The notes under the pieces: model-generated | What the model was told of the DNA's origin: nothing | Databases searched by the model: none | What the model saw: the letters and a program-made list of their open reading frames with translations, nothing else | Translations under genes and position numbers: made by a program | In this document: one piece after another, positions 1 through 64,000 of the stretch | How the letters are laid out: each line of letters begins with the position of its first letter | Position numbering within the stretch: the stretch's first letter is position 1 | Source of the DNA: Candidatus Bathyarchaeia archaeon | GTDB taxonomy: Archaea > Thermoproteota > Bathyarchaeia > Bathyarchaeales > Bathycorpusculaceae | DNA length: 64,000 nt | Direction of reading: 5' to 3' | Assembly (NCBI GenBank): GCA_049516875.1 | Contig: JBEKSS010000002.1 | Coordinates: 199,336 to 263,335, forward strand

Positions 1-236
1 AGCGCGTGGCCATTGCCAGGGCCTTGGCCAACAACCCAAAGTTTTTGCTGATGGATGAACCCACGGGAAACATAGACTCCAAAGCAGCGAACGAGATAAT
101 CAGTCTCATCAGAACACTCAACGAAGAGAAGGGCGTGACGGTGATAATGGTGACGCACGACCAGCGGTTGGCAGGCCAATCAAAGAGGATTGTGCAGATG
201 TTCGACGGCTCGATAGTCCAAGAGGTCGTGAACTGA
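1..236 (+). CDS. ABC transporter ATP-binding protein (LolD/MacB-like), C-terminal part; begins before the window
   Basis: RVAIARALANNP-LLMDEPTGNID (Walker B/D-loop) and VIMVTHD (H-loop). Confidence 0.92.
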   Translation, partial: RVAIARALANNPKFLLMDEPTGNIDSKAANEIISLIRTLNEEKGVTVIMVTHDQRLAGQSKRIVQMFDGSIVQEVVN

Positions 237-237
237 C

Positions 238-1542
238 TTGAACCCCCGCGATGTGCTGTCCTACTCTTTCAGTGCGATAAGGCTAAGAAAACTTCGTGCG
301 GGCTTGACAACGCTGGGCGTCGTGATAGGCATTGCCGCCATCGTCGCGTTGCTTTCAATCACTCAGGGTTTGCAGGCCACTATCACCCATCAGCTTCAAA
401 CAGGATTTGCAACTAACACGCTAATCGTTTCCACGGGCGGAGGATTAGGAGGAGGCTTAGGTGCAGGCGCTTTGGGCGGAGCAGGAACTGCCAATTCCGG
501 CTTTCAACTGTACATCAACTACACGCAGACTATCGATAATATAACGAACGTCGAGACCTCGATGCCCATAATAGAAAGGGTAGGCGCAGTCGATTTCAAC
601 GGTCAAAGTCGAAACGTTACGATTGTGGGCGTGGATTTCGCTGAATACGCGAGCATTTACAGCAGCACCTTCGTGGCCGACAGCGGAACGATACCGTTGA
701 ACCCGCAAAGTGATGCGCTAGTAGTCGGGAAACTGGTCAGTGACCCCTGGAGCAATGGGACTTTGTTCTGCAGTGCGGGCGACGCAGTCACCGTCAGATG
801 GACTAACGCAACCGCGCTTCCGCCCAGAAATGAGACCTACACTGGCCATGTTGCCGCTGTTCTTAAAGAAATCGGAGGCTTCGGCGCTGTTGGACCGTCG
901 GATTATGATGTTTACGTCCCGATATCCAAGGCTGAAAGCTTCTTTGGAACCGACGTGTGCAATACGATAATCGTAAAACTCGCAAACGATGATAAAACCA
1001 CGGTTGACAACGCTACCGCAGCGTTGAAGGACGCTTTCAGTAACCAGGTTTCAGTCACATCAGCGACAGCGGTGCTCAACCTTCTGTCAAACGTTTTCTC
1101 GGTCGTACAGCTTTTCCTGACCGGAATTGCTGCCATCTCGTTGCTGGTTGCCGGCATAGGCATAATGAACATCATGATCGTCTCGTTGATGGAGCGCACA
1201 AGAGAAATAGGCATACTCAAAGCGTTGGGTATGAGAGGTCGAACCGTGCTCCTAGTCTTCCTGTGTGAGTCATTGATAATCGGCCTGATCGGCGCGGTAA
1301 TCGGCATAGCCTCAGGCTGGATCCTCGCAAACGTGGTTGCAATAGTCTTCCGCGGAGGAAGCTTGTTAACAGGAAACCAAGGCGCAGCCGCGACTGGTAG
1401 AATGACGATAACTCCTCTCTTAACTCCAACTGTGATGATACTCGCCCTGGTCTTCGGCGTAGGGGTCAGCATGGTCTTCGCGCTCTACCCAGCTTGGCGA
1501 GCGTCTAAACTCAAACCAGTAGAAGCCCTAAGATATGAGTAG
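238..1542 (+). CDS. ABC transporter permease, MacB/FtsX family
   Basis: LTTLGVVIGIAAIVALLS N-terminal TM, GIGIMNIMIVSLMERTREIGILKALG, C-terminal YPAWRASKLKPVEALRYE. Confidence 0.93.
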   Translation: MNPRDVLSYSFSAIRLRKLRAGLTTLGVVIGIAAIVALLSITQGLQATITHQLQTGFATNTLIVSTGGGLGGGLGAGALGGAGTANSGFQLYINYTQTIDNITNVETSMPIIERVGAVDFNGQSRNVTIVGVDFAEYASIYSSTFVADSGTIPLNPQSDALVVGKLVSDPWSNGTLFCSAGDAVTVRWTNATALPPRNETYTGHVAAVLKEIGGFGAVGPSDYDVYVPISKAESFFGTDVCNTIIVKLANDDKTTVDNATAALKDAFSNQVSVTSATAVLNLLSNVFSVVQLFLTGIAAISLLVAGIGIMNIMIVSLMERTREIGILKALGMRGRTVLLVFLCESLIIGLIGAVIGIASGWILANVVAIVFRGGSLLTGNQGAAATGRMTITPLLTPTVMILALVFGVGVSMVFALYPAWRASKLKPVEALRYE

Positions 1543-1570
1543 ACCAAACCTAAGGCTGAGGGGCTCCGCT

Positions 1571-2038
1571 ATGAGGAGACTCTATCCAAAACAGCCACTT
1601 GCCGGCGTCGGAGCCATCCTAGTCTGCTCTGGCAAGATTCTACTCGAAAAAAGAAAGAATGAGCCTGGAAAAGGGAAATGGAGTGTCCCAGGAGGCTTGA
1701 TAGAACTGGGCGAGAAGGCAGAGCAGACGGCGGCTAGAGAGGTCTTGGAGGAAACGGGCCTCGCAGTTGAGAAGCCCGAGCTCATGGACGTTGTCGACAA
1801 CGTAGACCTAGACGCGAAAGGAAAAGTGAGGTACCACTTCGTCATAATCGACTACTTCATGAAACTCAGAGGCGGAACACTGGAGGCTGCGAGTGACGCA
1901 GCAGAATTAAGATGGGTCAGACTGGACGAAGTGGAAAGCTACACGTTGACCGGGACTTTTCGAGAGTTTTTCCTGAGAAACTACGAAAAACTGAAGAAAC
2001 TCGACTCGTGCAAGCGCCAAACAAGTGACAAGAACTAG
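1571..2038 (+). CDS. NUDIX hydrolase
   Basis: Nudix box GGLIELGEKAEQTAAREVLEETGL; ATG at 1571 preferred over 1535. Confidence 0.9.
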   Translation: MRRLYPKQPLAGVGAILVCSGKILLEKRKNEPGKGKWSVPGGLIELGEKAEQTAAREVLEETGLAVEKPELMDVVDNVDLDAKGKVRYHFVIIDYFMKLRGGTLEAASDAAELRWVRLDEVESYTLTGTFREFFLRNYEKLKKLDSCKRQTSDKN

Positions 2039-2103
2039 ACGCGCGTCCTTCTGCTTATGTGCCTGCGCATTCAGAAATTAGAGAAAGGATTGAATTCATC
2101 CGT

Positions 2104-3570
2104 TTATTGATTCGTGATGGATGTGAAGAAGAGCCTCGTTTCACCCATCGTCTTCACATCTAAGGCTTTGATTTTGGCCACTATTGGAAAGTCTCTTACA
2201 ACTTTGCCCAACACGAGACAATGATGCGGGGGGAGGTCGCGGGCGATCGATCTTACTGTTTCGGCGTCCACACGGGCGGCTCGTGAAACCACGTCTAGGT
2301 CGTGTTCGTTTGTGAAGTTGAAGAGGAAGATGTTGTCGGCTTGTCGGTAGATGTTTTCGCGTATGGTGTCGGGCTGGTTGGTTATGAATGTGGTGAAGAT
2401 TCCGAAGTGACGCATGCGGGTTACGATGTCGTCCCAGTAGGTTTCGCGCAGGTAGAGGTGTGCTTCTTCGGCGAAGAGGAATATGGCCTTAAGCTTCGAG
2501 CTGCTCAAGGATTCAACGAGTTTGCCGAGAATGTACTCTACGACTATTTGTCTGTCGATGGATGAGGTGTTTCGAAGGTTCATTATTATGGCGCCGCCGT
2601 GCTCTCCAGTTTTAAGCAGGTACTCTTCCAGTGATGTGGCTTCGACGATGTTGTCTGTGAAAACTCCTGAGTTGACTAGGGAGTGGTAGCGCGAGAACAG
2701 GGCGTCGCGGACGTGTTGGTTGCAGTTCCAGTTGCGGATTGTTTCGCCAAGCTCGTGTAGTGTGAGGCTGTCTCTCTCTTTGAGTGCTTGCCATATTCGT
2801 CTGAACTCGCGGGCGGACGTTCCTGGCAAGTGGAGGGCGTGTATGAGAATTCCTAACATCACGTGCAGGTTCAACTGTTTGAGGGCTAGTTTGAAGTTTT
2901 GAGAAGGCGTCAAAACATGAATCTTGTCGTAGTTTGCGTTTCTTTTTCCGTCACTTGTAAGTCCCAGGCTCAGGTATTCCCCGTTGAGGTCGAAAACCAC
3001 GACGGTGGCCTTGTACCCGACTAGGTTTACCATTAGAAGCTTGGACAGGTGAGACTTGCCTGTTTCCTTCTTTCCAGTTATTATGTTCAGTCTACCGTCA
3101 AGCGACGTGGCGTCTATCGTTAGTAGCGACGAGTCTTTTGTTCCGCCTATCACGATTGGGAGTTTGCCGTCGATTTTGGCGAGTTTCAGCAGAGTTGGAA
3201 GCGGAAGCTTTTTTATTGTCGACTGGGAACGTGAAGGAAGCCAGGAGCTGCTTGGGTTTAAGCCGTCATTTTCGGCTGTTGCACGGATTTTGCAGATGAG
3301 TAGACTTGCGTCCTGAATGTACGCGATGTGTGGAGCAATTTCCAAGGGGTCAACGTCTTCGCCCTTGATTAGTTCTCCCCCGTCTGGGAGGCTTCGAAGC
3401 AGCTCTTCAAGCACGCCGGGAATGCTGGCAAACTGCACATCAATAACTTGGACGATGAGAGCTCTTGCAGCATCGGCGTCTTCGACGAGCAGATAGTCGC
3501 CCTTCTCAGCTGTCTCACCGGGGAAGCTTAAGATCTGAAGGATGTTGCCCTCTTTTCTGTAGAGTTTCAT
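2104..3570 (-). CDS. herA: HerA-like (DUF87) ATPase/translocase
   Basis: N-terminal HAS-barrel-like region, Walker A GKKETGKS, VFDLNGEY, Walker B FLFAEEAH, RMRHFG...ITNQP; 4-bp overlap with nurA. Confidence 0.85.
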   Translation of the reverse strand: MKLYRKEGNILQILSFPGETAEKGDYLLVEDADAARALIVQVIDVQFASIPGVLEELLRSLPDGGELIKGEDVDPLEIAPHIAYIQDASLLICKIRATAENDGLNPSSSWLPSRSQSTIKKLPLPTLLKLAKIDGKLPIVIGGTKDSSLLTIDATSLDGRLNIITGKKETGKSHLSKLLMVNLVGYKATVVVFDLNGEYLSLGLTSDGKRNANYDKIHVLTPSQNFKLALKQLNLHVMLGILIHALHLPGTSAREFRRIWQALKERDSLTLHELGETIRNWNCNQHVRDALFSRYHSLVNSGVFTDNIVEATSLEEYLLKTGEHGGAIIMNLRNTSSIDRQIVVEYILGKLVESLSSSKLKAIFLFAEEAHLYLRETYWDDIVTRMRHFGIFTTFITNQPDTIRENIYRQADNIFLFNFTNEHDLDVVSRAARVDAETVRSIARDLPPHHCLVLGKVVRDFPIVAKIKALDVKTMGETRLFFTSITNQ

Positions 3571-4652
3571 GAGTAGCTCTCTCCCTTGCCGAACAGTCCG
3601 AACAGAAGCCTATGCATGTCTGGCCTGTTGATGATTTGAAGCCCGAATCGCCGCGTGACAAAATGCTGCATCGCCAGCACTTCGTTGGCTGTGAACGTGC
3701 ACAGAATGTGAGCTAGGCGCAAGGTTTCAGGATAGCTTTCCGCGAACAGGTCGTTTCCCAAGAGTTTTTCAACGGCCTCAATCCTTGTTTCAGGTGGAAC
3801 CTCCTTGTCAATGTCCAGTCTGAAGGCAAGGTTTCCCTTGGTTAGTCTGGCTACGTAGACGTCGCCGAGCAGAACCATGGGGGGTTTGAGCTTCAAGCCT
3901 TCTGTCTCAAGCAGGTAGGGAGGCTTATGCTCCGGCAGCAAGTCTGTTATGAGGTGTCCGTTAACCCTTAGGTTTGTCATTTTTGAGAAAGCCAGAACGA
4001 CGCTGTCTCGTTTTCTTGCTGTCTCAAGAATTTCTTTCATGCGATGCGTGGGGGTTTCAGCGGTTCCTGCGGTCAACGACCCGTCGAAGAGTATTAGTCC
4101 GTTGTTCATGGTTTTCGCCGCCATCGTTTGAAGCCAACGTTCGAGAATGCTTGCTATTCGTGTGGGCATCTGAAGAAGGCTTGGCGCACCTTGGTGGCTG
4201 TGCTCGTGCAGAGAACTGAAATACGTTCTTTCCAACGTTTCGTAGACTTGCTTTTTGTTTTCCTCGGTGACGTGAAATATGAATGGTCCGAACCGCATGT
4301 ACCTGTAGCGTCTGTTTTGTTTCCAAACGTTTGCGCCTCTGACGGCTATCACGATGCCTGTGCTCGTTTCACCAATCTTTATAGTTGAGGTGTCTACTGC
4401 CACGACGATCTTTTCCTCGCGTAATGGTCTCAGAAGCAACGGTTCAAGTCTAAGCCTTAGTGCTTGTTCATGTACATCCATACTGCCAAATTGTTGAACG
4501 ATTTGTTGATTTAGTTGAAAAGCCTGAACGGGCGCATTTTTGAGCGAGTGCAGGCTTAGTTCGATGAATTGGCGGGGTAACGTTGTGTCCATGCCAGATT
4601 GTGGAAAGTTATATTTTGGTGTTGTTGCAATAGGGTATTGTTCAATCACCAA
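3567..4652 (-). CDS. nurA: NurA-family nuclease
   Basis: VAVDTS, LILFDGSL, LAFSK and SYPETLRLAH motifs typical of NurA; translationally coupled to herA. Confidence 0.8.
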   Translation of the reverse strand: MVIEQYPIATTPKYNFPQSGMDTTLPRQFIELSLHSLKNAPVQAFQLNQQIVQQFGSMDVHEQALRLRLEPLLLRPLREEKIVVAVDTSTIKIGETSTGIVIAVRGANVWKQNRRYRYMRFGPFIFHVTEENKKQVYETLERTYFSSLHEHSHQGAPSLLQMPTRIASILERWLQTMAAKTMNNGLILFDGSLTAGTAETPTHRMKEILETARKRDSVVLAFSKMTNLRVNGHLITDLLPEHKPPYLLETEGLKLKPPMVLLGDVYVARLTKGNLAFRLDIDKEVPPETRIEAVEKLLGNDLFAESYPETLRLAHILCTFTANEVLAMQHFVTRRFGLQIINRPDMHRLLFGLFGKGESYS

Positions 4653-4742
4653 GATTCACCAATAGCCAATTGTTTGAGGAAGGTATATTTAAGTGTTGTG
4701 CATGAACAAGATGCACAATACAATAAACAACAAGGTGACAAA

Positions 4743-5144
4743 TTGGCAGAGAAGGAAACAAAGCCGCCGATACGAGTAAAAATGAAGATAGGAGCAGTCG
4801 AATTCGAGATCGAATGTCAAGAAGACCAACTGCAGTCGACAGTCGACAAAATCTTGTCCACAGTAACAGAAAAACTAAAAGAAACACCCCTGATGATGGA
4901 AAGAACTGCACAACCACGGAGAACAGAAACCTGCAAGGGCATAATACAGAAGCTGTGGGAAGAAGGCTGGTTCTCCACCGCAAAAGGCCTAAGCGAAGTT
5001 CACAGCGAACTGGCAAGACGCGGATTCCACTATGACCGGACCGCCGTCGCCCATGCTCTTATAGACCTAGTGAAAGATGGAATACTGACAAGGGAAGGAA
5101 AACCACGCAGGTATCAATACGCCCAGAAAAGGCCGCCTCCATAA
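4743..5144 (+). CDS. Hypothetical winged-helix DNA-binding protein (family A)
   Basis: TTG start after AAGGTGA SD; N-terminal RVKMKIGAVEFEIEC segment; C-terminal wHTH-like GWFSTAKGLSEVHSEL...ALIDLVKDGILTR...YQY. Confidence 0.7.
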   Translation: MAEKETKPPIRVKMKIGAVEFEIECQEDQLQSTVDKILSTVTEKLKETPLMMERTAQPRRTETCKGIIQKLWEEGWFSTAKGLSEVHSELARRGFHYDRTAVAHALIDLVKDGILTREGKPRRYQYAQKRPPP

Positions 5145-5213
5145 CTTGCTCCATCCGTGAAGTTTTTCAGAGGCGTGGTCCATAATCTTCATTGTTAAGA
5201 ACAGATTCCACAA

Positions 5214-6056
5214 GTGGTAATCATGGACGCAGGCGAACGCGCCATAAGGGCAGTGACCTTTGATCTTTGGGAAACCTTGCTTTTCGAAAGCGACGGTGCC
5301 AGCGCACGAAGAGCAGATGCCCGATGCAGGAACCTTGCACAAGCACTGAACAGTCTTGGCGTTCAAGTATCCCTTGAAGAAATGTCTGCCGCCGTCAGCG
5401 AAACGGTCTCATCGTTGATAACCATCTGGGGCAACAACAGAGATGTTGCCTACATCGACCAGATTCGACTCATCATCAAAAAAGCGACAAGACACTCACT
5501 GGAACTAAAGCAGGAATGGACAAACGAACTAATTCCAGCCTACACCTCAAACGTCCTAGAGGTCCCACCTTACCTGAACCCAGAAGCTCGAAAAGCCCTG
5601 AAAGGCTTAAAGAAGCGCAACAAGCTCATCGGGCTAATATGCAACACTGGATTGACTCCTGGAATTGGGTTGCGCAAGTTTTTGGCTAATGAAAGTGTGA
5701 GTAGATATTTCGACTTGATGATCTTTTCGGAGGAAATAGGCATCCGCAAACCCGACCCTAGGATATTCCACCTGGCTGCACAGAGATTAGGCGTGCAACC
5801 ATGCGAAATCGTTCATGTAGGCGACAACCTGAAAGCCGATGTTTTGGGGGCCAAAAACGCAGGGCTGAAAGCTATACACTTCTCAAGCTTGGAAGGACGA
5901 GACAAAATAGCCGAATCTGACCCTAACTCGCTTGTTTCACACTCGCGAAAACTCGACAAACTGGAAGGCTGCAAAATAGTTCCAGACGTGGAAATATCCT
6001 CTCTTTCCATGCTCATGAAGGCAATAGAAGGACTGGAGAGGGCTTCGCCGGGGTAA
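5214..6056 (+). CDS. HAD-superfamily hydrolase
   Basis: FDLWETL (motif I), ICNTG, KPDPRIF, HVGDNLKADVLGAKNAG. Confidence 0.9.
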   Translation: MVIMDAGERAIRAVTFDLWETLLFESDGASARRADARCRNLAQALNSLGVQVSLEEMSAAVSETVSSLITIWGNNRDVAYIDQIRLIIKKATRHSLELKQEWTNELIPAYTSNVLEVPPYLNPEARKALKGLKKRNKLIGLICNTGLTPGIGLRKFLANESVSRYFDLMIFSEEIGIRKPDPRIFHLAAQRLGVQPCEIVHVGDNLKADVLGAKNAGLKAIHFSSLEGRDKIAESDPNSLVSHSRKLDKLEGCKIVPDVEISSLSMLMKAIEGLERASPG

Positions 6057-6094
6057 ACAGTTCAAGAACGCTTGAAATGCGTCAAAAATGAAAC

Positions 6095-6691
6095 CTAATT
6101 GCCCATTTTCGCTCTGATCTTTGGAATAAGGTCCTTCTGCATCTGCATGAGACCGAAGGTTGTAATCCTGTATTTTTCGTCAACGGTTTTCGCTGCTATC
6201 TCGTTCTTGACAAGTTCCCCCAGCCGGGTGCTCGCAATCTTCGCGTCTTTGCCAAGCCTGCCCTGCAGCTCCTCCTTCGAAACCGCTTCCGTTTCAACAT
6301 TGCCCAACTGATGACCAACATAACCCGCCAAGAGCAGCAGGCTTAGTGTCTCGTTATCCGTCAGCTTACTCCTCGGAACAAGCAAGCATGGCCCTTCCTT
6401 CGCAAAAGCGATAATGCCTTCACAGTCCTTGGCCAGCTTTTGTAAGTCAACATTCAACATCAACCTTTGTGCCACTTCAAAAGACGGCAAGAACTCACTG
6501 AAAAACCCGTTCAAGCTCAACCAAACCGACTCCACGCTTCCAGAAAACGTCTTCTCAACACCCTTATACCTAACCTGCACAGTCAACCCCTCCTCATCTC
6601 CACCCCTCCGACTCTCAGAAGTCCCACCTGCAGACGCAGCACACTCTCCATCCAACACCCATTCCACCCTGCCAACTCTGTTTAACGACAA
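6095..6691 (-). CDS. Hypothetical winged-helix protein (family B); start uncertain
   Basis: Paralog of 6904-7377 (EGII/GIV...EGP...LT.xE...RL.E..K...R.T..G...KMG). Confidence 0.65.
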   Translation of the reverse strand: MSLNRVGRVEWVLDGECAASAGGTSESRRGGDEEGLTVQVRYKGVEKTFSGSVESVWLSLNGFFSEFLPSFEVAQRLMLNVDLQKLAKDCEGIIAFAKEGPCLLVPRSKLTDNETLSLLLLAGYVGHQLGNVETEAVSKEELQGRLGKDAKIASTRLGELVKNEIAAKTVDEKYRITTFGLMQMQKDLIPKIRAKMGN

Positions 6692-6816
6692 TGCTTAAAA
6701 AACATTACCAAACGTCCCGGACAAGACGATTCAAATCAAACCCACATGAAACACAAGCAAAACCAGACTACCGCCCCGGCAACCGCACGCTCCAAGGCCC
6801 GCAAAAGGGCTCAAGC

Positions 6817-6885
6817 CCATCAAAATTGAGTCTCAAAAAAATCACGGATTGAGTACTCAAACACAAGGGCTCAAACGCCAACATG
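6817..6885 (+). repeat. Dispersed intergenic palindromic repeat, copy A
   Basis: CCATCAAAATTGAGTCTCAAAAAAATCACGGATTGAGTACTCAAACACAAGGGCTCAAACGCCAACATG is nearly identical to 40895-40963. Confidence 0.85.
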
Positions 6886-6903
6886 CACGCTTGCTAAAGC
6901 TTT

Positions 6904-7377
6904 TCACTGACCCATTTTTCCTCTACACTTGGCTAGAACGTTGCCTTCAACCCATCTTTCGCCCTGCATGGTGAGCCTGAACTCCGGCCTGTTGGGATCC
7001 GGCTTGAACACTTGACCCCTCTTGGTCATCTCGTTCAGTCTTGCGGGAACCATACACTTTATCCCGCTTGACTCCAGAAGCTTCGTAATCTGCGCCGCCG
7101 TACTCTTCCTCTCCTCTGAAGCGTACAACGTCAACCCTATCGCTTCATAATGAGTCAGGTTCTCACGCGCAATGATAACAGGGCCTTCGGTCGTGGACTC
7201 AACGATGCCTTTGAGCTGAACCCCCGAAGGCATCAGACGGTCCGAAACGAAACCTCCAACCTTCTCCACAAAACCCTCCGGGAAAGCCTCGAGAATCTTC
7301 AAGACTTCCTGAGGGTTCTCAGCCTCAACCACGATTTCGCCAAAAGGCGTCTTAACACGCACTTCAACCCTACTCAT
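6904..7377 (-). CDS. Hypothetical winged-helix protein (family B)
   Basis: VEVRVKTPFGEIVVEA N-terminus; C-terminal wHTH-like ARLNEMTKRGQV...FRLTMQGERWVE. Confidence 0.7.
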   Translation of the reverse strand: MSRVEVRVKTPFGEIVVEAENPQEVLKILEAFPEGFVEKVGGFVSDRLMPSGVQLKGIVESTTEGPVIIARENLTHYEAIGLTLYASEERKSTAAQITKLLESSGIKCMVPARLNEMTKRGQVFKPDPNRPEFRLTMQGERWVEGNVLAKCRGKMGQ

Positions 7378-7873
7378 TTGCGTCTCTCCTCAGGCCAAAA
7401 GCTTCTTTCTCGGCTAAAATGTAAACGTAGCCGGCATCGGTGTTCCACCGCCTAATCTTCTCTTGCTTAACCAGATCCAGTAGAACTGGGGCAAGCATCC
7501 GCGCCGGATACTCCAACCCGTTAGCCTTCAACGCACCCCTCAACTCCTCGAGAGTGCGTGGACGCCACTTCCCCCAATCAGTCTCAAGAAGCCTCAAAAC
7601 CGCCTCATCACAAGTTTGACAAGGCGAAATCCTGGGATATTTCTCGGAAGCAGCCCTCTCATCCCTCGCCGATTCCGTCTTAACCGTAAGCGTCGCCACC
7701 CTCTTAGGCCTCACACCGTCAAAGGCCCTGTGAACATTACCAATCAAGCTGGACAAATCCTCAATCGTCTTCAAAACCTCATCCCGAGTACCACCGACTT
7801 CAACCTCGTACTCGCCCAGCCTCACCCGAAAAACGAAACTCCTGTCCACTCCTCCCCCCTTTTTCGCTCCCAA
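7370..7873 (-). CDS. Hypothetical winged-helix protein (family A)
   Basis: FRVRLGEYEVEVGGTRDEV N-terminus; TCDEAVLRLLETDW...RTLEELRGAL...LLDLVKQEKI...YVY, paralogous to 4743-5144; overlaps next gene. Confidence 0.7.
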   Translation of the reverse strand: MGAKKGGGVDRSFVFRVRLGEYEVEVGGTRDEVLKTIEDLSSLIGNVHRAFDGVRPKRVATLTVKTESARDERAASEKYPRISPCQTCDEAVLRLLETDWGKWRPRTLEELRGALKANGLEYPARMLAPVLLDLVKQEKIRRWNTDAGYVYILAEKEAFGLRRDANE

Positions 7874-7922
7874 ACTAATCCCACAGATAACAAAGAGCTA
7901 ACCCCTTTTAGCATTTACGTGT

Positions 7923-7938
7923 TTCGATATATATCGAA
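7923..7938. promoter_or_regulatory. Perfect 16-bp palindrome in a divergent promoter region (candidate operator)
   Basis: TTCGATATATATCGAA between 7873(-) and 8008(+). Confidence 0.5.
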
Positions 7939-8007
7939 TTTGGGAATATCGTATTAAATGTCACGATATCATATTTACTATTCACGCAAACTTCTGGAAA
8001 ATAGGGG

Positions 8008-8640
8008 ATGTACTTGGCTAAGAAAGGGCTTTGCGTGTGGCTCTTCAGCTCCCTAACATTCATATCACTGGTTCACTTGACAGAAGCAATATCAGTTCTC
8101 TTCTTCAACAGCCAGACGCATCTACTCCAACTCTACCCGTTCATCGGCGAGAAACTTCAGTCCATATCGCCAACAACATACTTCCTAGCCAGTGCGGCTT
8201 CAACCCTAGTCTTCTGGGGAATAACCTGTGCAGTAGCCTTTGACAGTCCGGTTGAACAGTTCTTGAACAGAATACTCTCAGACGCCAAAAAACAAAGCGC
8301 TGTGGAGGCACAGATGGTGGCTGACAAAACAGAAGTGCTTGATGCAATGTACGAAACAGTCGAGGCAAGCAACGAAACTCTATCACACGTTGTGGACATA
8401 GTGTGTAACGTAAGGACAGAAGTCAAAGGCATCCAACCGTTGACACTGACTGTGGAGAATATCAAAACAGAGCTAGGCAATTTGAAGAAAGAAGTCAAGA
8501 GAATCGAAGAAAAAGGAAAGCTCCCACTTCTATGCGCAACATGTGGGAAACCACTGTCGCCAGATTTCAAGCTCTGCCCATTCTGCGGCGAAAGCATGAG
8601 GCTACCAAATGAAATCGTAGCAGCAAGAGCATACAGGTAA
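8008..8640 (+). CDS. Membrane-anchored coiled-coil protein with C-terminal zinc ribbon
   Basis: Two N-terminal hydrophobic segments, heptad-rich middle, CATCGK...FKLCPFCG. Confidence 0.75.
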   Translation: MYLAKKGLCVWLFSSLTFISLVHLTEAISVLFFNSQTHLLQLYPFIGEKLQSISPTTYFLASAASTLVFWGITCAVAFDSPVEQFLNRILSDAKKQSAVEAQMVADKTEVLDAMYETVEASNETLSHVVDIVCNVRTEVKGIQPLTLTVENIKTELGNLKKEVKRIEEKGKLPLLCATCGKPLSPDFKLCPFCGESMRLPNEIVAARAYR

Positions 8641-8705
8641 GCCGGTCACTCTCGGCTTCAATCAGCTCTCCCTTGACGTCAACGTTCTGGAGCGTACCTC
8701 TATTC

Positions 8706-10619
8706 TCACTGTTTGTTCGCTTGTTCAAGTCTCTTTTTGACTAATTCACTCACAAGTGTTGCGTTGGCTTTGCCTCGAACTTCTTTCATTACAACACCTA
8801 TCAGCGGTCCAAAGGCGTTTACTCCCCGCTGTTCAATCAAGCTTCTGTTGCGCTCAATTATGGAATCAATGATTTTCTCAAGCTCTTCCCTCGAGAGCAT
8901 CTTTAACCCGATGTTATCGACTGCTTCCTCCACGGTCTTGTCCTCATGCAATGAAAGCCAATTGACGATTTCAGGGATGGCCTCTTTCGTCAATCCTCCT
9001 GAACCCACGGCCTTGAAAATTTCCCTTATCGTGTTCTCAGAGATCTTTTCGACGCAGACGCCGTCACGTTTCAGTGCTTTTGCCGTTTCTGTCATGAAGG
9101 CTGCAACGGTTGTTGGCGAGACATTGCTCTCTTTTACGATGGTTTCGAACAACTCGCCATTTTCGGAATCAAGTACTTGTTTGGCCAATTTCTGATTCAG
9201 CCTGTGCACTTTGATGAGCCGTTCGAGTTTCTGTTCTGGGAGTTCTGGCAGGCGAAGGCCAACTTTTCTCACGAAGTCTTCGGTTATCTGTATAGGTGGG
9301 ATGTCCGTTTCGGGATACATTCTTGCTGCTCCTGGGCGAGGCCTCATGTACTTGGTCGTTCCATCAGGGTTTGGTGCACGAGTCTCCGCTGGTACGCCCT
9401 TTAAGGCTTCTCGGGCTCTTTCCACGACGGCTTTCAATGCGTCCTTGGCGTTTTCAGCCTTGTCCGCAACGAACACCACTGCGTCTTCATCTTGTGCTTT
9501 GACCATTTTTCTCAGTTCTTCAACCTCTTCTGTCGTGATCCCGTACGCTGGCATTTCATCTGTGTGGAATATGCCGCCGACTCTCCCCCAGAATCTGGCT
9601 CTGTCAGCAATTTCTGTTCCGAGGCGAAACCCCGGCATCAGTTCTCGCTTCAAGAAACCTTTGAATTTCAGCAGTTTCACCGCTAAGACTTGCCGGTTTC
9701 CATCCAAGGCTTTCCGGACTACCTTGCACTTTGTCCGCTTGAAAACATGGCTAACGTCGAAGAATTCCTCTTTCAGATTCTCTTGTTTCACTCCTGCCTT
9801 GTTCAGCTCCTCAGTGATTCTTATGAGGCTCAGTTGACGTTGAACCTCGTACTCCACGACCAGAGGAACGAGTTCAAGCTCTTGAAGGCCCTTGATCTCC
9901 ATGAGTGCGCCGTTTGGAATTGATATGTTTATGTCTTGGCGTATCGTGCCCAAGCCGCGTATCACTCTTCCTGTAGCTCTCAAGATTCTTCCAATCGCAA
10001 AAGCGACTTCTTCTGCTTCTTTCGGCGATTTTATGACTGGTGCGGTTGCAATCTCTATCAGTGGTATGCCCAGACGGTCTATGCGATAACGAGTTATGTT
10101 GCTTTCTTCCTCTCCAGTTTTCCTCGCTGCGTCCTCTTCTAAGCCAGCATGTTGAATGGGAACGGTTTTTTCTCCTACCTTTATCTCGCCGTTTAAAGCT
10201 ATTACACATGTTCTCTGGAAACCCGTTGTGTTGGAACCGTCTATCACCGTCTTGCGCATTACATGAATTTCATCAACAGGTTTGGCCTTCATCATCAAGG
10301 CCACGGTCAGGATTGTTTCAACGGCTTCTGGGTTTAACGGGTGAGGCGGCTCCTCATCCATTTCAACGAGGCACGAGGTTGTCCTGTTCGCCTCGTAAAG
10401 GATTCTCACCCCTTTCTGAAACTCGAAATAAGCCGCGGGATCCACTTGGCCAAGCTCGCTTTGGGTAGGTCTGAGTCCCCGGAGAAAAGTTATTTCTGGT
10501 TCTTCCTTGAAAAGTGCCGGTTTGCAGTTGCAGAACAATTTTGCAGAAGTATTCAGCTGCTGGTGGATTTCCAAGCCGACTTTCAAACCGACCTTCTCAT
10601 AGTCTATTTCCAATGTCAC
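8706..10619 (-). CDS. gatE: Glu-tRNA(Gln) amidotransferase subunit E
   Basis: KVGLEIHQQL, MRKTVIDGSNTTGFQRT, LEEDAAR, RGLGTIRQD, RPRPGAARMYPETD. Confidence 0.97.
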   Translation of the reverse strand: MTLEIDYEKVGLKVGLEIHQQLNTSAKLFCNCKPALFKEEPEITFLRGLRPTQSELGQVDPAAYFEFQKGVRILYEANRTTSCLVEMDEEPPHPLNPEAVETILTVALMMKAKPVDEIHVMRKTVIDGSNTTGFQRTCVIALNGEIKVGEKTVPIQHAGLEEDAARKTGEEESNITRYRIDRLGIPLIEIATAPVIKSPKEAEEVAFAIGRILRATGRVIRGLGTIRQDINISIPNGALMEIKGLQELELVPLVVEYEVQRQLSLIRITEELNKAGVKQENLKEEFFDVSHVFKRTKCKVVRKALDGNRQVLAVKLLKFKGFLKRELMPGFRLGTEIADRARFWGRVGGIFHTDEMPAYGITTEEVEELRKMVKAQDEDAVVFVADKAENAKDALKAVVERAREALKGVPAETRAPNPDGTTKYMRPRPGAARMYPETDIPPIQITEDFVRKVGLRLPELPEQKLERLIKVHRLNQKLAKQVLDSENGELFETIVKESNVSPTTVAAFMTETAKALKRDGVCVEKISENTIREIFKAVGSGGLTKEAIPEIVNWLSLHEDKTVEEAVDNIGLKMLSREELEKIIDSIIERNRSLIEQRGVNAFGPLIGVVMKEVRGKANATLVSELVKKRLEQANKQ

Positions 10620-10644
10620 TCAGCCCCTTCCATTCAACGTCCAC

Positions 10645-11967
10645 TCATTCTGGAACAGTGCGCGGTGAAATCTCGCCCGCAACGCTTGTCTTCAAAAGTC
10701 TCTTGGCCTCCTCTACGTCTTGTGTTTGCCCTAAAACCCACATGAGCTTAACAAGAGCTGTCTCAGGAAGCATGTCCTCTAAGGGAATCACGCCCTGCGC
10801 CTGCAAGTCGCGGCCTGCGTCATAAACGTTCATGTTAACCCTTCCCCAAATGCACTGAGATGTCATTGCAACAACAACGTTTTTCTCGACGGCTTTTCGC
10901 ACAGCTTCGAGACTCTTCGTGCTAATATGGCCTAGACCTGTTCCTTCAAGAATCATTCCTTTATAGCCTTCATCCACAAACCAGTCTATCACTGCAGGGT
11001 TCATGCTTGGGTAAAACTTGATCAGGGCAACTTTTTCGTTGAATTCTGGCTTCAACGCAAGTTTATCTGAGGAACAACGCTTTCTGTAATCCCCTGTCAG
11101 CATGGTTATTTCTCGGTTTTTTATTCTTGCAATGGGCGTTGCGTTCACAGATTTGAACGCGTCTCTTCTGCTTGTGTGGCATTTCCTCACTTTTGTCCCC
11201 CTGTGAAACACTATGGAGTCGTCTGACGTTGTTTCATGCATCGCAACCGTAACTTCTGCGAAGGGTCCTTTTGCCGCCGCTGTAACCGCTCCTATGACAT
11301 TTGTTGCTGCATCCGAACTCGGCCGATCTGCTGAGCGTTGCGAACCCACAATTACCACTGGAACGGGAAGGTTTTGCAATGCAAAGCTGAGGGCTGCCGC
11401 CGTGTAGCCCATGGTGTCTGTTCCATGAGCTATGACAACGCCGTCCACGCCTTCTGCAACTTGGTTGGCCACGACTTTGGCGAGTTCTTTCCAATGTTGT
11501 GGGGTTATGTTTTCGCTGAAAAGACTGAACAATATCTGAGTGTCTATTCGGGCTATGCCTGCCAGTTCCGGCACGACACTGTAGAGGTCGCTCGCCGTCA
11601 GGGCGGGTCGCACGCCGCCTGTTCTGTAATCCACTCGGCTGGCTATGGTTCCGCCTGTGCTTATTATGGTGACTCTTGGCAATTGTGGATTCTGTTTGGG
11701 TTGGGGCGGAGCTGCAAAGGTGGGTTTTGTTCCTTTCCCTATTTTCTCTATCGTAGTGTCTGTTGTTATTTTTATGCCGATGTTGTAGCCGTTTTTCAGT
11801 TTTACGACAATGTGAGTTTCATCGCCGTACTCCGAGCGCGGAATCAAGATTCCTTCGTAGACCTCACTTTTTCTCGTCACACGTATAATGTCACCCACTT
11901 CGGCTGCGACTTTCATTATGCTTGCCAATGCTTCTCCTTTGTAGCCTGAAAATCCCTTTTCACTCAT
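10645..11967 (-). CDS. gatD: Glu-tRNA(Gln) amidotransferase subunit D
   Basis: KLKNGYNIG, STGGTIASRVDYRTGGV, HGTDTM, GSQRSADRPSSD, KCHTSRRDAF. Confidence 0.97.
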   Translation of the reverse strand: MSEKGFSGYKGEALASIMKVAAEVGDIIRVTRKSEVYEGILIPRSEYGDETHIVVKLKNGYNIGIKITTDTTIEKIGKGTKPTFAAPPQPKQNPQLPRVTIISTGGTIASRVDYRTGGVRPALTASDLYSVVPELAGIARIDTQILFSLFSENITPQHWKELAKVVANQVAEGVDGVVIAHGTDTMGYTAAALSFALQNLPVPVVIVGSQRSADRPSSDAATNVIGAVTAAAKGPFAEVTVAMHETTSDDSIVFHRGTKVRKCHTSRRDAFKSVNATPIARIKNREITMLTGDYRKRCSSDKLALKPEFNEKVALIKFYPSMNPAVIDWFVDEGYKGMILEGTGLGHISTKSLEAVRKAVEKNVVVAMTSQCIWGRVNMNVYDAGRDLQAQGVIPLEDMLPETALVKLMWVLGQTQDVEEAKRLLKTSVAGEISPRTVPE

Positions 11968-13610
11968 TCTTGATTCTCCAACGTTTTTGACATGTAAACT
12001 CCATCGTACTTGTAGCCAAGTCGCTTATAGTACTGTTTTGTGCCGAGGGCACTTATAACTAGAATCTTTTTTAGATCATAGTCCTCTCTAGTTATGCTTT
12101 CTGCTTTGGCCAGTAGGATGCTGCCGTAGCCTTTGTGTTGCCACGCGTTGTCAAAGTGTTTGCCAACCGGGACTAGGGATCCGTATACGTGGAGTTCCCG
12201 CACTATGGAACATGGTTTCGCTTTCACTTCCTGTCTGTGAGCCTTTTCCGAAGGGATTCTTAACCTCAGGTACCCTATCAAAACATCATTCTTCAAATCT
12301 TCCGCCGAAATGAAGATCTCCTCGCCTTCAGAAGCCTCGTAGTGCGTCGTGAGAATGTCCACTTCATGTGGGTCGAGTTTCACCTTGCTTCCTGTTCGGT
12401 GGCCTACTTCTCTGCAGCGTATGCATTCGCATTTTGTGCCTTCCTCTGTCAGCTTCCGTTGCACTAGTTGTCTCAGGTTGCTTCTGTTCACTCCCGCAAC
12501 GATTAATGGCGCAGGAATGTCTCGCTGGACACGCATGATGCGCACCCATCTCGGAACGTTCTTCTTGATTTCTGTAATAAGGTCTACTGCCTCCTCGTTT
12601 GTATAAGGCCTGAACACATCCTCGAGGTACCATTTGTAGGCCCTTGTGTTTTTCAAGACTAAGCACGGGTAAATCTTTATCATGTCAGGCTTGAAACGGG
12701 GATCCGTAAAGATTCTCTTGAATGCTTGCAAGTCTCTTTTTCGGTTTGAGCCGGGAAGCCCCGGCATCAAGTGGTAGACTATTTTCAGTCCGGCGTCTTT
12801 CATTATTCGTGTGGATTCAACAACGTCTCGAACCGTGTGTGTTCTGCCGACTAAGCGGTATATCTTGTCGTTGGGATTTTGAACACCCATTTCCACACGG
12901 GTTACGCCCATGCTCAGCATATGGTCTACGTGGATTTCCATAGCCCAGTCTGGCCGCGTTTCCACGGTTATGCCGACGTTGCGCTTCTTGCTTCTTTCCG
13001 CGTTCTTTTTTGCTTCTTCAAGACTTCTTGCTTCTTTTCCAGTGATGGCGTCGAGGCAACGTTGTACAAACCATGTTTGGTAGTCCAGAGGCGTGGCGGG
13101 AAAAGTTCCACCCATTATGATGAGTTCTATCTTGTCAACGTTGTGCCCTATGGCTTGTAATTGTTCGATGCGGGATTTGACCTGCAGGAACGGGTTAAAG
13201 TCGTTCTGCAGTCCGCGCATGGCTGCGGGTTCAAAACCGGTATAGCTCTGCGGGACGCCCATCGCAGGTCCTCCTGGACAGTACGCACAGGGCTCGGCTT
13301 GTGGACAAGGATACGGCTTTGTCATTGCCGCTACTACTGTGACACCGGAGATTGTGCGTGTGGCCTTCCTTCTCAGAAGTGCCAATAGTTTGCGTTTCTC
13401 TTCAGTTCTTAGTAAGCGTATCATTTCGGAGTTTGACGGTACTCTTTGCAGGTGATATTTGATGGCAACCTGGTTTTTGAGACAACTCAAATCGTGATAA
13501 CTAGGTGAAGGGCTACTCATTAGGGTTTCAATGATTTCTCTCAGAGGCTTGTTTGAATTCACGTTGAAGCAACCACAGTCAACTAGGTGTGGAGCGTGCA
13601 AATAAACCAC
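11964..13610 (-). CDS. elp3: Elp3 tRNA U34 acetyltransferase (radical SAM + GNAT); start uncertain
   Basis: RTISGVTVVA.MTKPYPCP...CAYCPGG, PQSYTG.EPA, MGGTF, ETRPD, RELHVYG, WQHKGYG. Confidence 0.95.
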   Translation of the reverse strand: MVYLHAPHLVDCGCFNVNSNKPLREIIETLMSSPSPSYHDLSCLKNQVAIKYHLQRVPSNSEMIRLLRTEEKRKLLALLRRKATRTISGVTVVAAMTKPYPCPQAEPCAYCPGGPAMGVPQSYTGFEPAAMRGLQNDFNPFLQVKSRIEQLQAIGHNVDKIELIIMGGTFPATPLDYQTWFVQRCLDAITGKEARSLEEAKKNAERSKKRNVGITVETRPDWAMEIHVDHMLSMGVTRVEMGVQNPNDKIYRLVGRTHTVRDVVESTRIMKDAGLKIVYHLMPGLPGSNRKRDLQAFKRIFTDPRFKPDMIKIYPCLVLKNTRAYKWYLEDVFRPYTNEEAVDLITEIKKNVPRWVRIMRVQRDIPAPLIVAGVNRSNLRQLVQRKLTEEGTKCECIRCREVGHRTGSKVKLDPHEVDILTTHYEASEGEEIFISAEDLKNDVLIGYLRLRIPSEKAHRQEVKAKPCSIVRELHVYGSLVPVGKHFDNAWQHKGYGSILLAKAESITREDYDLKKILVISALGTKQYYKRLGYKYDGVYMSKTLENQE

Positions 13611-13710
13611 GCTGGGACGAACCTGAAGTCTTTCAGGCGAAGTTTATTTCGGGACTGCAAAAAAAGCGAAGGATGAAAATAAGCCAGTGTTGAACCAGAG
13701 GCATCTTCTT

Positions 13711-14313
13711 TTATCTTGAAGCTTGGGCTACTCTTTCGAGTTCGTGTCGTTTTGCAACGGCGAAGCTCTTCATGTCATGGTTGCCAGCCAGTATTAGCTC
13801 TTCGGCGAGGCATTCTTCTATAGAGCGTGGATTGTTTACTGCTGCTTGTCTTGCTCCGTCTGCGAGGTGTCGTATCGCTAGGTCGACTCTTCTCTGGGGA
13901 GCGATGTCCACTGATTGGTGGTAGACGATGCCGCCCATGCTGATGCGTGTCGTGTCTTCGCAGGGAGCAGAGTTCTCCACGGCCTTGATCAAGACTTCTA
14001 CAGGGTTTTTGCCTGTGCGCAGGTTAACTATTTCGAACGCGTGGTCCACCATGTTCATTACCTTGGCTTTTTTTCCAGCGTTCTTTCCAGGACGCATTAG
14101 GTTGTTTGCAAGTCTTTCGACTATGCTTATGCTTGCCTTCCGGAAGCGCTTGTGCTCGTGTCTTCCCATGCTGTGAGGAATAACAACGGGTTTCAGTGAA
14201 ACGTATCTCTGCAATCCTAAGTCTTTGACTTCGATGTTCTTGAAACTCCATTTTCCAAAAAGCTTTACTTCTCTTTCCTGTTTTTCTTCCTGCTTCTGAC
14301 TCAAAACTCTCAC
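13711..14313 (-). CDS. rps7: 30S ribosomal protein S7 (uS7), archaeal type
   Basis: [47 protein letters not shown]. Confidence 0.97.
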
Positions 14314-14750
14314 CGGGCTGGCTTCTGCTTCCTTCCGTACACAAGTTCGTTCAGAGATACGCCGTTGACCGTTATGACCTTCCAGCGTACTCCGGGAATG
14401 TCGCCCATGCTTCTTCCGCGTGAGCCGCCTATTCCTTCGACTAGGACTTCATCGTGCTCGTCTACGACGTTCAGTGCGCCGTCTCCGGGCAAGAAGGCCG
14501 TGATAAGTCTGCCGTTCTTGATCAGTTGTGTTCTGACGCACTTTCTTATGGCGCTGTTGGGCTGTTTGCTTTCCACGCCGACTTTTTCAAGAACTATGCC
14601 GCGTCCCATGGGAGACCCTTGAAGCGGATCTGCCTTGACGTCCAGTCTCAAGATTCTGCGGTTGTAGTACATGCTGCTCCAGCGGAACTTCTTGCGTTTC
14701 TCAACAAGCGCTCTTGCAGCGAATTCGCCTCTTGGAGACTTGGAACCCAT
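14310..14750 (-). CDS. rps12: 30S ribosomal protein S12 (uS12), archaeal type
   Basis: [39 protein letters not shown]. Confidence 0.98.
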
Positions 14751-14970
14751 GGATCAGTTTTCCTCTCGCTACGTCTAATCGCAATCCTGATATTTAAACT
14801 GAGCTACGGAGGTTGGAGACGTCTTCTCGCACAATCCCACTCCTTTTTCTTCGTTCGTTTCAAGTGCCCCGTGCTTTCTCCAATGGCTCACCTGGACCCT
14901 CAACATTGTCAGAACGCCGTTTGCAGTTTCCTGGGCTAGGCTTGGTCCGGACAGGTTAGTCGCATAGGCT

Positions 14971-15162
14971 TCAGCTTCGTTTATTCCATTCTGAGCCTGT
15001 GATTTTCTTGAAAATGCTCTGCAATACCCTGTCCGTGTGGGAATCGGGGTCATAACCATACACTTCAAAGTTCTCGGATACGAGTTCCGCGATCTGGGCG
15101 AGTTCTTCATCCGTTAATTCCACCTTGGATTTCATACTTTCACCATCTACCCTCCAACTCAT
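14971..15162 (-). CDS. Small hypothetical protein (probably starts at MKSKVEL)
   Basis: Protein-like composition, co-oriented with neighbours. Confidence 0.5.
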   Translation of the reverse strand: MSWRVDGESMKSKVELTDEELAQIAELVSENFEVYGYDPDSHTDRVLQSIFKKITGSEWNKRS

Positions 15163-15187
15163 GCGGTAACCATAGCGCCCGCTGTCT

Positions 15188-15484
15188 TTATATTATGAAC
15201 AGTAGTAGCACCGAGGTGATTAGACAGAACAGTCCTAAGAGGAACATCACCGCGGTGGTTGTCCATAGTTTTTTGCGCGTGGGATATATGCTGTAGAAGA
15301 AAATAGAAAAAGCTGACACGAGGAATGCGGTCGCTCCTAACAGCAACGTGAACTTCAGCACATATGGGGTGTTTTCGTTAGAAAGGCCAGTGACCTGCAG
15401 GACTGCCAGACTCAGCGCCGCCAGGGTTCCGGGGTAAGAAGCGTTTATGATGGGTTTTATGAATTTCTCTTCAAAGTCTTCCAT
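15188..15484 (-). CDS. Small hypothetical membrane protein (3 TM)
   Basis: Three hydrophobic segments; AGGAG upstream. Confidence 0.7.
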   Translation of the reverse strand: MEDFEEKFIKPIINASYPGTLAALSLAVLQVTGLSNENTPYVLKFTLLLGATAFLVSAFSIFFYSIYPTRKKLWTTTAVMFLLGLFCLITSVLLLFII

Positions 15485-15953
15485 GGGTCAGCGTTCTCCT
15501 AACTTGTTTACAAGTTGAGATATTGGTTTGTTAAGGCATTAAGCTTTTGTGAAAAACAGCTGGAGAACCTAACATCACACGTAGTTGCCGGAACAACGAG
15601 TGTGGGCATTTCCCTAGTTCTGTAGGATGTGGTTGTTGCTTATCTTTCCAATCCCACTCTTTTTCCTGATTCCTTGCTCGGCTTAGGATTGCCACAACGC
15701 TTGACGAGCCCGACATGATAAGTGAACCAATACGAAGTTACCAACAGGTCTCTGAAAAGCCTTTTCATGGTCGTAAGCGATAACTCGAACCAAACGTGAA
15801 CCAGAATAACTGAACGAACTGAGCACACGAGCAAAGACCCTGTTCAGTTACTATCTATTGCTCGGTAGCTCTGTCGCACGCTAGGATAGGACGGATCGCA
15901 ACTTGGTCGTGACGACGTTTTGCTGCAGGTTCTCAAAGGTTTTAAGGAACTGA

Positions 15954-17216
15954 ATGGCATTCACAGAACAAGGAAGGTCTGGCAAGTTGAGATACAGAGA
16001 TTTTGTTGATTTGAAATACGAGCCGAAAGAAGCAGAGGTTGTTTGCGATTTTTATGTGGAGCCTGCAGGCGTTGATATTGATGAAGCGGCCGGAGGCGTC
16101 GCCGCTGAAAGTTCAGTGGGGACGTGGACAGAGATTTCGACAGTGAAACCTTATGTTCTCAAACTCGCGGCTCACGTGTTCAGCATGGAAGGCAACTCTG
16201 TCAAGATAGCTTATCCTTTGCAGCTTTTCGAGTCAGGAAGCATGCCGAACATACTGAGCAGTGTCGCGGGGAACGTTTTCGGGTTGAGAGCCTTGAAAAA
16301 CCTGAGACTCAACGATATTCTTTTTCCGCGAGAACTTATCCGAAGCTTCAAGGGGCCGAAATACGGTGTTAAGGGAATACGGAAGCTCTTGAAGGTTAAT
16401 GATCGACCGTTGGTAGGCACGATTATCAAGCCTAAGCTTGGACTGAGAACAATAGATCATGCGAAGGTCGCCTATGATGCTTGGGTTGGAGGATGCGACA
16501 TCGTTAAGGATGACGAGAATCTCGGCAGTCAAACGTTTAATCCGTTTGAAGATCGCCTTGCAAAAACCTTGGAAAGCCGAGATCGAGCTGAAGAAGAAAC
16601 TGGGGAAAAGAAAGTCTACGTGGTCAACATCACGGCTGAGACGAATGAAATGTTGAAAAGAGCAGAAGCTGTCGTGAGCCACGGCGGAGAATACGTGATG
16701 ATTGACATTTTAACATGCGGTTTTGCTGCCTTGCAAACGTTTCGGGATCGAGACTTCGACCTCATCATTCACGCGCATAGGGCCGGCCACGCGGCGTTCA
16801 CCAAAAATCCCAAACACGGGATTTCGATGCGTGTAATAGCCAAGGTCGCAAGGATTTTGGGTGTGGATCAGCTTCATGTTGGAACCGTTGTTGGAAAAAT
16901 GTCTGAAACTGCGGAGGAAGTGGCAGAGAACCGTGATGCGTTAACGATGGAAATGGGCGGGCTGAAACCGGTGTTGCCCGTTGCCTCTGGAGGGCTTCAC
17001 CCAGGACTCGTTCCCGCGCTGGTCAAGTTTTTTGGAAAGGATTTTGTGATCCAAGCCGGTGGAGGCATCCATGGCCACCCCGACGGAACTACTGCAGGGG
17101 CAAGGGCTATGCGGCAAGCGGTCGATGCGACGATGCATAATGTATCATTGGACGCGTACGCCAAGAGACACGAGGAGCTAGAGGCAGCCTTGGAAACTTG
17201 GGGACAAACCGCTTAG
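15954..17216 (+). CDS. rbcL: Form III RuBisCO large subunit
   Basis: AAESSVGTWT, GTIIKPKLGL, catalytic IVKDDEN, IHAHRAGH, PVASGGLHP, QAGGGIHGHP. Confidence 0.95.
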   Translation: MAFTEQGRSGKLRYRDFVDLKYEPKEAEVVCDFYVEPAGVDIDEAAGGVAAESSVGTWTEISTVKPYVLKLAAHVFSMEGNSVKIAYPLQLFESGSMPNILSSVAGNVFGLRALKNLRLNDILFPRELIRSFKGPKYGVKGIRKLLKVNDRPLVGTIIKPKLGLRTIDHAKVAYDAWVGGCDIVKDDENLGSQTFNPFEDRLAKTLESRDRAEEETGEKKVYVVNITAETNEMLKRAEAVVSHGGEYVMIDILTCGFAALQTFRDRDFDLIIHAHRAGHAAFTKNPKHGISMRVIAKVARILGVDQLHVGTVVGKMSETAEEVAENRDALTMEMGGLKPVLPVASGGLHPGLVPALVKFFGKDFVIQAGGGIHGHPDGTTAGARAMRQAVDATMHNVSLDAYAKRHEELEAALETWGQTA

Positions 17217-17223
17217 CGGCCCT

Positions 17224-18153
17224 TTACTTGAAAACCCATGGGTATTTCCTGTGCATTACCTCGGTTATCGAGTGCGGCGAGATTATTCCCTCTTCACATA
17301 TTATGCCGTGAATGAAGTCTCTTCTGGTAACATCGAAGGCTGGGTTTCTAATGGTTAGGTTCTTCGGTGCATCTTTCCAGATTTCACTCGGGTCTCTTTC
17401 TTCTATCTTCTCGTAGTCTCCGTACATGGTTGCTGGGTCAAATTTCAGAAGTTCTGAAACCACGTAGAGGGGTGTCCGCGCTTCTTGAGCCACAAGCGCA
17501 ACCATGCTTGTTCCAACCTTGTTTATCACGTTTCCTTCAGAAGTTATCGCGTCTGCTCCCACGATTGCCAGGTCAACCTGGTTCATGAAGAACCTCGTGG
17601 CTGAGTCAACGATAAACGTCGTTTTAACGTCTAGGTCCAGCATTTCTCTCGCAGTGATCTTTCCTTGAAAAACAGGTCTGGTTTCGGTGCAGATGACTTC
17701 GAAAACCTTCCCGTCCTGTCTGGCTTTCTTCAGGAGGTGAGTAACCGTGGAAGAGTGGCAGTGAGTCAGGATCGTAGAGTTGTTTCTAATCCTTCTGGCT
17801 CCTATCTCGGCAATTCTTTCCTTTGAATCTTCGAGATCTTTCAAGAATTGCTGAGAAGCCAGCGACACTTTTTCAGTCAGTTTTCTTACGTTTTTCTCTG
17901 TGCTCTTTTCCACTTGATTTATGATTAATCTGATGGCATTCCTCATCAGCGGTTCTGTCTCTCTTGAAGCGAAAAGAGTTTCCCTGGCCTTCAGAAGTTC
18001 TTTCAAGAATTCCTTTTTAGTCCTAGCTTTTGTCTGGCTTGCCAATGTCTCCGTCGCGGTTATCGCAGCTATGGCAACGTTTCTTGCACCCTGAACTTCA
18101 AGCTTTCTTATCTTCTCAGCCGCAATCCAAACTGGGTCCTGCAATGCCTTCAC
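17224..18153 (-). CDS. Ribose-1,5-bisphosphate isomerase (eIF-2B-like)
   Basis: EVQGARNVA, SRETEPLMRN, LTHCHSS, ETRP, VGADAI, NKVGT, NPAFDVT; adjacent to RuBisCO. Confidence 0.88.
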   Translation of the reverse strand: MKALQDPVWIAAEKIRKLEVQGARNVAIAAITATETLASQTKARTKKEFLKELLKARETLFASRETEPLMRNAIRLIINQVEKSTEKNVRKLTEKVSLASQQFLKDLEDSKERIAEIGARRIRNNSTILTHCHSSTVTHLLKKARQDGKVFEVICTETRPVFQGKITAREMLDLDVKTTFIVDSATRFFMNQVDLAIVGADAITSEGNVINKVGTSMVALVAQEARTPLYVVSELLKFDPATMYGDYEKIEERDPSEIWKDAPKNLTIRNPAFDVTRRDFIHGIICEEGIISPHSITEVMHRKYPWVFK

Positions 18154-18311
18154 CTAAGCAAATCACAATCTTACCTACTGAATGCACTATAAACTTTCGG
18201 TGACAATACCTTCCTAACGCGACAAACTCCAGTTCTAGTCGGCTTTCGTTAACAGAAAGACATAACTTCTTTTGCAAAAGTATTGTATGGATACTCCAAG
18301 GTGAATGCAAT

Positions 18312-19562
18312 TTGAGAATAGGTTTCTTTGTTTATGAGTATCCACCCAAGCTCGTGGGGGGCTTGGGCACATATGCCCAATATATGACGCGTGAATATGT
18401 TCAGTTGGGTCATGATGTTTCAGTCTTTACGCTTAATCAGGGCGACTTGAAGACAACCGAGATTCTGGAAGGAGTGGATGTCCAGCGGCCATTGATTGCA
18501 GACGCGAGCAACGTTTTTCCGATGTTCGTGGTCGATGATTTGAAAAGATGGGGAACAAACATCAGATTCTTCAACGACATATTCATCTACAACATTCTGA
18601 GTTCAACGAAGTTCCTGAACGAGTTGATCAAGAAAAGAGGCTATCATTTCGATGTAGTGTGCGTCCACGACTGGCTGAGCTGCATTTCAGGGCTCATAAC
18701 AAAAAACGAGACCAAGATACCTGTGGTCTTCCACGTTCACAGCACCGAGTGGGGCAGGAGTGGAGGGCATGGCTCCGAGGTTGTCTCGCATCTTGAAGAG
18801 GCCACGGCTCAAAATGCGGACAGAATAATAACGGTAAGCAACGCAATGCAGGACGATTTGACAAGACACGGTTGGCCTCAGTCAAAAATAAGCGTAGTGT
18901 GGAACGGCGTAGACCCAGACCAGTATGATCCAAAAAAATGCAGAAATGATGATGTGCAGCAGATAAGAGAGGAGTATGGAATCCCCAAGGACTGGAACAT
19001 GATTCTTTTTCTTGGAAGGCTGACATGGGTGAAAAGCGTCAAGAACCTGGTCCAGGCGATGCCCTTGGTCTTCGAGGAGTTTCCAAAGACAAAACTTGTG
19101 ATTCTGGGCAAGGGTGAAGAGCAGAGTGACATCATTGAAATGTCGAACAGGCTTGGAATCAAAGATAAGGTTGTTTATCGGTTTGAGTTTGTCCCGGAAG
19201 CTGAGAGGATACTGCACTATGCCGCGTCAGACGTGTGTATCTTCCCGTCAGTCTACGAACCATTCGGCATAGTAAGCTTGGAAGCAATGTCCATGGAAAA
19301 ACCGGTTGTCGTAGGCGCTCGAGGAGTGGTCGGCTTCCGCGAACAAGTCATCGGCTCAGGCCCCGATCAAAACGGAGTACACGTCAACGGAGAAGACCCT
19401 GCAGACATAGCATGGGGAATAAAAGAAACCCTCAGGGACCCGAAGAAAGCAAAGGTCTGGGGCGAAAACGGACGCAAAAGGGTTCTGGACTATTTCACAT
19501 GGAAAAAAGCCGCTGAAAACACGTTGGAAGTGTACAGCAAGTCAGTCGAAACGGGAGGCTAG
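18312..19562 (+). CDS. GT4 glycosyltransferase (glycogen synthase-like)
   Basis: EYPPKLVGGLG, HDWL, HVHSTEWGRS, FPSVYEPFGIVSLEAM. Confidence 0.9.
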   Translation: MRIGFFVYEYPPKLVGGLGTYAQYMTREYVQLGHDVSVFTLNQGDLKTTEILEGVDVQRPLIADASNVFPMFVVDDLKRWGTNIRFFNDIFIYNILSSTKFLNELIKKRGYHFDVVCVHDWLSCISGLITKNETKIPVVFHVHSTEWGRSGGHGSEVVSHLEEATAQNADRIITVSNAMQDDLTRHGWPQSKISVVWNGVDPDQYDPKKCRNDDVQQIREEYGIPKDWNMILFLGRLTWVKSVKNLVQAMPLVFEEFPKTKLVILGKGEEQSDIIEMSNRLGIKDKVVYRFEFVPEAERILHYAASDVCIFPSVYEPFGIVSLEAMSMEKPVVVGARGVVGFREQVIGSGPDQNGVHVNGEDPADIAWGIKETLRDPKKAKVWGENGRKRVLDYFTWKKAAENTLEVYSKSVETGG

Positions 19563-19599
19563 ACCCGATTATCCTGGTGCCTTAAGAACAGAATATTCT

Positions 19600-20202
19600 T
19601 TATCTTGCAAAGCGGTCGTTCTTCCAGACGTCTGCAGTGTCGTTGTAGCCTCTTTTTTCCCAGAAGCCCGCTTCTTTTGTTGCAGTGAATCTTATCCGTG
19701 TCACCCATAAAGCGCTCTTGTACCCGTATTTGCTGGGAACAACAAGTCGCAACGGGAACCCATAGCCTTCTTCCAGCGGTTTTCCGTCAAGTCTGTAAGC
19801 CAAGAGTGCGCCATCGCCTGAAAGCTCTGACAATGAGAGTGAAGTCGCGTAACCATCTGCGCACTCAAATGTGACAAACCTGGCCGTTTCCTTAGGCCTG
19901 ACCAGCTTGACTATCTCTCCGAAACGAATGCCTTCCCACCTGCAATTAAGAACGCTCCACCCTTCAACACAGTGAAAATCACTCACAGACTGGACTTTCG
20001 GGAGTTTTAAAATTTCGTTCCAACCAAATTTCAACGGTTTTTCAACTTCACCCTCTATTATCAGGATGTAGGTTTTCAAGTCGATTTTGGGGTTAGATCG
20101 TGTGATGCCAGGGTGATCTATTCCCCATCTTAGAAGTCTTTTGATAGGGGTTTGGCCCGGCGGCAACCTGTCACGTTGCTTTTCTTGATTGTCTGAAGTC
20201 AT
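19600..20202 (-). CDS. Molybdopterin-binding oxidoreductase (sulfite oxidase/MsrP-like)
   Basis: RLPPGQ, DFHCVEGWS, GFPLRLVVPSKYGYKSALWV, GFWEKRGY. Confidence 0.9.
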   Translation of the reverse strand: MTSDNQEKQRDRLPPGQTPIKRLLRWGIDHPGITRSNPKIDLKTYILIIEGEVEKPLKFGWNEILKLPKVQSVSDFHCVEGWSVLNCRWEGIRFGEIVKLVRPKETARFVTFECADGYATSLSLSELSGDGALLAYRLDGKPLEEGYGFPLRLVVPSKYGYKSALWVTRIRFTATKEAGFWEKRGYNDTADVWKNDRFAR

Positions 20203-20275
20203 GCTTGTTCAAAGGGGAAATGGGCTGGCATTGAAAATAAAGGTTTGCTGGAGTCTCCTTGGTTGAACGGAAGAG

Positions 20276-21385
20276 TCAATCTCTGGTCTTTTCCATGAAG
20301 CTCGTGAGCTGCCTTTGACTCTTTTGTTCTCTAGCAAAGTTTGAGATTTTGACACCTATTCTGCGTGCCTCAGACTCGTTTTGGTCAAGAAACTTCTCTA
20401 GAAGTTCCCTGACGCTTCCTTTCATGGCTTCACGGCTGTTTGTGGGGCTTTCAAGGGTTTTTGATCTCGAGTGAATGCTCATGTCGGTTGTGATTACAAT
20501 TATTCCGACAGTTTTGTATGCTAAACCGTCCTTTGTGATTGTGGCATGGATTTCATTGCACAGTTGATCCGTTTTTTCCAGAATGAAGCTCAGCTCTCGG
20601 GAGTCGTGTTTTAAGGTTGAGATTCTGCTGATTGATGTGGCTTCGCCTTTTTCTTGAACGGGCTCATCGTCTATTCCGAGGGAAGCGTTGTGAAAATAGG
20701 TCGCCAGAGTCTTCCCGAAAACGGCGATTAGTTTTTGCATGTCATAGTCTGATAGGTCAAAGATTGTGTTAATCCCTAGCCTTTGCATTTTCGCTCTGGT
20801 TTTTGTTCCGACGCCGATGAGTCGACTCACGGGTAGCGGTGCAAGAAACGCTGTGACCTGCTCTGGTGTGACGATGGTTAGGCCGTCGGGTTTTTTGGTG
20901 TCAGCTGCGATTTTTGCCACTAGCTTGTTGGGTCCAACGCCGATTGAGCACGTGAGTTTCTGTTGGCGCAGTATTTCATTCTTCACGTTCTCGGCCAGCT
21001 TTCGGACCTCTTCAAAACTTCCGATTGTTCGCTGGGTAACCTCGAGATAGGCTTCATCTATTCCGACCTGTTCAAAACGGTCGGCGAAACCCTTCAGGGT
21101 GTCCATTACTTTCCGGGAGATTTCCTCGTAGAAAAGGTAGTCCACTGGCAAGAACACTGCATTGGTATTCTCCAATTTCTTCTTGGCCAAGAAAATGGGT
21201 ATTCCTGATTTCACGCCATATTCTCTAGCGATATAGTTAGCGGTGCTCACAGCTCCGCTGTCTTCGGTTCGTCCCGAATACACGCAGACTACGACAGGCC
21301 TATCTTTTATGGAGGGAGTCCTCAGCTCCTCGCATTGGGCAAAGAAATAGTCCAAATCCACGAGCATGACTACCCTTAATTGCAA
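20276..21385 (-). CDS. dinB: Y-family DNA polymerase IV
   Basis: VDLDYFFAQCEE, STANYIAREYGVKSG, VGIDEAYL, KLVAKIA, KPDG. Confidence 0.95.
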   Translation of the reverse strand: MQLRVVMLVDLDYFFAQCEELRTPSIKDRPVVVCVYSGRTEDSGAVSTANYIAREYGVKSGIPIFLAKKKLENTNAVFLPVDYLFYEEISRKVMDTLKGFADRFEQVGIDEAYLEVTQRTIGSFEEVRKLAENVKNEILRQQKLTCSIGVGPNKLVAKIAADTKKPDGLTIVTPEQVTAFLAPLPVSRLIGVGTKTRAKMQRLGINTIFDLSDYDMQKLIAVFGKTLATYFHNASLGIDDEPVQEKGEATSISRISTLKHDSRELSFILEKTDQLCNEIHATITKDGLAYKTVGIIVITTDMSIHSRSKTLESPTNSREAMKGSVRELLEKFLDQNESEARRIGVKISNFAREQKSQRQLTSFMEKTRD

Positions 21386-21748
21386 AGGCTGCTGACCCGT
21401 AAATGAGAATTGCCGCTGAACATTTACGTCTTCTGCTGGTCAGAAGGAAACAACCTCATCCCCAGCTCGCGCAACCTATTCACTGCTGGATTAGCCGATT
21501 AAACTTAATGTAAAAGAAATGGAGACTTCTCCCGCAAAACCCTCTTTTTCTGCGTCAGAATCTGGTGCGCCTTGACGTTTGTGAAGAGTGGCTCTGCTCT
21601 CGGGACAAAGCAGACAAGTGACGGGTGAACAAAAAAGGGGTAAGACGGAAAAACATAATTGAGCTTTACGGTTCAGGCAAAGCAAAGTGTGATGCTATAA
21701 GAAAGTTTCATAGTGGTTTTATTCCCAGAGAACCGTACACGGTCATGA

Positions 21749-22219
21749 ATGCTGAAGACCTTTCCGAAGATGATGTTGAACGTGGAGAATGGCTTGACAT
21801 TGAAGTCGAAAGCTAAACCGATTCTAGGATATTCTGACACGTCAACGGTTAAACTTGATTTTGACGGTAAGAAGTATAGAGTAGTGAAGTATTGGGCAAA
21901 AAGAATCTGCATGTTTTTCAAACTTCAAGGATTCCGCATTCTGAAGTCAAGCCCTAATAATTATCATGTTGTTTTCAATCGTTCAGTCTCATGGACTGAA
22001 AACCTGCATATTATGAATTGGGCTGTGCTTATGGTTGAAGGAAAACAACTAAGGCCTTTAACAAGATATGTGGTTATGCAGGCTATCAAAGAATCAAGCT
22101 GTCTGAGAATTGGAAAGAAAAAGGAGAAGCCTGTTCCTAGAACTGTTTTCGAGTTTGGAGAACAGAGTAACGAGATTAAGAACTATTTGATTTTTTGGAG
22201 AATGTGTAGAAAATTTTGA
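21749..22219 (+). CDS. Small AEP (primase-polymerase)-like hypothetical protein; true start may be a TTG near 21794-21800
   Basis: VKLDFD (DxD), KSSPNNYHVVF (S..xH), CLRIG resemble AEP motifs. Confidence 0.55.
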   Translation: MLKTFPKMMLNVENGLTLKSKAKPILGYSDTSTVKLDFDGKKYRVVKYWAKRICMFFKLQGFRILKSSPNNYHVVFNRSVSWTENLHIMNWAVLMVEGKQLRPLTRYVVMQAIKESSCLRIGKKKEKPVPRTVFEFGEQSNEIKNYLIFWRMCRKF

Positions 22220-22336
22220 AGCGCGCGCTTCCTCTGCGTCGCTTCCTTAGGCTTATTGCCACACTGTCAAAGATATGCACAACTTTATATCAGTTCTATG
22301 CATAAACGAAAACTATAAGCATCTGTCAAGACTTAA

Positions 22337-23428
22337 GTGACACAAATGTGGGAAATTGGATTTCTGATTCCAGCAGTTTTGTCCCTACCACTGGTTGCCT
22401 ATCTGATTCGCCCGAAGGCAGTTACTAGGCTAGTGCACAAGCTCACTCCTCATAGTGTTCAATGCTATCTGGAGAACCCAGAACTAGAGACAAAGGACTA
22501 TGGAACTCTTTATGGGTTCGCCGTTTTATTCGTTGGCTTTTTCATCGTAGTTTCATTTGCTACTGTTATAAACGTGGTTTTTGGATATGAGACGCTCTCG
22601 CCTGAGGATGCCAAGAGGCTTGCTGTGTTGATTTCAAGCTTTGCTGTTGCTTTTGTGTACGTTGGCTTGTTTTTCAACCTATACTTCAATGAAAAGGTCT
22701 GGAGGCAATCAAAAAGAGATAGGAACTTGGGGCTAATTGCAGTACAATATCTTGTTGAAACAGGTTTGAGATTAGTGAACATTGGCATACCCCTCTTCGC
22801 GCTTTCTTCTTATTCGCTTATTCTCCTAGCCTTCAACACAAAGATTGCTTTGCCACAAGTGCTCAACACCTTCCTAATTTACACAATGAGTCTAGTATTA
22901 TGTCTTAGCATATGTTGTTTCGTGATAGGCGGAATGCTCAAACTCGACAAATCGAATAAGGATGTAACGATACAACTACTAGAATGGTTCAAGGATTTCG
23001 AACCAGACAAAAAGAAAATGAACGATTCTGTTTTTCTTCCGAGAGTCATTGACTACAGCAAGCAAGAATTGGCAGAAGACTTGCGATTTGTAGACTTAGA
23101 TTTGAAAAAACCTTTTGAGTTGCTATACCTGGCAAGAATATGCGGAAACGATTCCGAAAAGCAAGAGGTCTCTGATACCATTGCCAATCTTATCAAGGCG
23201 TTAAGAACGAAAGAGAGCAGGCGATTTATCGAGATATTACACGATACCAAAGAAGACCATACCTTGAGCAACTTGAATGATATCATATATTCAACAGAAA
23301 TGTCATTTGTCCGAAGCAAGAGGCCACTAAAATTGGCGACTGCCGCAACAGCCGTTCTCTTTATTTTTGACGTTATAGAAACAATCATCATAGTAATGAG
23401 CTTCCTTGGAGTACACCTATTTGGATGA
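22337..23428 (+). CDS. Hypothetical multi-pass membrane protein
   Basis: About five N-terminal TM segments, a soluble domain and a C-terminal TM; AT-rich; TTTATA box upstream near 22284. Confidence 0.75.
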   Translation: MTQMWEIGFLIPAVLSLPLVAYLIRPKAVTRLVHKLTPHSVQCYLENPELETKDYGTLYGFAVLFVGFFIVVSFATVINVVFGYETLSPEDAKRLAVLISSFAVAFVYVGLFFNLYFNEKVWRQSKRDRNLGLIAVQYLVETGLRLVNIGIPLFALSSYSLILLAFNTKIALPQVLNTFLIYTMSLVLCLSICCFVIGGMLKLDKSNKDVTIQLLEWFKDFEPDKKKMNDSVFLPRVIDYSKQELAEDLRFVDLDLKKPFELLYLARICGNDSEKQEVSDTIANLIKALRTKESRRFIEILHDTKEDHTLSNLNDIIYSTEMSFVRSKRPLKLATAATAVLFIFDVIETIIIVMSFLGVHLFG

Positions 23429-23496
23429 CGAGAAAAGCCGATTACATCATTCAGAAGATTTCTTTTCAGCCCTTCAGATAGCCTCCTTAGCGCGCG

Positions 23497-23700
23497 CTAA
23501 GAGCTTGCTATTTTTTCCCTCAGCTTAGTAATCGACGTAACATGGTTCTCCTCAAGGACTGCTCCAACTGTTTTATCGTAGTGATAGCCAAAATGCTTTT
23601 GTATGTCTGGTGCAACTTCTCCTATCTGAGCATCGCTACGAAATTGTCTAAACGGTCCAGTTTCCTTTCTACCTCTTTCGAAGACTTTTTTGTACGGCAT
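23497..23700 (-). CDS. Small basic hypothetical protein
   Basis: GGAGGT SD just upstream of ATG; FRQFRSDAQIG motif. Confidence 0.65.
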   Translation of the reverse strand: MPYKKVFERGRKETGPFRQFRSDAQIGEVAPDIQKHFGYHYDKTVGAVLEENHVTSITKLREKIASS

Positions 23701-23786
23701 GCTTGAAACCTCCTCAAAGATACTATTATGAAAACTGGCAACTAAATATAATTCTTTCTATGTTGTCTTCTAAACCAGTGTACGCG

Positions 23787-23958
23787 GTGTCTGTTTGTTT
23801 CTGTCTGTGTGTCTGTCTTTGTCTGTCTGCTTGTGTGTGTGAGTCAGTCACTCTCTCACAGAGACAGACTCTCTCAGACTCTCTCTCTGTGTGTGTCAGA
23901 GTATGAAGTAAGAGAGAAAGAGATAGAAGAAGAGTAATAGAAAGAAGAAAAAGATAAA
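23787..23958. repeat. Low-complexity tract: (GT/GTCT)-rich, then (CT/CAGA)-rich, then purine-only (GA/GAA)
   Basis: GTGTCTGTTTGTTTCTGTCTGTGTGTCTGTC...CTCTCTCACAGAGACAGACTCTCTC...AGAGAGAAAGAGATAGAAGAAGAG. Confidence 0.85.
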
Positions 23959-24015
23959 ACTTTACCCCAACGTGCGCCTTTTTCGAGGCTATGAAGAGAC
24001 AAGACTTGCTTGGGA

Positions 24016-24408
24016 TTACGGTCTTGTTACATGTAGCAATAGTCTTTCTCCGTTGCGATTGTAGACTCCAACGTTTTTTTCGTTCGTAAATGGGAAGCCC
24101 ACAATCATGAGTACAGGTCCAAAAAAGTGGTTCAGATCAGTGTTGGAGGGCGTTATGTTTCCAGATGGATGAGAATGTGCTGTTCCGACGATGGAGAAGT
24201 CCATCGGCAACATGTGTAGCCTAATGTTGGCAAAGCCTCGTCCATAGTTTGCAAGCGGAGGAACAACGAGTTCGTTGACTGCAATCAGATCCTTCTTCTT
24301 CTCGCCTCTGAGCAGCAGAATGGTTTCCCTAGGATAGACGCTTTTGGCGCCTTCGAAAACTGTTTGCAGTAGTTCCTGACTGATAGAAATGGCAGCGTAT
24401 TTTGGCAC
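24016..24408 (-). CDS. JAMM/MPN+ (Mov34/JAB) metalloprotease
   Basis: YPRE and HSHPSGNITPSNTD JAMM motif. Confidence 0.9.
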   Translation of the reverse strand: MPKYAAISISQELLQTVFEGAKSVYPRETILLLRGEKKKDLIAVNELVVPPLANYGRGFANIRLHMLPMDFSIVGTAHSHPSGNITPSNTDLNHFFGPVLMIVGFPFTNEKNVGVYNRNGERLLLHVTRP

Positions 24409-24612
24409 AGACCCTTTGAAGTTCTCCCACGCTTAAGTGCTTTTCGAAGCGCGCACAAGATGAAAGACACGGTTTTTTCCCATCATTTTGTAACAATTTA
24501 CCGTAACAATCTTGGAATTCCTTTTTTTTCCAAAAGAAAAGCGCAGGCTGGAAAAATCTTTTATTGATGGAACGGCATAGTGCAGTGTTCTCAATATTGG
24601 GGCTGGATTGCT

Positions 24613-25698
24613 TTGGAGAACGAAATAAAGGGTCTTTTGAAACGTCTGACTGAAGCGCCTGGTGTCTCTGGATACGAGATGGATGTTGGAAAGATAATTT
24701 ATCATGAGCTTGAAGGACATGTCGATTCGATTGAAACAGATAATTTCGGCAACGTGATATCGCTGAAAAAGGCCAGTGTGAAGGACGGCCCAAAGATCAT
24801 GCTTGCAGGGCACATGGATGAGATTGGGCTTCTCGTTAAACACATTGATGAAAAGGGCTTTCTACACTTCGAAAGAATTGGCGGAGTCTTTCCACTGTCC
24901 TTATTTTCTCAGCCTGTGACCATCCATTGTAAGAAAGGTCCTGTGAGTGGCTTAACATACTGCAAGCCTCCTGAAACACCCGAAGAAGCCAACAAGATGC
25001 CTGAGGTAAGGACGTTTTTCATTGACATAGGGGTCAAGAGCAGGGCCGAGGCTGAGAAGCTAGGTGTCCGAATAGGAGATTCAGTCACTTTTGAACGCCC
25101 ATTCAAAGTTCTCGGAGGGAGAAACATTCTTGCCAGTAAGGCATTTGACGATCGTGTTGGCGTCTGCGTGATAGTACAGACTATGAAAAACATTGCAAAA
25201 GAGAAACTTGAAGCGAACGTGTACGGTGTGGCGGATGTCCAAGAGGAAGTTGGCTGCCGTGGAGCGCAAGTTGCAGCCTTCAAGATCGCTCCCAACATGG
25301 CCATAGCCGTCGACATAACACCTGCATTAGACATTCCAGGCATCGCCGAGAAAGATCAAATCACAAGGCTTGGCGGAGGTCCGGCAATCAAAGTTATGGA
25401 TGTCGCTGGGGGCGCTTTGGGTTTAATCTCTCATCTAAAGGTGAGAGAGCTTCTGGTTTCAACCGCGGAGGAGGAGAAAATTCCGTATCAAATGGAAGTC
25501 CTGCCACGGGGTTCTACTGACGCCGCCACGATTCATTTGACCAGGGAGGGTGTTCCCAGTGGTGTGATATCCATTCCAACGAGATATGCCCACTCATACG
25601 AAGTCTTGGATGTCAATGATGTCGTCAACGCCATCAGGCTCTTGACAGCCAGCGTCAGAAAAGTTCGGAAAGGCTTCAGTTTCAAGTACCCGCGCTGA
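24613..25698 (+). CDS. M42 family (TET-like) aminopeptidase
   Basis: APGVSGYE, LAGHMDEIG, KAFDDRVG, QEEVGCRGA, GSTDA, IPTRYAHS; start at TTG 24613 inferred. Confidence 0.93.
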   Translation: MENEIKGLLKRLTEAPGVSGYEMDVGKIIYHELEGHVDSIETDNFGNVISLKKASVKDGPKIMLAGHMDEIGLLVKHIDEKGFLHFERIGGVFPLSLFSQPVTIHCKKGPVSGLTYCKPPETPEEANKMPEVRTFFIDIGVKSRAEAEKLGVRIGDSVTFERPFKVLGGRNILASKAFDDRVGVCVIVQTMKNIAKEKLEANVYGVADVQEEVGCRGAQVAAFKIAPNMAIAVDITPALDIPGIAEKDQITRLGGGPAIKVMDVAGGALGLISHLKVRELLVSTAEEEKIPYQMEVLPRGSTDAATIHLTREGVPSGVISIPTRYAHSYEVLDVNDVVNAIRLLTASVRKVRKGFSFKYPR

Positions 25699-25787
25699 AA
25701 TTCATCGATCGTAGCATTTCGACTTGCACGCTAATAATACTCTCATATAATCTTGTGTTTTTCGTGTTTTGCCCTGTGTTTCAGCTC

Positions 25788-26054
25788 TTAAAAGATTGCC
25801 CCAAAAATTGAGTCGGGGGCGGGGTTGTATTCTTGCTTTTCTGGCATTGCAAGACGGTTCCTGCGGTCGAACGGCTCAGCCTCCACCCGTTCGCAGTATT
25901 CTCTAAGTTCATCGTCAAATTGAGTTAGCTTTCTTTGCAAAGTCATTTTTCTTGGCCTTCTTTGTGTATTAGGGCCTTCTCCTTTCCTCAATTTCTTCGA
26001 CTCATGCGCGTCCACAGGGCACCCAGTATTATGGTCATAGCTAGCATGAACCAA
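25788..26054 (-). CDS. Small hypothetical protein (start likely MTLQRK)
   Basis: C-terminal half has protein-like composition; no family recognised. Confidence 0.35.
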   Translation of the reverse strand: MVHASYDHNTGCPVDAHESKKLRKGEGPNTQRRPRKMTLQRKLTQFDDELREYCERVEAEPFDRRNRLAMPEKQEYNPAPDSIFGAIF

Positions 26055-26474
26055 AAAAGCAAGATCATTGTGCGCGTAGAGTCTTGGAACAGCTCTTCAA
26101 ACATTGCAGATCAAGTAAAACATTCTCCTCAGAGTTTAAAAGCCAGATTTCGATGTTTAGAATGATGACAGCGAGGCTATATGTCCAGGAGCGGAATACT
26201 TCCTATTCACGGTCGCGGCTGTAGGTCCATACACTTTCACGCATAATCTTTTGTCCTGGCAACCCTTTGAAGCGAAAAACTTGGGACTGTGTCTTGCTTG
26301 CAAGAAGAGAAGCTTGGTCCGCGCCTTTTTTGACGGAAGCTTCTTTCCCTTGATCACTCGCAAGATCACGCTCATTCTGTTTCAATTAAGTACTTATGTG
26401 GCTCAGCGCGCGCTCGCTGTTTAATGATGATGCATCAATGCGGCATCAGTGCGCGAGGTGAGGTTGCGTTTGCG

Positions 26475-27014
26475 TCAGGGTTGCATTGTACGGCGAGGCG
26501 ACATGAATTGTTGTTGCCTTGTCTCTTCTTGGAACCTGGAGAAGTGCTCGTGAACCACTTTCCATCCTGAATCTTGCTTCGTCAGGACAGATGTAACACG
26601 TGAAGTTACGTCAAATGGCCTGTTTCTGATTACTCCCTGATAATGTGTAGTAAAAGTGGCAACGGCTGTGTCTCCAAGAACGTTTGCTGCAAAATCCTTC
26701 AACTCGTAGCTATAGTTGGAGAGAACCTTGAATGCCCCGAACTCATTTTCCAAAGCTTGCGAAGCCTCCTGTCTCGCAAAAGGAGGCCAGTCGTCAAATT
26801 TGTTATAACGTTCATCAATTAGTGCTCTAACTGCACCTTCATCTCTGTTCTTTATCCCGTCAAGTCTCTTGACTACGACGTTCTTGACTTCATCCTCCAT
26901 GGACGACCCAGCCCCAGTCTGGTTTTCAGGCAATCCGATTAGCTTCGTTCCGCAGTGTTTGCAGAAGCTGTCTCCCTCTCCGATTTCTCCTCCACACTTT
27001 GGACATTTCGACAA
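26475..27014 (-). CDS. Zinc ribbon + SnoaL/NTF2-like domain protein
   Basis: CPKCG...FCKHCG; RVTSVLTKQDSGWKVVHEHFS. Confidence 0.85.
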   Translation of the reverse strand: MSKCPKCGGEIGEGDSFCKHCGTKLIGLPENQTGAGSSMEDEVKNVVVKRLDGIKNRDEGAVRALIDERYNKFDDWPPFARQEASQALENEFGAFKVLSNYSYELKDFAANVLGDTAVATFTTHYQGVIRNRPFDVTSRVTSVLTKQDSGWKVVHEHFSRFQEETRQQQFMSPRRTMQP

Positions 27015-27277
27015 TTAACATCCCCACTCAAAGTACCTTCTTCTTGTCTATTAGGTTTTTCAAAACGCTATTTCAGGTGAAAAATGTCGCAATCATTGAA
27101 CGAGTGCTACATTCTTTTGGCCTATTGGATAATCATAACGATACCTTGACCCCCATAATGTTTCAATCCAATTAGTCGTCCAGTTCCCCTGACGACGACT
27201 GCTAAAATAATACGCAATATGGCGTGCAATCGTTTTTCTGTGCTATTCTTTCCTGTTAATGGCTCGGGCGCGTCAAA

Positions 27278-28132
27278 GTGTGTTGGGATCAAAACCCAAT
27301 TAAGTGTAATCTGTTTTTTTCTCTCTGGACAGTTTTCGCATTGGATGATTGGCGGTTGTTAAAACTCGAAACATACGACGCGTTCATGAACATGGCTATC
27401 GATGAGGCCATTCTGAACGCCAGAATTGAAGGTCTCATCACGGATACTTTGAGGTTCTACCGTTGGAAACCCTCCGCTGTTTCCATAGGAAAATTCCAGA
27501 GGGTCGAGGAGGAAGTGCAGCTGGAAAACTGCACGGAGCGAGGCATCGACGTCGTAAGGCGGATTACGGGAGGAGGCACGGTGTACCACGACGCTGAAGA
27601 CGAGATCACCTACAGCGTGGTAGCAAGCAAAGAGAGCTTGAAAGCGAACGACATAGCCGAGGTTTATGCAAGAATCTACTCTGGCCTAACTGAAGCGCTG
27701 GGTGTTCTGGGTGTAGCTGCAGACTTCAATGAAGGCAGCGCGAAGGCATGCCCGAACCTGACGGTTAATGGCAGGAAAATTTCTGGAAGCGCTCAGTGCC
27801 ACAAGCGCGGGGTCGTCCTCCAGCATGGAACAATTCTTGCCGACGTCAACTTGGAAAAAATGTTCGCATGCCTCCGCGTTCCTTGGGCCAAAAACTGCGT
27901 GCAGGTCGTAGCCGTCGCAAGACAAAAAATCACTTCGCTGCGTAATGAACTCGGGAAAAACGTTTCAGCAGAAGAGATGAATCAAGCCTTGATCGAAGGT
28001 TTTCAGAAGGCTTTGGGCATAAAACTAGTTAGCGGGGAACTGACATCCCATGAACGTGAGCTTGCAGAAGCACTTTGCAGACAAAAATACGTTACTGATG
28101 ATTGGAATCTTCGGGGTAGAAGCAGCGACTAA
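27278..28132 (+). CDS. Lipoate-protein ligase A family (start probably TTG ~27341)
   Basis: NMAIDEAI, LRFYRW, VVRRITGGGTVYHD, GRKISGSAQ, LQHGT. Confidence 0.92.
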   Translation: MCWDQNPIKCNLFFSLWTVFALDDWRLLKLETYDAFMNMAIDEAILNARIEGLITDTLRFYRWKPSAVSIGKFQRVEEEVQLENCTERGIDVVRRITGGGTVYHDAEDEITYSVVASKESLKANDIAEVYARIYSGLTEALGVLGVAADFNEGSAKACPNLTVNGRKISGSAQCHKRGVVLQHGTILADVNLEKMFACLRVPWAKNCVQVVAVARQKITSLRNELGKNVSAEEMNQALIEGFQKALGIKLVSGELTSHERELAEALCRQKYVTDDWNLRGRSSD

Positions 28133-28279
28133 GCGTACCATTGATGCTGTCCATGTGACGAAATGATAGCCTCTTGTTCCGCGATTGTTACGGTTGCGCC
28201 CTATATGCAAAGGCTTGTTTGAAGTCTAAGAAGGCTTATTAGACTTTGCAACATACCGAGGTACGGTGAGGGTGCAGGA

Positions 28280-28597
28280 ATGGGCCAAGCTTCAGAATAT
28301 GAGCACAGGAAAAAGCTGAATAGAATAAGGGAGGACACGAACAAAAGGGTGAATGATGTAAGAGATCATTTTGTGAAGATCGAGAAGGTCAAAACAGAAG
28401 CATTAAAGAAGACTGAAGAAATAAGGCGTTCAGCCGAAAAAGACATGACAAAGTTGGAAGAAGAAATCGCAAAATCAGACTTAACAGCAGAAGTGAAGAA
28501 AACACTCACCTCTGACATCGCCCTACTGAGGAAAGAAATCGAAGACAAGGCTACTGAATTAAGAACTCGACTCACGGCGATTGCGATACCACCCTAG
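28280..28597 (+). CDS. Hypothetical coiled-coil protein
   Basis: GGTGAGG SD; charged heptad-rich sequence. Confidence 0.7.
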   Translation: MGQASEYEHRKKLNRIREDTNKRVNDVRDHFVKIEKVKTEALKKTEEIRRSAEKDMTKLEEEIAKSDLTAEVKKTLTSDIALLRKEIEDKATELRTRLTAIAIPP

Positions 28598-28831
28598 CAG
28601 TTGAGTCACTTCAAAATTCGCCTTGACTCAAGCTCTCTGTCCAGTCTCTTGTGTCTCCTTAGTGTTCAAGACGTACATACACGCGCCTGACACTTCTGAT
28701 TTTTTCCAGGCATGCATCAACGCATCAAAAAATGATCGCAATCCAACATCAGCGGCACTCGTTCGTGCCCTTCACTAGTGTCCCCAAAACAAGAGAGACA
28801 GTGCAGACATGATCGAGTTGTCCGGGGAGGT

Positions 28832-29371
28832 TTATTCTCCACACTTGACACCTAGAGTCTTTGCCAGCCGTCTTAAGTCACTGTCGCTCATCCACTCAGT
28901 CTTGAGATATAGGCATATCCTCTCATCTTTCAACCCCAATCTTCTTGCTTCTTCAACCGCATTGCGGTAGGCTTCAACTTCGGTGGGTCTTTCCGTGTAC
29001 GCATAACGGCTGTCGAACAGCTCCTTTCCTTCCATGCACTGCTTCACGTGAACAAGCTCGTGAATCACGTCGAGATACACGTCGACTGCATTACCATTGT
29101 TTAAGTAGTTGGAATTAACCATAATATGTCCGTTTGACGGGTTGACCCCCATGTAGCCTGCCCAGGTGAACTCTACCTTCAGGTTGCGAAGCACTTCTCC
29201 AGTTTCCTCGCCGAATATTCTCTTGACTGCCTCGACCTTCTCGAAGCCCCTGAAGTATTCCGCGAACGAGTGCGGCGATCCACTGACGAGAATGATTCTG
29301 TTGATGTGCAATCTTCGAGCCAGTCGCAGTATTCTAAACATCAAGAGTTCACGCCAATCCAACGTTGCCAA
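28832..29371 (-). CDS. Hypothetical zincin-like (HExxH) protein
   Basis: LDVIHELVHVKQ and downstream PTEVEAY glutamate. Confidence 0.7.
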   Translation of the reverse strand: MATLDWRELLMFRILRLARRLHINRIILVSGSPHSFAEYFRGFEKVEAVKRIFGEETGEVLRNLKVEFTWAGYMGVNPSNGHIMVNSNYLNNGNAVDVYLDVIHELVHVKQCMEGKELFDSRYAYTERPTEVEAYRNAVEEARRLGLKDERICLYLKTEWMSDSDLRRLAKTLGVKCGE

Positions 29372-29422
29372 CCCCGCGTTTCTTCAGCTGGTCCAAGTTT
29401 CTTCGTTACACCAAGTTTCAAT

Positions 29423-30874
29423 TCAGCGTTTCTCGATTCTCCATTTGACGCCTTGAGGTGTGTCCTCAATCGAAATGCCCATGGCTTTGAGCCGTTGCCT
29501 AATTTCGTCAGCAGTCTTCCAGTCTTTAGTTTTTCTTGCTCCTTCTCTTTGCAGAATAAGCTCTTCAGCCTCTCTTGACAATTTTCCCTCCTTCTTGACT
29601 TCGCCTATGACGCCAAGAACCTTGTCAAACTTAAGCATTAGGCTATAAACTTCTTGCGCCTCCTCTTTGCTCAGCATTTTTCCGTCAAGAAGATTATTAA
29701 CGTCTCTGACGAAATCGAAAAGTGCAGCCAAGGCCACGCTTATGTTCAAATCATCGTCCATAGCCTCTCCAAAACCCTTTTGCACCCGACCAATCAGCAG
29801 CTTAATCTGTTCTCCGCTACCTTTGCCCTCAGCGTCCAACAGGCGGTGGACAAAGTTTGTCAGTCTGTCAAGAGTGTTTTTTGCAGCTTCCAAACCTTCG
29901 AACGTGAAGTTGACCTGTTGCCTGTAATGCGTCGCCAGCAGCAGATATCGAATTGCCTTTGGGTCGTAGCCTTTGGTTGTTAAGTCTCGCACGGTGTAGT
30001 AGTTGCCCAGCCTCTTCGCCATTTTTCTGCCTTCGACAAGCAAATGCTCACAATGGAGCCAGTAGTTCACGAATTTCTTGTCAGTGGCTGCCTCGCTTTG
30101 TGCAATCTCGTTTTCATGATGTGGGAACAAGTTGTCCACGCCGCCGCAGTGAATGTCCAATGTTTCACCCAGATACTTCATCGACATCGCCGAGCACTCG
30201 ATGTGCCATCCAGGCCTCCCCTTTCCAAACGGCGCCTCCCAAAAGACATCTCCATCCTCTTCGCTCCACGCCTTCCACAACGCGAAATCCTGCGCCTCTT
30301 CCTTAGCGTACTCGTCAACTTTCACTCTTGCACCCGGCTTAAGATTTTCAACCTTGATGTTCGCCAGCTTCCCATAGTCCTTAAACTTCGAGATGCCATA
30401 GTATATTGAGCCGTCTTCGCCTCGGTAGGCGTAGCCTTTCTCCATCAACCTCGTGATCAACGCCAACATCTCAGGAACGTGCTCCGTCGCCTTCGGATAA
30501 TACTCTGCTTTTTCAATGTTCAACGTCGCAACATCTTCAAAGAAAGCCTTTATGTAAGGTTCCGTGTATTCGTTGAGCGGTACGCCATTCTTCCTAGAAG
30601 CCTTAATCGTTCTGTCATCCACATCCGTCAGGTTCATGACCTGAGTGACCCTAAAACCACGGTACTCAAGCCACCTCCTCAGCAGATCCTCGAAAACAAA
30701 CGCCCGAAAATTCCCTATGTGGCCAAAGTCATAAACCGTAAGCCCACACGTGTACATCCTAACCTTTCCCTTTTCAACTGGAACGAACCTCTCCTTCTCA
30801 CGCGTCAAACTGTTGAAAAACCGAATATTAGTAGCTTCAGATCCCATGAACTTTCCCATCAAACCAGCAATCAA
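29423..30874 (-). CDS. cysS: Cysteine-tRNA ligase (true start probably a downstream ATG)
   Basis: MYTCGLTVYD, HIGN, DFALWK, GRPGWHIECSAM, FPHHENE, KMAKR. Confidence 0.97.
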   Translation of the reverse strand: MIAGLMGKFMGSEATNIRFFNSLTREKERFVPVEKGKVRMYTCGLTVYDFGHIGNFRAFVFEDLLRRWLEYRGFRVTQVMNLTDVDDRTIKASRKNGVPLNEYTEPYIKAFFEDVATLNIEKAEYYPKATEHVPEMLALITRLMEKGYAYRGEDGSIYYGISKFKDYGKLANIKVENLKPGARVKVDEYAKEEAQDFALWKAWSEEDGDVFWEAPFGKGRPGWHIECSAMSMKYLGETLDIHCGGVDNLFPHHENEIAQSEAATDKKFVNYWLHCEHLLVEGRKMAKRLGNYYTVRDLTTKGYDPKAIRYLLLATHYRQQVNFTFEGLEAAKNTLDRLTNFVHRLLDAEGKGSGEQIKLLIGRVQKGFGEAMDDDLNISVALAALFDFVRDVNNLLDGKMLSKEEAQEVYSLMLKFDKVLGVIGEVKKEGKLSREAEELILQREGARKTKDWKTADEIRQRLKAMGISIEDTPQGVKWRIEKR

Positions 30875-31223
30875 ACATATTTCAACACATAATCTATCCA
30901 GTTAAAGTAACACGTTTCCCATGAAACACGTGAAACATAAAAACTGATGTGCGCGAGCGCTTTAATGAAGGTTGCGCTTAGTTTAGAAGTCTTCAGTTCA
31001 AGCGCGTTCTGGAAGAAACTTAACCCTTATTTGAAGAAATAGAAAAATGGGGTTTTGCGGCAGATGTCTCCACCTCTGACCAACTTTTCAACCAACTCGC
31101 CAGCCTTTCGGAATGACTCGCCGATATTTATCCTCTCTTCCCAGAGATTCCCAGTGCGCGCTGAAAGCTCGAGGCAAAGCAAAGCAAAATCTATTAGCAA
31201 AACAAGAACTGTCTTAAGGAGCT

Positions 31224-31592
31224 TTGGAAATGAAAAAATCAAACAGAATGCCTGGCCGAGTGATCACTTTTGCCACAGACGGCGACCTTGCGATACACGT
31301 GACAGATTTGGGAAAAGCAGAAGATTTCTACAGTGAGGTTTTGGGGTTTAGACTCTTGGAAAGAACAAATGAGCGGCTTGTTTATGATACTGGCAAAATC
31401 ACCCTCTACATCATAATGGACGACAAGGTTGTCCCATTCATTCCAGCCCTCGAAGTTGGCGACTACAAGAAAGCAAAACAATATCTTACAAAGAATGGTT
31501 GTAGAGTGAACAAAGAATGGCCTGAAGACAAAGCACTGTATTTTGAAGACCCCTTCGGCATTATCATTGATAGGAAAAACTTTCCAGCGTAA
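31224..31592 (+). CDS. VOC/glyoxalase family protein
   Basis: IHVTDLGKAEDFYSEVLGF, LYFEDPFG. Confidence 0.85.
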   Translation: MEMKKSNRMPGRVITFATDGDLAIHVTDLGKAEDFYSEVLGFRLLERTNERLVYDTGKITLYIIMDDKVVPFIPALEVGDYKKAKQYLTKNGCRVNKEWPEDKALYFEDPFGIIIDRKNFPA

Positions 31593-31680
31593 CTAAGCCC
31601 TAGGTCAGACTGCGCTAAGACACCCTGTGATGAATCAGAACAATTCAAGTGGGCAACAGCCTATCACGGGCTGCAATGGC

Positions 31681-34356
31681 TCAAATCCCGCCCACATTTT
31701 CGGGTGGAGCCTCGTGACCCCTGGGTTCTCCTTCTACGCGGACAACTGATTTCTTGCGTCTCAACATCACAACCGACAGCAGCGCAGCCACCGCTGCAAC
31801 CAACGTCGATGCTAGAATAGCGTACTGTGGCACGGTCCAGTTTCCACGCTCAGCCTTCAAAGTAGAAACGTCACGTTCAACATTGGAGACGTCGCTCTCA
31901 ACCTGCCCGACTCCCTGAATCAGAATTGTCGCCTTCTCATCCTTAATCTCAGTCACTGTGCCATTAATTATGCCCAAAACAGTCTCAATAGTCGCCGTCG
32001 TCCCGCTTATTGCTATGACGTTAAAGCCTATCGCGCCGAGGTCAGACTGAATGGTTCCCAAAGATGAGTTGAGCGTTACAGACTCTCCTTCAACACGCGT
32101 TAACGTCGCGTTGAGCGCGTCAAGGCGCACGTTCACTAAGCCCAAATCTGTCTGTATTACTCCGACACCCTCGTCGACGCCGATCAGCCGAGCGTTCCAG
32201 CCCGAAAGGGTTGGGCTCACCAGGAACGACTTGAATGCTGTTCCTTTTGATTGAACAGTGCTTGCTGAGTATTCTGCAGTAACAACCAATGCGTAAGAGC
32301 CTGTCGAAGCATTGCTGGGCAACGTGTAGGAAGCTTTGTAAAGCCCTTGTGCAACCGATTGAACCGGCAAAGTTTCGTTCGAGCCGTCAGGCTTATACAG
32401 CAAGGCACTTGTGACTGTGGCGTTAGCTGCGGATCCGTTGAAGGCGGTGTAGACTTGAAACGTGACAATCTCGTCTCTGAACTGAATCGCGCCTACATCT
32501 ACCTGAACATTCAGGGGGGTGACATCGACGACCGTGAAGTTGGCCTCAGCAAAAACGTTGGAATCATAAGCCTTGACAAGCCATGTTTCAGCCGTCGAGA
32601 ATGGCACGTTGAAAGTAAACGTGAAATCGCCAAAATCATCTGTAGCAGCATAACCGACGAACATGTCATTAAACGTGACGCTCACCAGACCGTTGGGAGT
32701 AAACTCGACGCCTGTCACTGTCACGCCGGTTCCCACAGGACCTCTCGACGGATTCAAAGTGACCAAGAAATGCACGTTAACCGTCACTGATATCACATTG
32801 TCACTGACAATAGTCTCGCCAGCAACAGGCAAAACATACATGGTCACGTTGTACGTGCGACTCTCGAGAGGATTCCACAAGAGCATGACATTGGCGAACG
32901 AGCCACTTGCCACATAACCAACGACCGCCGAATCAGCGACGCTCCCATCCACCAAAAGCCTCACATTAACGTTACTTTCGCTGCTTGATCCAAAATTAAG
33001 TACGTTGACTCCAAGGAAAACCATATCTCCAGGCTGAACAAGCGCCGGCAAATCATACCTGAACAGGAACAGATCCTGCTGTAACGGTTCCTGTTCAACG
33101 GCTTTCCGCGCATTAACTCTTCCAGCACCATAAACTACGTCAAAACCAGGGCCTCCCAAATCGTCAGCCGTGAAGCTCAATTGGCCTCTAACCCAGTTTG
33201 CCGTCGCGTTGGGAAACCTGCTCCAGATCAAAGCAGCTACACCAACGGCGTGTGGACAAGCCATCGACGTGCCACTCAAGTAATCATAATCCATGTTGTA
33301 ACCTTCATCGTTGAGGGCAACGTGGTACGTAGGCATTGTTGAATACACGTGAACCCCCGGTGCTGAGACCGCAATCCAGCTTCCCCAGTTTGAAAATGCT
33401 GCCTTTGTGTCAAACTGATCTGTAGCCGCCACGGCGACAACCTCGTCGTAGGCTGCGGGGTAAAACTTCGAATTAGTATTCGAGTTTCCCGCGGCAGCGA
33501 CAACCAAGACGCCATGTCCGTATGCGTACTGAACTGCATCATGTATGAGAAAGCTGTCATAATCACTGCCCCAACTCATGCTCAGGATGCGCGCGCCTTG
33601 ATCCACCGCGTCTATAATTGCGTATGCCAAGTCTATCTCAAAACCGTAACCGGTGCTGTTCAACGCCTTCTCGGCCATGATGCTAACCTGCCCAACCCCT
33701 GCGATGCCCACTGCATTGCTCAGCACGGCTCCTATTATTCCAGCGAGATGCGTCCCATGTCCATTATCGTCGAGAGGATTGTTGTCGTTGTTAACCCAGT
33801 CATAGCCAAGAGCAACATAGTTGTTCTTGAGATCAGGATGGTTGTAATCAATGCCTGTATCAATGACAGCCACGATTATAGACGAATTTCCTTTAGTCGT
33901 GTTCCACGCCCAGTCAGCCTGAATCTTCGGCAGTGCCCATTGATTGCTGTAGTATGGATCATTTGGAACAAACTGTGCCTTAAACACCATGTTGGGTTCC
34001 ACGTATCTTGCTAAACCCGCCCCTTCAGCCTCGTTCAGGAGAATTGACAAATTAGCTGATGGCACGTCGACAACCATCGCGATGGTCTGACCTTTGGCTG
34101 GGACCTTGCTGACACTTTTTCCTCCTGTTCTCAAGACAAGATTTGTCAAATCGTCACAGGCCCGCGGACGTGTCTGGTTCACACCTATAACAACTCGACA
34201 CGGATCACCATTGAATAAGGCAAGACCACTATGCCCCTTTGGTTCAGCCAAACTTGAATTCTGAAAAACAGAAACACAAGAGGCAACGTTGTTAACACTT
34301 ACAACAACTATTAATGCCAAGACAAATGCCGCAAAATGCTTCAACATAACTTCCAC
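31681..34356 (-). CDS. Secreted, membrane-anchored S8 subtilase with CARDB/Ig-like domains
   Basis: Signal peptide, VAVIDTGID, DDNGHGTH, GTSMACPH catalytic triad; C-terminal TM followed by RRKK. Confidence 0.93.
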   Translation of the reverse strand: MEVMLKHFAAFVLALIVVVSVNNVASCVSVFQNSSLAEPKGHSGLALFNGDPCRVVIGVNQTRPRACDDLTNLVLRTGGKSVSKVPAKGQTIAMVVDVPSANLSILLNEAEGAGLARYVEPNMVFKAQFVPNDPYYSNQWALPKIQADWAWNTTKGNSSIIVAVIDTGIDYNHPDLKNNYVALGYDWVNNDNNPLDDNGHGTHLAGIIGAVLSNAVGIAGVGQVSIMAEKALNSTGYGFEIDLAYAIIDAVDQGARILSMSWGSDYDSFLIHDAVQYAYGHGVLVVAAAGNSNTNSKFYPAAYDEVVAVAATDQFDTKAAFSNWGSWIAVSAPGVHVYSTMPTYHVALNDEGYNMDYDYLSGTSMACPHAVGVAALIWSRFPNATANWVRGQLSFTADDLGGPGFDVVYGAGRVNARKAVEQEPLQQDLFLFRYDLPALVQPGDMVFLGVNVLNFGSSSESNVNVRLLVDGSVADSAVVGYVASGSFANVMLLWNPLESRTYNVTMYVLPVAGETIVSDNVISVTVNVHFLVTLNPSRGPVGTGVTVTGVEFTPNGLVSVTFNDMFVGYAATDDFGDFTFTFNVPFSTAETWLVKAYDSNVFAEANFTVVDVTPLNVQVDVGAIQFRDEIVTFQVYTAFNGSAANATVTSALLYKPDGSNETLPVQSVAQGLYKASYTLPSNASTGSYALVVTAEYSASTVQSKGTAFKSFLVSPTLSGWNARLIGVDEGVGVIQTDLGLVNVRLDALNATLTRVEGESVTLNSSLGTIQSDLGAIGFNVIAISGTTATIETVLGIINGTVTEIKDEKATILIQGVGQVESDVSNVERDVSTLKAERGNWTVPQYAILASTLVAAVAALLSVVMLRRKKSVVRVEGEPRGHEAPPENVGGI

Positions 34357-34522
34357 AATTCCCCGCGAAACACTATTTCGAGAATATTCTAAACCATAGA
34401 GATATAAGACTTAGGGCTCTCCGACTGGGCAGGCGTCGCGCGCGCCTCTCTTCTCAGCCCGAGAAAAGACCAATCAAAAACCTTTTCAAACTCCAATGAT
34501 TATCTTACAGTGGTTTGCAGTT

Positions 34523-37500
34523 ATGTCAGATGCGCCCAACGTAGAGTCAATTCTGAATCTGGCAACGGAGTGTGAAGTAGGTTATGATTGGTTGGGCGCG
34601 GTTCAGTTTTATGAGAAAGCATTGAGGTTGATGCCTGAAGATGATTCTTTGAGAATGGGGCAGGCTCAAGAGAAAATTGGGTACGCTCTGCGTCGGGCCG
34701 CTATGCAGGCTGAAAACCAAGAAGAGTTCAAGAAAAGAACGGAACTGGCAATTAAAGCCTACGAGAAGGCAGAAGGGTTATATGAAAAGCTTGTGGATCA
34801 TCAGAACGCTGGGCGAATGCCTCGCTGTTCAGCCATAGCTAAATATCTCTCTTACTGGCTCACCACATGTCCTTCTGAAAAGAGGAAAGTTCTCGATGAA
34901 TGCTTAGAGTTGGAAGGCAAAGCTTTGGCAGATTTCTCCCAGTCAGGAGAGATGCTAGAATACGGCAGGACATACAATGAATTATCGCTGGTCTTTTTCG
35001 ACAGAGCGTATCTTGAATGGGATAGAGAAAAGTTGAAAGAGATTGTGGAAAGGGGAATGCAATGGGGAGAGAAGGCAGTTGCAGCATTTTCAAAACTTGC
35101 CGATGAATATGAGTCTACCAGAGCCCATGCTGGTTTGACTGCCTGTTTGACCCTTTATGCGGATTGGTTGGTTGCGGAACTGGAAGAGTCCGATAAGACT
35201 CGCCTAAGAAGCGTGGAATACCTCAACGCAGCTGTTGGTTTTTCCGAAAAGGTCGGTGATGCGCACCTCTTGGGGTTCTCACATTTTTGGTGGGGAAGGA
35301 ATACAGCAGGAGAAGAATCGATAAGACATTTCGAAAAAGTATTAGAATGTGGCAAACTGACGCGGGACAACTTCCTAATTGCAGAAGGCCTCGATAACTT
35401 GGCATACGGCAATTTTTGGAAAGCATTGGCAACGGAAGATCCTGAAAAAAGAATAGAAGTGGCTGAAAGAGCTATACAGCTGTACGAGAAAGGCCAGCAT
35501 CATTTCTCTATAATATCCTTCATAAACCCCAGGGGAGGGGTGATACCTCCACCAGCTGGTCATGCCGAGCATTACTATTACCTAGCCCGATGGGAAACCG
35601 ACGCCAAAAAAAGACGCGACCTGCTGCTAAGATCTGAAGAGGTTGGAATGGAGGCTCTGAAGCTGGCCGAGGATTCTGACATCCCACTTGTTATCGTAGA
35701 CGTTCTTCACGTAATCAGCAAAACTCTTGCAAAGCACGCGTCGTCAGAACAGGACCTCACAGAAAAAAGAGGTCTCTTAGCAAGTGCTTTGAAATACAGG
35801 GAAAAAGAAATTCAAATCCGTGAACAATTGACACCTTTTGACTATTGGAATCTGGGAAGTGACAAAATCTCTCTTGCGGGGATTAAGTCGGAACTGGCTT
35901 ACCTTCAGACAGATCCAGACAACGAAAGGAAACTTCTTGAAGAAGCAAGTTTGAACATAGAAGAGGGTCTCAAGTCATGCGGCAAAATCGTGCCGATGGG
36001 GGAGAGACAAGGCGAAACTTGGTTCTTTGCAGAACTTCGAGACAGCCAAGACGCCTGTGCCGCGATACTGTCGCGTCTCTGCAATCTTACGAGCCAATCA
36101 GAATACCTAAGAAAAGCGATAGAAATCTCACAGAAGGCAGTCGAATCAGCCAACAAGCTTGACCTGATGAGTCGTGTGGCAGAATCTGAATGGAAAATCG
36201 CCAAGGCACAAGACGTTCTGGGAGAACACTCGGATGCTGCCCAGAATTTTGAACATGCTTCAAAAAGCTACGTGAAAGCCGCTGAAAAAATCCCACAGCT
36301 GAAAGACGTCTATCAACATTATGCCCTTTACATGCAGGCTTGGAGCGAAATCGAGAAGGCAAAACACCATCATGCGAGACAAGAATACGGGTTGGCTAAG
36401 GAACACTTCGGAAAAGCAGCCAGCCTACATAATTCGTTAAAACAATGGAGTTACCTAGCTCCAAACTATTTTGCCTGGACGCAAGTTGAAGGGGCAGAGG
36501 ATCTGAGCAGGAGCGAACGAAGTGAAGAAGCACTCCAAGCATTCCGAGAGGCCGCTGACCTATTCGAAGAAACCAAGAAAACCATACAGACTGAACTCGT
36601 CAAAATTGAAGGACCAGACGAAAAGCAGATGGCAACAAGCGTGCTCAAGGCAACCGACATAAGGCGCGAGTACTGCATGGCCAGAATCGCCCTCGAGGAA
36701 GCGAAAATTCTCGACAGGAAAGGCGATCACTACTTGAGCTCCGAAAAATACGGTTCAGCAGCTGAAACCTTCGAGAAAATAAGCCACGTCTCGGAATCGG
36801 AACGAGACCGAAAGGAACTCAAGCTTGTCAGCATCCTGTCTCGAGCTTGGCAGAAGATGACACAAGCCGAGGCTGAAGCATCACCTTCAATGTACATGGA
36901 AGCTTCTCAGCTCTTCGAGCAAGCCAAGGAGTTCAGCCCAAACGAGAGAGCAAGGATGTTAGCACTGGGACACAGTCGCTTCTGCAGAGCACTTGAGGCT
37001 GGAACAAGATTCGCCGACACGAGAGACGCAACGTTCCACGCAGTTGCAGAACAGCAATTAGAAATCGCCGCCGAGTACTACGTGAAAGCTGGTTTTCAGA
37101 ACGCTTCAGAATATTCGGAAGCAATGGGGCATCTTTTTGACGCCTACGTATACATGGACGACGCCAAGAAAGAAAAAGACCCTGAGAAAAAGGCCAAAAT
37201 CTACGCAATGGCTGAAAAGGTCTTACAATCGTCAGCCGGTTCATTCATGAAGGCTGAGCACCCAGAAAAAATGGAGCAAGTGCAGAGACTGCTGGAGAAG
37301 GTGAAGAAGGAACGGGAACTAGCTACCTCTCTTAACGAGATGTTGCACGCACCTTCGGCAGTTTCAACAACAGTGGCCTTCGTCACTCCTACTCCAAATC
37401 AAGAAAACGCAACAGGCTTAGAAAGATTCGAACACGCCGACATACAGGCCAGCGTCATAACCAGCCGAAAGGAGCTAAAGGTCGGCGAAGACTTCGAAGT

Positions 37501-37837
37501 AGAAATAGAACTTGTGAACGCTGGAAAGGGTACTGCCCTTTTGACCAAGATTACGGATCTCATTCCTGAAAGCTTTGAGCTGAAGGAAAAACCCGAAAGC
37601 TGTCGTGTAGAGGGCAGCTATCTCAACATGAAAGGTAGAAGACTCGACTCCTTGAAGACAGAAGAGGTGAAGCTTGTTCTAAAGCCAAAAGCCAAAGGAG
37701 TATTCGAGTTGAAGCCAAGAGTATTGTATCTCGACGAAAACGGCAAATACAGAACTCATGAACCAGAAGCAACAACAGTGACTGTCAGCGAAATGGGAAT
37801 ATCTGGTTGGCTCAAAGGACCAGGAAAGGCAAAATAA
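34523..37837 (+). CDS. Large TPR-like alpha-solenoid protein with C-terminal Ig-like domain
   Basis: ~1100 aa of Ala/Glu/Lys/Tyr-rich helical repeats; C-terminal beta region VGEDFEVEIELVNAGKG...LKPRVLYLDE. Confidence 0.8.
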   Translation: MSDAPNVESILNLATECEVGYDWLGAVQFYEKALRLMPEDDSLRMGQAQEKIGYALRRAAMQAENQEEFKKRTELAIKAYEKAEGLYEKLVDHQNAGRMPRCSAIAKYLSYWLTTCPSEKRKVLDECLELEGKALADFSQSGEMLEYGRTYNELSLVFFDRAYLEWDREKLKEIVERGMQWGEKAVAAFSKLADEYESTRAHAGLTACLTLYADWLVAELEESDKTRLRSVEYLNAAVGFSEKVGDAHLLGFSHFWWGRNTAGEESIRHFEKVLECGKLTRDNFLIAEGLDNLAYGNFWKALATEDPEKRIEVAERAIQLYEKGQHHFSIISFINPRGGVIPPPAGHAEHYYYLARWETDAKKRRDLLLRSEEVGMEALKLAEDSDIPLVIVDVLHVISKTLAKHASSEQDLTEKRGLLASALKYREKEIQIREQLTPFDYWNLGSDKISLAGIKSELAYLQTDPDNERKLLEEASLNIEEGLKSCGKIVPMGERQGETWFFAELRDSQDACAAILSRLCNLTSQSEYLRKAIEISQKAVESANKLDLMSRVAESEWKIAKAQDVLGEHSDAAQNFEHASKSYVKAAEKIPQLKDVYQHYALYMQAWSEIEKAKHHHARQEYGLAKEHFGKAASLHNSLKQWSYLAPNYFAWTQVEGAEDLSRSERSEEALQAFREAADLFEETKKTIQTELVKIEGPDEKQMATSVLKATDIRREYCMARIALEEAKILDRKGDHYLSSEKYGSAAETFEKISHVSESERDRKELKLVSILSRAWQKMTQAEAEASPSMYMEASQLFEQAKEFSPNERARMLALGHSRFCRALEAGTRFADTRDATFHAVAEQQLEIAAEYYVKAGFQNASEYSEAMGHLFDAYVYMDDAKKEKDPEKKAKIYAMAEKVLQSSAGSFMKAEHPEKMEQVQRLLEKVKKERELATSLNEMLHAPSAVSTTVAFVTPTPNQENATGLERFEHADIQASVITSRKELKVGEDFEVEIELVNAGKGTALLTKITDLIPESFELKEKPESCRVEGSYLNMKGRRLDSLKTEEVKLVLKPKAKGVFELKPRVLYLDENGKYRTHEPEATTVTVSEMGISGWLKGPGKAK

Positions 37838-37839
37838 AC

Positions 37840-37920
37840 CTACATGAAAGACTTGTTCTATTCTCATACTCGATGAGCCTATGGTGGCTTGGACTCCACC
37901 AATTAGAAGAGCAATCAGAG
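37840..37920 (+). pseudogene. Possible relic of an ABC ATPase (Walker B/D-loop fragment)
   Basis: Across frame changes reads LHE..ILILDEP..GLD...RRAI. Confidence 0.3.
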
Positions 37921-38374
37921 GATGGCATTTTGGCGAAGCACGCGTGCACGCCGTTTGCATGCGCTTTCGGGGTTAATTCCCACTTGGCATTAGACAAGTT
38001 TCTCAGGATCTCATGAATTGTGGAACCATAGCCCGTAAAAAAAGACAAACTGTATAATTGAAACCCAACAGAACACGAGAGCGCGCTCCAACACTTGATA
38101 GTCTCTATTTATCTGGCATCAAAACCTGAAAGAGGACTTGAGCTCGTTCAAATCGAAGTTCAAGAAAATCATGGTTCAGGTGCTCTGGAGCAAGGGTTCG
38201 AATTTCACATGGAACGTGAATAGGATACACCTGCACAGCATGCTATTGCCAGCCGGCGTTTCGATAATCACATTGAACCCAACCTTTAGCATGCTAAGCG
38301 TATTGCTGATCTGGAAAACCTTTTAACGGAACAACGGTCAAACTATCTCTCCAATTCGAGAAGAGGGGAATGTT

Positions 38375-39244
38375 TTGACCGAAATCAAGAAAGTCGCAGT
38401 TTTGGGTGCGGGCTTGATGGGGCACGGCATCGCCCAGGTGGCCGCCCAGACTGGCAAGTACGAGGTGAACCTCAGAGATATCGAGCAACGGTTCATCGAC
38501 GGCGGCATGGGCATGGTTCGGGAGAGTCTTCAGCGGTTTGTCAATAAAGGACAGCTCACCGAGTCAGACATGAGCGCCATACTCGCAAGAATTCATCCCA
38601 TGCTGGACTTGGAACAAGCCGTTTGTGACGCTGACTTGATAATCGAGGCTGTGCCTGAAAACGTTGAGCTGAAAAAGGCAATGTTCCGCGAAGTCGACGG
38701 TTGCGCTCCCGTCCACGCCATAATCGCCTCTAACACTTCTTCCGTAAGCATAACCGAAATAGCCTCAGCCACCAAACGACCAGAAAAAGTGTGCGGAATG
38801 CACTTCTTCAACCCGCCACAACTCATGAAACTCATAGAGGTCATCAGGGGAGCAAGAACCTCAGACGAAACCGTAAAAACAGTCCTAGACGTCGCCCACA
38901 AGATGGAGAAAGAAACCGTCCTCGTGAAGAAAGACTGTCCCGGGTTCATAGTGAACCGCATACTCATTCCAGCACTGAACGAAGCCGTGGCAATATTCTG
39001 GGAAGGAATCGCCGACAGAGACGACATAGACAAAGCCATAAAGCTCGGACTAAACTGGCCTATGGGCCCGCTGATGCTGCTCGACTACATAGGCTCGGAC
39101 ACAACACTGGCCATAGCAGAAGTTCTCACCCGCGAACTTGATCCAAAGTTCCACCCAACCACAGGACTGAAACAAATGGCAAAAGCCCAGCTCCTAGGCA
39201 GAAAAACCGGCAAAGGCTTCTACGATTGGACACAGAAAACATGA
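38375..39244 (+). CDS. 3-hydroxyacyl(butyryl)-CoA dehydrogenase
   Basis: VLGAGLMGHGIA, IEAVPE, ASNTSS, GMHFFNP, PGFIVNR, PMGPL. Confidence 0.95.
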   Translation: MTEIKKVAVLGAGLMGHGIAQVAAQTGKYEVNLRDIEQRFIDGGMGMVRESLQRFVNKGQLTESDMSAILARIHPMLDLEQAVCDADLIIEAVPENVELKKAMFREVDGCAPVHAIIASNTSSVSITEIASATKRPEKVCGMHFFNPPQLMKLIEVIRGARTSDETVKTVLDVAHKMEKETVLVKKDCPGFIVNRILIPALNEAVAIFWEGIADRDDIDKAIKLGLNWPMGPLMLLDYIGSDTTLAIAEVLTRELDPKFHPTTGLKQMAKAQLLGRKTGKGFYDWTQKT

Positions 39245-39257
39245 GAGGCAAACGACG

Positions 39258-40040
39258 ATGGAGTTCAAGTACATAATCTACGAGAAAAGTGAAGGAATAG
39301 CCACAATCATCCTGAACCGTCCCGAAGCGTTAAACGCCTTCAGCAAAGAAGTCGTGGAAGAAATCATGCACGCCCTCGAAGACGTCAAGAACGACGAAAA
39401 CGTCCGCGTCGTCATACTAACCGGAGCCGGCGAAAAAGCGTTCTCAGCAGGCATGGACATAAAAGCAATGATTGGAATGACCGTCCTCAAAGCCCGGGAA
39501 ATCTCACTCATGGGAGAAAAACTGTGCCTCGCACTGGAAAACTTGGAAAAGCCAGTTATCGCGGCCCTGAACGGTTACGCTCTGGGCGGAGGATTGGAAG
39601 TTGCCATGTCATGCGACCTCCGCATAGCCTCCGAGAACGCCCGAATGGGACAAACAGAAATCAACTTTGGCTTAATCCCAGGCTGGGGCGGAACCCAGAG
39701 GCTCACACGCTTGATTGGCCGAACAAAGGCGAAAGAACTAGTCTTCACAGGGAAGATGATCGATGCAAAAACTGCAGAACAGCTGGGCATAGTAAACATG
39801 GTAGTCGCATCAGACAAGTTCAAGGAAACAGTCAGACAGTTCGCCCTAGAACTCGCGTCCAAAGCTCCCGTAGCCATCAGAGTCGCAAAGGCCCTAATCA
39901 ACAAGGGCGCAGACATAGCCTTAGACTCAGCACTGGCGCTGGAACGGGAAGGCTTCGGCGTCGTCGCATCCACAGAAGACCTAAAGGAGGGCGTCTCAGC
40001 CTTCACAGAGAAGAGAAAACCAACTTTCAAAGGCAAATAG
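39258..40040 (+). CDS. Enoyl-CoA hydratase/crotonase
   Basis: LNRPEALNA, AFSAGMD, ALGGGLE, GQTEINFGLIPGWGGTQRL. Confidence 0.95.
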   Translation: MEFKYIIYEKSEGIATIILNRPEALNAFSKEVVEEIMHALEDVKNDENVRVVILTGAGEKAFSAGMDIKAMIGMTVLKAREISLMGEKLCLALENLEKPVIAALNGYALGGGLEVAMSCDLRIASENARMGQTEINFGLIPGWGGTQRLTRLIGRTKAKELVFTGKMIDAKTAEQLGIVNMVVASDKFKETVRQFALELASKAPVAIRVAKALINKGADIALDSALALEREGFGVVASTEDLKEGVSAFTEKRKPTFKGK

Positions 40041-40199
40041 CAGCCTTCCACAATCTCCGCAGCTTCTCCACAACTACAGCCGTCTCCAAACCATCAAACT
40101 GAATTCTTCAGTTTTTCCTCAAAAGTGATATATGCAGGCAAATCAAAGGGCCTCTGTCAATCTGAATGCAACAAGAGAGCAAAGAGTGTGAAACACTGG

Positions 40200-40853
40200 A
40201 TGAAGTTCATAATCTTCGGCCCGCCAGGCTCAGGCAAGGGCACGTACGCCTCTCGCTTACAAGTGAAACTGGGTTTAGACGTAATCGCCACAGGAGACCT
40301 CCTGCGCGAGATCATGAAGGAAGACACTCCACTGGGCAGAAAGGTTAAGGGATTCGTCGAGAAAGGCCTGCTGGGTCCAGACGAAGTTGTAACAGAGGTT
40401 TTGAAGCAGCGGTTGGAGAAATCCGCGGGCAAGAAGGGCTTCATCCTGGACGGCTTTCCACGCACCATCGACCAGGCCAAGGCACTGGAAAAACTCGTCA
40501 GAATAGACGCTGTAATCCTGCTAACCGTGCCCGACCGAATAATCATCGAACGGCTCTCCAGCCGCAGAATATGCAAGAACTGCGGAGAAGTCTACAACCT
40601 GCGCTTCCTAAAGCCCAAAGTCGAAGGCATATGCGACAAGTGCGGCGGACAACTCTACCAGCGTTCCGACGACAAACCAGAAGTCATCAAAGACCGCATA
40701 GAAGTCTACGAGAGACAAACCCAACCCATTCTCAAATACTACAAAGAGAAAAAGACTCCGTCCGTCGAGTTCAAATGCGACAGGCTCGACATGCCGCCCG
40801 AAGTGGCAGTCGAAAGCATCCTAAAGCAACTCAAACAATCGAAGCTTGCCTAG
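40200..40853 (+). CDS. adk: Adenylate kinase (bacterial-type, zinc-LID)
   Basis: GPPGSGKGT, ATGDLLR, ILDGFPRT, CKNCG...CDKCGG LID, QRSDD. Confidence 0.95.
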   Translation: MKFIIFGPPGSGKGTYASRLQVKLGLDVIATGDLLREIMKEDTPLGRKVKGFVEKGLLGPDEVVTEVLKQRLEKSAGKKGFILDGFPRTIDQAKALEKLVRIDAVILLTVPDRIIIERLSSRRICKNCGEVYNLRFLKPKVEGICDKCGGQLYQRSDDKPEVIKDRIEVYERQTQPILKYYKEKKTPSVEFKCDRLDMPPEVAVESILKQLKQSKLA

Positions 40854-40867
40854 AGGCCTCAACGTAG

Positions 40868-40963
40868 GAATCGGACGACAACACCAAAAATCAGCCATCA
40901 AAATTGAGTCTCAAAAAAATCACGCATCGAGTACTCAAACACAAGGGCTCAGAAGCCAACATG
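40868..40963 (+). repeat. Dispersed intergenic palindromic repeat, copy B
   Basis: Matches 6817-6885 and the reverse complement of 46497-46591. Confidence 0.85.
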
Positions 40964-41053
40964 AAGCCCATCCGTTCATTGCAGCTGCAAGCTCTTCGAA
41001 GACCTGGCTGAGCAGCGTCCTCGAAGGAGGCTGCTTCTGAAAAAGAAAGAAAC

Positions 41054-42496
41054 CTAGCAGTTGCCTATCTCTTTCTTGAACGCTTCCTTTAGGTTTAATC
41101 CCCAGTCGTCTAATGCCTTCAGTTTTCCAAGGAAGAACCTGAGAACCGGCGGTTCGGACACAAACCTCAACCCTTTCACGAGATCTCTGTGCTTGTACAG
41201 CCACCTTATCCTGTCAATCGCGTACTCGATGTGCGACACCGTGTAGACCCTCCGGGGCAAGGCTATCCTCGTCAATTCAATGTCGGCGAAAACCTCTTTC
41301 CCCTCCTTGTCCCTGTCCATCGATATCGTGCCTCTCTCCATGCTCCTTATTCCAGACGAGATGTAAAGCGCCGCCGCGAGCGCGCCAGCCGGATACTGAG
41401 ACTGCGGAATGCTCGGCAGAAACCGCATCGCATCAAGATGACACGCTAATCCGCCTGGCGGAGTGACCACTGGGATCCCGGCTTTGACAAGCTTGTTCAC
41501 GAAGTACTTGATCTGCTCCACTGAGCAGCCTGCAACGTCCGGGTCCACCATCTCCCTCATTCCCACGGACATCGCACCTATTTCCCTCATCGACATGCCG
41601 CCGTAAGTGAAGAATCCCTCGTACACCGGCAACCACGGTTGTATCAGCTCGAACAGCTTCAAATTGTTAGTCGCTATGCAGCCGCCTCTCACGCACGTGT
41701 TCTTTCTCCCACTCATGTAGTAGATGTCCGCCTTGCCACACATCTCCTTAACTATCTCCGCGACCGTCTTGTTCTCGTACCCTTTCTCCCGTTGTCTTAT
41801 GAGGTAAGCGTTCTCAGAAATCAAGCTTCCATCTATGACCAGGAGAAGTCCGTTCTCCGTGCAGATCTGCTTTATCTCGTTCAGGTTTTTCATCGAGAAG
41901 GGTTGTCCACCGATGAGGTTGGTCGTCGCTTCCATCCGCACGAAGCCTATCTTGTCCTTGCCGTACTTCTTGATCACGTTCTTCAGCTTATTCGGATCCA
42001 TGTTGCCCTTAAACTGGTTCGTGCTCTCAGTCTTCAAAGCATCATCATAATAAATCTCCAAAACCTGCATGCCCTGAAGCTCAATGTGAGCCTTCGTCGT
42101 GGTGAAATGATAGTTCGTCGGAACAACTCCGCCCGGCTTAGCGAAGACTTTTGCCAGAAGGTGCTCAGCCGCCCTGCCCTGGTGAGCGTTCATGACGTAC
42201 TTGTACCCCAACACGTCCTCCACCGCCTTCGCGAACTCGTAGAACGTCATGCTTCCAGCGTAAGCATCATCCACCCTCATCATGCCGGCGAACTGGTTGT
42301 CGCTCATCGCGTTCACGCCGCTGTCGGTGAGCATGTCGAGGAATATGTCCTTCGTCTTGAGCAGAAAAGTGTTGTAACCCGCTTCCTCTATGGCTCTAAG
42401 CCGCTCGTCAACTGGGACCAGCTGGATCTTCTGCACCATTCTTGCCTTGTGCATCTCTATCGGAATTTCTTCACCCGTGGACAGTTTTATAGACAT
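41054..42496 (-). CDS. Beta-eliminating lyase (tryptophanase/tyrosine phenol-lyase family)
   Basis: GYNTFLL, DMLTDSG, HQGRAAE, GGQPFS, PLP-Lys in MSGRKN, RIALPRRVYT. Confidence 0.92.
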   Translation of the reverse strand: MSIKLSTGEEIPIEMHKARMVQKIQLVPVDERLRAIEEAGYNTFLLKTKDIFLDMLTDSGVNAMSDNQFAGMMRVDDAYAGSMTFYEFAKAVEDVLGYKYVMNAHQGRAAEHLLAKVFAKPGGVVPTNYHFTTTKAHIELQGMQVLEIYYDDALKTESTNQFKGNMDPNKLKNVIKKYGKDKIGFVRMEATTNLIGGQPFSMKNLNEIKQICTENGLLLVIDGSLISENAYLIRQREKGYENKTVAEIVKEMCGKADIYYMSGRKNTCVRGGCIATNNLKLFELIQPWLPVYEGFFTYGGMSMREIGAMSVGMREMVDPDVAGCSVEQIKYFVNKLVKAGIPVVTPPGGLACHLDAMRFLPSIPQSQYPAGALAAALYISSGIRSMERGTISMDRDKEGKEVFADIELTRIALPRRVYTVSHIEYAIDRIRWLYKHRDLVKGLRFVSEPPVLRFFLGKLKALDDWGLNLKEAFKKEIGNC

Positions 42497-42634
42497 AACA
42501 CAAACCTCGCAAGGTTGCTCATATCTTATGCACGTTTTATAATCCTTTCGGTCTTGTATTCCCCATCTGCCTTAGCGGTTTTCCAACCAAAACCTATATG
42601 TTAAAGCCTAGGACTGTGACAATCTTCAACAGAC

Positions 42635-44527
42635 TTGGAGAGAAATTCTTTGCCCGATTTGAAAGTGTTGCTGCAAGACGCTCCGGGAAAACGGGTGCTG
42701 TTGCTCGGCAACGAAGCGATTGCGCGAGGGATTCTTGAAGCTGGAGTGAGTGTGGTCACGACCTATCCGGGCACGCCCGCGTCTGAGATAGGCGACTCCG
42801 TGTCAGAGATTGCTCCTGCAGCCGGTTTGTACATGGAGTACTCGGTCAACGAGATGGTCGCCGTTGAGGTTGCGGCCGGCGCCGCGAACTGTGGAGTAAG
42901 AGCTCTCACGGCTATGAAGCATGTTGGACTCAACGTGGCCGCCGACTTAGTCATGACCTTGGCTTACACGGGTGTGAGGGGAGGCTACGTAATCGTCACA
43001 GCAGACGACCCGGAATGTTACAGCTCACAGAACGAGCAGGACAACCGCTTCTATGCTCTGCTCTCGAACCTGCCGTGTCTGGAGCCTTCCGATCCAGAAG
43101 AAGCGAAGGAAATGACGGTCTATGCGGTCGAGATGTCGGAGAAGCTCGAGTTGCCAGTACTGTTGAGAACCACAACTCGCGTGAGCCACACTCGCGGACC
43201 CGTTGCATACGGAAACCTGACGAAACCAAACCTGAAGGGCAATTTTGTTAGAGACGTGAAACGCTTGGTCATGGTACCAGCCAACTCCAGACCCAAGCAC
43301 GAAGTTCTTCTGAGACAGGCGGCAAAAGCCAAGGAAATCAGTGAAAAGTCGCCCTACAACAAAGTCTTGCGAAAAGGCGGAGAAATCGGCATAATCTCCT
43401 CAGGCTCAGCCTACAACTCTGCAGTTGAAGCGACCACTCTGCTCGACCTGGACGCGGGCATTCTCAAGCTCGGCATGACCCATCCTCTTCCAGAAAAGAA
43501 GATTGCAGAGTTCCTGAAAACTTACAAGAGAACAGTTGTCGTGGAAGAGCTTGAACCCTATCTGGAGATGCAGATCAAAGCGATAGCCAAAGACCACGCC
43601 CCGAACACTGAAATGTACGGAAAGACGAACGGGCAATTCTTCCCGATGGAAGGAGAGCTCACAACACGGCTAGTTGCACATGGCCTGTCCAAGATAACTG
43701 GCAAAAAGCTCCGGATAGATTTCAAGAAAATCGAGGAAAAATACGCGACCGTCGCCGCGGATTTGCCGTCGAGACCTCCGATACTCTGCGCTGGTTGCCC
43801 GCACAGAGCATCCTTCTTCGTCATAAAGAAGGTCGCAGGAGACAAGGCGGTATATGCAGATGACATAGGCTGCTACGCTCTGGGAATCGCTCCGCCCTTC
43901 GGCATTGGAGACATCATGATTTGCATGGGAGCAAGCGTCGGCGCTGCCCAAGGAATCAGTAAAGTGACGGGCAGAGACACGGTTGCTACGATCGGTGATT
44001 CAACGTTTTTTCACGCGGGGATTCCTGGACTGGTGAACGCTGTTTACAACAACAGCAGGATTGTTGTGGCCGTGTTGGACAATCTTGCCACGGCTATGAC
44101 TGGGCATCAGCCGCATCCTGGGACAGGCGTGACCGGCATGCATAGTCCGGCGGAGAGAATTCTTATTGAAAAGATAGCGGAGGGATGTGGCGTCAAGTAC
44201 GTCAGAGTCGTGAACCCTTTCAGGACGAGGGAGGCCGCGGCGGTGTTGAAGGAGGCGTTGCAGCAGTCGGGTCCTTCGGTTGTGGTTTTCCGTGCTCCGT
44301 GCACGTTAGTGGACGCCCGTGAGAAGAGACGCAGGGGGATCGAGGTCGTACCGACGAGAATCACAGAGAAGTGTACAAACTGTATGGCCTGCATCAGCCT
44401 GTTAGGCTGTCCAGCCATTGTGGCTGAGGGGGGAAAGGTGAGGATCGATGAGAACTCTTGCGCTGCCTGCGGACTCTGCATCTCTGTCTGTCCTTATGAC
44501 GTGATAGAGGGGAGTTGTGCGGAATGA
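42635..44527 (+). CDS. iorA: Indolepyruvate:ferredoxin oxidoreductase alpha subunit
   Basis: LGNEAIARG, YPGTPASE, MKHVGLNVA, SSQNEQD, RPPILCAGCPHR, IGDSTFFH, TAMTGHQ, C-terminal 2x4Fe-4S. Confidence 0.96.
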   Translation: MERNSLPDLKVLLQDAPGKRVLLLGNEAIARGILEAGVSVVTTYPGTPASEIGDSVSEIAPAAGLYMEYSVNEMVAVEVAAGAANCGVRALTAMKHVGLNVAADLVMTLAYTGVRGGYVIVTADDPECYSSQNEQDNRFYALLSNLPCLEPSDPEEAKEMTVYAVEMSEKLELPVLLRTTTRVSHTRGPVAYGNLTKPNLKGNFVRDVKRLVMVPANSRPKHEVLLRQAAKAKEISEKSPYNKVLRKGGEIGIISSGSAYNSAVEATTLLDLDAGILKLGMTHPLPEKKIAEFLKTYKRTVVVEELEPYLEMQIKAIAKDHAPNTEMYGKTNGQFFPMEGELTTRLVAHGLSKITGKKLRIDFKKIEEKYATVAADLPSRPPILCAGCPHRASFFVIKKVAGDKAVYADDIGCYALGIAPPFGIGDIMICMGASVGAAQGISKVTGRDTVATIGDSTFFHAGIPGLVNAVYNNSRIVVAVLDNLATAMTGHQPHPGTGVTGMHSPAERILIEKIAEGCGVKYVRVVNPFRTREAAAVLKEALQQSGPSVVVFRAPCTLVDAREKRRRGIEVVPTRITEKCTNCMACISLLGCPAIVAEGGKVRIDENSCAACGLCISVCPYDVIEGSCAE

Positions 44528-45135
44528 AGGAGGAGTTCAACATCGTTCTGGCCGGTGTTGGCGGGCAGGGTACGCTGTTGGCCGCGGAGGTTATAGGGGC
44601 GGCTGCAGTCAAGGACGGGTTGAATGTTCGCGTGAGCGAAATTCACGGTATGGCTCAGCGCGGCGGAGTCGTGGTTTCAAACGTGAGGATAGGTGAGGGT
44701 GTCCTCGCGTCCACCGTGCTCGACGGTCAAGCGAACGTGCTTCTGGGGTTTGAGCCCTTGGAAACCCTGCGGAACTTGAGGAGTGCCTCGGAAAAAACGC
44801 TTGTCATAATGAATGCTGACCGAATCCCTCCGACAGAACTCGCGGCCAACAACGTGAAGTATCCGAGCCTTGAGGAGGTTCTGGCGAAGATTCATCTCTT
44901 CACGAGGAAGGTGGTCGTCGTGGAGGCGGCTGAACTGGCGATGAAGGCTGGAAGCAGGTTGGCGCAGAACAGCGTTCTCTTGGGGGCTTTGGCTGCTGTT
45001 GAAGAGTTTCCGGTGAAGGCTGACAGTCTGGTTGAGGCTTTGCGGGAGCTCGTTCCGAAGAAGCATGTGGAGGTGAACGTTAAGGCGTTCGAGCTTGGAC
45101 GCGAGAGTGCGAGAAAGGAAGGGAACCGGGTTTAG
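44524..45135 (+). CDS. iorB: Indolepyruvate:ferredoxin oxidoreductase beta subunit
   Basis: AGVGGQG, SEIHGMAQRGG, FEPLE, NVKAFELG. Confidence 0.95.
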   Translation: MKEEFNIVLAGVGGQGTLLAAEVIGAAAVKDGLNVRVSEIHGMAQRGGVVVSNVRIGEGVLASTVLDGQANVLLGFEPLETLRNLRSASEKTLVIMNADRIPPTELAANNVKYPSLEEVLAKIHLFTRKVVVVEAAELAMKAGSRLAQNSVLLGALAAVEEFPVKADSLVEALRELVPKKHVEVNVKAFELGRESARKEGNRV

Positions 45136-45497
45136 CTGTCCTTGGCTTTTTGGTGTGTCTGGTCTGCCTCTTCGCAGTCTAGGATGGCTTTGAGTATGCC
45201 TTGGAAGAGTTTCATGTCGGAGACGTTCACGACTGGTATCTGGAAGCTTTTGTCGATTTCGTAGAGTTTCTCGTATTTTGGGAATTTGACGTAGCAGACT
45301 TGGCTTATGGGAAACTCTTTGTTTTTCAGTTCGTGCTCGAAGGATTTCTCGTACACTTCCAAGCAGAGCATGTAGCCGTTTATCCAGTAGAGTCTGCTGA
45401 CGCCGTAGGTTGCTGCGCACCAGGTGATGTTGTCGACTGAGCGGTTGTCTAGGCCTAGGACGGTGGTTTTGTTTGTTGGGGTTACTTGGACGTCCAT
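45132..45497 (-). CDS. Hypothetical protein
   Basis: Co-oriented immediately downstream of the ERCC4 nuclease gene; protein-like composition. Confidence 0.65.
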   Translation of the reverse strand: MDVQVTPTNKTTVLGLDNRSVDNITWCAATYGVSRLYWINGYMLCLEVYEKSFEHELKNKEFPISQVCYVKFPKYEKLYEIDKSFQIPVVNVSDMKLFQGILKAILDCEEADQTHQKAKDS

Positions 45498-45503
45498 GCT
45501 TGT

Positions 45504-46223
45504 TCACTGTGTGAAGGGTGTGTTGAGGACGCCTTTAACTTTGCCGCTTATTTTCGGTCCGAGTCCATGGACGGTGTCGGGCCAGTCGTCGACGTTTATC
45601 AGGGCGTTGAGCGGCGTTTGGTAGGATTTGAGTATGGCTAGGGCTTTTTCTCTGCCGACGTTGGGTAGGCTGGCGATGAGGTAGATTTGGGCGTCGGCGG
45701 TTGTGTCGACTCTTTTGAAGGGGTGAACTGTTGGTGCTCGTTTTTCGATTATCTGTTCTTGGCGTGCGGCCACGTAGAGGAAGTCGATGGTTTCTTTGTA
45801 GGATGCGGTGTTTATTATTGCGATTCCGTTTCTTGCTAGGTTGAACATTGCTCCCCAGACTGATGAGGGTTGGATTCGGCTGTACTTGTAGATTATGGGC
45901 AGGTATCCTTCTAGGAGGATGAGGGATTTTGGGTAGACCTCCTTCAGTTTGAACAGCTGCTCGAAGAGGAAGCGACGGGTGAGGGTGTAGACGAAGTCGT
46001 GGACGGTTTTTCTTTCAACGGCGCATTGGTCTGACAGGACGTAGTCTCCTTTTTCCAGGGTTTCTGTTTTGATGTTTGCTCCGCGTTCTCTTAGTCCTTT
46101 GACGATTTTTGCAGCCGTGTTGGCTTCGCGGCTGTCCACGATGATGGTTGGCTGCTGTTGTTCAGTGTCCTTTTTTTCTTTGAGGTAAGGAAGCAGGGTT
46201 TCAGTTCCAGACATCTCATCCAC
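45504..46223 (-). CDS. ERCC4/XPF-family structure-specific nuclease (short form with HhH)
   Basis: IIVDSRE, GDYVL, VERKTVHDF (GDxnERKxxxD), LLEG, LPNVG/VHGLG HhH. Confidence 0.92.
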   Translation of the reverse strand: MDEMSGTETLLPYLKEKKDTEQQQPTIIVDSREANTAAKIVKGLRERGANIKTETLEKGDYVLSDQCAVERKTVHDFVYTLTRRFLFEQLFKLKEVYPKSLILLEGYLPIIYKYSRIQPSSVWGAMFNLARNGIAIINTASYKETIDFLYVAARQEQIIEKRAPTVHPFKRVDTTADAQIYLIASLPNVGREKALAILKSYQTPLNALINVDDWPDTVHGLGPKISGKVKGVLNTPFTQ

Positions 46224-46347
46224 TCCAGTAGCGTATCTTCCCTTCTGGCACTTATCCTTATTTGCGATTGTGAAGGGTGGAAGTGTGTGGGTTTGAGCTG
46301 GAAAATGGTTTCTGGGAAGCTTGCAGGTGCGGTGAGCAGGCAGTTTT

Positions 46348-46591
46348 CATGTTGAGCTTTGAGGTCTTGTGTTTGAGTACTCAATTCGTGATTTCTTTGA
46401 GTGTCAAAACGTTGTTGAAGCATGTTGGTTTGAAGCTTTTTTTACTCAATTCTGCGAGGCTTTTAAGCGTCAAAAGTTTCGGCATGCTGAGTTTCTCATG
46501 TTAGAGTCGGAGGCCTTGTGTTTGAGTACTCAATCCGCGATTTCTTTGAGCCTCAATACCATGGCTGATTTTTGGTGTTGTCGTTTGATTC
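46348..46591 (-). repeat. Tandem cluster of the dispersed palindromic repeat (copies ~46348-46409, degenerate ~46421-46475, 46497-46591)
   Basis: CTTGTGTTTGAGTACTCAAT.CG.GATTTCTTTGAG occurs twice; reverse complement of the copies at 6.8 and 40.9 kb. Confidence 0.85.
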
Positions 46592-46880
46592 TGTGTTGCG
46601 GCCATCAATGGACGGTGGATTCGTCGTTTTACTCGCTTTTGATTCGTTCTTGTGTCGTTTGTGTCTGTAAGTGGTTGCGGGCGGAGGACGTTTAGATAAG
46701 TGGCTGTTCGCTGTTGGGGGAAAATTCAGGGTGTTGCTGTTTTAGTTCATGTTTTTCGGACTACGATGATGTTGCTCTCTTCGGGAGCGTTATGAAGAAG
46801 AATGCCGCTTGGAGTCTGGCAGCGTAGGGAGGATGGTTTTACGCTCCTGAGAGAGCAGAATGCAATTGAGTTTTCCGAGT

Positions 46881-46973
46881 TATACTCTTTATGAAATGCA
46901 GATATTTCGAACTCGGATTCAGAATAGTCTTTACAGTCGAAGGAGGGGAACGTTGTCGGGTTGCTGATTTGGA
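46881..46973. promoter_or_regulatory. Duplicated 93-bp regulatory module, copy 1 (contains motif CTCGGATTCAGAAT at 46912-46925)
   Basis: Ungapped, 70/93 identical to 47862-47954 by manual count. Confidence 0.65.
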
Positions 46974-47553
46974 AAGGCGAGGGTTCACGTTTGATGAAAT
47001 GCCATCCCGAGAACATCGTGTAAAACAGAGAGTGAGTTTCCGCTTGGTTTAGTCTGGCACGTGAGTTCAAAGTCGCGGAGCGCGCTTTTGCGGTTCTGTG
47101 ATATCATGAAAGGGTACTGCTGCTAACTATCCGTGGTTTTCAGTGAAGAGTTGGCCTCCGCGTTCATTTTTTAGATGTTTATTGTCATGAGTGGGCAGGC
47201 TATCACTGGAACGATTCGGTCCAGTGTTACCATGCGGCGAGACTCTGGTTCACTAGGTTCTTGCAGAAACAAACATGTCCTCGAGCACGCGCTCAGTTGA
47301 CCCTGTGCGAGTCGTGATTGTCTATGGGACGCTTAACGCCAAGACTGGTTTGGTTTGCAGTTTTGTTGCTGAAAGATCATGATCAGAGAAGCTGACCGTT
47401 CGAGAGCGCCGTGTTCAAAGAGTTCATGCACGGGGTAGTCAAATAGTTCTACGTTGGCTATTATTGACCTAATGCGAAAAGCTGTGTAGGGGCAAAAAGC
47501 CGTGGAGCACGCGCTATGGCTGTCATTGGGAAAAAGCGCGCACAGCAAAGAAG

Positions 47554-47691
47554 TCAAACGGATACGCGCGCCTGTCTCGCAATTATTCTGTTTACGAGCA
47601 GATAGATCCTGCAAGCTTTGCGTTTTTCGTATTCTGTTTGGTCGCAGCGATTGCATATTATCCGGTTTAGTTCTCTAATATCCGAACTCAT
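47554..47691 (-). CDS. Cys-containing microprotein (45 aa)
   Basis: MSSDIRELNRIICNRCDQTEYEKRKACRIYLLVNRII...; GGAG upstream. Confidence 0.45.
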   Translation of the reverse strand: MSSDIRELNRIICNRCDQTEYEKRKACRIYLLVNRIIARQARVSV

Positions 47692-47861
47692 TCGTACTGT
47701 CTCTCCATTTGCTGATAGTCGGCGCGCGGGGGAATGGCACGCGCCCTCCATAATTGATGCTCTTTCGGGGAGCGTGGCGACCGAGAATGGCCGCAGGTGT
47801 GATAGCCTCTTTTTGATTATGCGTTCCCTTCAAGAGCATGAGCTGGTTGGATATAGCAGGC

Positions 47862-47954
47862 TATATCGTTTATGAAACGGTGATGTTTCAACCTCAGATT
47901 CAGAACAGTCTCTACAGTCGGAGGACGGAAGTACTGTCTGTTTCTTGATTTGGA
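47862..47954. promoter_or_regulatory. Duplicated 93-bp regulatory module, copy 2 (motif at 47893-47906)
   Basis: See copy 1; its left end overlaps palindrome GATATAGC-AG-GCTATATC at 47850-47867. Confidence 0.65.
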
Positions 47955-48043
47955 GTGCGCGTCGATGGTTGGCTTTCGTTTCTTGCAGGCAATGTTGACG
48001 AGGACTGGATGGAGCTCGAGGAGGATGATCAGGTTCTCGAGTG

Positions 48044-48075
48044 CTCAGATTCGGAATGCGTGATAATTGTTATAT
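48044..48075 (+). promoter_or_regulatory. Motif CTCAGATTCGGAAT followed 12 bp later by TTATAT box
   Basis: Upstream of 48152-48541; same spacing as 50459-50491. Confidence 0.6.
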
Positions 48076-48151
48076 CGTGCGACGTAATATTCTCAGGTTG
48101 GACATATGTCTCTCAAGAGACGTATGGTATTGAGGTGCAACAGAAGAACTG

Positions 48152-48541
48152 TTGAACAAAAAAGGTGGCGTGCGAATGTTAGAATTCATGGTGTGGGGTT
48201 TCTGGTTTGTTTTTGGAGGGTACGTGTTCTGGTTCATTTTCAAGGCTGGAACGATCCAGCCACTGGGCTCAGACGAGCTTGCTTTAATGTGGAAACTGCA
48301 CAGACGAGAGAGTGGGTGCGGCGCACCAATCATCAATGAGCTACTCATCAAGAACAGCGAACTGGTCGGGTTCAAGTGCGCGTGCGGTCACGTGTTTCTT
48401 CAGAGACGTTTGATAACCCAGAGGATCTACACGTGTGCCAATTCTTTACTGCCAAAGGCTTCGAATACTGTGCGCTTATCAGAAGTAGATGAGCAACTGA
48501 GGGATCAGGGGTTGCGGTATTCGCGCATAAAAGAGATGTAG
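48152..48541 (+). CDS. Hypothetical membrane-anchored protein with Cys/His cluster (start probably MLEF)
   Basis: N-terminal TM; WKLH..GC...GFKCACG. Confidence 0.7.
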   Translation: MNKKGGVRMLEFMVWGFWFVFGGYVFWFIFKAGTIQPLGSDELALMWKLHRRESGCGAPIINELLIKNSELVGFKCACGHVFLQRRLITQRIYTCANSLLPKASNTVRLSEVDEQLRDQGLRYSRIKEM

Positions 48542-48921
48542 AAGCGCGCGGGACAGTGAGGAACGATAGAATGAAGCAGAAAAAGAGCGCGCTAATCTCA
48601 ACGGCGATATTGGATCATAGTTGGGAGAAGCAGTTCGTAAGACGTCATCTTGTTCTTCAAGGCAACCCTCCCTATGTTACCTCCGTTAAAACAGTAAAGA
48701 TTGAAAAGAAACTTCTGCCGAAGCAACCGTGAGCGCTCACCTGCGATGGGTACATAGCGGTCATGCACCCTCTGAAAACGAAGGACTAAAGAAACGGGGG
48801 CATAGCAACGATAGAAGTGGTGGATCTAAAGGTGCACGGTCAGGGCATGTTTTGCTATTGATGGCGGATCTGTTTAGCGCGGGCGATGACGCATTTTAAC
48901 AAGTTTTTTGGTTTTTTCGGC

Positions 48922-49395
48922 TTACTGTCGTCCAAAGAGAGGTTTCCGTTTAGTATTGTTATCTCGTCCAAAGAGAGGTTTCTGTGTGTTATCATGATCA
49001 AATTCCATCCAATTGCTGACATGTTCAGCAGTCTTCTTGTTCAGATGCTTTCTGATTGTCTCCAGTAACTTCTGTACGTCGAAAGGTTTCAAAACATATC
49101 CATCGGCACCCTCGTTAACAGTCTTCATAGCATTCTCCAGGGTCGGAAAGCCCGTGATGATTATCTTGACCATATGGGGCTGCTTTTCCTCGAGCCTGTG
49201 GAGGAGCTCAGTTCCCTCCATATCAGGCAACTTAATGTCGATCAGGGCTACGTCAAAATGCGATTTTTCGGAAGCTCTGATCGCCTGCTTGCCGTTTTCT
49301 ACAGTTTCAACCGAGTATCCCTCCTCGGATAGGATTGAAGAAAGGGTCTTTCTCGCCTCAGTTTCGTCGTCAACAACCAAGATGTTTTCATTCAA
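48922..49395 (-). CDS. Response regulator (stand-alone REC)
   Basis: ILVVDD, DVALIDIKLPDMEG, IIITG, YVLKPF. Confidence 0.93.
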   Translation of the reverse strand: MNENILVVDDETEARKTLSSILSEEGYSVETVENGKQAIRASEKSHFDVALIDIKLPDMEGTELLHRLEEKQPHMVKIIITGFPTLENAMKTVNEGADGYVLKPFDVQKLLETIRKHLNKKTAEHVSNWMEFDHDNTQKPLFGRDNNTKRKPLFGRQ

Positions 49396-49946
49396 TCACT
49401 GCACTTCAGCTTTCTCATCCGTTGCGACCGCAGACGCTACATTTTGACATGGGCGAGATAAGTCTCTTATGAAGCACGAATGCGAGTTACTTATCAAGTT
49501 TACTCGGAGACAGAATCCGAAACTGCGTGCCCAGTCACAAAGAGTCTTGCGATTGGTTGCCAGAGATTAAGAGCATTTGTTTTTGATTTTTGATGTTGAA
49601 GAGAACTCTCTCTGTTGACCTGTCACATAGATTCTCTGTGCGTTTTTTTGGACGTAGCGCGTTGTCGCGAGAAATCCGTGCCTACGCGTTGAGGCGTCGA
49701 CGGACAATTGGCTTACCTCAAAACGTCTGCTGAATGGACTCTTGTCGCAAGGCTAAATGCACCAAAGAGCGTATGAGCATTTTCAACCTTGACGCGCGCC
49801 TGTTCATCCTGCCAAGGCAGCCTGAGGGCGAGATTTGGCCGCTGATGGGTTCTGATTCAGATTATGAACATAAATTATATCAGCACAAAGAATAACAGAC
49901 TAATATATTAAGATATAATACAGGTCTTCGTTGGGCCTGTGACAAA

Positions 49947-50156
49947 ATGAGAACCATCAGACTTTCGAATGAGACATTCGAATTCCTTGCGTGGTTAGTC
50001 CGGCAAGATGTGACCTTGCCCTCGGTTATTACTGACTATCTTAAGTGGGATACGTATTCGAAGGAGCAAATCAAGGCTCATTTTCTGGCCTTACACGACG
50101 CGTGTATTGAGTCACGCGAAGCCAGGTCAAAACGAACAGAGAAACATTTGACCTAG
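49947..50156 (+). CDS. Small hypothetical protein (RHH/antitoxin-like N-terminus)
   Basis: MRTIRLSNETFEFL; AT-rich TATA region at 49901-49920. Confidence 0.55.
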   Translation: MRTIRLSNETFEFLAWLVRQDVTLPSVITDYLKWDTYSKEQIKAHFLALHDACIESREARSKRTEKHLT

Positions 50157-50458
50157 CTATCTGCGCGCGTTATACGAAAGAGATTCAGATTCCAGATTCG
50201 AATCGTAGCCTTTAGCAGTTCATGAAGCTAATGCTGATGCATCTTCACCAGCTCAGCGGGATTGCCTGTTGGCCGAATGGGTTCACACTTTCCTTTTTGG
50301 GAGGTCATGTCAGTGGGCGTTCTATGCTCGTTTGATAATAAGCTTCCAACCGGCCAGGGTGCGTGCTGGTTCGATGAGTTTTGAGAGTGTTTTGAAGGAT
50401 AGCATGGAATAGTAAACATAGCACATCCATGCTAGGCGCGCTGATTCGGCCCGTCTCT

Positions 50459-50491
50459 ATTCGGACTCGGAATCGTGGGTAATACTTATAT
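50459..50491 (+). promoter_or_regulatory. Motif ATTCGGACTCGGAAT followed 12 bp later by TTATAT box
   Basis: Upstream of 50615-50854. Confidence 0.6.
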
Positions 50492-50614
50492 CGTAAGATA
50501 GACTATATCGATAATAGATATGTCTGAATATAGACATATTGTACATCTGTACAACAAAGCAACAGCAAAAAGCTGTGAGGAAAAGTTAACGTATGCGCAA
50601 TAAAGGTGATTTGA

Positions 50615-50854
50615 ATGAAAGCATCAGTAAAAGTATCGTCAGAACGAAAGATTCAGCAAGGAATGGTGATGGGTCTTGGAGCTATCTATCATAGAGTGAC
50701 AGCGATTTCCCTGCATAGTGCTCTTCCCCGCGGAATGTTCGCAAATGAGCTTCCATATGAGGCGTTCAGGATATACAGAAGTGTGAGGAGCGAATTTGAG
50801 TGTAACCGAGCATCGGCCATGGTAGAAGCGCAGCAAACCCTTCGTCATCTTTAA
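50615..50854 (+). CDS. Small hypothetical protein
   Basis: AAGGTGAT SD, upstream TATA, downstream T-tract. Confidence 0.6.
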   Translation: MKASVKVSSERKIQQGMVMGLGAIYHRVTAISLHSALPRGMFANELPYEAFRIYRSVRSEFECNRASAMVEAQQTLRHL

Positions 50855-50858
50855 AGAG

Positions 50859-50878
50859 CCTCCTTTTTTTATTTTTGG
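50859..50878 (+). terminator. Oligo-T archaeal terminator
   Basis: T-rich tract CCTCCTTTTTTTATTTTT directly after the stop codon. Confidence 0.5.
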
Positions 50879-50889
50879 TTGCGCGCGAC

Positions 50890-51086
50890 GCATGATGGAT
50901 CGCTCCAGTCCGAAAATGTTCTCGATAGCTTGAGCGAATGTCCTGAGTCTATGAGGTATCTCGTCTCTTCTGATGTGAAAACCTCTCGAGATGAAAGCAA
51001 ACCGTGTGCATTGTGGAATCACCCAGTGAGCACAGTTCCTCGTCCGTTGCCTTTGGAAGAAGCACGCCAAACTCTGATTCAACCAA
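50890..51086 (-). pseudogene. Frameshifted, truncated paralog of 56133-56504 (DUF3227/NitrOD5-like)
   Basis: LVESEFGVLLPKATDEELCSLGDSTMHTVCFHLE / shift / FHIRRDEIPHRLRTFAQAIENIFG. Confidence 0.7.
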
Positions 51087-51180
51087 TGTGAATCCGTGGA
51101 CGATTCACCATATGCCAAGATTCTAGCGTGTCCGCGCTCATCGTTCATCCGTTGTTGTGCGTGCTTGAATGCAAAGAGCT

Positions 51181-53652
51181 TCATTGCGTCAGAATCCTAT
51201 AGTTCTCTTTTCCATTCGAATTCGTTTTAGGTATCGTCATGACGAATTGAGCTCCTCCGCCGAACTTACCTGTCTCCTCTATTGTCCAGCCATACACTTC
51301 CGTAATCTTCTTGATCAGGTACAATCCATGGCCAGTGCTTGCGCCCGTGCTGTAGCCTTCCTTGAAAAGCTTCGGTTTTTCGGCGTCGCGTATGCCGATA
51401 CCGTCATCTTCATAAACAAGGGTTACATCATTTTTGCCGCTTTTTTCGTAGTGTATCCTTATTCTTGTTATCTCTTGGCCATACTTGAGTGAGTTGTCGA
51501 TTAGGTTGTAGAAAAGCTGTTGAAGCAGTGAATCTGCCAATAGGTTCAAGCCATGGCAATCATTGATCACCTTTGCGCCTTTCAAGTCAGAAAAAAGTGA
51601 AGCGGCCTCTTTGATAGTCTTCTCAACGTCGGTGTGAGTCAACTCTTCAATACCCAGCATCTCGTAAGTCTTCGCGAAATCGAAAATTGCCACTGATTGT
51701 TGGACGGCTTTCTCTATTTCTCTTAGATATTCCTGGACTCTGATGTTGTCAGCGGTTCGCTTCCTTGCCAGATATGCGTTTCCCACGATTGCGGACAGTT
51801 TGTTTCGGACATCATGCCTGGTTAAGCCACCGACAACCTGCAGCTTTTCATTCATCATGGTCAGCTTTTTCTGGGCATTTGTCTGTTCTGAGATGTCTTT
51901 GTAGACACTGATGTAGCCTGTTAGCTTGTCTCGGATGAAAATTGGTGCGGAAGAGACTGAGACAGGAATTAACGATCCGTCTTTCCTCTTTCTGACAGTG
52001 TCATGGGTAGCATATCCCTTCGCGGCCTTCCTTTCCAGCATCTTCGACTCTGCGATTAATCTCTCTGGCACTACTACATCAGTGAGGTGTTTACCTTTCA
52101 CTTCACTTGGCAGGTATCTGAACAGGCTTGCAAAGCGAGGATTGGCGTCAATAATGTGGAAACTGGGGTCTGTGTACACCGTGGCTTCTGGATTGCCTAT
52201 GAACAACGCTGCAAATCTCTGCTGGTTCTCAAGAATTAGCTTTTCTGCGTCCTTTCGTTCAGAGACATCTCTCATGAGTACTTGAACTCCCACTGGATTG
52301 CCCTCTTTAGTTAATAAACCAGGATGCACTTCTGCCCATCGACTCGTTCCATCTCTCCGAACATAAAAGAATTCAACTGGTGCTGGTGATTCTCCCTTTA
52401 TCAGAGACTTGAACATCTCCTGAAATTTTGGAATGTCCTCCATCCGCATAGTCTTCAACTCCGTGAATGGTTTGCCAACGATTTCTTCAGAGTCATGGCC
52501 TACTAACGTCAGGAAACTACGGTTGGCCGATGTGACTATGCCTTCCGCATTCACAGCTAATATGCCATCGGGAGCCAGCTCAACCAGACTTCTATATTTT
52601 TCCTCAGATTCTTTTAACGTTCGTTCTGCTATCCTGCGTTCGGTGATGTCGATGCAAGTACCAACCCATTCCCTAATGCTTCCGTCTTCATTAAGCACAG
52701 GGACGCTACGGGCTATGAAATAGCGATAGACCCCATCATGCCTACGCAGACGATACGTGGTCCATCCCAACTCCCCCGTTACTTCAATGAAGGACCGATA
52801 ACGATCCAGACTCGCATGCAATGCTTGCTCCATTTTCTTGCGACTGGTTACATCAAACACAATTCCGTCAATGCCCTCAAAAACGCCATTCTTAGAAAAG
52901 AATGACGTCTTATGATCTTCCACCCAGCGAACTCCACTTTCTTTGTCGACAATTCTATACTCTTGTGTGATGCTCGCTGGTCCTTCTAGAATTATGCCTC
53001 CTTCTTTTACAACTCTCGCTTTGTCATCTGGATGAATTATGTCTAACCAGTTTACTCTTCTAGAGTCAAATTCTTGAATCGTATATCCACACACGCTTTT
53101 GCTATTGGCGACTATCTCTGTTGACCAGTCAGCGCGCGCTCGGTAAACCAAGTCAGGGATGTTTTGAATCAAGCTTTTGTATTTTGTCTCAGATTCTTTT
53201 AATGCTTCCTCAGCCCTTTTTCTTTCTGCGACTTGGCGTATGCCGTGTGCTAGTTCACCATAGACAGTTTCTGGTGCACCAGATTTGCTGAAGTATCCGT
53301 CAGCGCCCAAGTTGAGCGCTTTAATGGCTACTTCTTCCCTTCCCTTTCCGGTGAAAATGATGAAAGGAACGTCGTTTCCTCTTTCTCTTAGCTCCTTCAG
53401 AAACTCTAACCCATCTTTCCCAGGCATCTTGAAGTCTGAGACAATGACATCAAAGTCTTCTTTTTTCATTCTTTTGATGGCTTTTCCGACAGACGATGCT
53501 GCCTCAATTTGGAATTCGCCCTGCGTTCCCAGACACTGCTGGGCAACTTTCAGACAGCTCAGGTCATCGTCAACGTGCAAAATCCTTATGGGTTTTTTTA
53601 CAATCAAGTCTGAAAGAACTGCGGTTGAAGATTCTGAAAGGGGTTCTTTCAT
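51181..53652 (-). CDS. Hybrid sensor histidine kinase: REC-PAS(n)-HisKA-HATPase
   Basis: ILHVDDD/SDFKMPGKDG REC; PAS/PAC repeats; LTRHDVRNKL H-box; NLIDNSLKYG, YEDDGIGI, GHGLYL. Confidence 0.95.
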   Translation of the reverse strand: MKEPLSESSTAVLSDLIVKKPIRILHVDDDLSCLKVAQQCLGTQGEFQIEAASSVGKAIKRMKKEDFDVIVSDFKMPGKDGLEFLKELRERGNDVPFIIFTGKGREEVAIKALNLGADGYFSKSGAPETVYGELAHGIRQVAERKRAEEALKESETKYKSLIQNIPDLVYRARADWSTEIVANSKSVCGYTIQEFDSRRVNWLDIIHPDDKARVVKEGGIILEGPASITQEYRIVDKESGVRWVEDHKTSFFSKNGVFEGIDGIVFDVTSRKKMEQALHASLDRYRSFIEVTGELGWTTYRLRRHDGVYRYFIARSVPVLNEDGSIREWVGTCIDITERRIAERTLKESEEKYRSLVELAPDGILAVNAEGIVTSANRSFLTLVGHDSEEIVGKPFTELKTMRMEDIPKFQEMFKSLIKGESPAPVEFFYVRRDGTSRWAEVHPGLLTKEGNPVGVQVLMRDVSERKDAEKLILENQQRFAALFIGNPEATVYTDPSFHIIDANPRFASLFRYLPSEVKGKHLTDVVVPERLIAESKMLERKAAKGYATHDTVRKRKDGSLIPVSVSSAPIFIRDKLTGYISVYKDISEQTNAQKKLTMMNEKLQVVGGLTRHDVRNKLSAIVGNAYLARKRTADNIRVQEYLREIEKAVQQSVAIFDFAKTYEMLGIEELTHTDVEKTIKEAASLFSDLKGAKVINDCHGLNLLADSLLQQLFYNLIDNSLKYGQEITRIRIHYEKSGKNDVTLVYEDDGIGIRDAEKPKLFKEGYSTGASTGHGLYLIKKITEVYGWTIEETGKFGGGAQFVMTIPKTNSNGKENYRILTQ

Positions 53653-53842
53653 ATAGATAAACTCCCATACTATGCCTGAATATTCACTCTACCTGGATGC
53701 TGGACACTTGTTTCTGATTCTATGCTTGAAAGTTAAGTCTTCTGAAGCAGATGTACGAATCGGTGGGCTTTGAAATTCAGATTCAGAATGCAAAGGTTCG
53801 CATGCTATCGCCCAACTTGTTTTGCCAGGACATGTCAAGGAT

Positions 53843-55228
53843 TCAAGCACGGGCATTGCATTCACTTTCCGAAGCGACGCTTGTCTTATTTTCACCCATG
53901 AACAAATTCAAGTTCTTGTCGACTCTATGCGACTGCTGCCACAAATTCTCGAAGACCATTTCCAACAAATCAATTTGCGTTTGGTCATTCGTCCAAAAGG
54001 CCTTTGGGCTTGCATTTCTGAGTTGAAACTCTCCCCAGATTGCTTCTTCATCAACTATTAGCAGACTGAAGGACAACATTTCTACGTGTCTTAGCTCAAT
54101 ACGGTTGTCAGCTATCCTCGACCGCACAAGCTTCAACACGTGCGTTTCATTTAGCCCGGATTCACCGACTATTATCCGTGCGTTGATCTGACTTTTGCCC
54201 GCGTTCATGGTCTTCTTCATGTTTCTCAGGAATATCGTTTCTAGCAGGTCGGGTGAGCTCACCAACATGATCCGCTGTTTAGCTTTCTTTGTCATCTGAA
54301 CGAGTTTTCTCGCTATATTGTCTTGTTGACACAAAACTTCAATTGAATTATCTCTTTCTTTCATTTTCAACGCAGTTGTTCTCAGTTGGGCGATCAACTC
54401 ATCCTTTTTCTGTCTAAGGCTGCTGATCTCTTCTTTCATGGCTTTGAACTTGGCATTGGTCAAGGTTCCAAGGGCCGTCTTCACCTCGATTACTGAGAAC
54501 CTTGTCGGTGTCCCTAGCTTTCTTGTTACTAAGCCAAGTTTCTCAAGTTCTGGTATCATTCTGTAGACTTCCTCCCTGCGGATTTTTGACAGGGAAGCAA
54601 TTTCTGAGGCTGAAGCCGCGCCCAAAGCATTCAGTCCAATGTAGATTTTTGCCTGTGTTTTTGTCACCCCAAAAAGAGCAAACTCTTTTGCGGTTTTCTC
54701 CAAGAATTCTTGGAAGTCAGATGACTGGGCCTTGCGCACACGTAGCTTAACCCAATCTGCTAGCCTTCTCGTTGTAATCTTTTCTCTTTGTTCGCGTTCC
54801 TGCAGTTTGCCTTTTATTGTTTTCAGCAGACTATCCGGATCAAGTGGCTTCGTCAGGTATGAATCAGCGCCAGCGTTGAGCGCTTGGGCAACGTTCTCAA
54901 TTGAAGGGTAACCAGTAATCATGATCTTTATTGTTTCTGGAGCGAATTTCTGAAAATGCAAAAGCAGCTGTGTCCCTTCTATATCGGGCAGTCTAATGTC
55001 AAGCAACAATAGGTCAAAAAACCTAGTCTTTGCCTTTTCCACAGCTTCCTTTGCGCTTCCCACGCTTTCCGTCATATACCCTTCCGATCGCAGCATGGCC
55101 GAGAGAGAGTCGCGTGTGCCTATTTCATCATCCACTATCAGTATAGCGGGCGAAGCTCGGTTCATCACGGATCGCATCCTATTAGTTCTAGTATTTCCAT
55201 TTCGGTCAATCTTTTTTGGCGACTTCAC
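53843..55228 (-). CDS. Response regulator with REC + TrmB-like wHTH and effector domain
   Basis: ILIVDD...LDIRLPD...KP; FGVTKTQAKIYIGL...SEIASLSKIRREEVYR...LEKLGLV. Confidence 0.9.
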   Translation of the reverse strand: MKSPKKIDRNGNTRTNRMRSVMNRASPAILIVDDEIGTRDSLSAMLRSEGYMTESVGSAKEAVEKAKTRFFDLLLLDIRLPDIEGTQLLLHFQKFAPETIKIMITGYPSIENVAQALNAGADSYLTKPLDPDSLLKTIKGKLQEREQREKITTRRLADWVKLRVRKAQSSDFQEFLEKTAKEFALFGVTKTQAKIYIGLNALGAASASEIASLSKIRREEVYRMIPELEKLGLVTRKLGTPTRFSVIEVKTALGTLTNAKFKAMKEEISSLRQKKDELIAQLRTTALKMKERDNSIEVLCQQDNIARKLVQMTKKAKQRIMLVSSPDLLETIFLRNMKKTMNAGKSQINARIIVGESGLNETHVLKLVRSRIADNRIELRHVEMLSFSLLIVDEEAIWGEFQLRNASPKAFWTNDQTQIDLLEMVFENLWQQSHRVDKNLNLFMGENKTSVASESECNARA

Positions 55229-55325
55229 GATGATTATGTAACTGTGTTGTTACAGTCACACAAGCATTATGAGGTGAATCATATTAAGAGTTTAGCTATA
55301 TACCACTTTCGTAGGAGAGTCAGCT

Positions 55326-55655
55326 TTGAAGTCAGACGTAGTAACCGATCTTGATGCCAGGCTGATTCAGAACTTCATGGACATAATAATCCTCAGAGTA
55401 CTTAAGAACAATCATCTTACAAGTGGATACGACTTCATCAAATATTTCCATCAACGATTCCACGTACTGGTGAGCTCAGGTACAGTATACTCGATTCTGT
55501 ACTCTCTGGAAAGACAAGGCTTCATAGAAGGGAATCCTGATGGAAGGAGAAGAGTTTACAAACTAACGGGGCAGGGCGAAGAATTCTTGCAAAGGATTTG
55601 CATGACTCACGAACGCAGCCATACCGTTTTTTCGTCAATCTTTTCCGGCGCTTAG
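55326..55655 (+). CDS. PadR-family transcription regulator
   Basis: FMDIIIL...SGYDF...VSSGTVYSILYSLERQGFI...RRVYKLTGQG. Confidence 0.92.
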   Translation: MKSDVVTDLDARLIQNFMDIIILRVLKNNHLTSGYDFIKYFHQRFHVLVSSGTVYSILYSLERQGFIEGNPDGRRRVYKLTGQGEEFLQRICMTHERSHTVFSSIFSGA

Positions 55656-56128
55656 GGTTGCATGACTCCAGCGCTTCCTGCCTATTTCAAGCTCAAGATA
55701 CTTGACTCGCGTCTCAATGTATTGCGCAACTTTCTTCTCACCATACTCAAGATCTTCGCGCCGCTTCTTCAGTTGTTTCTCAATTAACGTCAGTAACTCT
55801 TGAACATTAATTGGCTTCAAAATGTAACCATCGGCGCTTCTGTTCACGGTTCGATGGCACTGTCAATTGATGGATGCCCTGTGACGAGTATTCTAATCAT
55901 TCTTGGCTCCGTTTCCTTCAACCTGTCTATCAGGGCAGTTCCTTCCATATCTCGTAATTGCACGTCAATCAAGGTCACGTTGAAAAACCGCCTCTTCGAG
56001 GCTGCAACTGCCTGCTTGCCAGTCTCCACTGTCTCAGCTATGTAACCTTTTGCTTTCAGAATTTGTGAAACGGTTTTCCTTATCATGGCATCGTCGTCTA
56101 CAACGAGCACGCTAGGTCTTTGCTTCAA
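55635..56128 (-). pseudogene. Response regulator (REC) split by a 1-bp frameshift near 55850
   Basis: ...GHPSIDSAIEP* continues in another frame as VNRSADGYILKP. Confidence 0.8.
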
Positions 56129-56132
56129 GTCT

Positions 56133-56504
56133 TCACCTCCTTGTTTTCTTCACTGTTGAAGTGATTTCACTGGAGCTTGGAACCAAAGTCACGCTGGATG
56201 AAGAAATGCTTCTTATCCTGCAAACTGACTTAACAAAATCGAGAGCATCATCCTCGACAACCTTTACTTCCAACATTTCGCACAGTTTTTTCAAGATTAG
56301 TTCCTCCAGAAATGTTGCACCACCCTTGAAGATTGCTCTTAAAGCTTCATCAAACTCTTCAAGTCTTCCGGGAATCTGCCGTCTGGGCAAGCGGAAAGTC
56401 TTTTCCAAATGAAAATATAGGGCCATACGACATGATTTGCCAAGAGAACAAAACGCAAAATCGACTGCCCCGAGCAAGGCCTCATCGAATTCTTGGAAAA
56501 TCAT
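56133..56504 (-). CDS. Hypothetical protein, DUF3227/NitrOD5-like signalling-associated domain
   Basis: LLGAVD..CSLG...LYFHLE.TF...IP..LEEF..AL..IF.GGA..LE..ILKKL pattern; family name recalled, not searched. Confidence 0.7.
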   Translation of the reverse strand: MIFQEFDEALLGAVDFAFCSLGKSCRMALYFHLEKTFRLPRRQIPGRLEEFDEALRAIFKGGATFLEELILKKLCEMLEVKVVEDDALDFVKSVCRIRSISSSSVTLVPSSSEITSTVKKTRR

Positions 56505-56651
56505 GTCGAGTCAGTCTCCAGAGATGAAGGAATATGTCACATGTTTTCCTAGACAACGTATATCGTTTGTGAAAGGTGGATTTGGATTGTCAGCGTTGTA
56601 GATTCGGATTTGGAATTTGAACTTTCTCGTGTCGAAGCTCGGCTCATGTGT

Positions 56652-56840
56652 TAGCGCGCATGCTTGTTCCTAAATTGGTTTTAAATGGTTTTTGTTCGTC
56701 TTTTGTGATTTTGGGACAGCTTTGGGCTTAGCATCTGCTCTTGAATTCTTCATACTGATCTGCCTTCTCGAACCTGCAGAAGCGTGCAGAAACGGAATTA
56801 AAACCATTTTTAACCATTTTAGGAACACGCATGCGCGCTA
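56652..56840. repeat. 189-bp element bounded by 41-bp inverted repeats (MITE-like or invertible segment)
   Basis: 56652-56692 vs reverse complement of 56800-56840: 37/41 identical; TA at both outer ends. Confidence 0.85.
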
Positions 56841-56965
56841 TATCTCTGTGGGACCCGTTCTTTCTCTGATGCGTGGGCTATTTTGTTGTCGGTATTCCGA
56901 ATCTGAATTTACACTAAACTATTTTTGATACTGCCTGTAGACAACATCGAGAGCTGGTTATAGAT

Positions 56966-57316
56966 TTGGAAAGAGAAGTCGTTAACACAGTATATGAGCG
57001 GTTTCTGAAAGAGTTCATGGATATATTGATTATGGTGAAGATGAGACAAGGAGAAACCAGTGGCTACGATATACTCACCTATTTTCATGAGAAGTTTGAT
57101 TTTCTGGTTAGTCCAGGCACGGTCTACTCTGTGCTGTATTCCATGGAAAGGAATGGGTTGATCAAAGCTCGGGGTGTTGACAGAAAAAGAGTCTATGCAC
57201 TGACCTCCAAGGGCGAAGCGACAATCAAGGCTATCCGCGAATCAGGCGAAGTTCTCGAGGGTTTCTTGACACGTCTCCTGAAAGAAGGTGAGCCCGTCCC
57301 CAATCGACCTATGTGA
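56966..57316 (+). CDS. PadR-family transcription regulator
   Basis: FMDILIM...SGYDIL...VSPGTVYSVLYSMERNGLI...KRVYALTSKG. Confidence 0.92.
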   Translation: MEREVVNTVYERFLKEFMDILIMVKMRQGETSGYDILTYFHEKFDFLVSPGTVYSVLYSMERNGLIKARGVDRKRVYALTSKGEATIKAIRESGEVLEGFLTRLLKEGEPVPNRPM

Positions 57317-57461
57317 CTTTGACTTCTTCAATCTTTTTGCACCAGGGAATCCTTGCTGTTCCTTTTGAAAGTTCCTGAAATATCTCTTTCTGGATCTCCT
57401 CGTTTGAACTTTCGCGACTCTCGTCTACGAGTGAAATAACAATCGTGGCCTTGTTGCCCAT
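57309..57461 (-). CDS. 50-aa microprotein ('IPWC' family), copy 1; not in ORF track
   Basis: MGNKATIVISLVDESRESSNEEIQKEIFQELSKGTARIPWCKKIEEVKVT; GGTGA SD; paralog at 60317-60469. Confidence 0.8.
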   Translation of the reverse strand: MGNKATIVISLVDESRESSNEEIQKEIFQELSKGTARIPWCKKIEEVKVT

Positions 57462-57810
57462 TCTATCACCGAAGCTTCAGTGATGAGCGGTTCTGTCTAA
57501 TTTGCTTTTTGGAAGAGGATTACAGAAGGTTCCTCCGCATGTACAGATTTAGGATGGGAAATCTCGCGGCCAAGGTTCACAGCTTGAGTGGTCAACACAT
57601 CTCAGGTTGGCACAGGTGCGCACTCTGAACCTCACCCCTTCGGACTGCCTAGATTTTTGCATGAAGGTTCAGGTGCGCCACGCAGAAGATGAACATTCTA
57701 GGATTCTTAGATTAATCTGCCTGCCGGTTTCGGACTCTAAATCAAGGGGAACTATAGGCTTTTGGAGATAGTCAGATTCGGAATCGAGATTTGACTGGTG
57801 ATGAAACCTT

Positions 57811-58305
57811 ATGTATTCACTTCACTTCAACGAGTTTCTGTTAGCAGACGTGTGGTGTAGGAGTGCGTTAAGTGTGGTGTACAACGGTTTCAGTCTGGGT
57901 TATGATGAGCTGAAAGGTGTTCTTCGCGAGGTCAGCAAACGTACGAGACGACGGCACTACGCGGGCGATGGTTGGATCCACAGGAAACTGTTGGAGGCTT
58001 GCGTGGGTTTTGCGAAGAACGGATTCAGAATCGTCGATAAAAGGGTTATCAGCAGACTGTGTGTAGCTTTCAGAGAACTCCGAGTCGCCAAAGGACGGCT
58101 GAGTATTCTCTTGGACGGAGAGGTTAAGGCTTTAGAAATGCAAGTCCAATACAGAACGCGTGGAGTGTTCGAATGGGCGCCTAGACTTGAAACATGGCTC
58201 AACACTGTGGGCTACAAGTTTTGGCTTGGCACGATCCAGCATTCCTATGCAAGTGGCGCTTGTCCAGTGTTTGAAGTCGTAGGTCGTCAATCTGATAAGC
58301 AGTGA
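57811..58305 (+). CDS. Hypothetical protein
   Basis: Long ORF with VFEWAPRLETWL...FWLG; motif site upstream at 57770-57784. Confidence 0.65.
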   Translation: MYSLHFNEFLLADVWCRSALSVVYNGFSLGYDELKGVLREVSKRTRRRHYAGDGWIHRKLLEACVGFAKNGFRIVDKRVISRLCVAFRELRVAKGRLSILLDGEVKALEMQVQYRTRGVFEWAPRLETWLNTVGYKFWLGTIQHSYASGACPVFEVVGRQSDKQ

Positions 58306-58525
58306 GAATACTTCGTCAAGTAACCCTACGCAGCGCGTCAACCGGACCCGAAAGAAGGGAAGGAGAGGTTTCTCATCCGTCTCGCTACCGACGCCTCTGA
58401 TCAAAAAGATTGAGGAAGTCATTGATGAGCTTGGATACTGGCCGACGAAGACTGCCTTTGTTCGCGAGGCCAGTCTTGAAAAGCTGGACAAGCACAGGAA
58501 GGAAGAGTTAGTTCAAGGAAAATGA
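58292..58525 (+). CDS. Ribbon-helix-helix (CopG/Arc-like) regulator; no ATG/GTG/TTG start
   Basis: GFSSVSLPTPLIKKIEEVIDELGYWPTKTAFVREASLEKL; frame open from 58283, candidate CTG start at 58292. Confidence 0.65.
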   Translation: MISSENTSSSNPTQRVNRTRKKGRRGFSSVSLPTPLIKKIEEVIDELGYWPTKTAFVREASLEKLDKHRKEELVQGK

Positions 58526-58811
58526 GAATTTGAACATGGACAGAGCACTAGAGCTTCTAATTCTGACAACAGTGCGTGCTGTGTGCGTTGAAGTTGACTT
58601 GCTTTGTTGCCCTAGCTGTCGTTCTGGAAGACTGTCTTGGATAGAATACACTCCAGCCTAGCGTCAAAACCAATTCTAACTGAGGAAGCCAACATAGACC
58701 TTGCACAAAACAAAATCATCAATAATTCGCGTTCTATGGGGGAGTTGACGTGCCAGTAGTAGTAGGTAATACTCTCTCAAGTCTTTCACAAAGCGCAAAC
58801 GACTAGCAGAA

Positions 58812-60083
58812 TTGATCGAGTTGTTCACAATAATCACAACACTCTACACTGTTCTAGCCTGCTCGATCTTCGCCGTCACGGGGTGGTCACTCTATAATTT
58901 GCCAATTCTAGTCGCCGGTGTAAAGGCATTGCGGGCATCCAAGTGTGAACTTGAGTGTAAGCCCACAAAGAAAAGGAACCTTCCATCAATTTCGATTATT
59001 GTACCTGTGAAAGACGAAGAGAAAGTCATAGGGCGACTGCTGAACTCATTGACCGCCACAGATTATCCCTCAGACAAGCTAGAGGTAATCGTCGTGGAAG
59101 ACGGTTCAACTGACGACACTCTCAATATCTGCAATGAGTTTGCGAAAGAACATAGTTTGAACCTGAAGATACTCCACAAGGAATTCTCTAACGGTAAACC
59201 TTCAGCATTGAACTATGGAATCAAACATGCCACAGGCGAAATCATCGGAATACTTGATGCTGACAACTTGCCTGCCCGTGACATTCTGCTCAATGTGTCC
59301 AAGTATTTTGAAGACCGAAAAGTGGCAGCTGTTCAGGGCAGAACCTTATCCATCAACTTCGAGCACAACATGTTAACTAGGTTCATCTCATATGAAGAGG
59401 CTGCTTGGTGCGAAGCATACCTACGAGGCAAAGATGTTTTGAAACTGTTTATCAACCTGAGGGGAAGTTGTCAGTTCATAAGACATGATGTCTTGGAGGC
59501 AATCGGAGGTTTTGATGAGAGATTTCTAGCTGAAGACATGGAGCTTTCTGCCAGAATGGCAAACCATCGGTATCAAATCAGATATGCCTCAAATGTGAGG
59601 GCATGGCAGGAATGTCCGTCGCAATTGAAGCAGTTGCTTACGCAGCGGACAAGATGGTACCGAGGGTGGATGGAGATTGCTCTCAGATATGGCCGCCTGA
59701 TGGCTAAGCCAAGCAGGGTCAGCGTTGACGCTGAGGCAACGCTCCTGGGACCCTTCATCATGATAGCATCATTGGCATCTTACATATTCGCTTTCCTTGC
59801 TTTTCTTGTCCCTGTCCCGCTTGGTTCACCACTACAGTTTGTAATGCAGTCTTCAGCGGTCACTACCACGCTGCTAGTGGTTTTGTGCGGGCTAACTCTT
59901 ATCTGGCTCTCCAAGCCTCGACGGTTACGTAACCTCTTATGGTTACCATTTGTTTATGGTTACTGGTGCCTGCAGGCGTTTATCGCTTTGTACGCTGCTT
60001 TGCTCATTCTGCTACGCAGACCGAAGAAGTGGTTGAAGACTAGCAAGACCGGCTTCATCTCAAATCTTAAGGCGGATTCTTAA
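58812..60083 (+). CDS. GT2 processive-type glycosyltransferase (cellulose synthase/IcaA-like)
   Basis: SIIVPVKDE, EDGSTD, GKPSALN, LDAD, LAED, QRTRW; TM segments at both ends. Confidence 0.92.
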   Translation: MIELFTIITTLYTVLACSIFAVTGWSLYNLPILVAGVKALRASKCELECKPTKKRNLPSISIIVPVKDEEKVIGRLLNSLTATDYPSDKLEVIVVEDGSTDDTLNICNEFAKEHSLNLKILHKEFSNGKPSALNYGIKHATGEIIGILDADNLPARDILLNVSKYFEDRKVAAVQGRTLSINFEHNMLTRFISYEEAAWCEAYLRGKDVLKLFINLRGSCQFIRHDVLEAIGGFDERFLAEDMELSARMANHRYQIRYASNVRAWQECPSQLKQLLTQRTRWYRGWMEIALRYGRLMAKPSRVSVDAEATLLGPFIMIASLASYIFAFLAFLVPVPLGSPLQFVMQSSAVTTTLLVVLCGLTLIWLSKPRRLRNLLWLPFVYGYWCLQAFIALYAALLILLRRPKKWLKTSKTGFISNLKADS

Positions 60084-60094
60084 TGCGAATATCT

Positions 60095-60315
60095 ATGCGT
60101 GGCTATGAAAGGTTTCTAGCAACTGGCGGTGCAGGTTTCATTGGTCGTTCCTTATGAAGAGCTTGTTAACACAGGACTTGAAGTCACGATAATTGATGAT
60201 TTGTCTACTAGAAGGCTTGACAACATCCACGGCTGTGCACAAAAGGGCGAAATGCATTTCTAATGTATGAAATCATGGATTTGCGAATCGTTCACAAGTG
60301 CGCGCAGAACGTGTG
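60095..60315 (+). pseudogene. Degraded 5' fragment of an NAD-dependent epimerase/dehydratase
   Basis: FLATGGAGFIGRSL*, then shifted frame EELVNTGLEVTIIDDLSTRRLDNI. Confidence 0.75.
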
Positions 60316-60316
60316 G

Positions 60317-60469
60317 TCAAGTGACTGTGACTTTTTCGACCTTTTTGCACCAGGGAATCCTTGCCCAGCTTTTCGTAAGTTCTTGGAATATTTCCTTTTG
60401 GATCTGTTCATTTGTTTTTTCGCAGCTCTCGTCTACGAGCGAAATGATAATAGTTGCCTTCTTGGTCAC
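60317..60469 (-). CDS. 50-aa microprotein ('IPWC' family), copy 2; not in ORF track
   Basis: GTG start; MTKKATIIISLVDESCEKTNEQIQKEIFQELTKSWARIPWCKKVEKVTVT; GGTGA SD. Confidence 0.8.
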   Translation of the reverse strand: MTKKATIIISLVDESCEKTNEQIQKEIFQELTKSWARIPWCKKVEKVTVT

Positions 60470-60720
60470 CCTCTCACCAGAGCTAGACCCATAAGCAGGT
60501 CTATCTAATCTGTTTTGTGGAGAAGAACTATAGAACCTTGTTCGCCATATTCGGATTTGGAATTGAAATTTGACAAGCGTCGCTTGCGATTGCGTTCTTG
60601 CTTTTCATAGTGTTTCTTTTGCGCTTGCAGCACCTGTTGCAGCATATTCTTGTGACTGCAGTATTGACTCGCTATTTGTTCTAGCGCGCAGACCCGGACA
60701 AGATTCCAGGCTTGCTTCAA

Positions 60721-60760
60721 ATTCAGGTTCGGAATTCGACTTCTCACTAAATTTTAAGTA
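60721..60760 (+). promoter_or_regulatory. Motif ATTCAGGTTCGGAAT upstream of a TTTTAAG TATA-like box of the surface-protein gene
   Basis: Motif 60721-60735; TATA-like box from 60752. Confidence 0.55.
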
Positions 60761-60787
60761 TGACACGCGCCTGCAATCCTAGAAGGA

Positions 60788-63136
60788 GTGAAAGAAATGA
60801 CTAAGAAGAAATCGGTTTGTTTAGTAAGCATAGCGTTCTTGATGGTTTCGATAGTTGCATTTGCATACCTTCCAAAAGCCTTTTCATCGACGACACTGCA
60901 CACGGCCAGAGTGACTCCGACCACGACGACTCTTCCAGTAACTCAACTTAACTTCGAGGTAAACAAGACAGGTGATAACGTGATAAACAGAACCAGAATA
61001 GTGCTTCCCTCTAATGTCAACTACACGGGGGTCATTGCCCCCGTAAACGCGACAAGTGGATGGTACTACACGTATAACCTTGCTGATAATTCTCTCGACT
61101 TCACAGGCAATGTATCATGTGCCATAGGAGAAGCAAGTTGCCCCTCTGATGATTATTTACACCATCTATGGTTCAACATAACTATGCAGTGGCTATCAGT
61201 ACCGCCTGGACAAGCTGTGTTCAGTGTTAACTGTTCCCTTACTACGATCTCACCCAGCCCAGGCTTAACGACGCAAAGCTCAAGCAACCCACAACTGGTG
61301 AACGTCACCTTTACCCCCCAGTTCAGCGCCACGATAACACCAAGTCCCGTCGTTAAGAGCAGCACTGCCTACCTGTTCTACATAACGACCACAAACACAG
61401 GAGCTGGCATAGGAATAAGCGAAATAAACATAACCTACCCATCAGGCTGGACATTCAACGCCCTGCTAACCTACAGCCCAGCAACATGGAGAACAAGTCA
61501 AGATGTGACTAAGCATATTTTGGCCCTCACAGGGCCAAACCTGGCGATAGGAGCATCTGCATGGGTTCAGGTCAACATGACGTCAGGAAGCACAACCCAG
61601 GACCCAAGCCACTGGAACTCAACCGCATGGAACGGCGGAGAAACATGGCTAGGAACATGCGATCTGCCAGTAGCCGTTGATAAAGACTTGCCTATCGTCC
61701 ATATTGACACATCATCTTCCTTCTATGGCGTGGGTTCTGGAAACCACATCTGGGTTAACGCCACGGTGACCGAGGACCTCAACATAACAAAGTATGGGCT
61801 GACCGTTGCTAGCAACGACACAAGGTTCGGATTAGCCAGCTCTGCTATGACTACCTCCCTCATTTACACGTACTACTTCGCCAACACCAGCGCCATTCCG
61901 GATGGGCCTCTGTACGTTAATGTCACGGCTACAGACGCAGCTGGGCACTTGGGCCATGGAGATTCGTCCTACACCGTGGATAACAATGGTCCGAGTCTGT
62001 TATCGCTCAGGGTTAGAGATCCGGCCGACTTGCCAAGCATCGCAGGGGTCTACTGGATGTCAACAACCTCAGCAACTATAGATGTGAACGCCACCTTCTA
62101 CAGCCCACTTGGCTGTGACCTGTCTGGGTCCTTGTACTTTAATGGGACACTGTTTGAGTCTTTTCATAACTATACGTGGACTACCACCGGTTACGATGTT
62201 CGTGGCGTAGACCTAGTGATCCTCAATATAACCTTGACTGATACTTGCTCGCCGGTCAACAGATTCACACAGACATGGAATATAGTCAGAGACAAGGTGT
62301 CTCCATCAGCCACAACGTTCACAGCATCAGCCATCTGCGGTGGAGCCATCATAAGAAGTCTTAACGCCACTGACATCGTCGGAATATATTCATACAGAGT
62401 ATACGTGAACGGCACAAGGTGTACTTCTGATGTTACCATAGATCAACTAAATACTACCACAGCCCTCGTATCTTCGGCTAATTGGACCGCATTCAACAAC
62501 GTGCTTGTACTAAACCTAACAACAAGCGGCGGCAAAGTTGCCAACATAACCATAACGGCCTTGGACTACGCCGGCAACGAAGGACCTGGAGGCACACCAC
62601 AGTACATATCGATCCCCTTGGACCGATGGTCTCCGATAGAGCTACAGCCGGGTTGGAACCTGATAGGGCTTCCTCTCATACCCGCAAACAATGCCAGTGC
62701 GGCAGTGTTATCTTTGATTCTCAAGCAGGGCGCATCCGGGGTAATCGTTTACGGCTACGACAGCACCACGAACAGCTTCACACTTAACCCAGCCACGGTG
62801 GTAGACGGAAAAGGCTACTGGATTTACATGAATGCATACGATGTCATGATAGTCAGCGGCCGCGTATCTCCGACACCACCAGCCCTGCCACCAAACTACG
62901 ATCTAGTCACAGGATGGAATCTCGCGGGCTACAAGTCCATAACCACACACAGCCCCCTCAGCTACCTGTCAAGTCTACCAACTACGCCTACAACCTACTT
63001 CGCTTACATCTACGTCTGGGACGCCATCGGCCAAACTTGGCAAATGAAAACAGGCTCCTCGGACACGCTATCCCCTGGACAGGGCTTCTGGATCTGGATG
63101 TACAGCAACCAGACTCTGATACCGCCGATACCCTAA
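60788..63136 (+). CDS. Large secreted/surface (S-layer-like) glycoprotein
   Basis: Signal peptide; Thr/Asn-rich with many NxT/S sequons; Ig-like repeats; two C-terminal L..GWNL.G repeats. Confidence 0.85.
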   Translation: MKEMTKKKSVCLVSIAFLMVSIVAFAYLPKAFSSTTLHTARVTPTTTTLPVTQLNFEVNKTGDNVINRTRIVLPSNVNYTGVIAPVNATSGWYYTYNLADNSLDFTGNVSCAIGEASCPSDDYLHHLWFNITMQWLSVPPGQAVFSVNCSLTTISPSPGLTTQSSSNPQLVNVTFTPQFSATITPSPVVKSSTAYLFYITTTNTGAGIGISEINITYPSGWTFNALLTYSPATWRTSQDVTKHILALTGPNLAIGASAWVQVNMTSGSTTQDPSHWNSTAWNGGETWLGTCDLPVAVDKDLPIVHIDTSSSFYGVGSGNHIWVNATVTEDLNITKYGLTVASNDTRFGLASSAMTTSLIYTYYFANTSAIPDGPLYVNVTATDAAGHLGHGDSSYTVDNNGPSLLSLRVRDPADLPSIAGVYWMSTTSATIDVNATFYSPLGCDLSGSLYFNGTLFESFHNYTWTTTGYDVRGVDLVILNITLTDTCSPVNRFTQTWNIVRDKVSPSATTFTASAICGGAIIRSLNATDIVGIYSYRVYVNGTRCTSDVTIDQLNTTTALVSSANWTAFNNVLVLNLTTSGGKVANITITALDYAGNEGPGGTPQYISIPLDRWSPIELQPGWNLIGLPLIPANNASAAVLSLILKQGASGVIVYGYDSTTNSFTLNPATVVDGKGYWIYMNAYDVMIVSGRVSPTPPALPPNYDLVTGWNLAGYKSITTHSPLSYLSSLPTTPTTYFAYIYVWDAIGQTWQMKTGSSDTLSPGQGFWIWMYSNQTLIPPIP

Positions 63137-63164
63137 ACACCCCTTTTTCTTTTTTTGAGGTGAC

Positions 63165-64000
63165 ATGACAGTGAAAAGAAGTCTCTTAGTACTGGTCTTA
63201 GCAATACTGGTGATAGATCTAACGCCACTAGCTGTGTGCTCTCCGCCACCACCTTTGCCCATGACAGTTTACGGGACCGCTTTTATCCAGAAACCAGGAG
63301 GAACCGCAACAGCCCCAGGGGGGCTCTACGTATATGCCGAACTTCCTAATACAACACAAATCTCTAACACAACAACCGCCTCAGACGGTTCATACGCATT
63401 GGCGGTGACTGGACCACCGGACGGTACAGCATTTGACATATGGGTCCAAAACGTAAACATAACCAGACTAACTCTTCAATACTACGAAGTATTACCGCTG
63501 AACCTAACAGTCATAGACACGCTGGCCCCAGTCATAACCCCCATATCGCCAACATCCGGAGCCACAATAACATCCCCCGTATGGATAAACGCAACCCTAA
63601 ACGACAACTTGGCCATAAACACAACAACCATAATCCTAACGCTGAACACAACGGCAAAAACTCCAGCTTACAGCCCACCGACTGGACTATTAGTCTACCA
63701 AACCGGAACACTAACCTCGGGCTTTTACATAATCAACGTCACTGTAGCAGATCTGGCACAAAACCGAGCCACCATAACATGGAACTTCACCATCGCGCCA
63801 ATTCTGCCACACTTGCAGCTTAAGAGAGTAAGCGGCTGGTACTGGGTAAGCGACACGACAATCACCTCCGTCGTGGAGGGAGATGTTAACGGTGACGGGT
63901 CGGTTGAGATCGTGACTGGCGGGTACTATTATGATGGTACGCGTGATGTTGCTCAGTTGGCCGTCTGGAACGGAACAACTCTGGCGCTGAAACAAGTGTC
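63165..64000 (+). CDS. Secreted surface protein with Ig-like domain and start of FG-GAP/VCBS repeats (runs off the window); not in ORF track
   Basis: GAGGTGA SD, ATG 63165; MTVKRSLLVLVLAILVI signal; PPPLPMTVYG; DTLAPVI; GDVNGDGSVEIVTGG. Confidence 0.85.
   Translation, partial: MTVKRSLLVLVLAILVIDLTPLAVCSPPPPLPMTVYGTAFIQKPGGTATAPGGLYVYAELPNTTQISNTTTASDGSYALAVTGPPDGTAFDIWVQNVNITRLTLQYYEVLPLNLTVIDTLAPVITPISPTSGATITSPVWINATLNDNLAINTTTIILTLNTTAKTPAYSPPTGLLVYQTGTLTSGFYIINVTVADLAQNRATITWNFTIAPILPHLQLKRVSGWYWVSDTTITSVVEGDVNGDGSVEIVTGGYYYDGTRDVAQLAVWNGTTLALKQV

Follow-up and report, generated by a model that had tools for sequence, protein, structure and literature searches.

A dyad-symmetric motif repeated through an archaeal genomic island as the probable operator of an island-encoded PadR protein

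The 15-bp motif ATTCRGATTYRGAAT, which recurs between the genes of a single island, is probably the autoregulated operator of the island-encoded protein PadR2, multiplied there into a local regulon, and the module that it belongs to appears to be horizontally acquired and common to five other genera. If this is true, the island would encode a self-contained and testable gene-control circuit. A dimer of PadR2, a PadR-family winged-helix protein, would bind the motif. The site in PadR2's own promoter implies autoregulation, and the same site stands beside BRE/TATA in about ten other transcription units that may be under the same control. The proposed regulon takes in the hybrid kinase, the 123-aa/REC operon, two genes for 50-aa proteins, three small membrane or unknown proteins, the 164-aa/RHH/glycosyltransferase block, the secreted-protein genes and two units at 46.9 and 47.9 kb (Table 1).

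Results

Form and confinement of the motif

In the window, i.e., the whole 64-kb stretch of DNA that was analysed, ATTCRGATTYRGAAT has four exact matches (53775+, 56602+, 56894- and 60549+), compared with none in any of 100 shuffled windows. Allowing up to two mismatches gives 11 matches, all between 46911 and 60735, where 1.12 are expected by chance and no shuffle gave more than 4; the copy at 47893 is left out of these 11 because it has three mismatches. The four exact matches are also the only ones in the whole genome (2.43 Mb), and eight of the nine genome-wide matches with at most one mismatch fall within window positions 46911-60735, leaving no exact match and one such near match in the remaining 2.41 Mb.

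The same picture is obtained with a scoring matrix trained on 19 sites from other genomes only. Nine matches of at least 18 bits are found genome-wide, eight of them in the 17.7-kb island that makes up 0.73% of the genome, compared with three for the reversed matrix, none of which is in the island; by this count the motif is confined. At a threshold of 11 bits the window holds 18 matches, all at 46911-60741 and 16 of them outside supported genes, with none in the first 46.9 kb. This agrees with the original prediction, in which no full intergenic copy was seen in the first 46 kb, and each of the 11 copies that it had listed was found in its place. The motif is not exclusive to the island, since a looser ATTC-N7-GAAT form marks PadR2 promoters throughout the family.

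Most likely the motif is a dyad-symmetric operator with the core ATTC-N7-GAAT, of which ATTCRGATTYRGAAT would be the island form. Its orientation relative to the target genes is mixed, which would fit a dimer on DNA and not an RNA element. The 15-mer can also be read as two tandem hexamers.

Table 1. Positions in the window of the motif copies, the island and its genes
Feature	Position	Strand	Remarks
Strain-specific island	46270..64000		synteny with four same-genus genomes stops at about 46266-46276; contig end at 64000
Motif copy	46911..46925	+	17.8 bits; in a ~93-bp unit that recurs at 47862; 14 bp before TTTCATAAAGAGTATA on the minus strand
Motif copy	47892..47906	+	3 mismatches, 13.0 bits; paralogue of the 46911 copy
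Motif copy	48043..48057	+	12 bp ahead of TTATAT (48070); 118 bp ahead of the gene for a 121-aa membrane/Cys-rich protein
Weak motif copy	49849..49863	+	15.8 bits; 11 bp ahead of TTATAT (49875); 83 bp ahead of a 69-aa gene
Composite of overlapping motif units	50183..50203		best unit 14.9 bits, minus strand
Motif copy	50459..50473	+	12 bp ahead of TTATAT (50486); 141 bp ahead of a 79-aa gene; retained in G021
Hybrid histidine kinase (REC, PAS x4, HATPase)	51181..53652	-	proposed target of S1
Site S1, exact copy	53775..53789	+	122 bp upstream of the kinase gene
REC-TrmB response regulator, 461 aa	53843..55228	-	rival binder; N-terminal receiver domain
PadR1, 109 aa	55326..55655	+	own, different conserved operator at ~55234-55253
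123-aa/REC operon	55635..56504	-	123-aa protein 56133-56504 and stand-alone REC 55635-56128 (frameshifted in this genome); proposed target of S3
Site S3, exact copy	56602..56616	+	97 bp upstream of the 123-aa/REC operon; degenerate second copy at 56574-56588, adjoining the TATA region
MITE-like insertion, 46-nt inverted repeat	56648..56886		separates S3 from S2
Site S2, exact copy	56894..56908	-	57 bp upstream of PadR2; 11 bp ahead of TATTTTT
PadR2, 116 aa	56966..57316	+	proposed motif binder
50-aa small protein	57309..57461	-	convergent with PadR2; paralogue at 60317-60469
Motif copy	57770..57784	+	26 bp ahead of the 164-aa gene and 11-13 bp to the right of ACTATAGG
164-aa gene, RHH frame (58283-58525), GT2 glycosyltransferase (58812-60083)	57811..60083	+	downstream of the 57770 copy
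Site S5, exact copy	60549..60563	+	79 bp upstream of the minus-strand 50-aa gene 60317-60469; decayed twin at 57541-57555
Motif copy	60721..60735	+	12 bp ahead of TAAATTTTAAGT; 52-61 bp ahead of the 782-aa secreted protein gene
782-aa and 278+-aa secreted proteins	60788..63998	+	only weak Ig/FG-GAP-like matches; downstream of the 60721 copy

Conservation of the module in other genera

All motif copies of the window lie on a strain-specific insertion, which begins near 46270 and spans at least 17.7 kb. The host is an uncultured peat archaeon, and the module of regulator, operators and targets in this island appears to have been acquired horizontally. The check in related genomes came out in the motif's favour: five other genera have an orthologous module that retains it at matching intergenic positions. 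The module runs PadR1, REC, 123-aa, S3 and S2, PadR2, 50-aa and S5, and four genomes (G021, G673, G676 and G645) have it with these sites included, S5 being retained in each of them; G214 keeps S1 and S2 and lacks the REC/123-aa operon. Over five genera 13 of the 15 columns of S1 are invariant, and in the cross-genus alignments of both S1 and S2 the motif columns form the best-conserved block, between diverging flanks. In seven genomes S3 stands 100-111 bp ahead of the 123-aa gene, the version in G557 being a three-mismatch variant. The MITE-like insertion is missing from the orthologous modules, where S3 and S2 are 80-81 bp apart, and the ~93-bp unit around the 46911 and 47892 copies is present in G021 too.

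Position relative to the promoters

TATA boxes and transcription starts were predicted here from the DNA sequence alone. In this genome TTATAT is a true promoter word, enriched 6.1-fold upstream of 1172 long ORFs and peaking 41-50 bp ahead of the ATG. The copies at 48043 and 50459 are exactly 12 bp from TTATAT, as claimed earlier, and the spacing of the motif to TATA-like boxes is non-random: a TATA-like hexamer lies 9-16 bp from 7 of 12 sites, compared with 8.7% of 5775 non-coding positions (P = 2e-5, a value that is overstated because some of the sites are paralogous). Where the distance to the TATA box is 11-12 bp, an activator-like reading is plausible, and such sites may activate or at least work at a fixed geometry. 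The operators of the core PadR2 promoters lie 4-5 bp from the TATA box, a repressor-like place, and sites at that distance would repress.

PadR2 as the likely binder

The core of the original prediction, one island-encoded regulator that controls the kinase, the regulators, the microproteins and the surface genes by way of a common operator, is supported by the confinement of the motif, its conservation across genera and its spacing to the TATA boxes. Among the regulators then named, the best fit is the second PadR protein, PadR2; REC-TrmB fits less well and the RHH protein is unsupported. PadR2 is assigned to its family by a Pfam PadR match above the cut-off, and S2 is presumably its autoregulatory operator.

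Evidence for PadR2 comes from its homologues, which were searched for by protein only, without using the motif in choosing the loci. Among the best 29 from 200 other genomes of the family, 27 carry an ATTC-N7-GAAT-type site scoring 12 bits or more in their own promoter, within 200 bp upstream. At 14 bits or more the count is 17 of 29, compared with 0 of 29 for the reversed matrix, and in 15 of 29 the site stands exactly 88 bp before the start of the match. A separate search of 10 genomes gave six best matches with at least 48% identity and upstream DNA present, and all six have a site of at least 16.5 bits. In the reverse test, on 28 loci around exact motif matches elsewhere, a PadR2-like gene starts 19-66 bp away in 10. 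PadR1 has a different conserved operator in all 10 genomes examined.

Presence of the gene and of the motif can also be compared across genomes. Where PadR2 and motif results were both known, an exact copy occurs in 18 of 41 PadR2-positive and in 2 of 18 PadR2-negative genomes (Fisher P = 0.017, with related genomes that are not independent). The four same-genus genomes have neither a PadR2-type gene nor an exact motif, and the only intact PadR2-type gene of G000 is the island copy. Counter-evidence is given by G411, whose nearest PadR match (42% identity) has no site; in G005 (86% complete) and G012 (98% complete), motif sites are present and no PadR2-type gene was detected, the best matches being 36% and 31% identical. 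The core PadR2 promoters carry the looser motif, with a GAATT or AATTT centre, and reach just 13-18 bits by the island matrix; the island and core proteins may therefore differ in specificity.

Alternative binders and origins

The strongest competitor for the role of PadR2 is the REC-TrmB response regulator, which we consider an unlikely binder. Its adjacent kinase would phosphorylate it and so switch a TrmB-type dimer on or off at the sites, with activation from upstream of BRE/TATA and repression from downstream, like TrmBL1, Tgr and Halobacterium TrmB. Of the 12 REC-TrmB orthologues with at least 44% identity, 8 do have the motif within 8 kb, as against none of the 10 with at most 43%, and matches of at least 16 bits number 19 in 164 kb around the closer orthologues and 0 in 170 kb around the distant ones, a grouping made post hoc. 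S1 lies between REC-TrmB and its kinase in five genera, and in G411 and G586 a motif is found about 130 bp upstream of REC-TrmB itself, and no PadR1 or PadR2 homologue was found there within 8 kb; the divergent 119-aa wHTH protein is unrelated to both. The build of the site would suit as well, since known TrmB-family sites are similar, position-dependent palindromes, e.g., TACT-N7-8-GAGTA (PMC4158304, PMC4706686). However, a REC-TrmB orthologue is present in 23 of 401 genomes, and many genomes outside those 23 have the motif in PadR2 promoters. In G007 and G012 the motif precedes a 50-aa gene, and the REC-TrmB matches there are confined to the REC domain. The recognition helix IRREEVYR is nearly identical in orthologues with and without nearby motifs and thus does not track the motif, and the intergenic region between REC-TrmB and PadR1 in the window has no copy at all. 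Short tandem or inverted repeats are frequent targets of RHH proteins, and the tandem-hexamer reading would suit the RHH protein; contig C3 of this genome has a motif-like site (17.7 bits) ahead of an RHH gene that is followed by a 50-aa gene, and the motif repeatedly has a 50-aa gene near it (in G007, G012, G021, G673, G676 and G645). Binding by either of these small proteins is nevertheless very improbable: the C3 RHH gave no match in G007, G012, G021 and G005, all of which have motif sites, it is matched in only 16 of 41 genomes (G000 included), mostly at 26-48% identity, and the island RHH frame lacks any ATG, GTG or TTG start. The 50-aa protein has no recognisable DNA-binding family and appears to be a target, its gene lying downstream of the motif.

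The copies might instead share no regulator and be relics of promoter or leader duplication, alike by descent and not by selection. Longer paralogous blocks do exist (46881-46973 and 47862-47954, 75% identity; 57313-57560 and 60321-60568, 73%; 48045-48078 and 50461-50494, 74%), but this account is very improbable, because the motif columns of S1 and S2 outlast their diverging flanks across genera, the 15-mer is kept in copies with unrelated flanks (53775, 56602, 57770 and 60721), and genomes without the island have the same core in their PadR2 promoters. Of the duplicates at 57541 and 60549, one has decayed together with its TATA box, as expected for a functional promoter unit. It is hardly credible that the motif is a terminal repeat or recombination site of a mobile element with no role in gene control, even though the island itself is an insertion, a real MITE lies between two copies, and the copies at 56602 and 56894 are mutually inverted. 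The ends of the MITE differ in sequence from the motif and the element is absent from the orthologous modules; the motif copies are not scattered across the genome and hold fixed distances to TATA-like boxes and gene starts. None of the genes scanned matched an integrase or transposase family, and no tRNA gene was found in the window.

Comparison with known systems

The PadR2 system resembles the PadR/LmrR systems in having a small protein (about 110-125 aa) of the winged-helix type, presumably acting as a dimer, and a ~15-bp dyad-symmetric site in its own promoter. The Bacillus subtilis PadR/padC operator consists of two inverted half-sites, as in the island motif (PMC5728393), and Lactococcus LmrR is autoregulated (PMC4534193). 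The half-sites here, ATTC/GAAT, are unlike those of the B. subtilis PadR and LmrR operators, and since the island system is archaeal its site adjoins BRE/TATA and not the -35/-10 boxes of bacterial PadR systems. Unlike PadR/padC and LmrR, the island site has been multiplied to about ten promoters in one island, and its targets would be signalling and surface genes where those of PadR/LmrR are a detoxifying enzyme or pump. A literature search at listing level turned up no characterised archaeal PadR operator.

The other useful comparison is with the dual regulators of the TrmB family, TrmBL1/Tgr (TGM motif) and Halobacterium VNG1451C (TACT-N7-8-GAGTA), whose palindromes lie either at the transcription start or immediately upstream of BRE/TATA, with the position setting the sign of regulation (PMC4706686, PMC4158304). 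A single regulator serving many promoters would be common to these and to the island, and the 4-N7-4 build of the island motif is that given for VNG1451C. Unlike in the TrmB-family systems, the likeliest binder here is a PadR and not a TrmB-domain protein, and the regulon would be local (14 kb) and travel with its regulator; the TrmB protein of the island itself differs from known TrmB regulators in bearing an N-terminal receiver domain.

Distribution of the motif

The 15-bp motif occurs in its exact form, ATTCRGATTYRGAAT, four times in the window, and none of 100 shuffled sequences contained any such copy. Allowing up to two mismatches gives 11 copies against 1.12 expected, all 11 of them at 46911-60735. 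Each of the copies on which the original prediction was built was re-read in the sequence, the one at 47893 having three mismatches and the one at 50183 being a composite of overlapping units. The positions that are invariant across all sites are ATTC-N7-GAAT with the centre G-A-T/A-T. A scan of the whole source genome G000 (an assembly of 2.43 Mb in 20 contigs, in which the window is C2:199336-263335) places all four of its exact copies inside the window, together with eight of the nine copies that have at most one mismatch. Using a weight matrix trained solely on 19 sites from other genomes, we find nine matches of at least 18 bits in G000, of which eight are in the final 17.7 kb of the contig; the reversed-matrix control gives three matches, none of them in that final 17.7 kb. 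The claim that the first 46 kb of the window lacks an intergenic copy also holds, as all 18 window matches of at least 11 bits fall at 46911-60741, with 16 of these lying clear of any supported gene. Between 44000 and 64000, the Rfam 15 covariance models gave no match up to E = 1.

The motif was also considered as the terminal repeat of a MITE or transposon, which was rejected: the copies are restricted to one island, and the ends of the MITE-like element found there are different.

The island

Synteny with four same-genus genomes ends at about 46266-46276, directly after an ERCC4 nuclease gene, and the post-ERCC4 DNA of three same-genus genomes maps to G000:C5:126080-124668. The motif copies thus sit within inserted DNA that is 17.7 kb long or more, the other end of which is probably the last 3.9 kb of contig C5. 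Besides the signalling and regulator genes, i.e., a hybrid PAS kinase, REC-TrmB, two PadR genes and two stand-alone receiver genes, the island encodes a 123-aa protein, two 50-aa proteins, an RHH frame, a GT2 glycosyltransferase and large secreted proteins. No integrase was found among the island genes scanned, and no tRNA gene in the window. The DNA of window positions 53513-57607 is 81% identical to that of G021, a genome of a different genus, compared with 72% for the core flank; horizontal transfer of the island would fit these comparisons.

Features of the island, with coordinates in the window
Feature	Coordinates	Strand	Remarks
Island (strain-specific insertion)	~46270-64000		extends to window end
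67-nt block at left boundary	46344-46559		present twice, 149 bp apart, 81% identity
Candidate small RNA unit	46745-46925		paralogous to next
Candidate small RNA unit	47730-47906
Hybrid PAS kinase	51181-53652	-
S1, motif of the kinase	53775	+	exact copy
REC-TrmB	53843-55228	-	461 aa
TGTAAC-N5-GTTACA repeat	55234-55253		just 5' of PadR1 TATA box
PadR1	55326-55655	+	109 aa
Stand-alone receiver gene	55635-56128	-	frameshift near 55845
123-aa protein	56133-56504
S3, motif of the 123-aa/REC operon	56602	+	exact copy
MITE-like element	56648-56886		239 bp, between S3 and S2
S2, motif of PadR2	56894	-	exact copy
PadR2	56966-57316	+	116 aa
RHH-like frame (GFSSVSLP...)	58283-58525
S5, motif of a 50-aa gene	60549	+	exact copy

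Position relative to the core promoter

The promoter hexamers of G000 are TTATAT and words like it; ahead of 1172 long ORFs TTATAT is enriched 6.1-fold, with a peak at 41-50 bp before the ATG. The original prediction had the motif end exactly 12 bp before such a box at 48044 and 50459. Overall, a TATA-like hexamer is 9-16 bp away in 7 of 12 sites, against a background of 8.7% for 5775 non-coding island positions (P = 2 × 10−5, an overstatement given that the sites 48043 and 50459 are paralogous, as are 57770 and 60549). On visual inspection, 11-12 bp separate the TATA-like box from the sites at 48043, 49849, 50459, 57770 and 60721, from S2 towards PadR2, and from S5 towards the 50-aa gene. With such a gap the sites would be centred near −50, immediately upstream of the BRE. 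A further idea, that promoter spacings of 12-15 bp and ~34 bp are two helical turns apart, agrees with S1 and with several of the S3 and S4 sites but not with the window's S3 (28 or 37 bp), and is not claimed.

Conservation in other genomes

The module PadR1 / REC / 123-aa / S3-S2 / PadR2 / 50-aa / S5 is also present, sites included, in G021 and three other genomes (G673, G676 and G645), and G214 retains S1 and S2, with the REC/123-aa operon absent. In S1, 5' of the kinase, 13 of the 15 columns do not vary across five genera; S2 is retained in three genera and degenerate in a fourth. S3 precedes the 123-aa gene by 100-111 bp in seven genomes, with its orientation flipped in some, and takes the form of a 3-mismatch variant in G557. 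The start-to-start distance between S3 and S2 is 80-81 bp in genomes carrying the module, and in the window the two sites are separated by the MITE-like element. Elements of this kind are ~190-239 bp long, with a 46-nt inverted repeat and ends that contain GCGCGC; full-length relatives are found elsewhere in G000 (e.g. C6:99909, C1:49396 and C15:4339), and many copies in same-genus genomes too.

The probable binder of the motif

The original prediction held that one regulator, with REC-TrmB, PadR and RHH as the island-encoded candidates, acts through the motif. The idea of a single island-encoded regulator is supported, and among its candidates the evidence points to PadR2. Both PadR proteins match the PF03551 PadR domain (41.0 bits for PadR2 and 43.6 bits for PadR1, cut-off 27), as well as NCBIfam PadR models at scores below those models' own cut-offs. 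When the search starts from the motif, 10 of 28 loci around exact matches elsewhere have the start of a PadR gene 19-66 bp from the motif; the proteins share 34-50% identity with PadR2, and nine of the ten resemble it more than they do PadR1. In two further loci the 50-aa gene is present and the motif stands 12 bp ahead of a TATA-like box. When the search starts from the protein, PadR2-type genes are found in 99 of 201 genomes of the family, G000 included. For the best 29 matches to PadR2 in other genomes, chosen without regard to the motif, the 200 bp upstream contain a site of at least 12 bits in 27 cases and of at least 14 bits in 17, compared with 0/29 for the reversed matrix at the latter threshold, and in 15 of the 29 the site is exactly 88 bp ahead of the match start. 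Among ten further genomes, the best PadR2 match reaches at least 48% identity and has upstream sequence in six, all six of which have the site. The four same-genus genomes have neither a PadR2-type gene nor the motif. Against PadR2 speaks that motif sites are present in G005 and G012, where a PadR2-type gene was not detected, and that the nearest PadR of G411 is without a site. PadR2 itself has an inverted-repeat, operator-like site in its own promoter, from which autoregulation is predicted.

The island copy is the sole intact PadR2-type gene of G000. A decayed second copy of part of the module, including a PadR2 fragment, lies at C3:199062-199800; its 50-aa gene is 55-61% identical to the island copies, and it also includes a 57-aa RHH gene that is preceded by a motif-like site.

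RHH was rejected as the binder on account of its distribution. That the motif is instead the operator of REC-TrmB was the reading favoured at first, and it was demoted when the motif-first and protein-first searches both indicated PadR2. REC-TrmB has a receiver domain at residues 29-138, followed by a PF01978 wHTH at 186-249 (45.8 bits, cut-off 25.6). In G411 and G586 the motif occurs ~130 bp upstream of the REC-TrmB gene itself. Matches of at least 16 bits number 19 in 164 kb near the closer REC-TrmB orthologues and 0 in 170 kb near the distant ones, the two groups having been drawn post hoc; for comparison, control loci give 1 in 141 kb, and G000 outside the island gives 9 in 2412 kb. However, the motif is present in many genomes without REC-TrmB, which has orthologues in 23 of the order's 401 genomes, and the recognition helices of 22 orthologues are alike with or without nearby motifs and thus do not discriminate. 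A search for REC-TrmB in genome contigs gave a single, unrelated receiver-domain match, and one in metagenome contigs gave two contigs at 100% identity and two at 73%, plus distant matches. PadR2 is retained as the preferred binder, with REC-TrmB as a weaker rival.

The REC-TrmB promoters of G411 and G586 (L097:7950-7985 and L099:5005-5035) also have a long perfect palindrome, GTGAGTGTG...CACACTCAC, directly after a TATA-like box, which is a candidate for a separate repressor site.

A conserved repeat unrelated to the motif stands just 5' of the PadR1 TATA box in all 10 genomes examined; it reads in the window TGTAAC-N5-GTTACA and in the other nine genomes belongs to a GTAAC/GTCAC series. This repeat is presumably PadR1's own operator, so that each PadR paralogue would have a private site.

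Other features of the island

The frameshifted stand-alone receiver gene is intact in G021, G673, G676 and G645, and the frameshift is also found in two independent, 100%-identical metagenome contigs. At 52756/52757 of the kinase gene, two metagenome contigs of the same organism have 174 extra in-frame bases (58 PAS codons), 153 of which are identical to the terminus of C5, which truncates a paralogous REC-PAS kinase gene; the missing bases are probably a repeat collapse in the assembly. The RHH-like frame has no ATG, GTG or TTG after the preceding stop and overlaps the end of a 164-aa gene, which may reflect an unusual start, a frameshift or decay. The 123-aa protein matched no Pfam family and belongs to an unnamed multi-copy family found in 234 of 301 genomes of the order, often in tandem and directly before a stand-alone receiver gene. 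The two paralogous units near the left boundary and their G021 counterpart (L028:8981-9175) have the look of minus-strand promoters (motif, 14 bp, TTTCATAAA...), followed by ~90 nt that could be closed by a conserved stem of 7 bp, in which one change is compensatory, and that contain no conserved ORF; these three sequences make the units a candidate small RNA.

Discussion

Bathyarchaeia are abundant and uncultured, and we are not aware of any transcription factor whose site has been mapped in this group. PadR2 and its putative site provide a candidate pair of a 116-aa protein and a 15-bp sequence, supported by ~30 independent promoters, and the pair is checkable in vitro with no need for cultivation.

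In the preferred mechanism a PadR2 dimer would act next to the core promoter, always with the same geometry. PadR2 promoters of the core type have 4-5 bp between the end of the site and a long TATA element, so that the site would cover the BRE and should repress, and judging by this arrangement PadR2 autorepression is likely. For the island targets, activation and repression seem about equally probable. TrmB-family regulators activate from immediately upstream of the BRE, according to the accessible text of two papers (PMC4706686, PMC4158304). A more ambitious reading is of a portable regulon: a genus-crossing cassette with PadR2 as master regulator, operators fixed upstream of BRE/TATA and a complete phosphorelay, in which a dual-acting, small molecule-gated PadR2 would activate at the 11-12-bp sites and autorepress where the site abuts the TATA box, the small-molecule input gating a kinase/response-regulator circuit that would remodel the cell surface. 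We consider this full scheme rather unlikely, and propose it tentatively.

The available parts of one account describe DNA-binding response regulators as rare in archaea and the outputs of archaeal two-component systems as mostly unknown (PMC5847659); here a PadR-type regulator would add a further level of control around such a system, with regulator, operators and targets apparently able to move jointly between genera. In bacteria, PadR binds inverted repeats located in the promoter of its own gene or of a neighbour, as stated in the accessible text of PMC5728393, and the literature searches brought up no paper characterising an archaeal PadR operator. Regulons built from one transcription factor and its operators are well known; what sets the proposed one apart is that it is local, mobile and expanded, and that it includes a two-component system.
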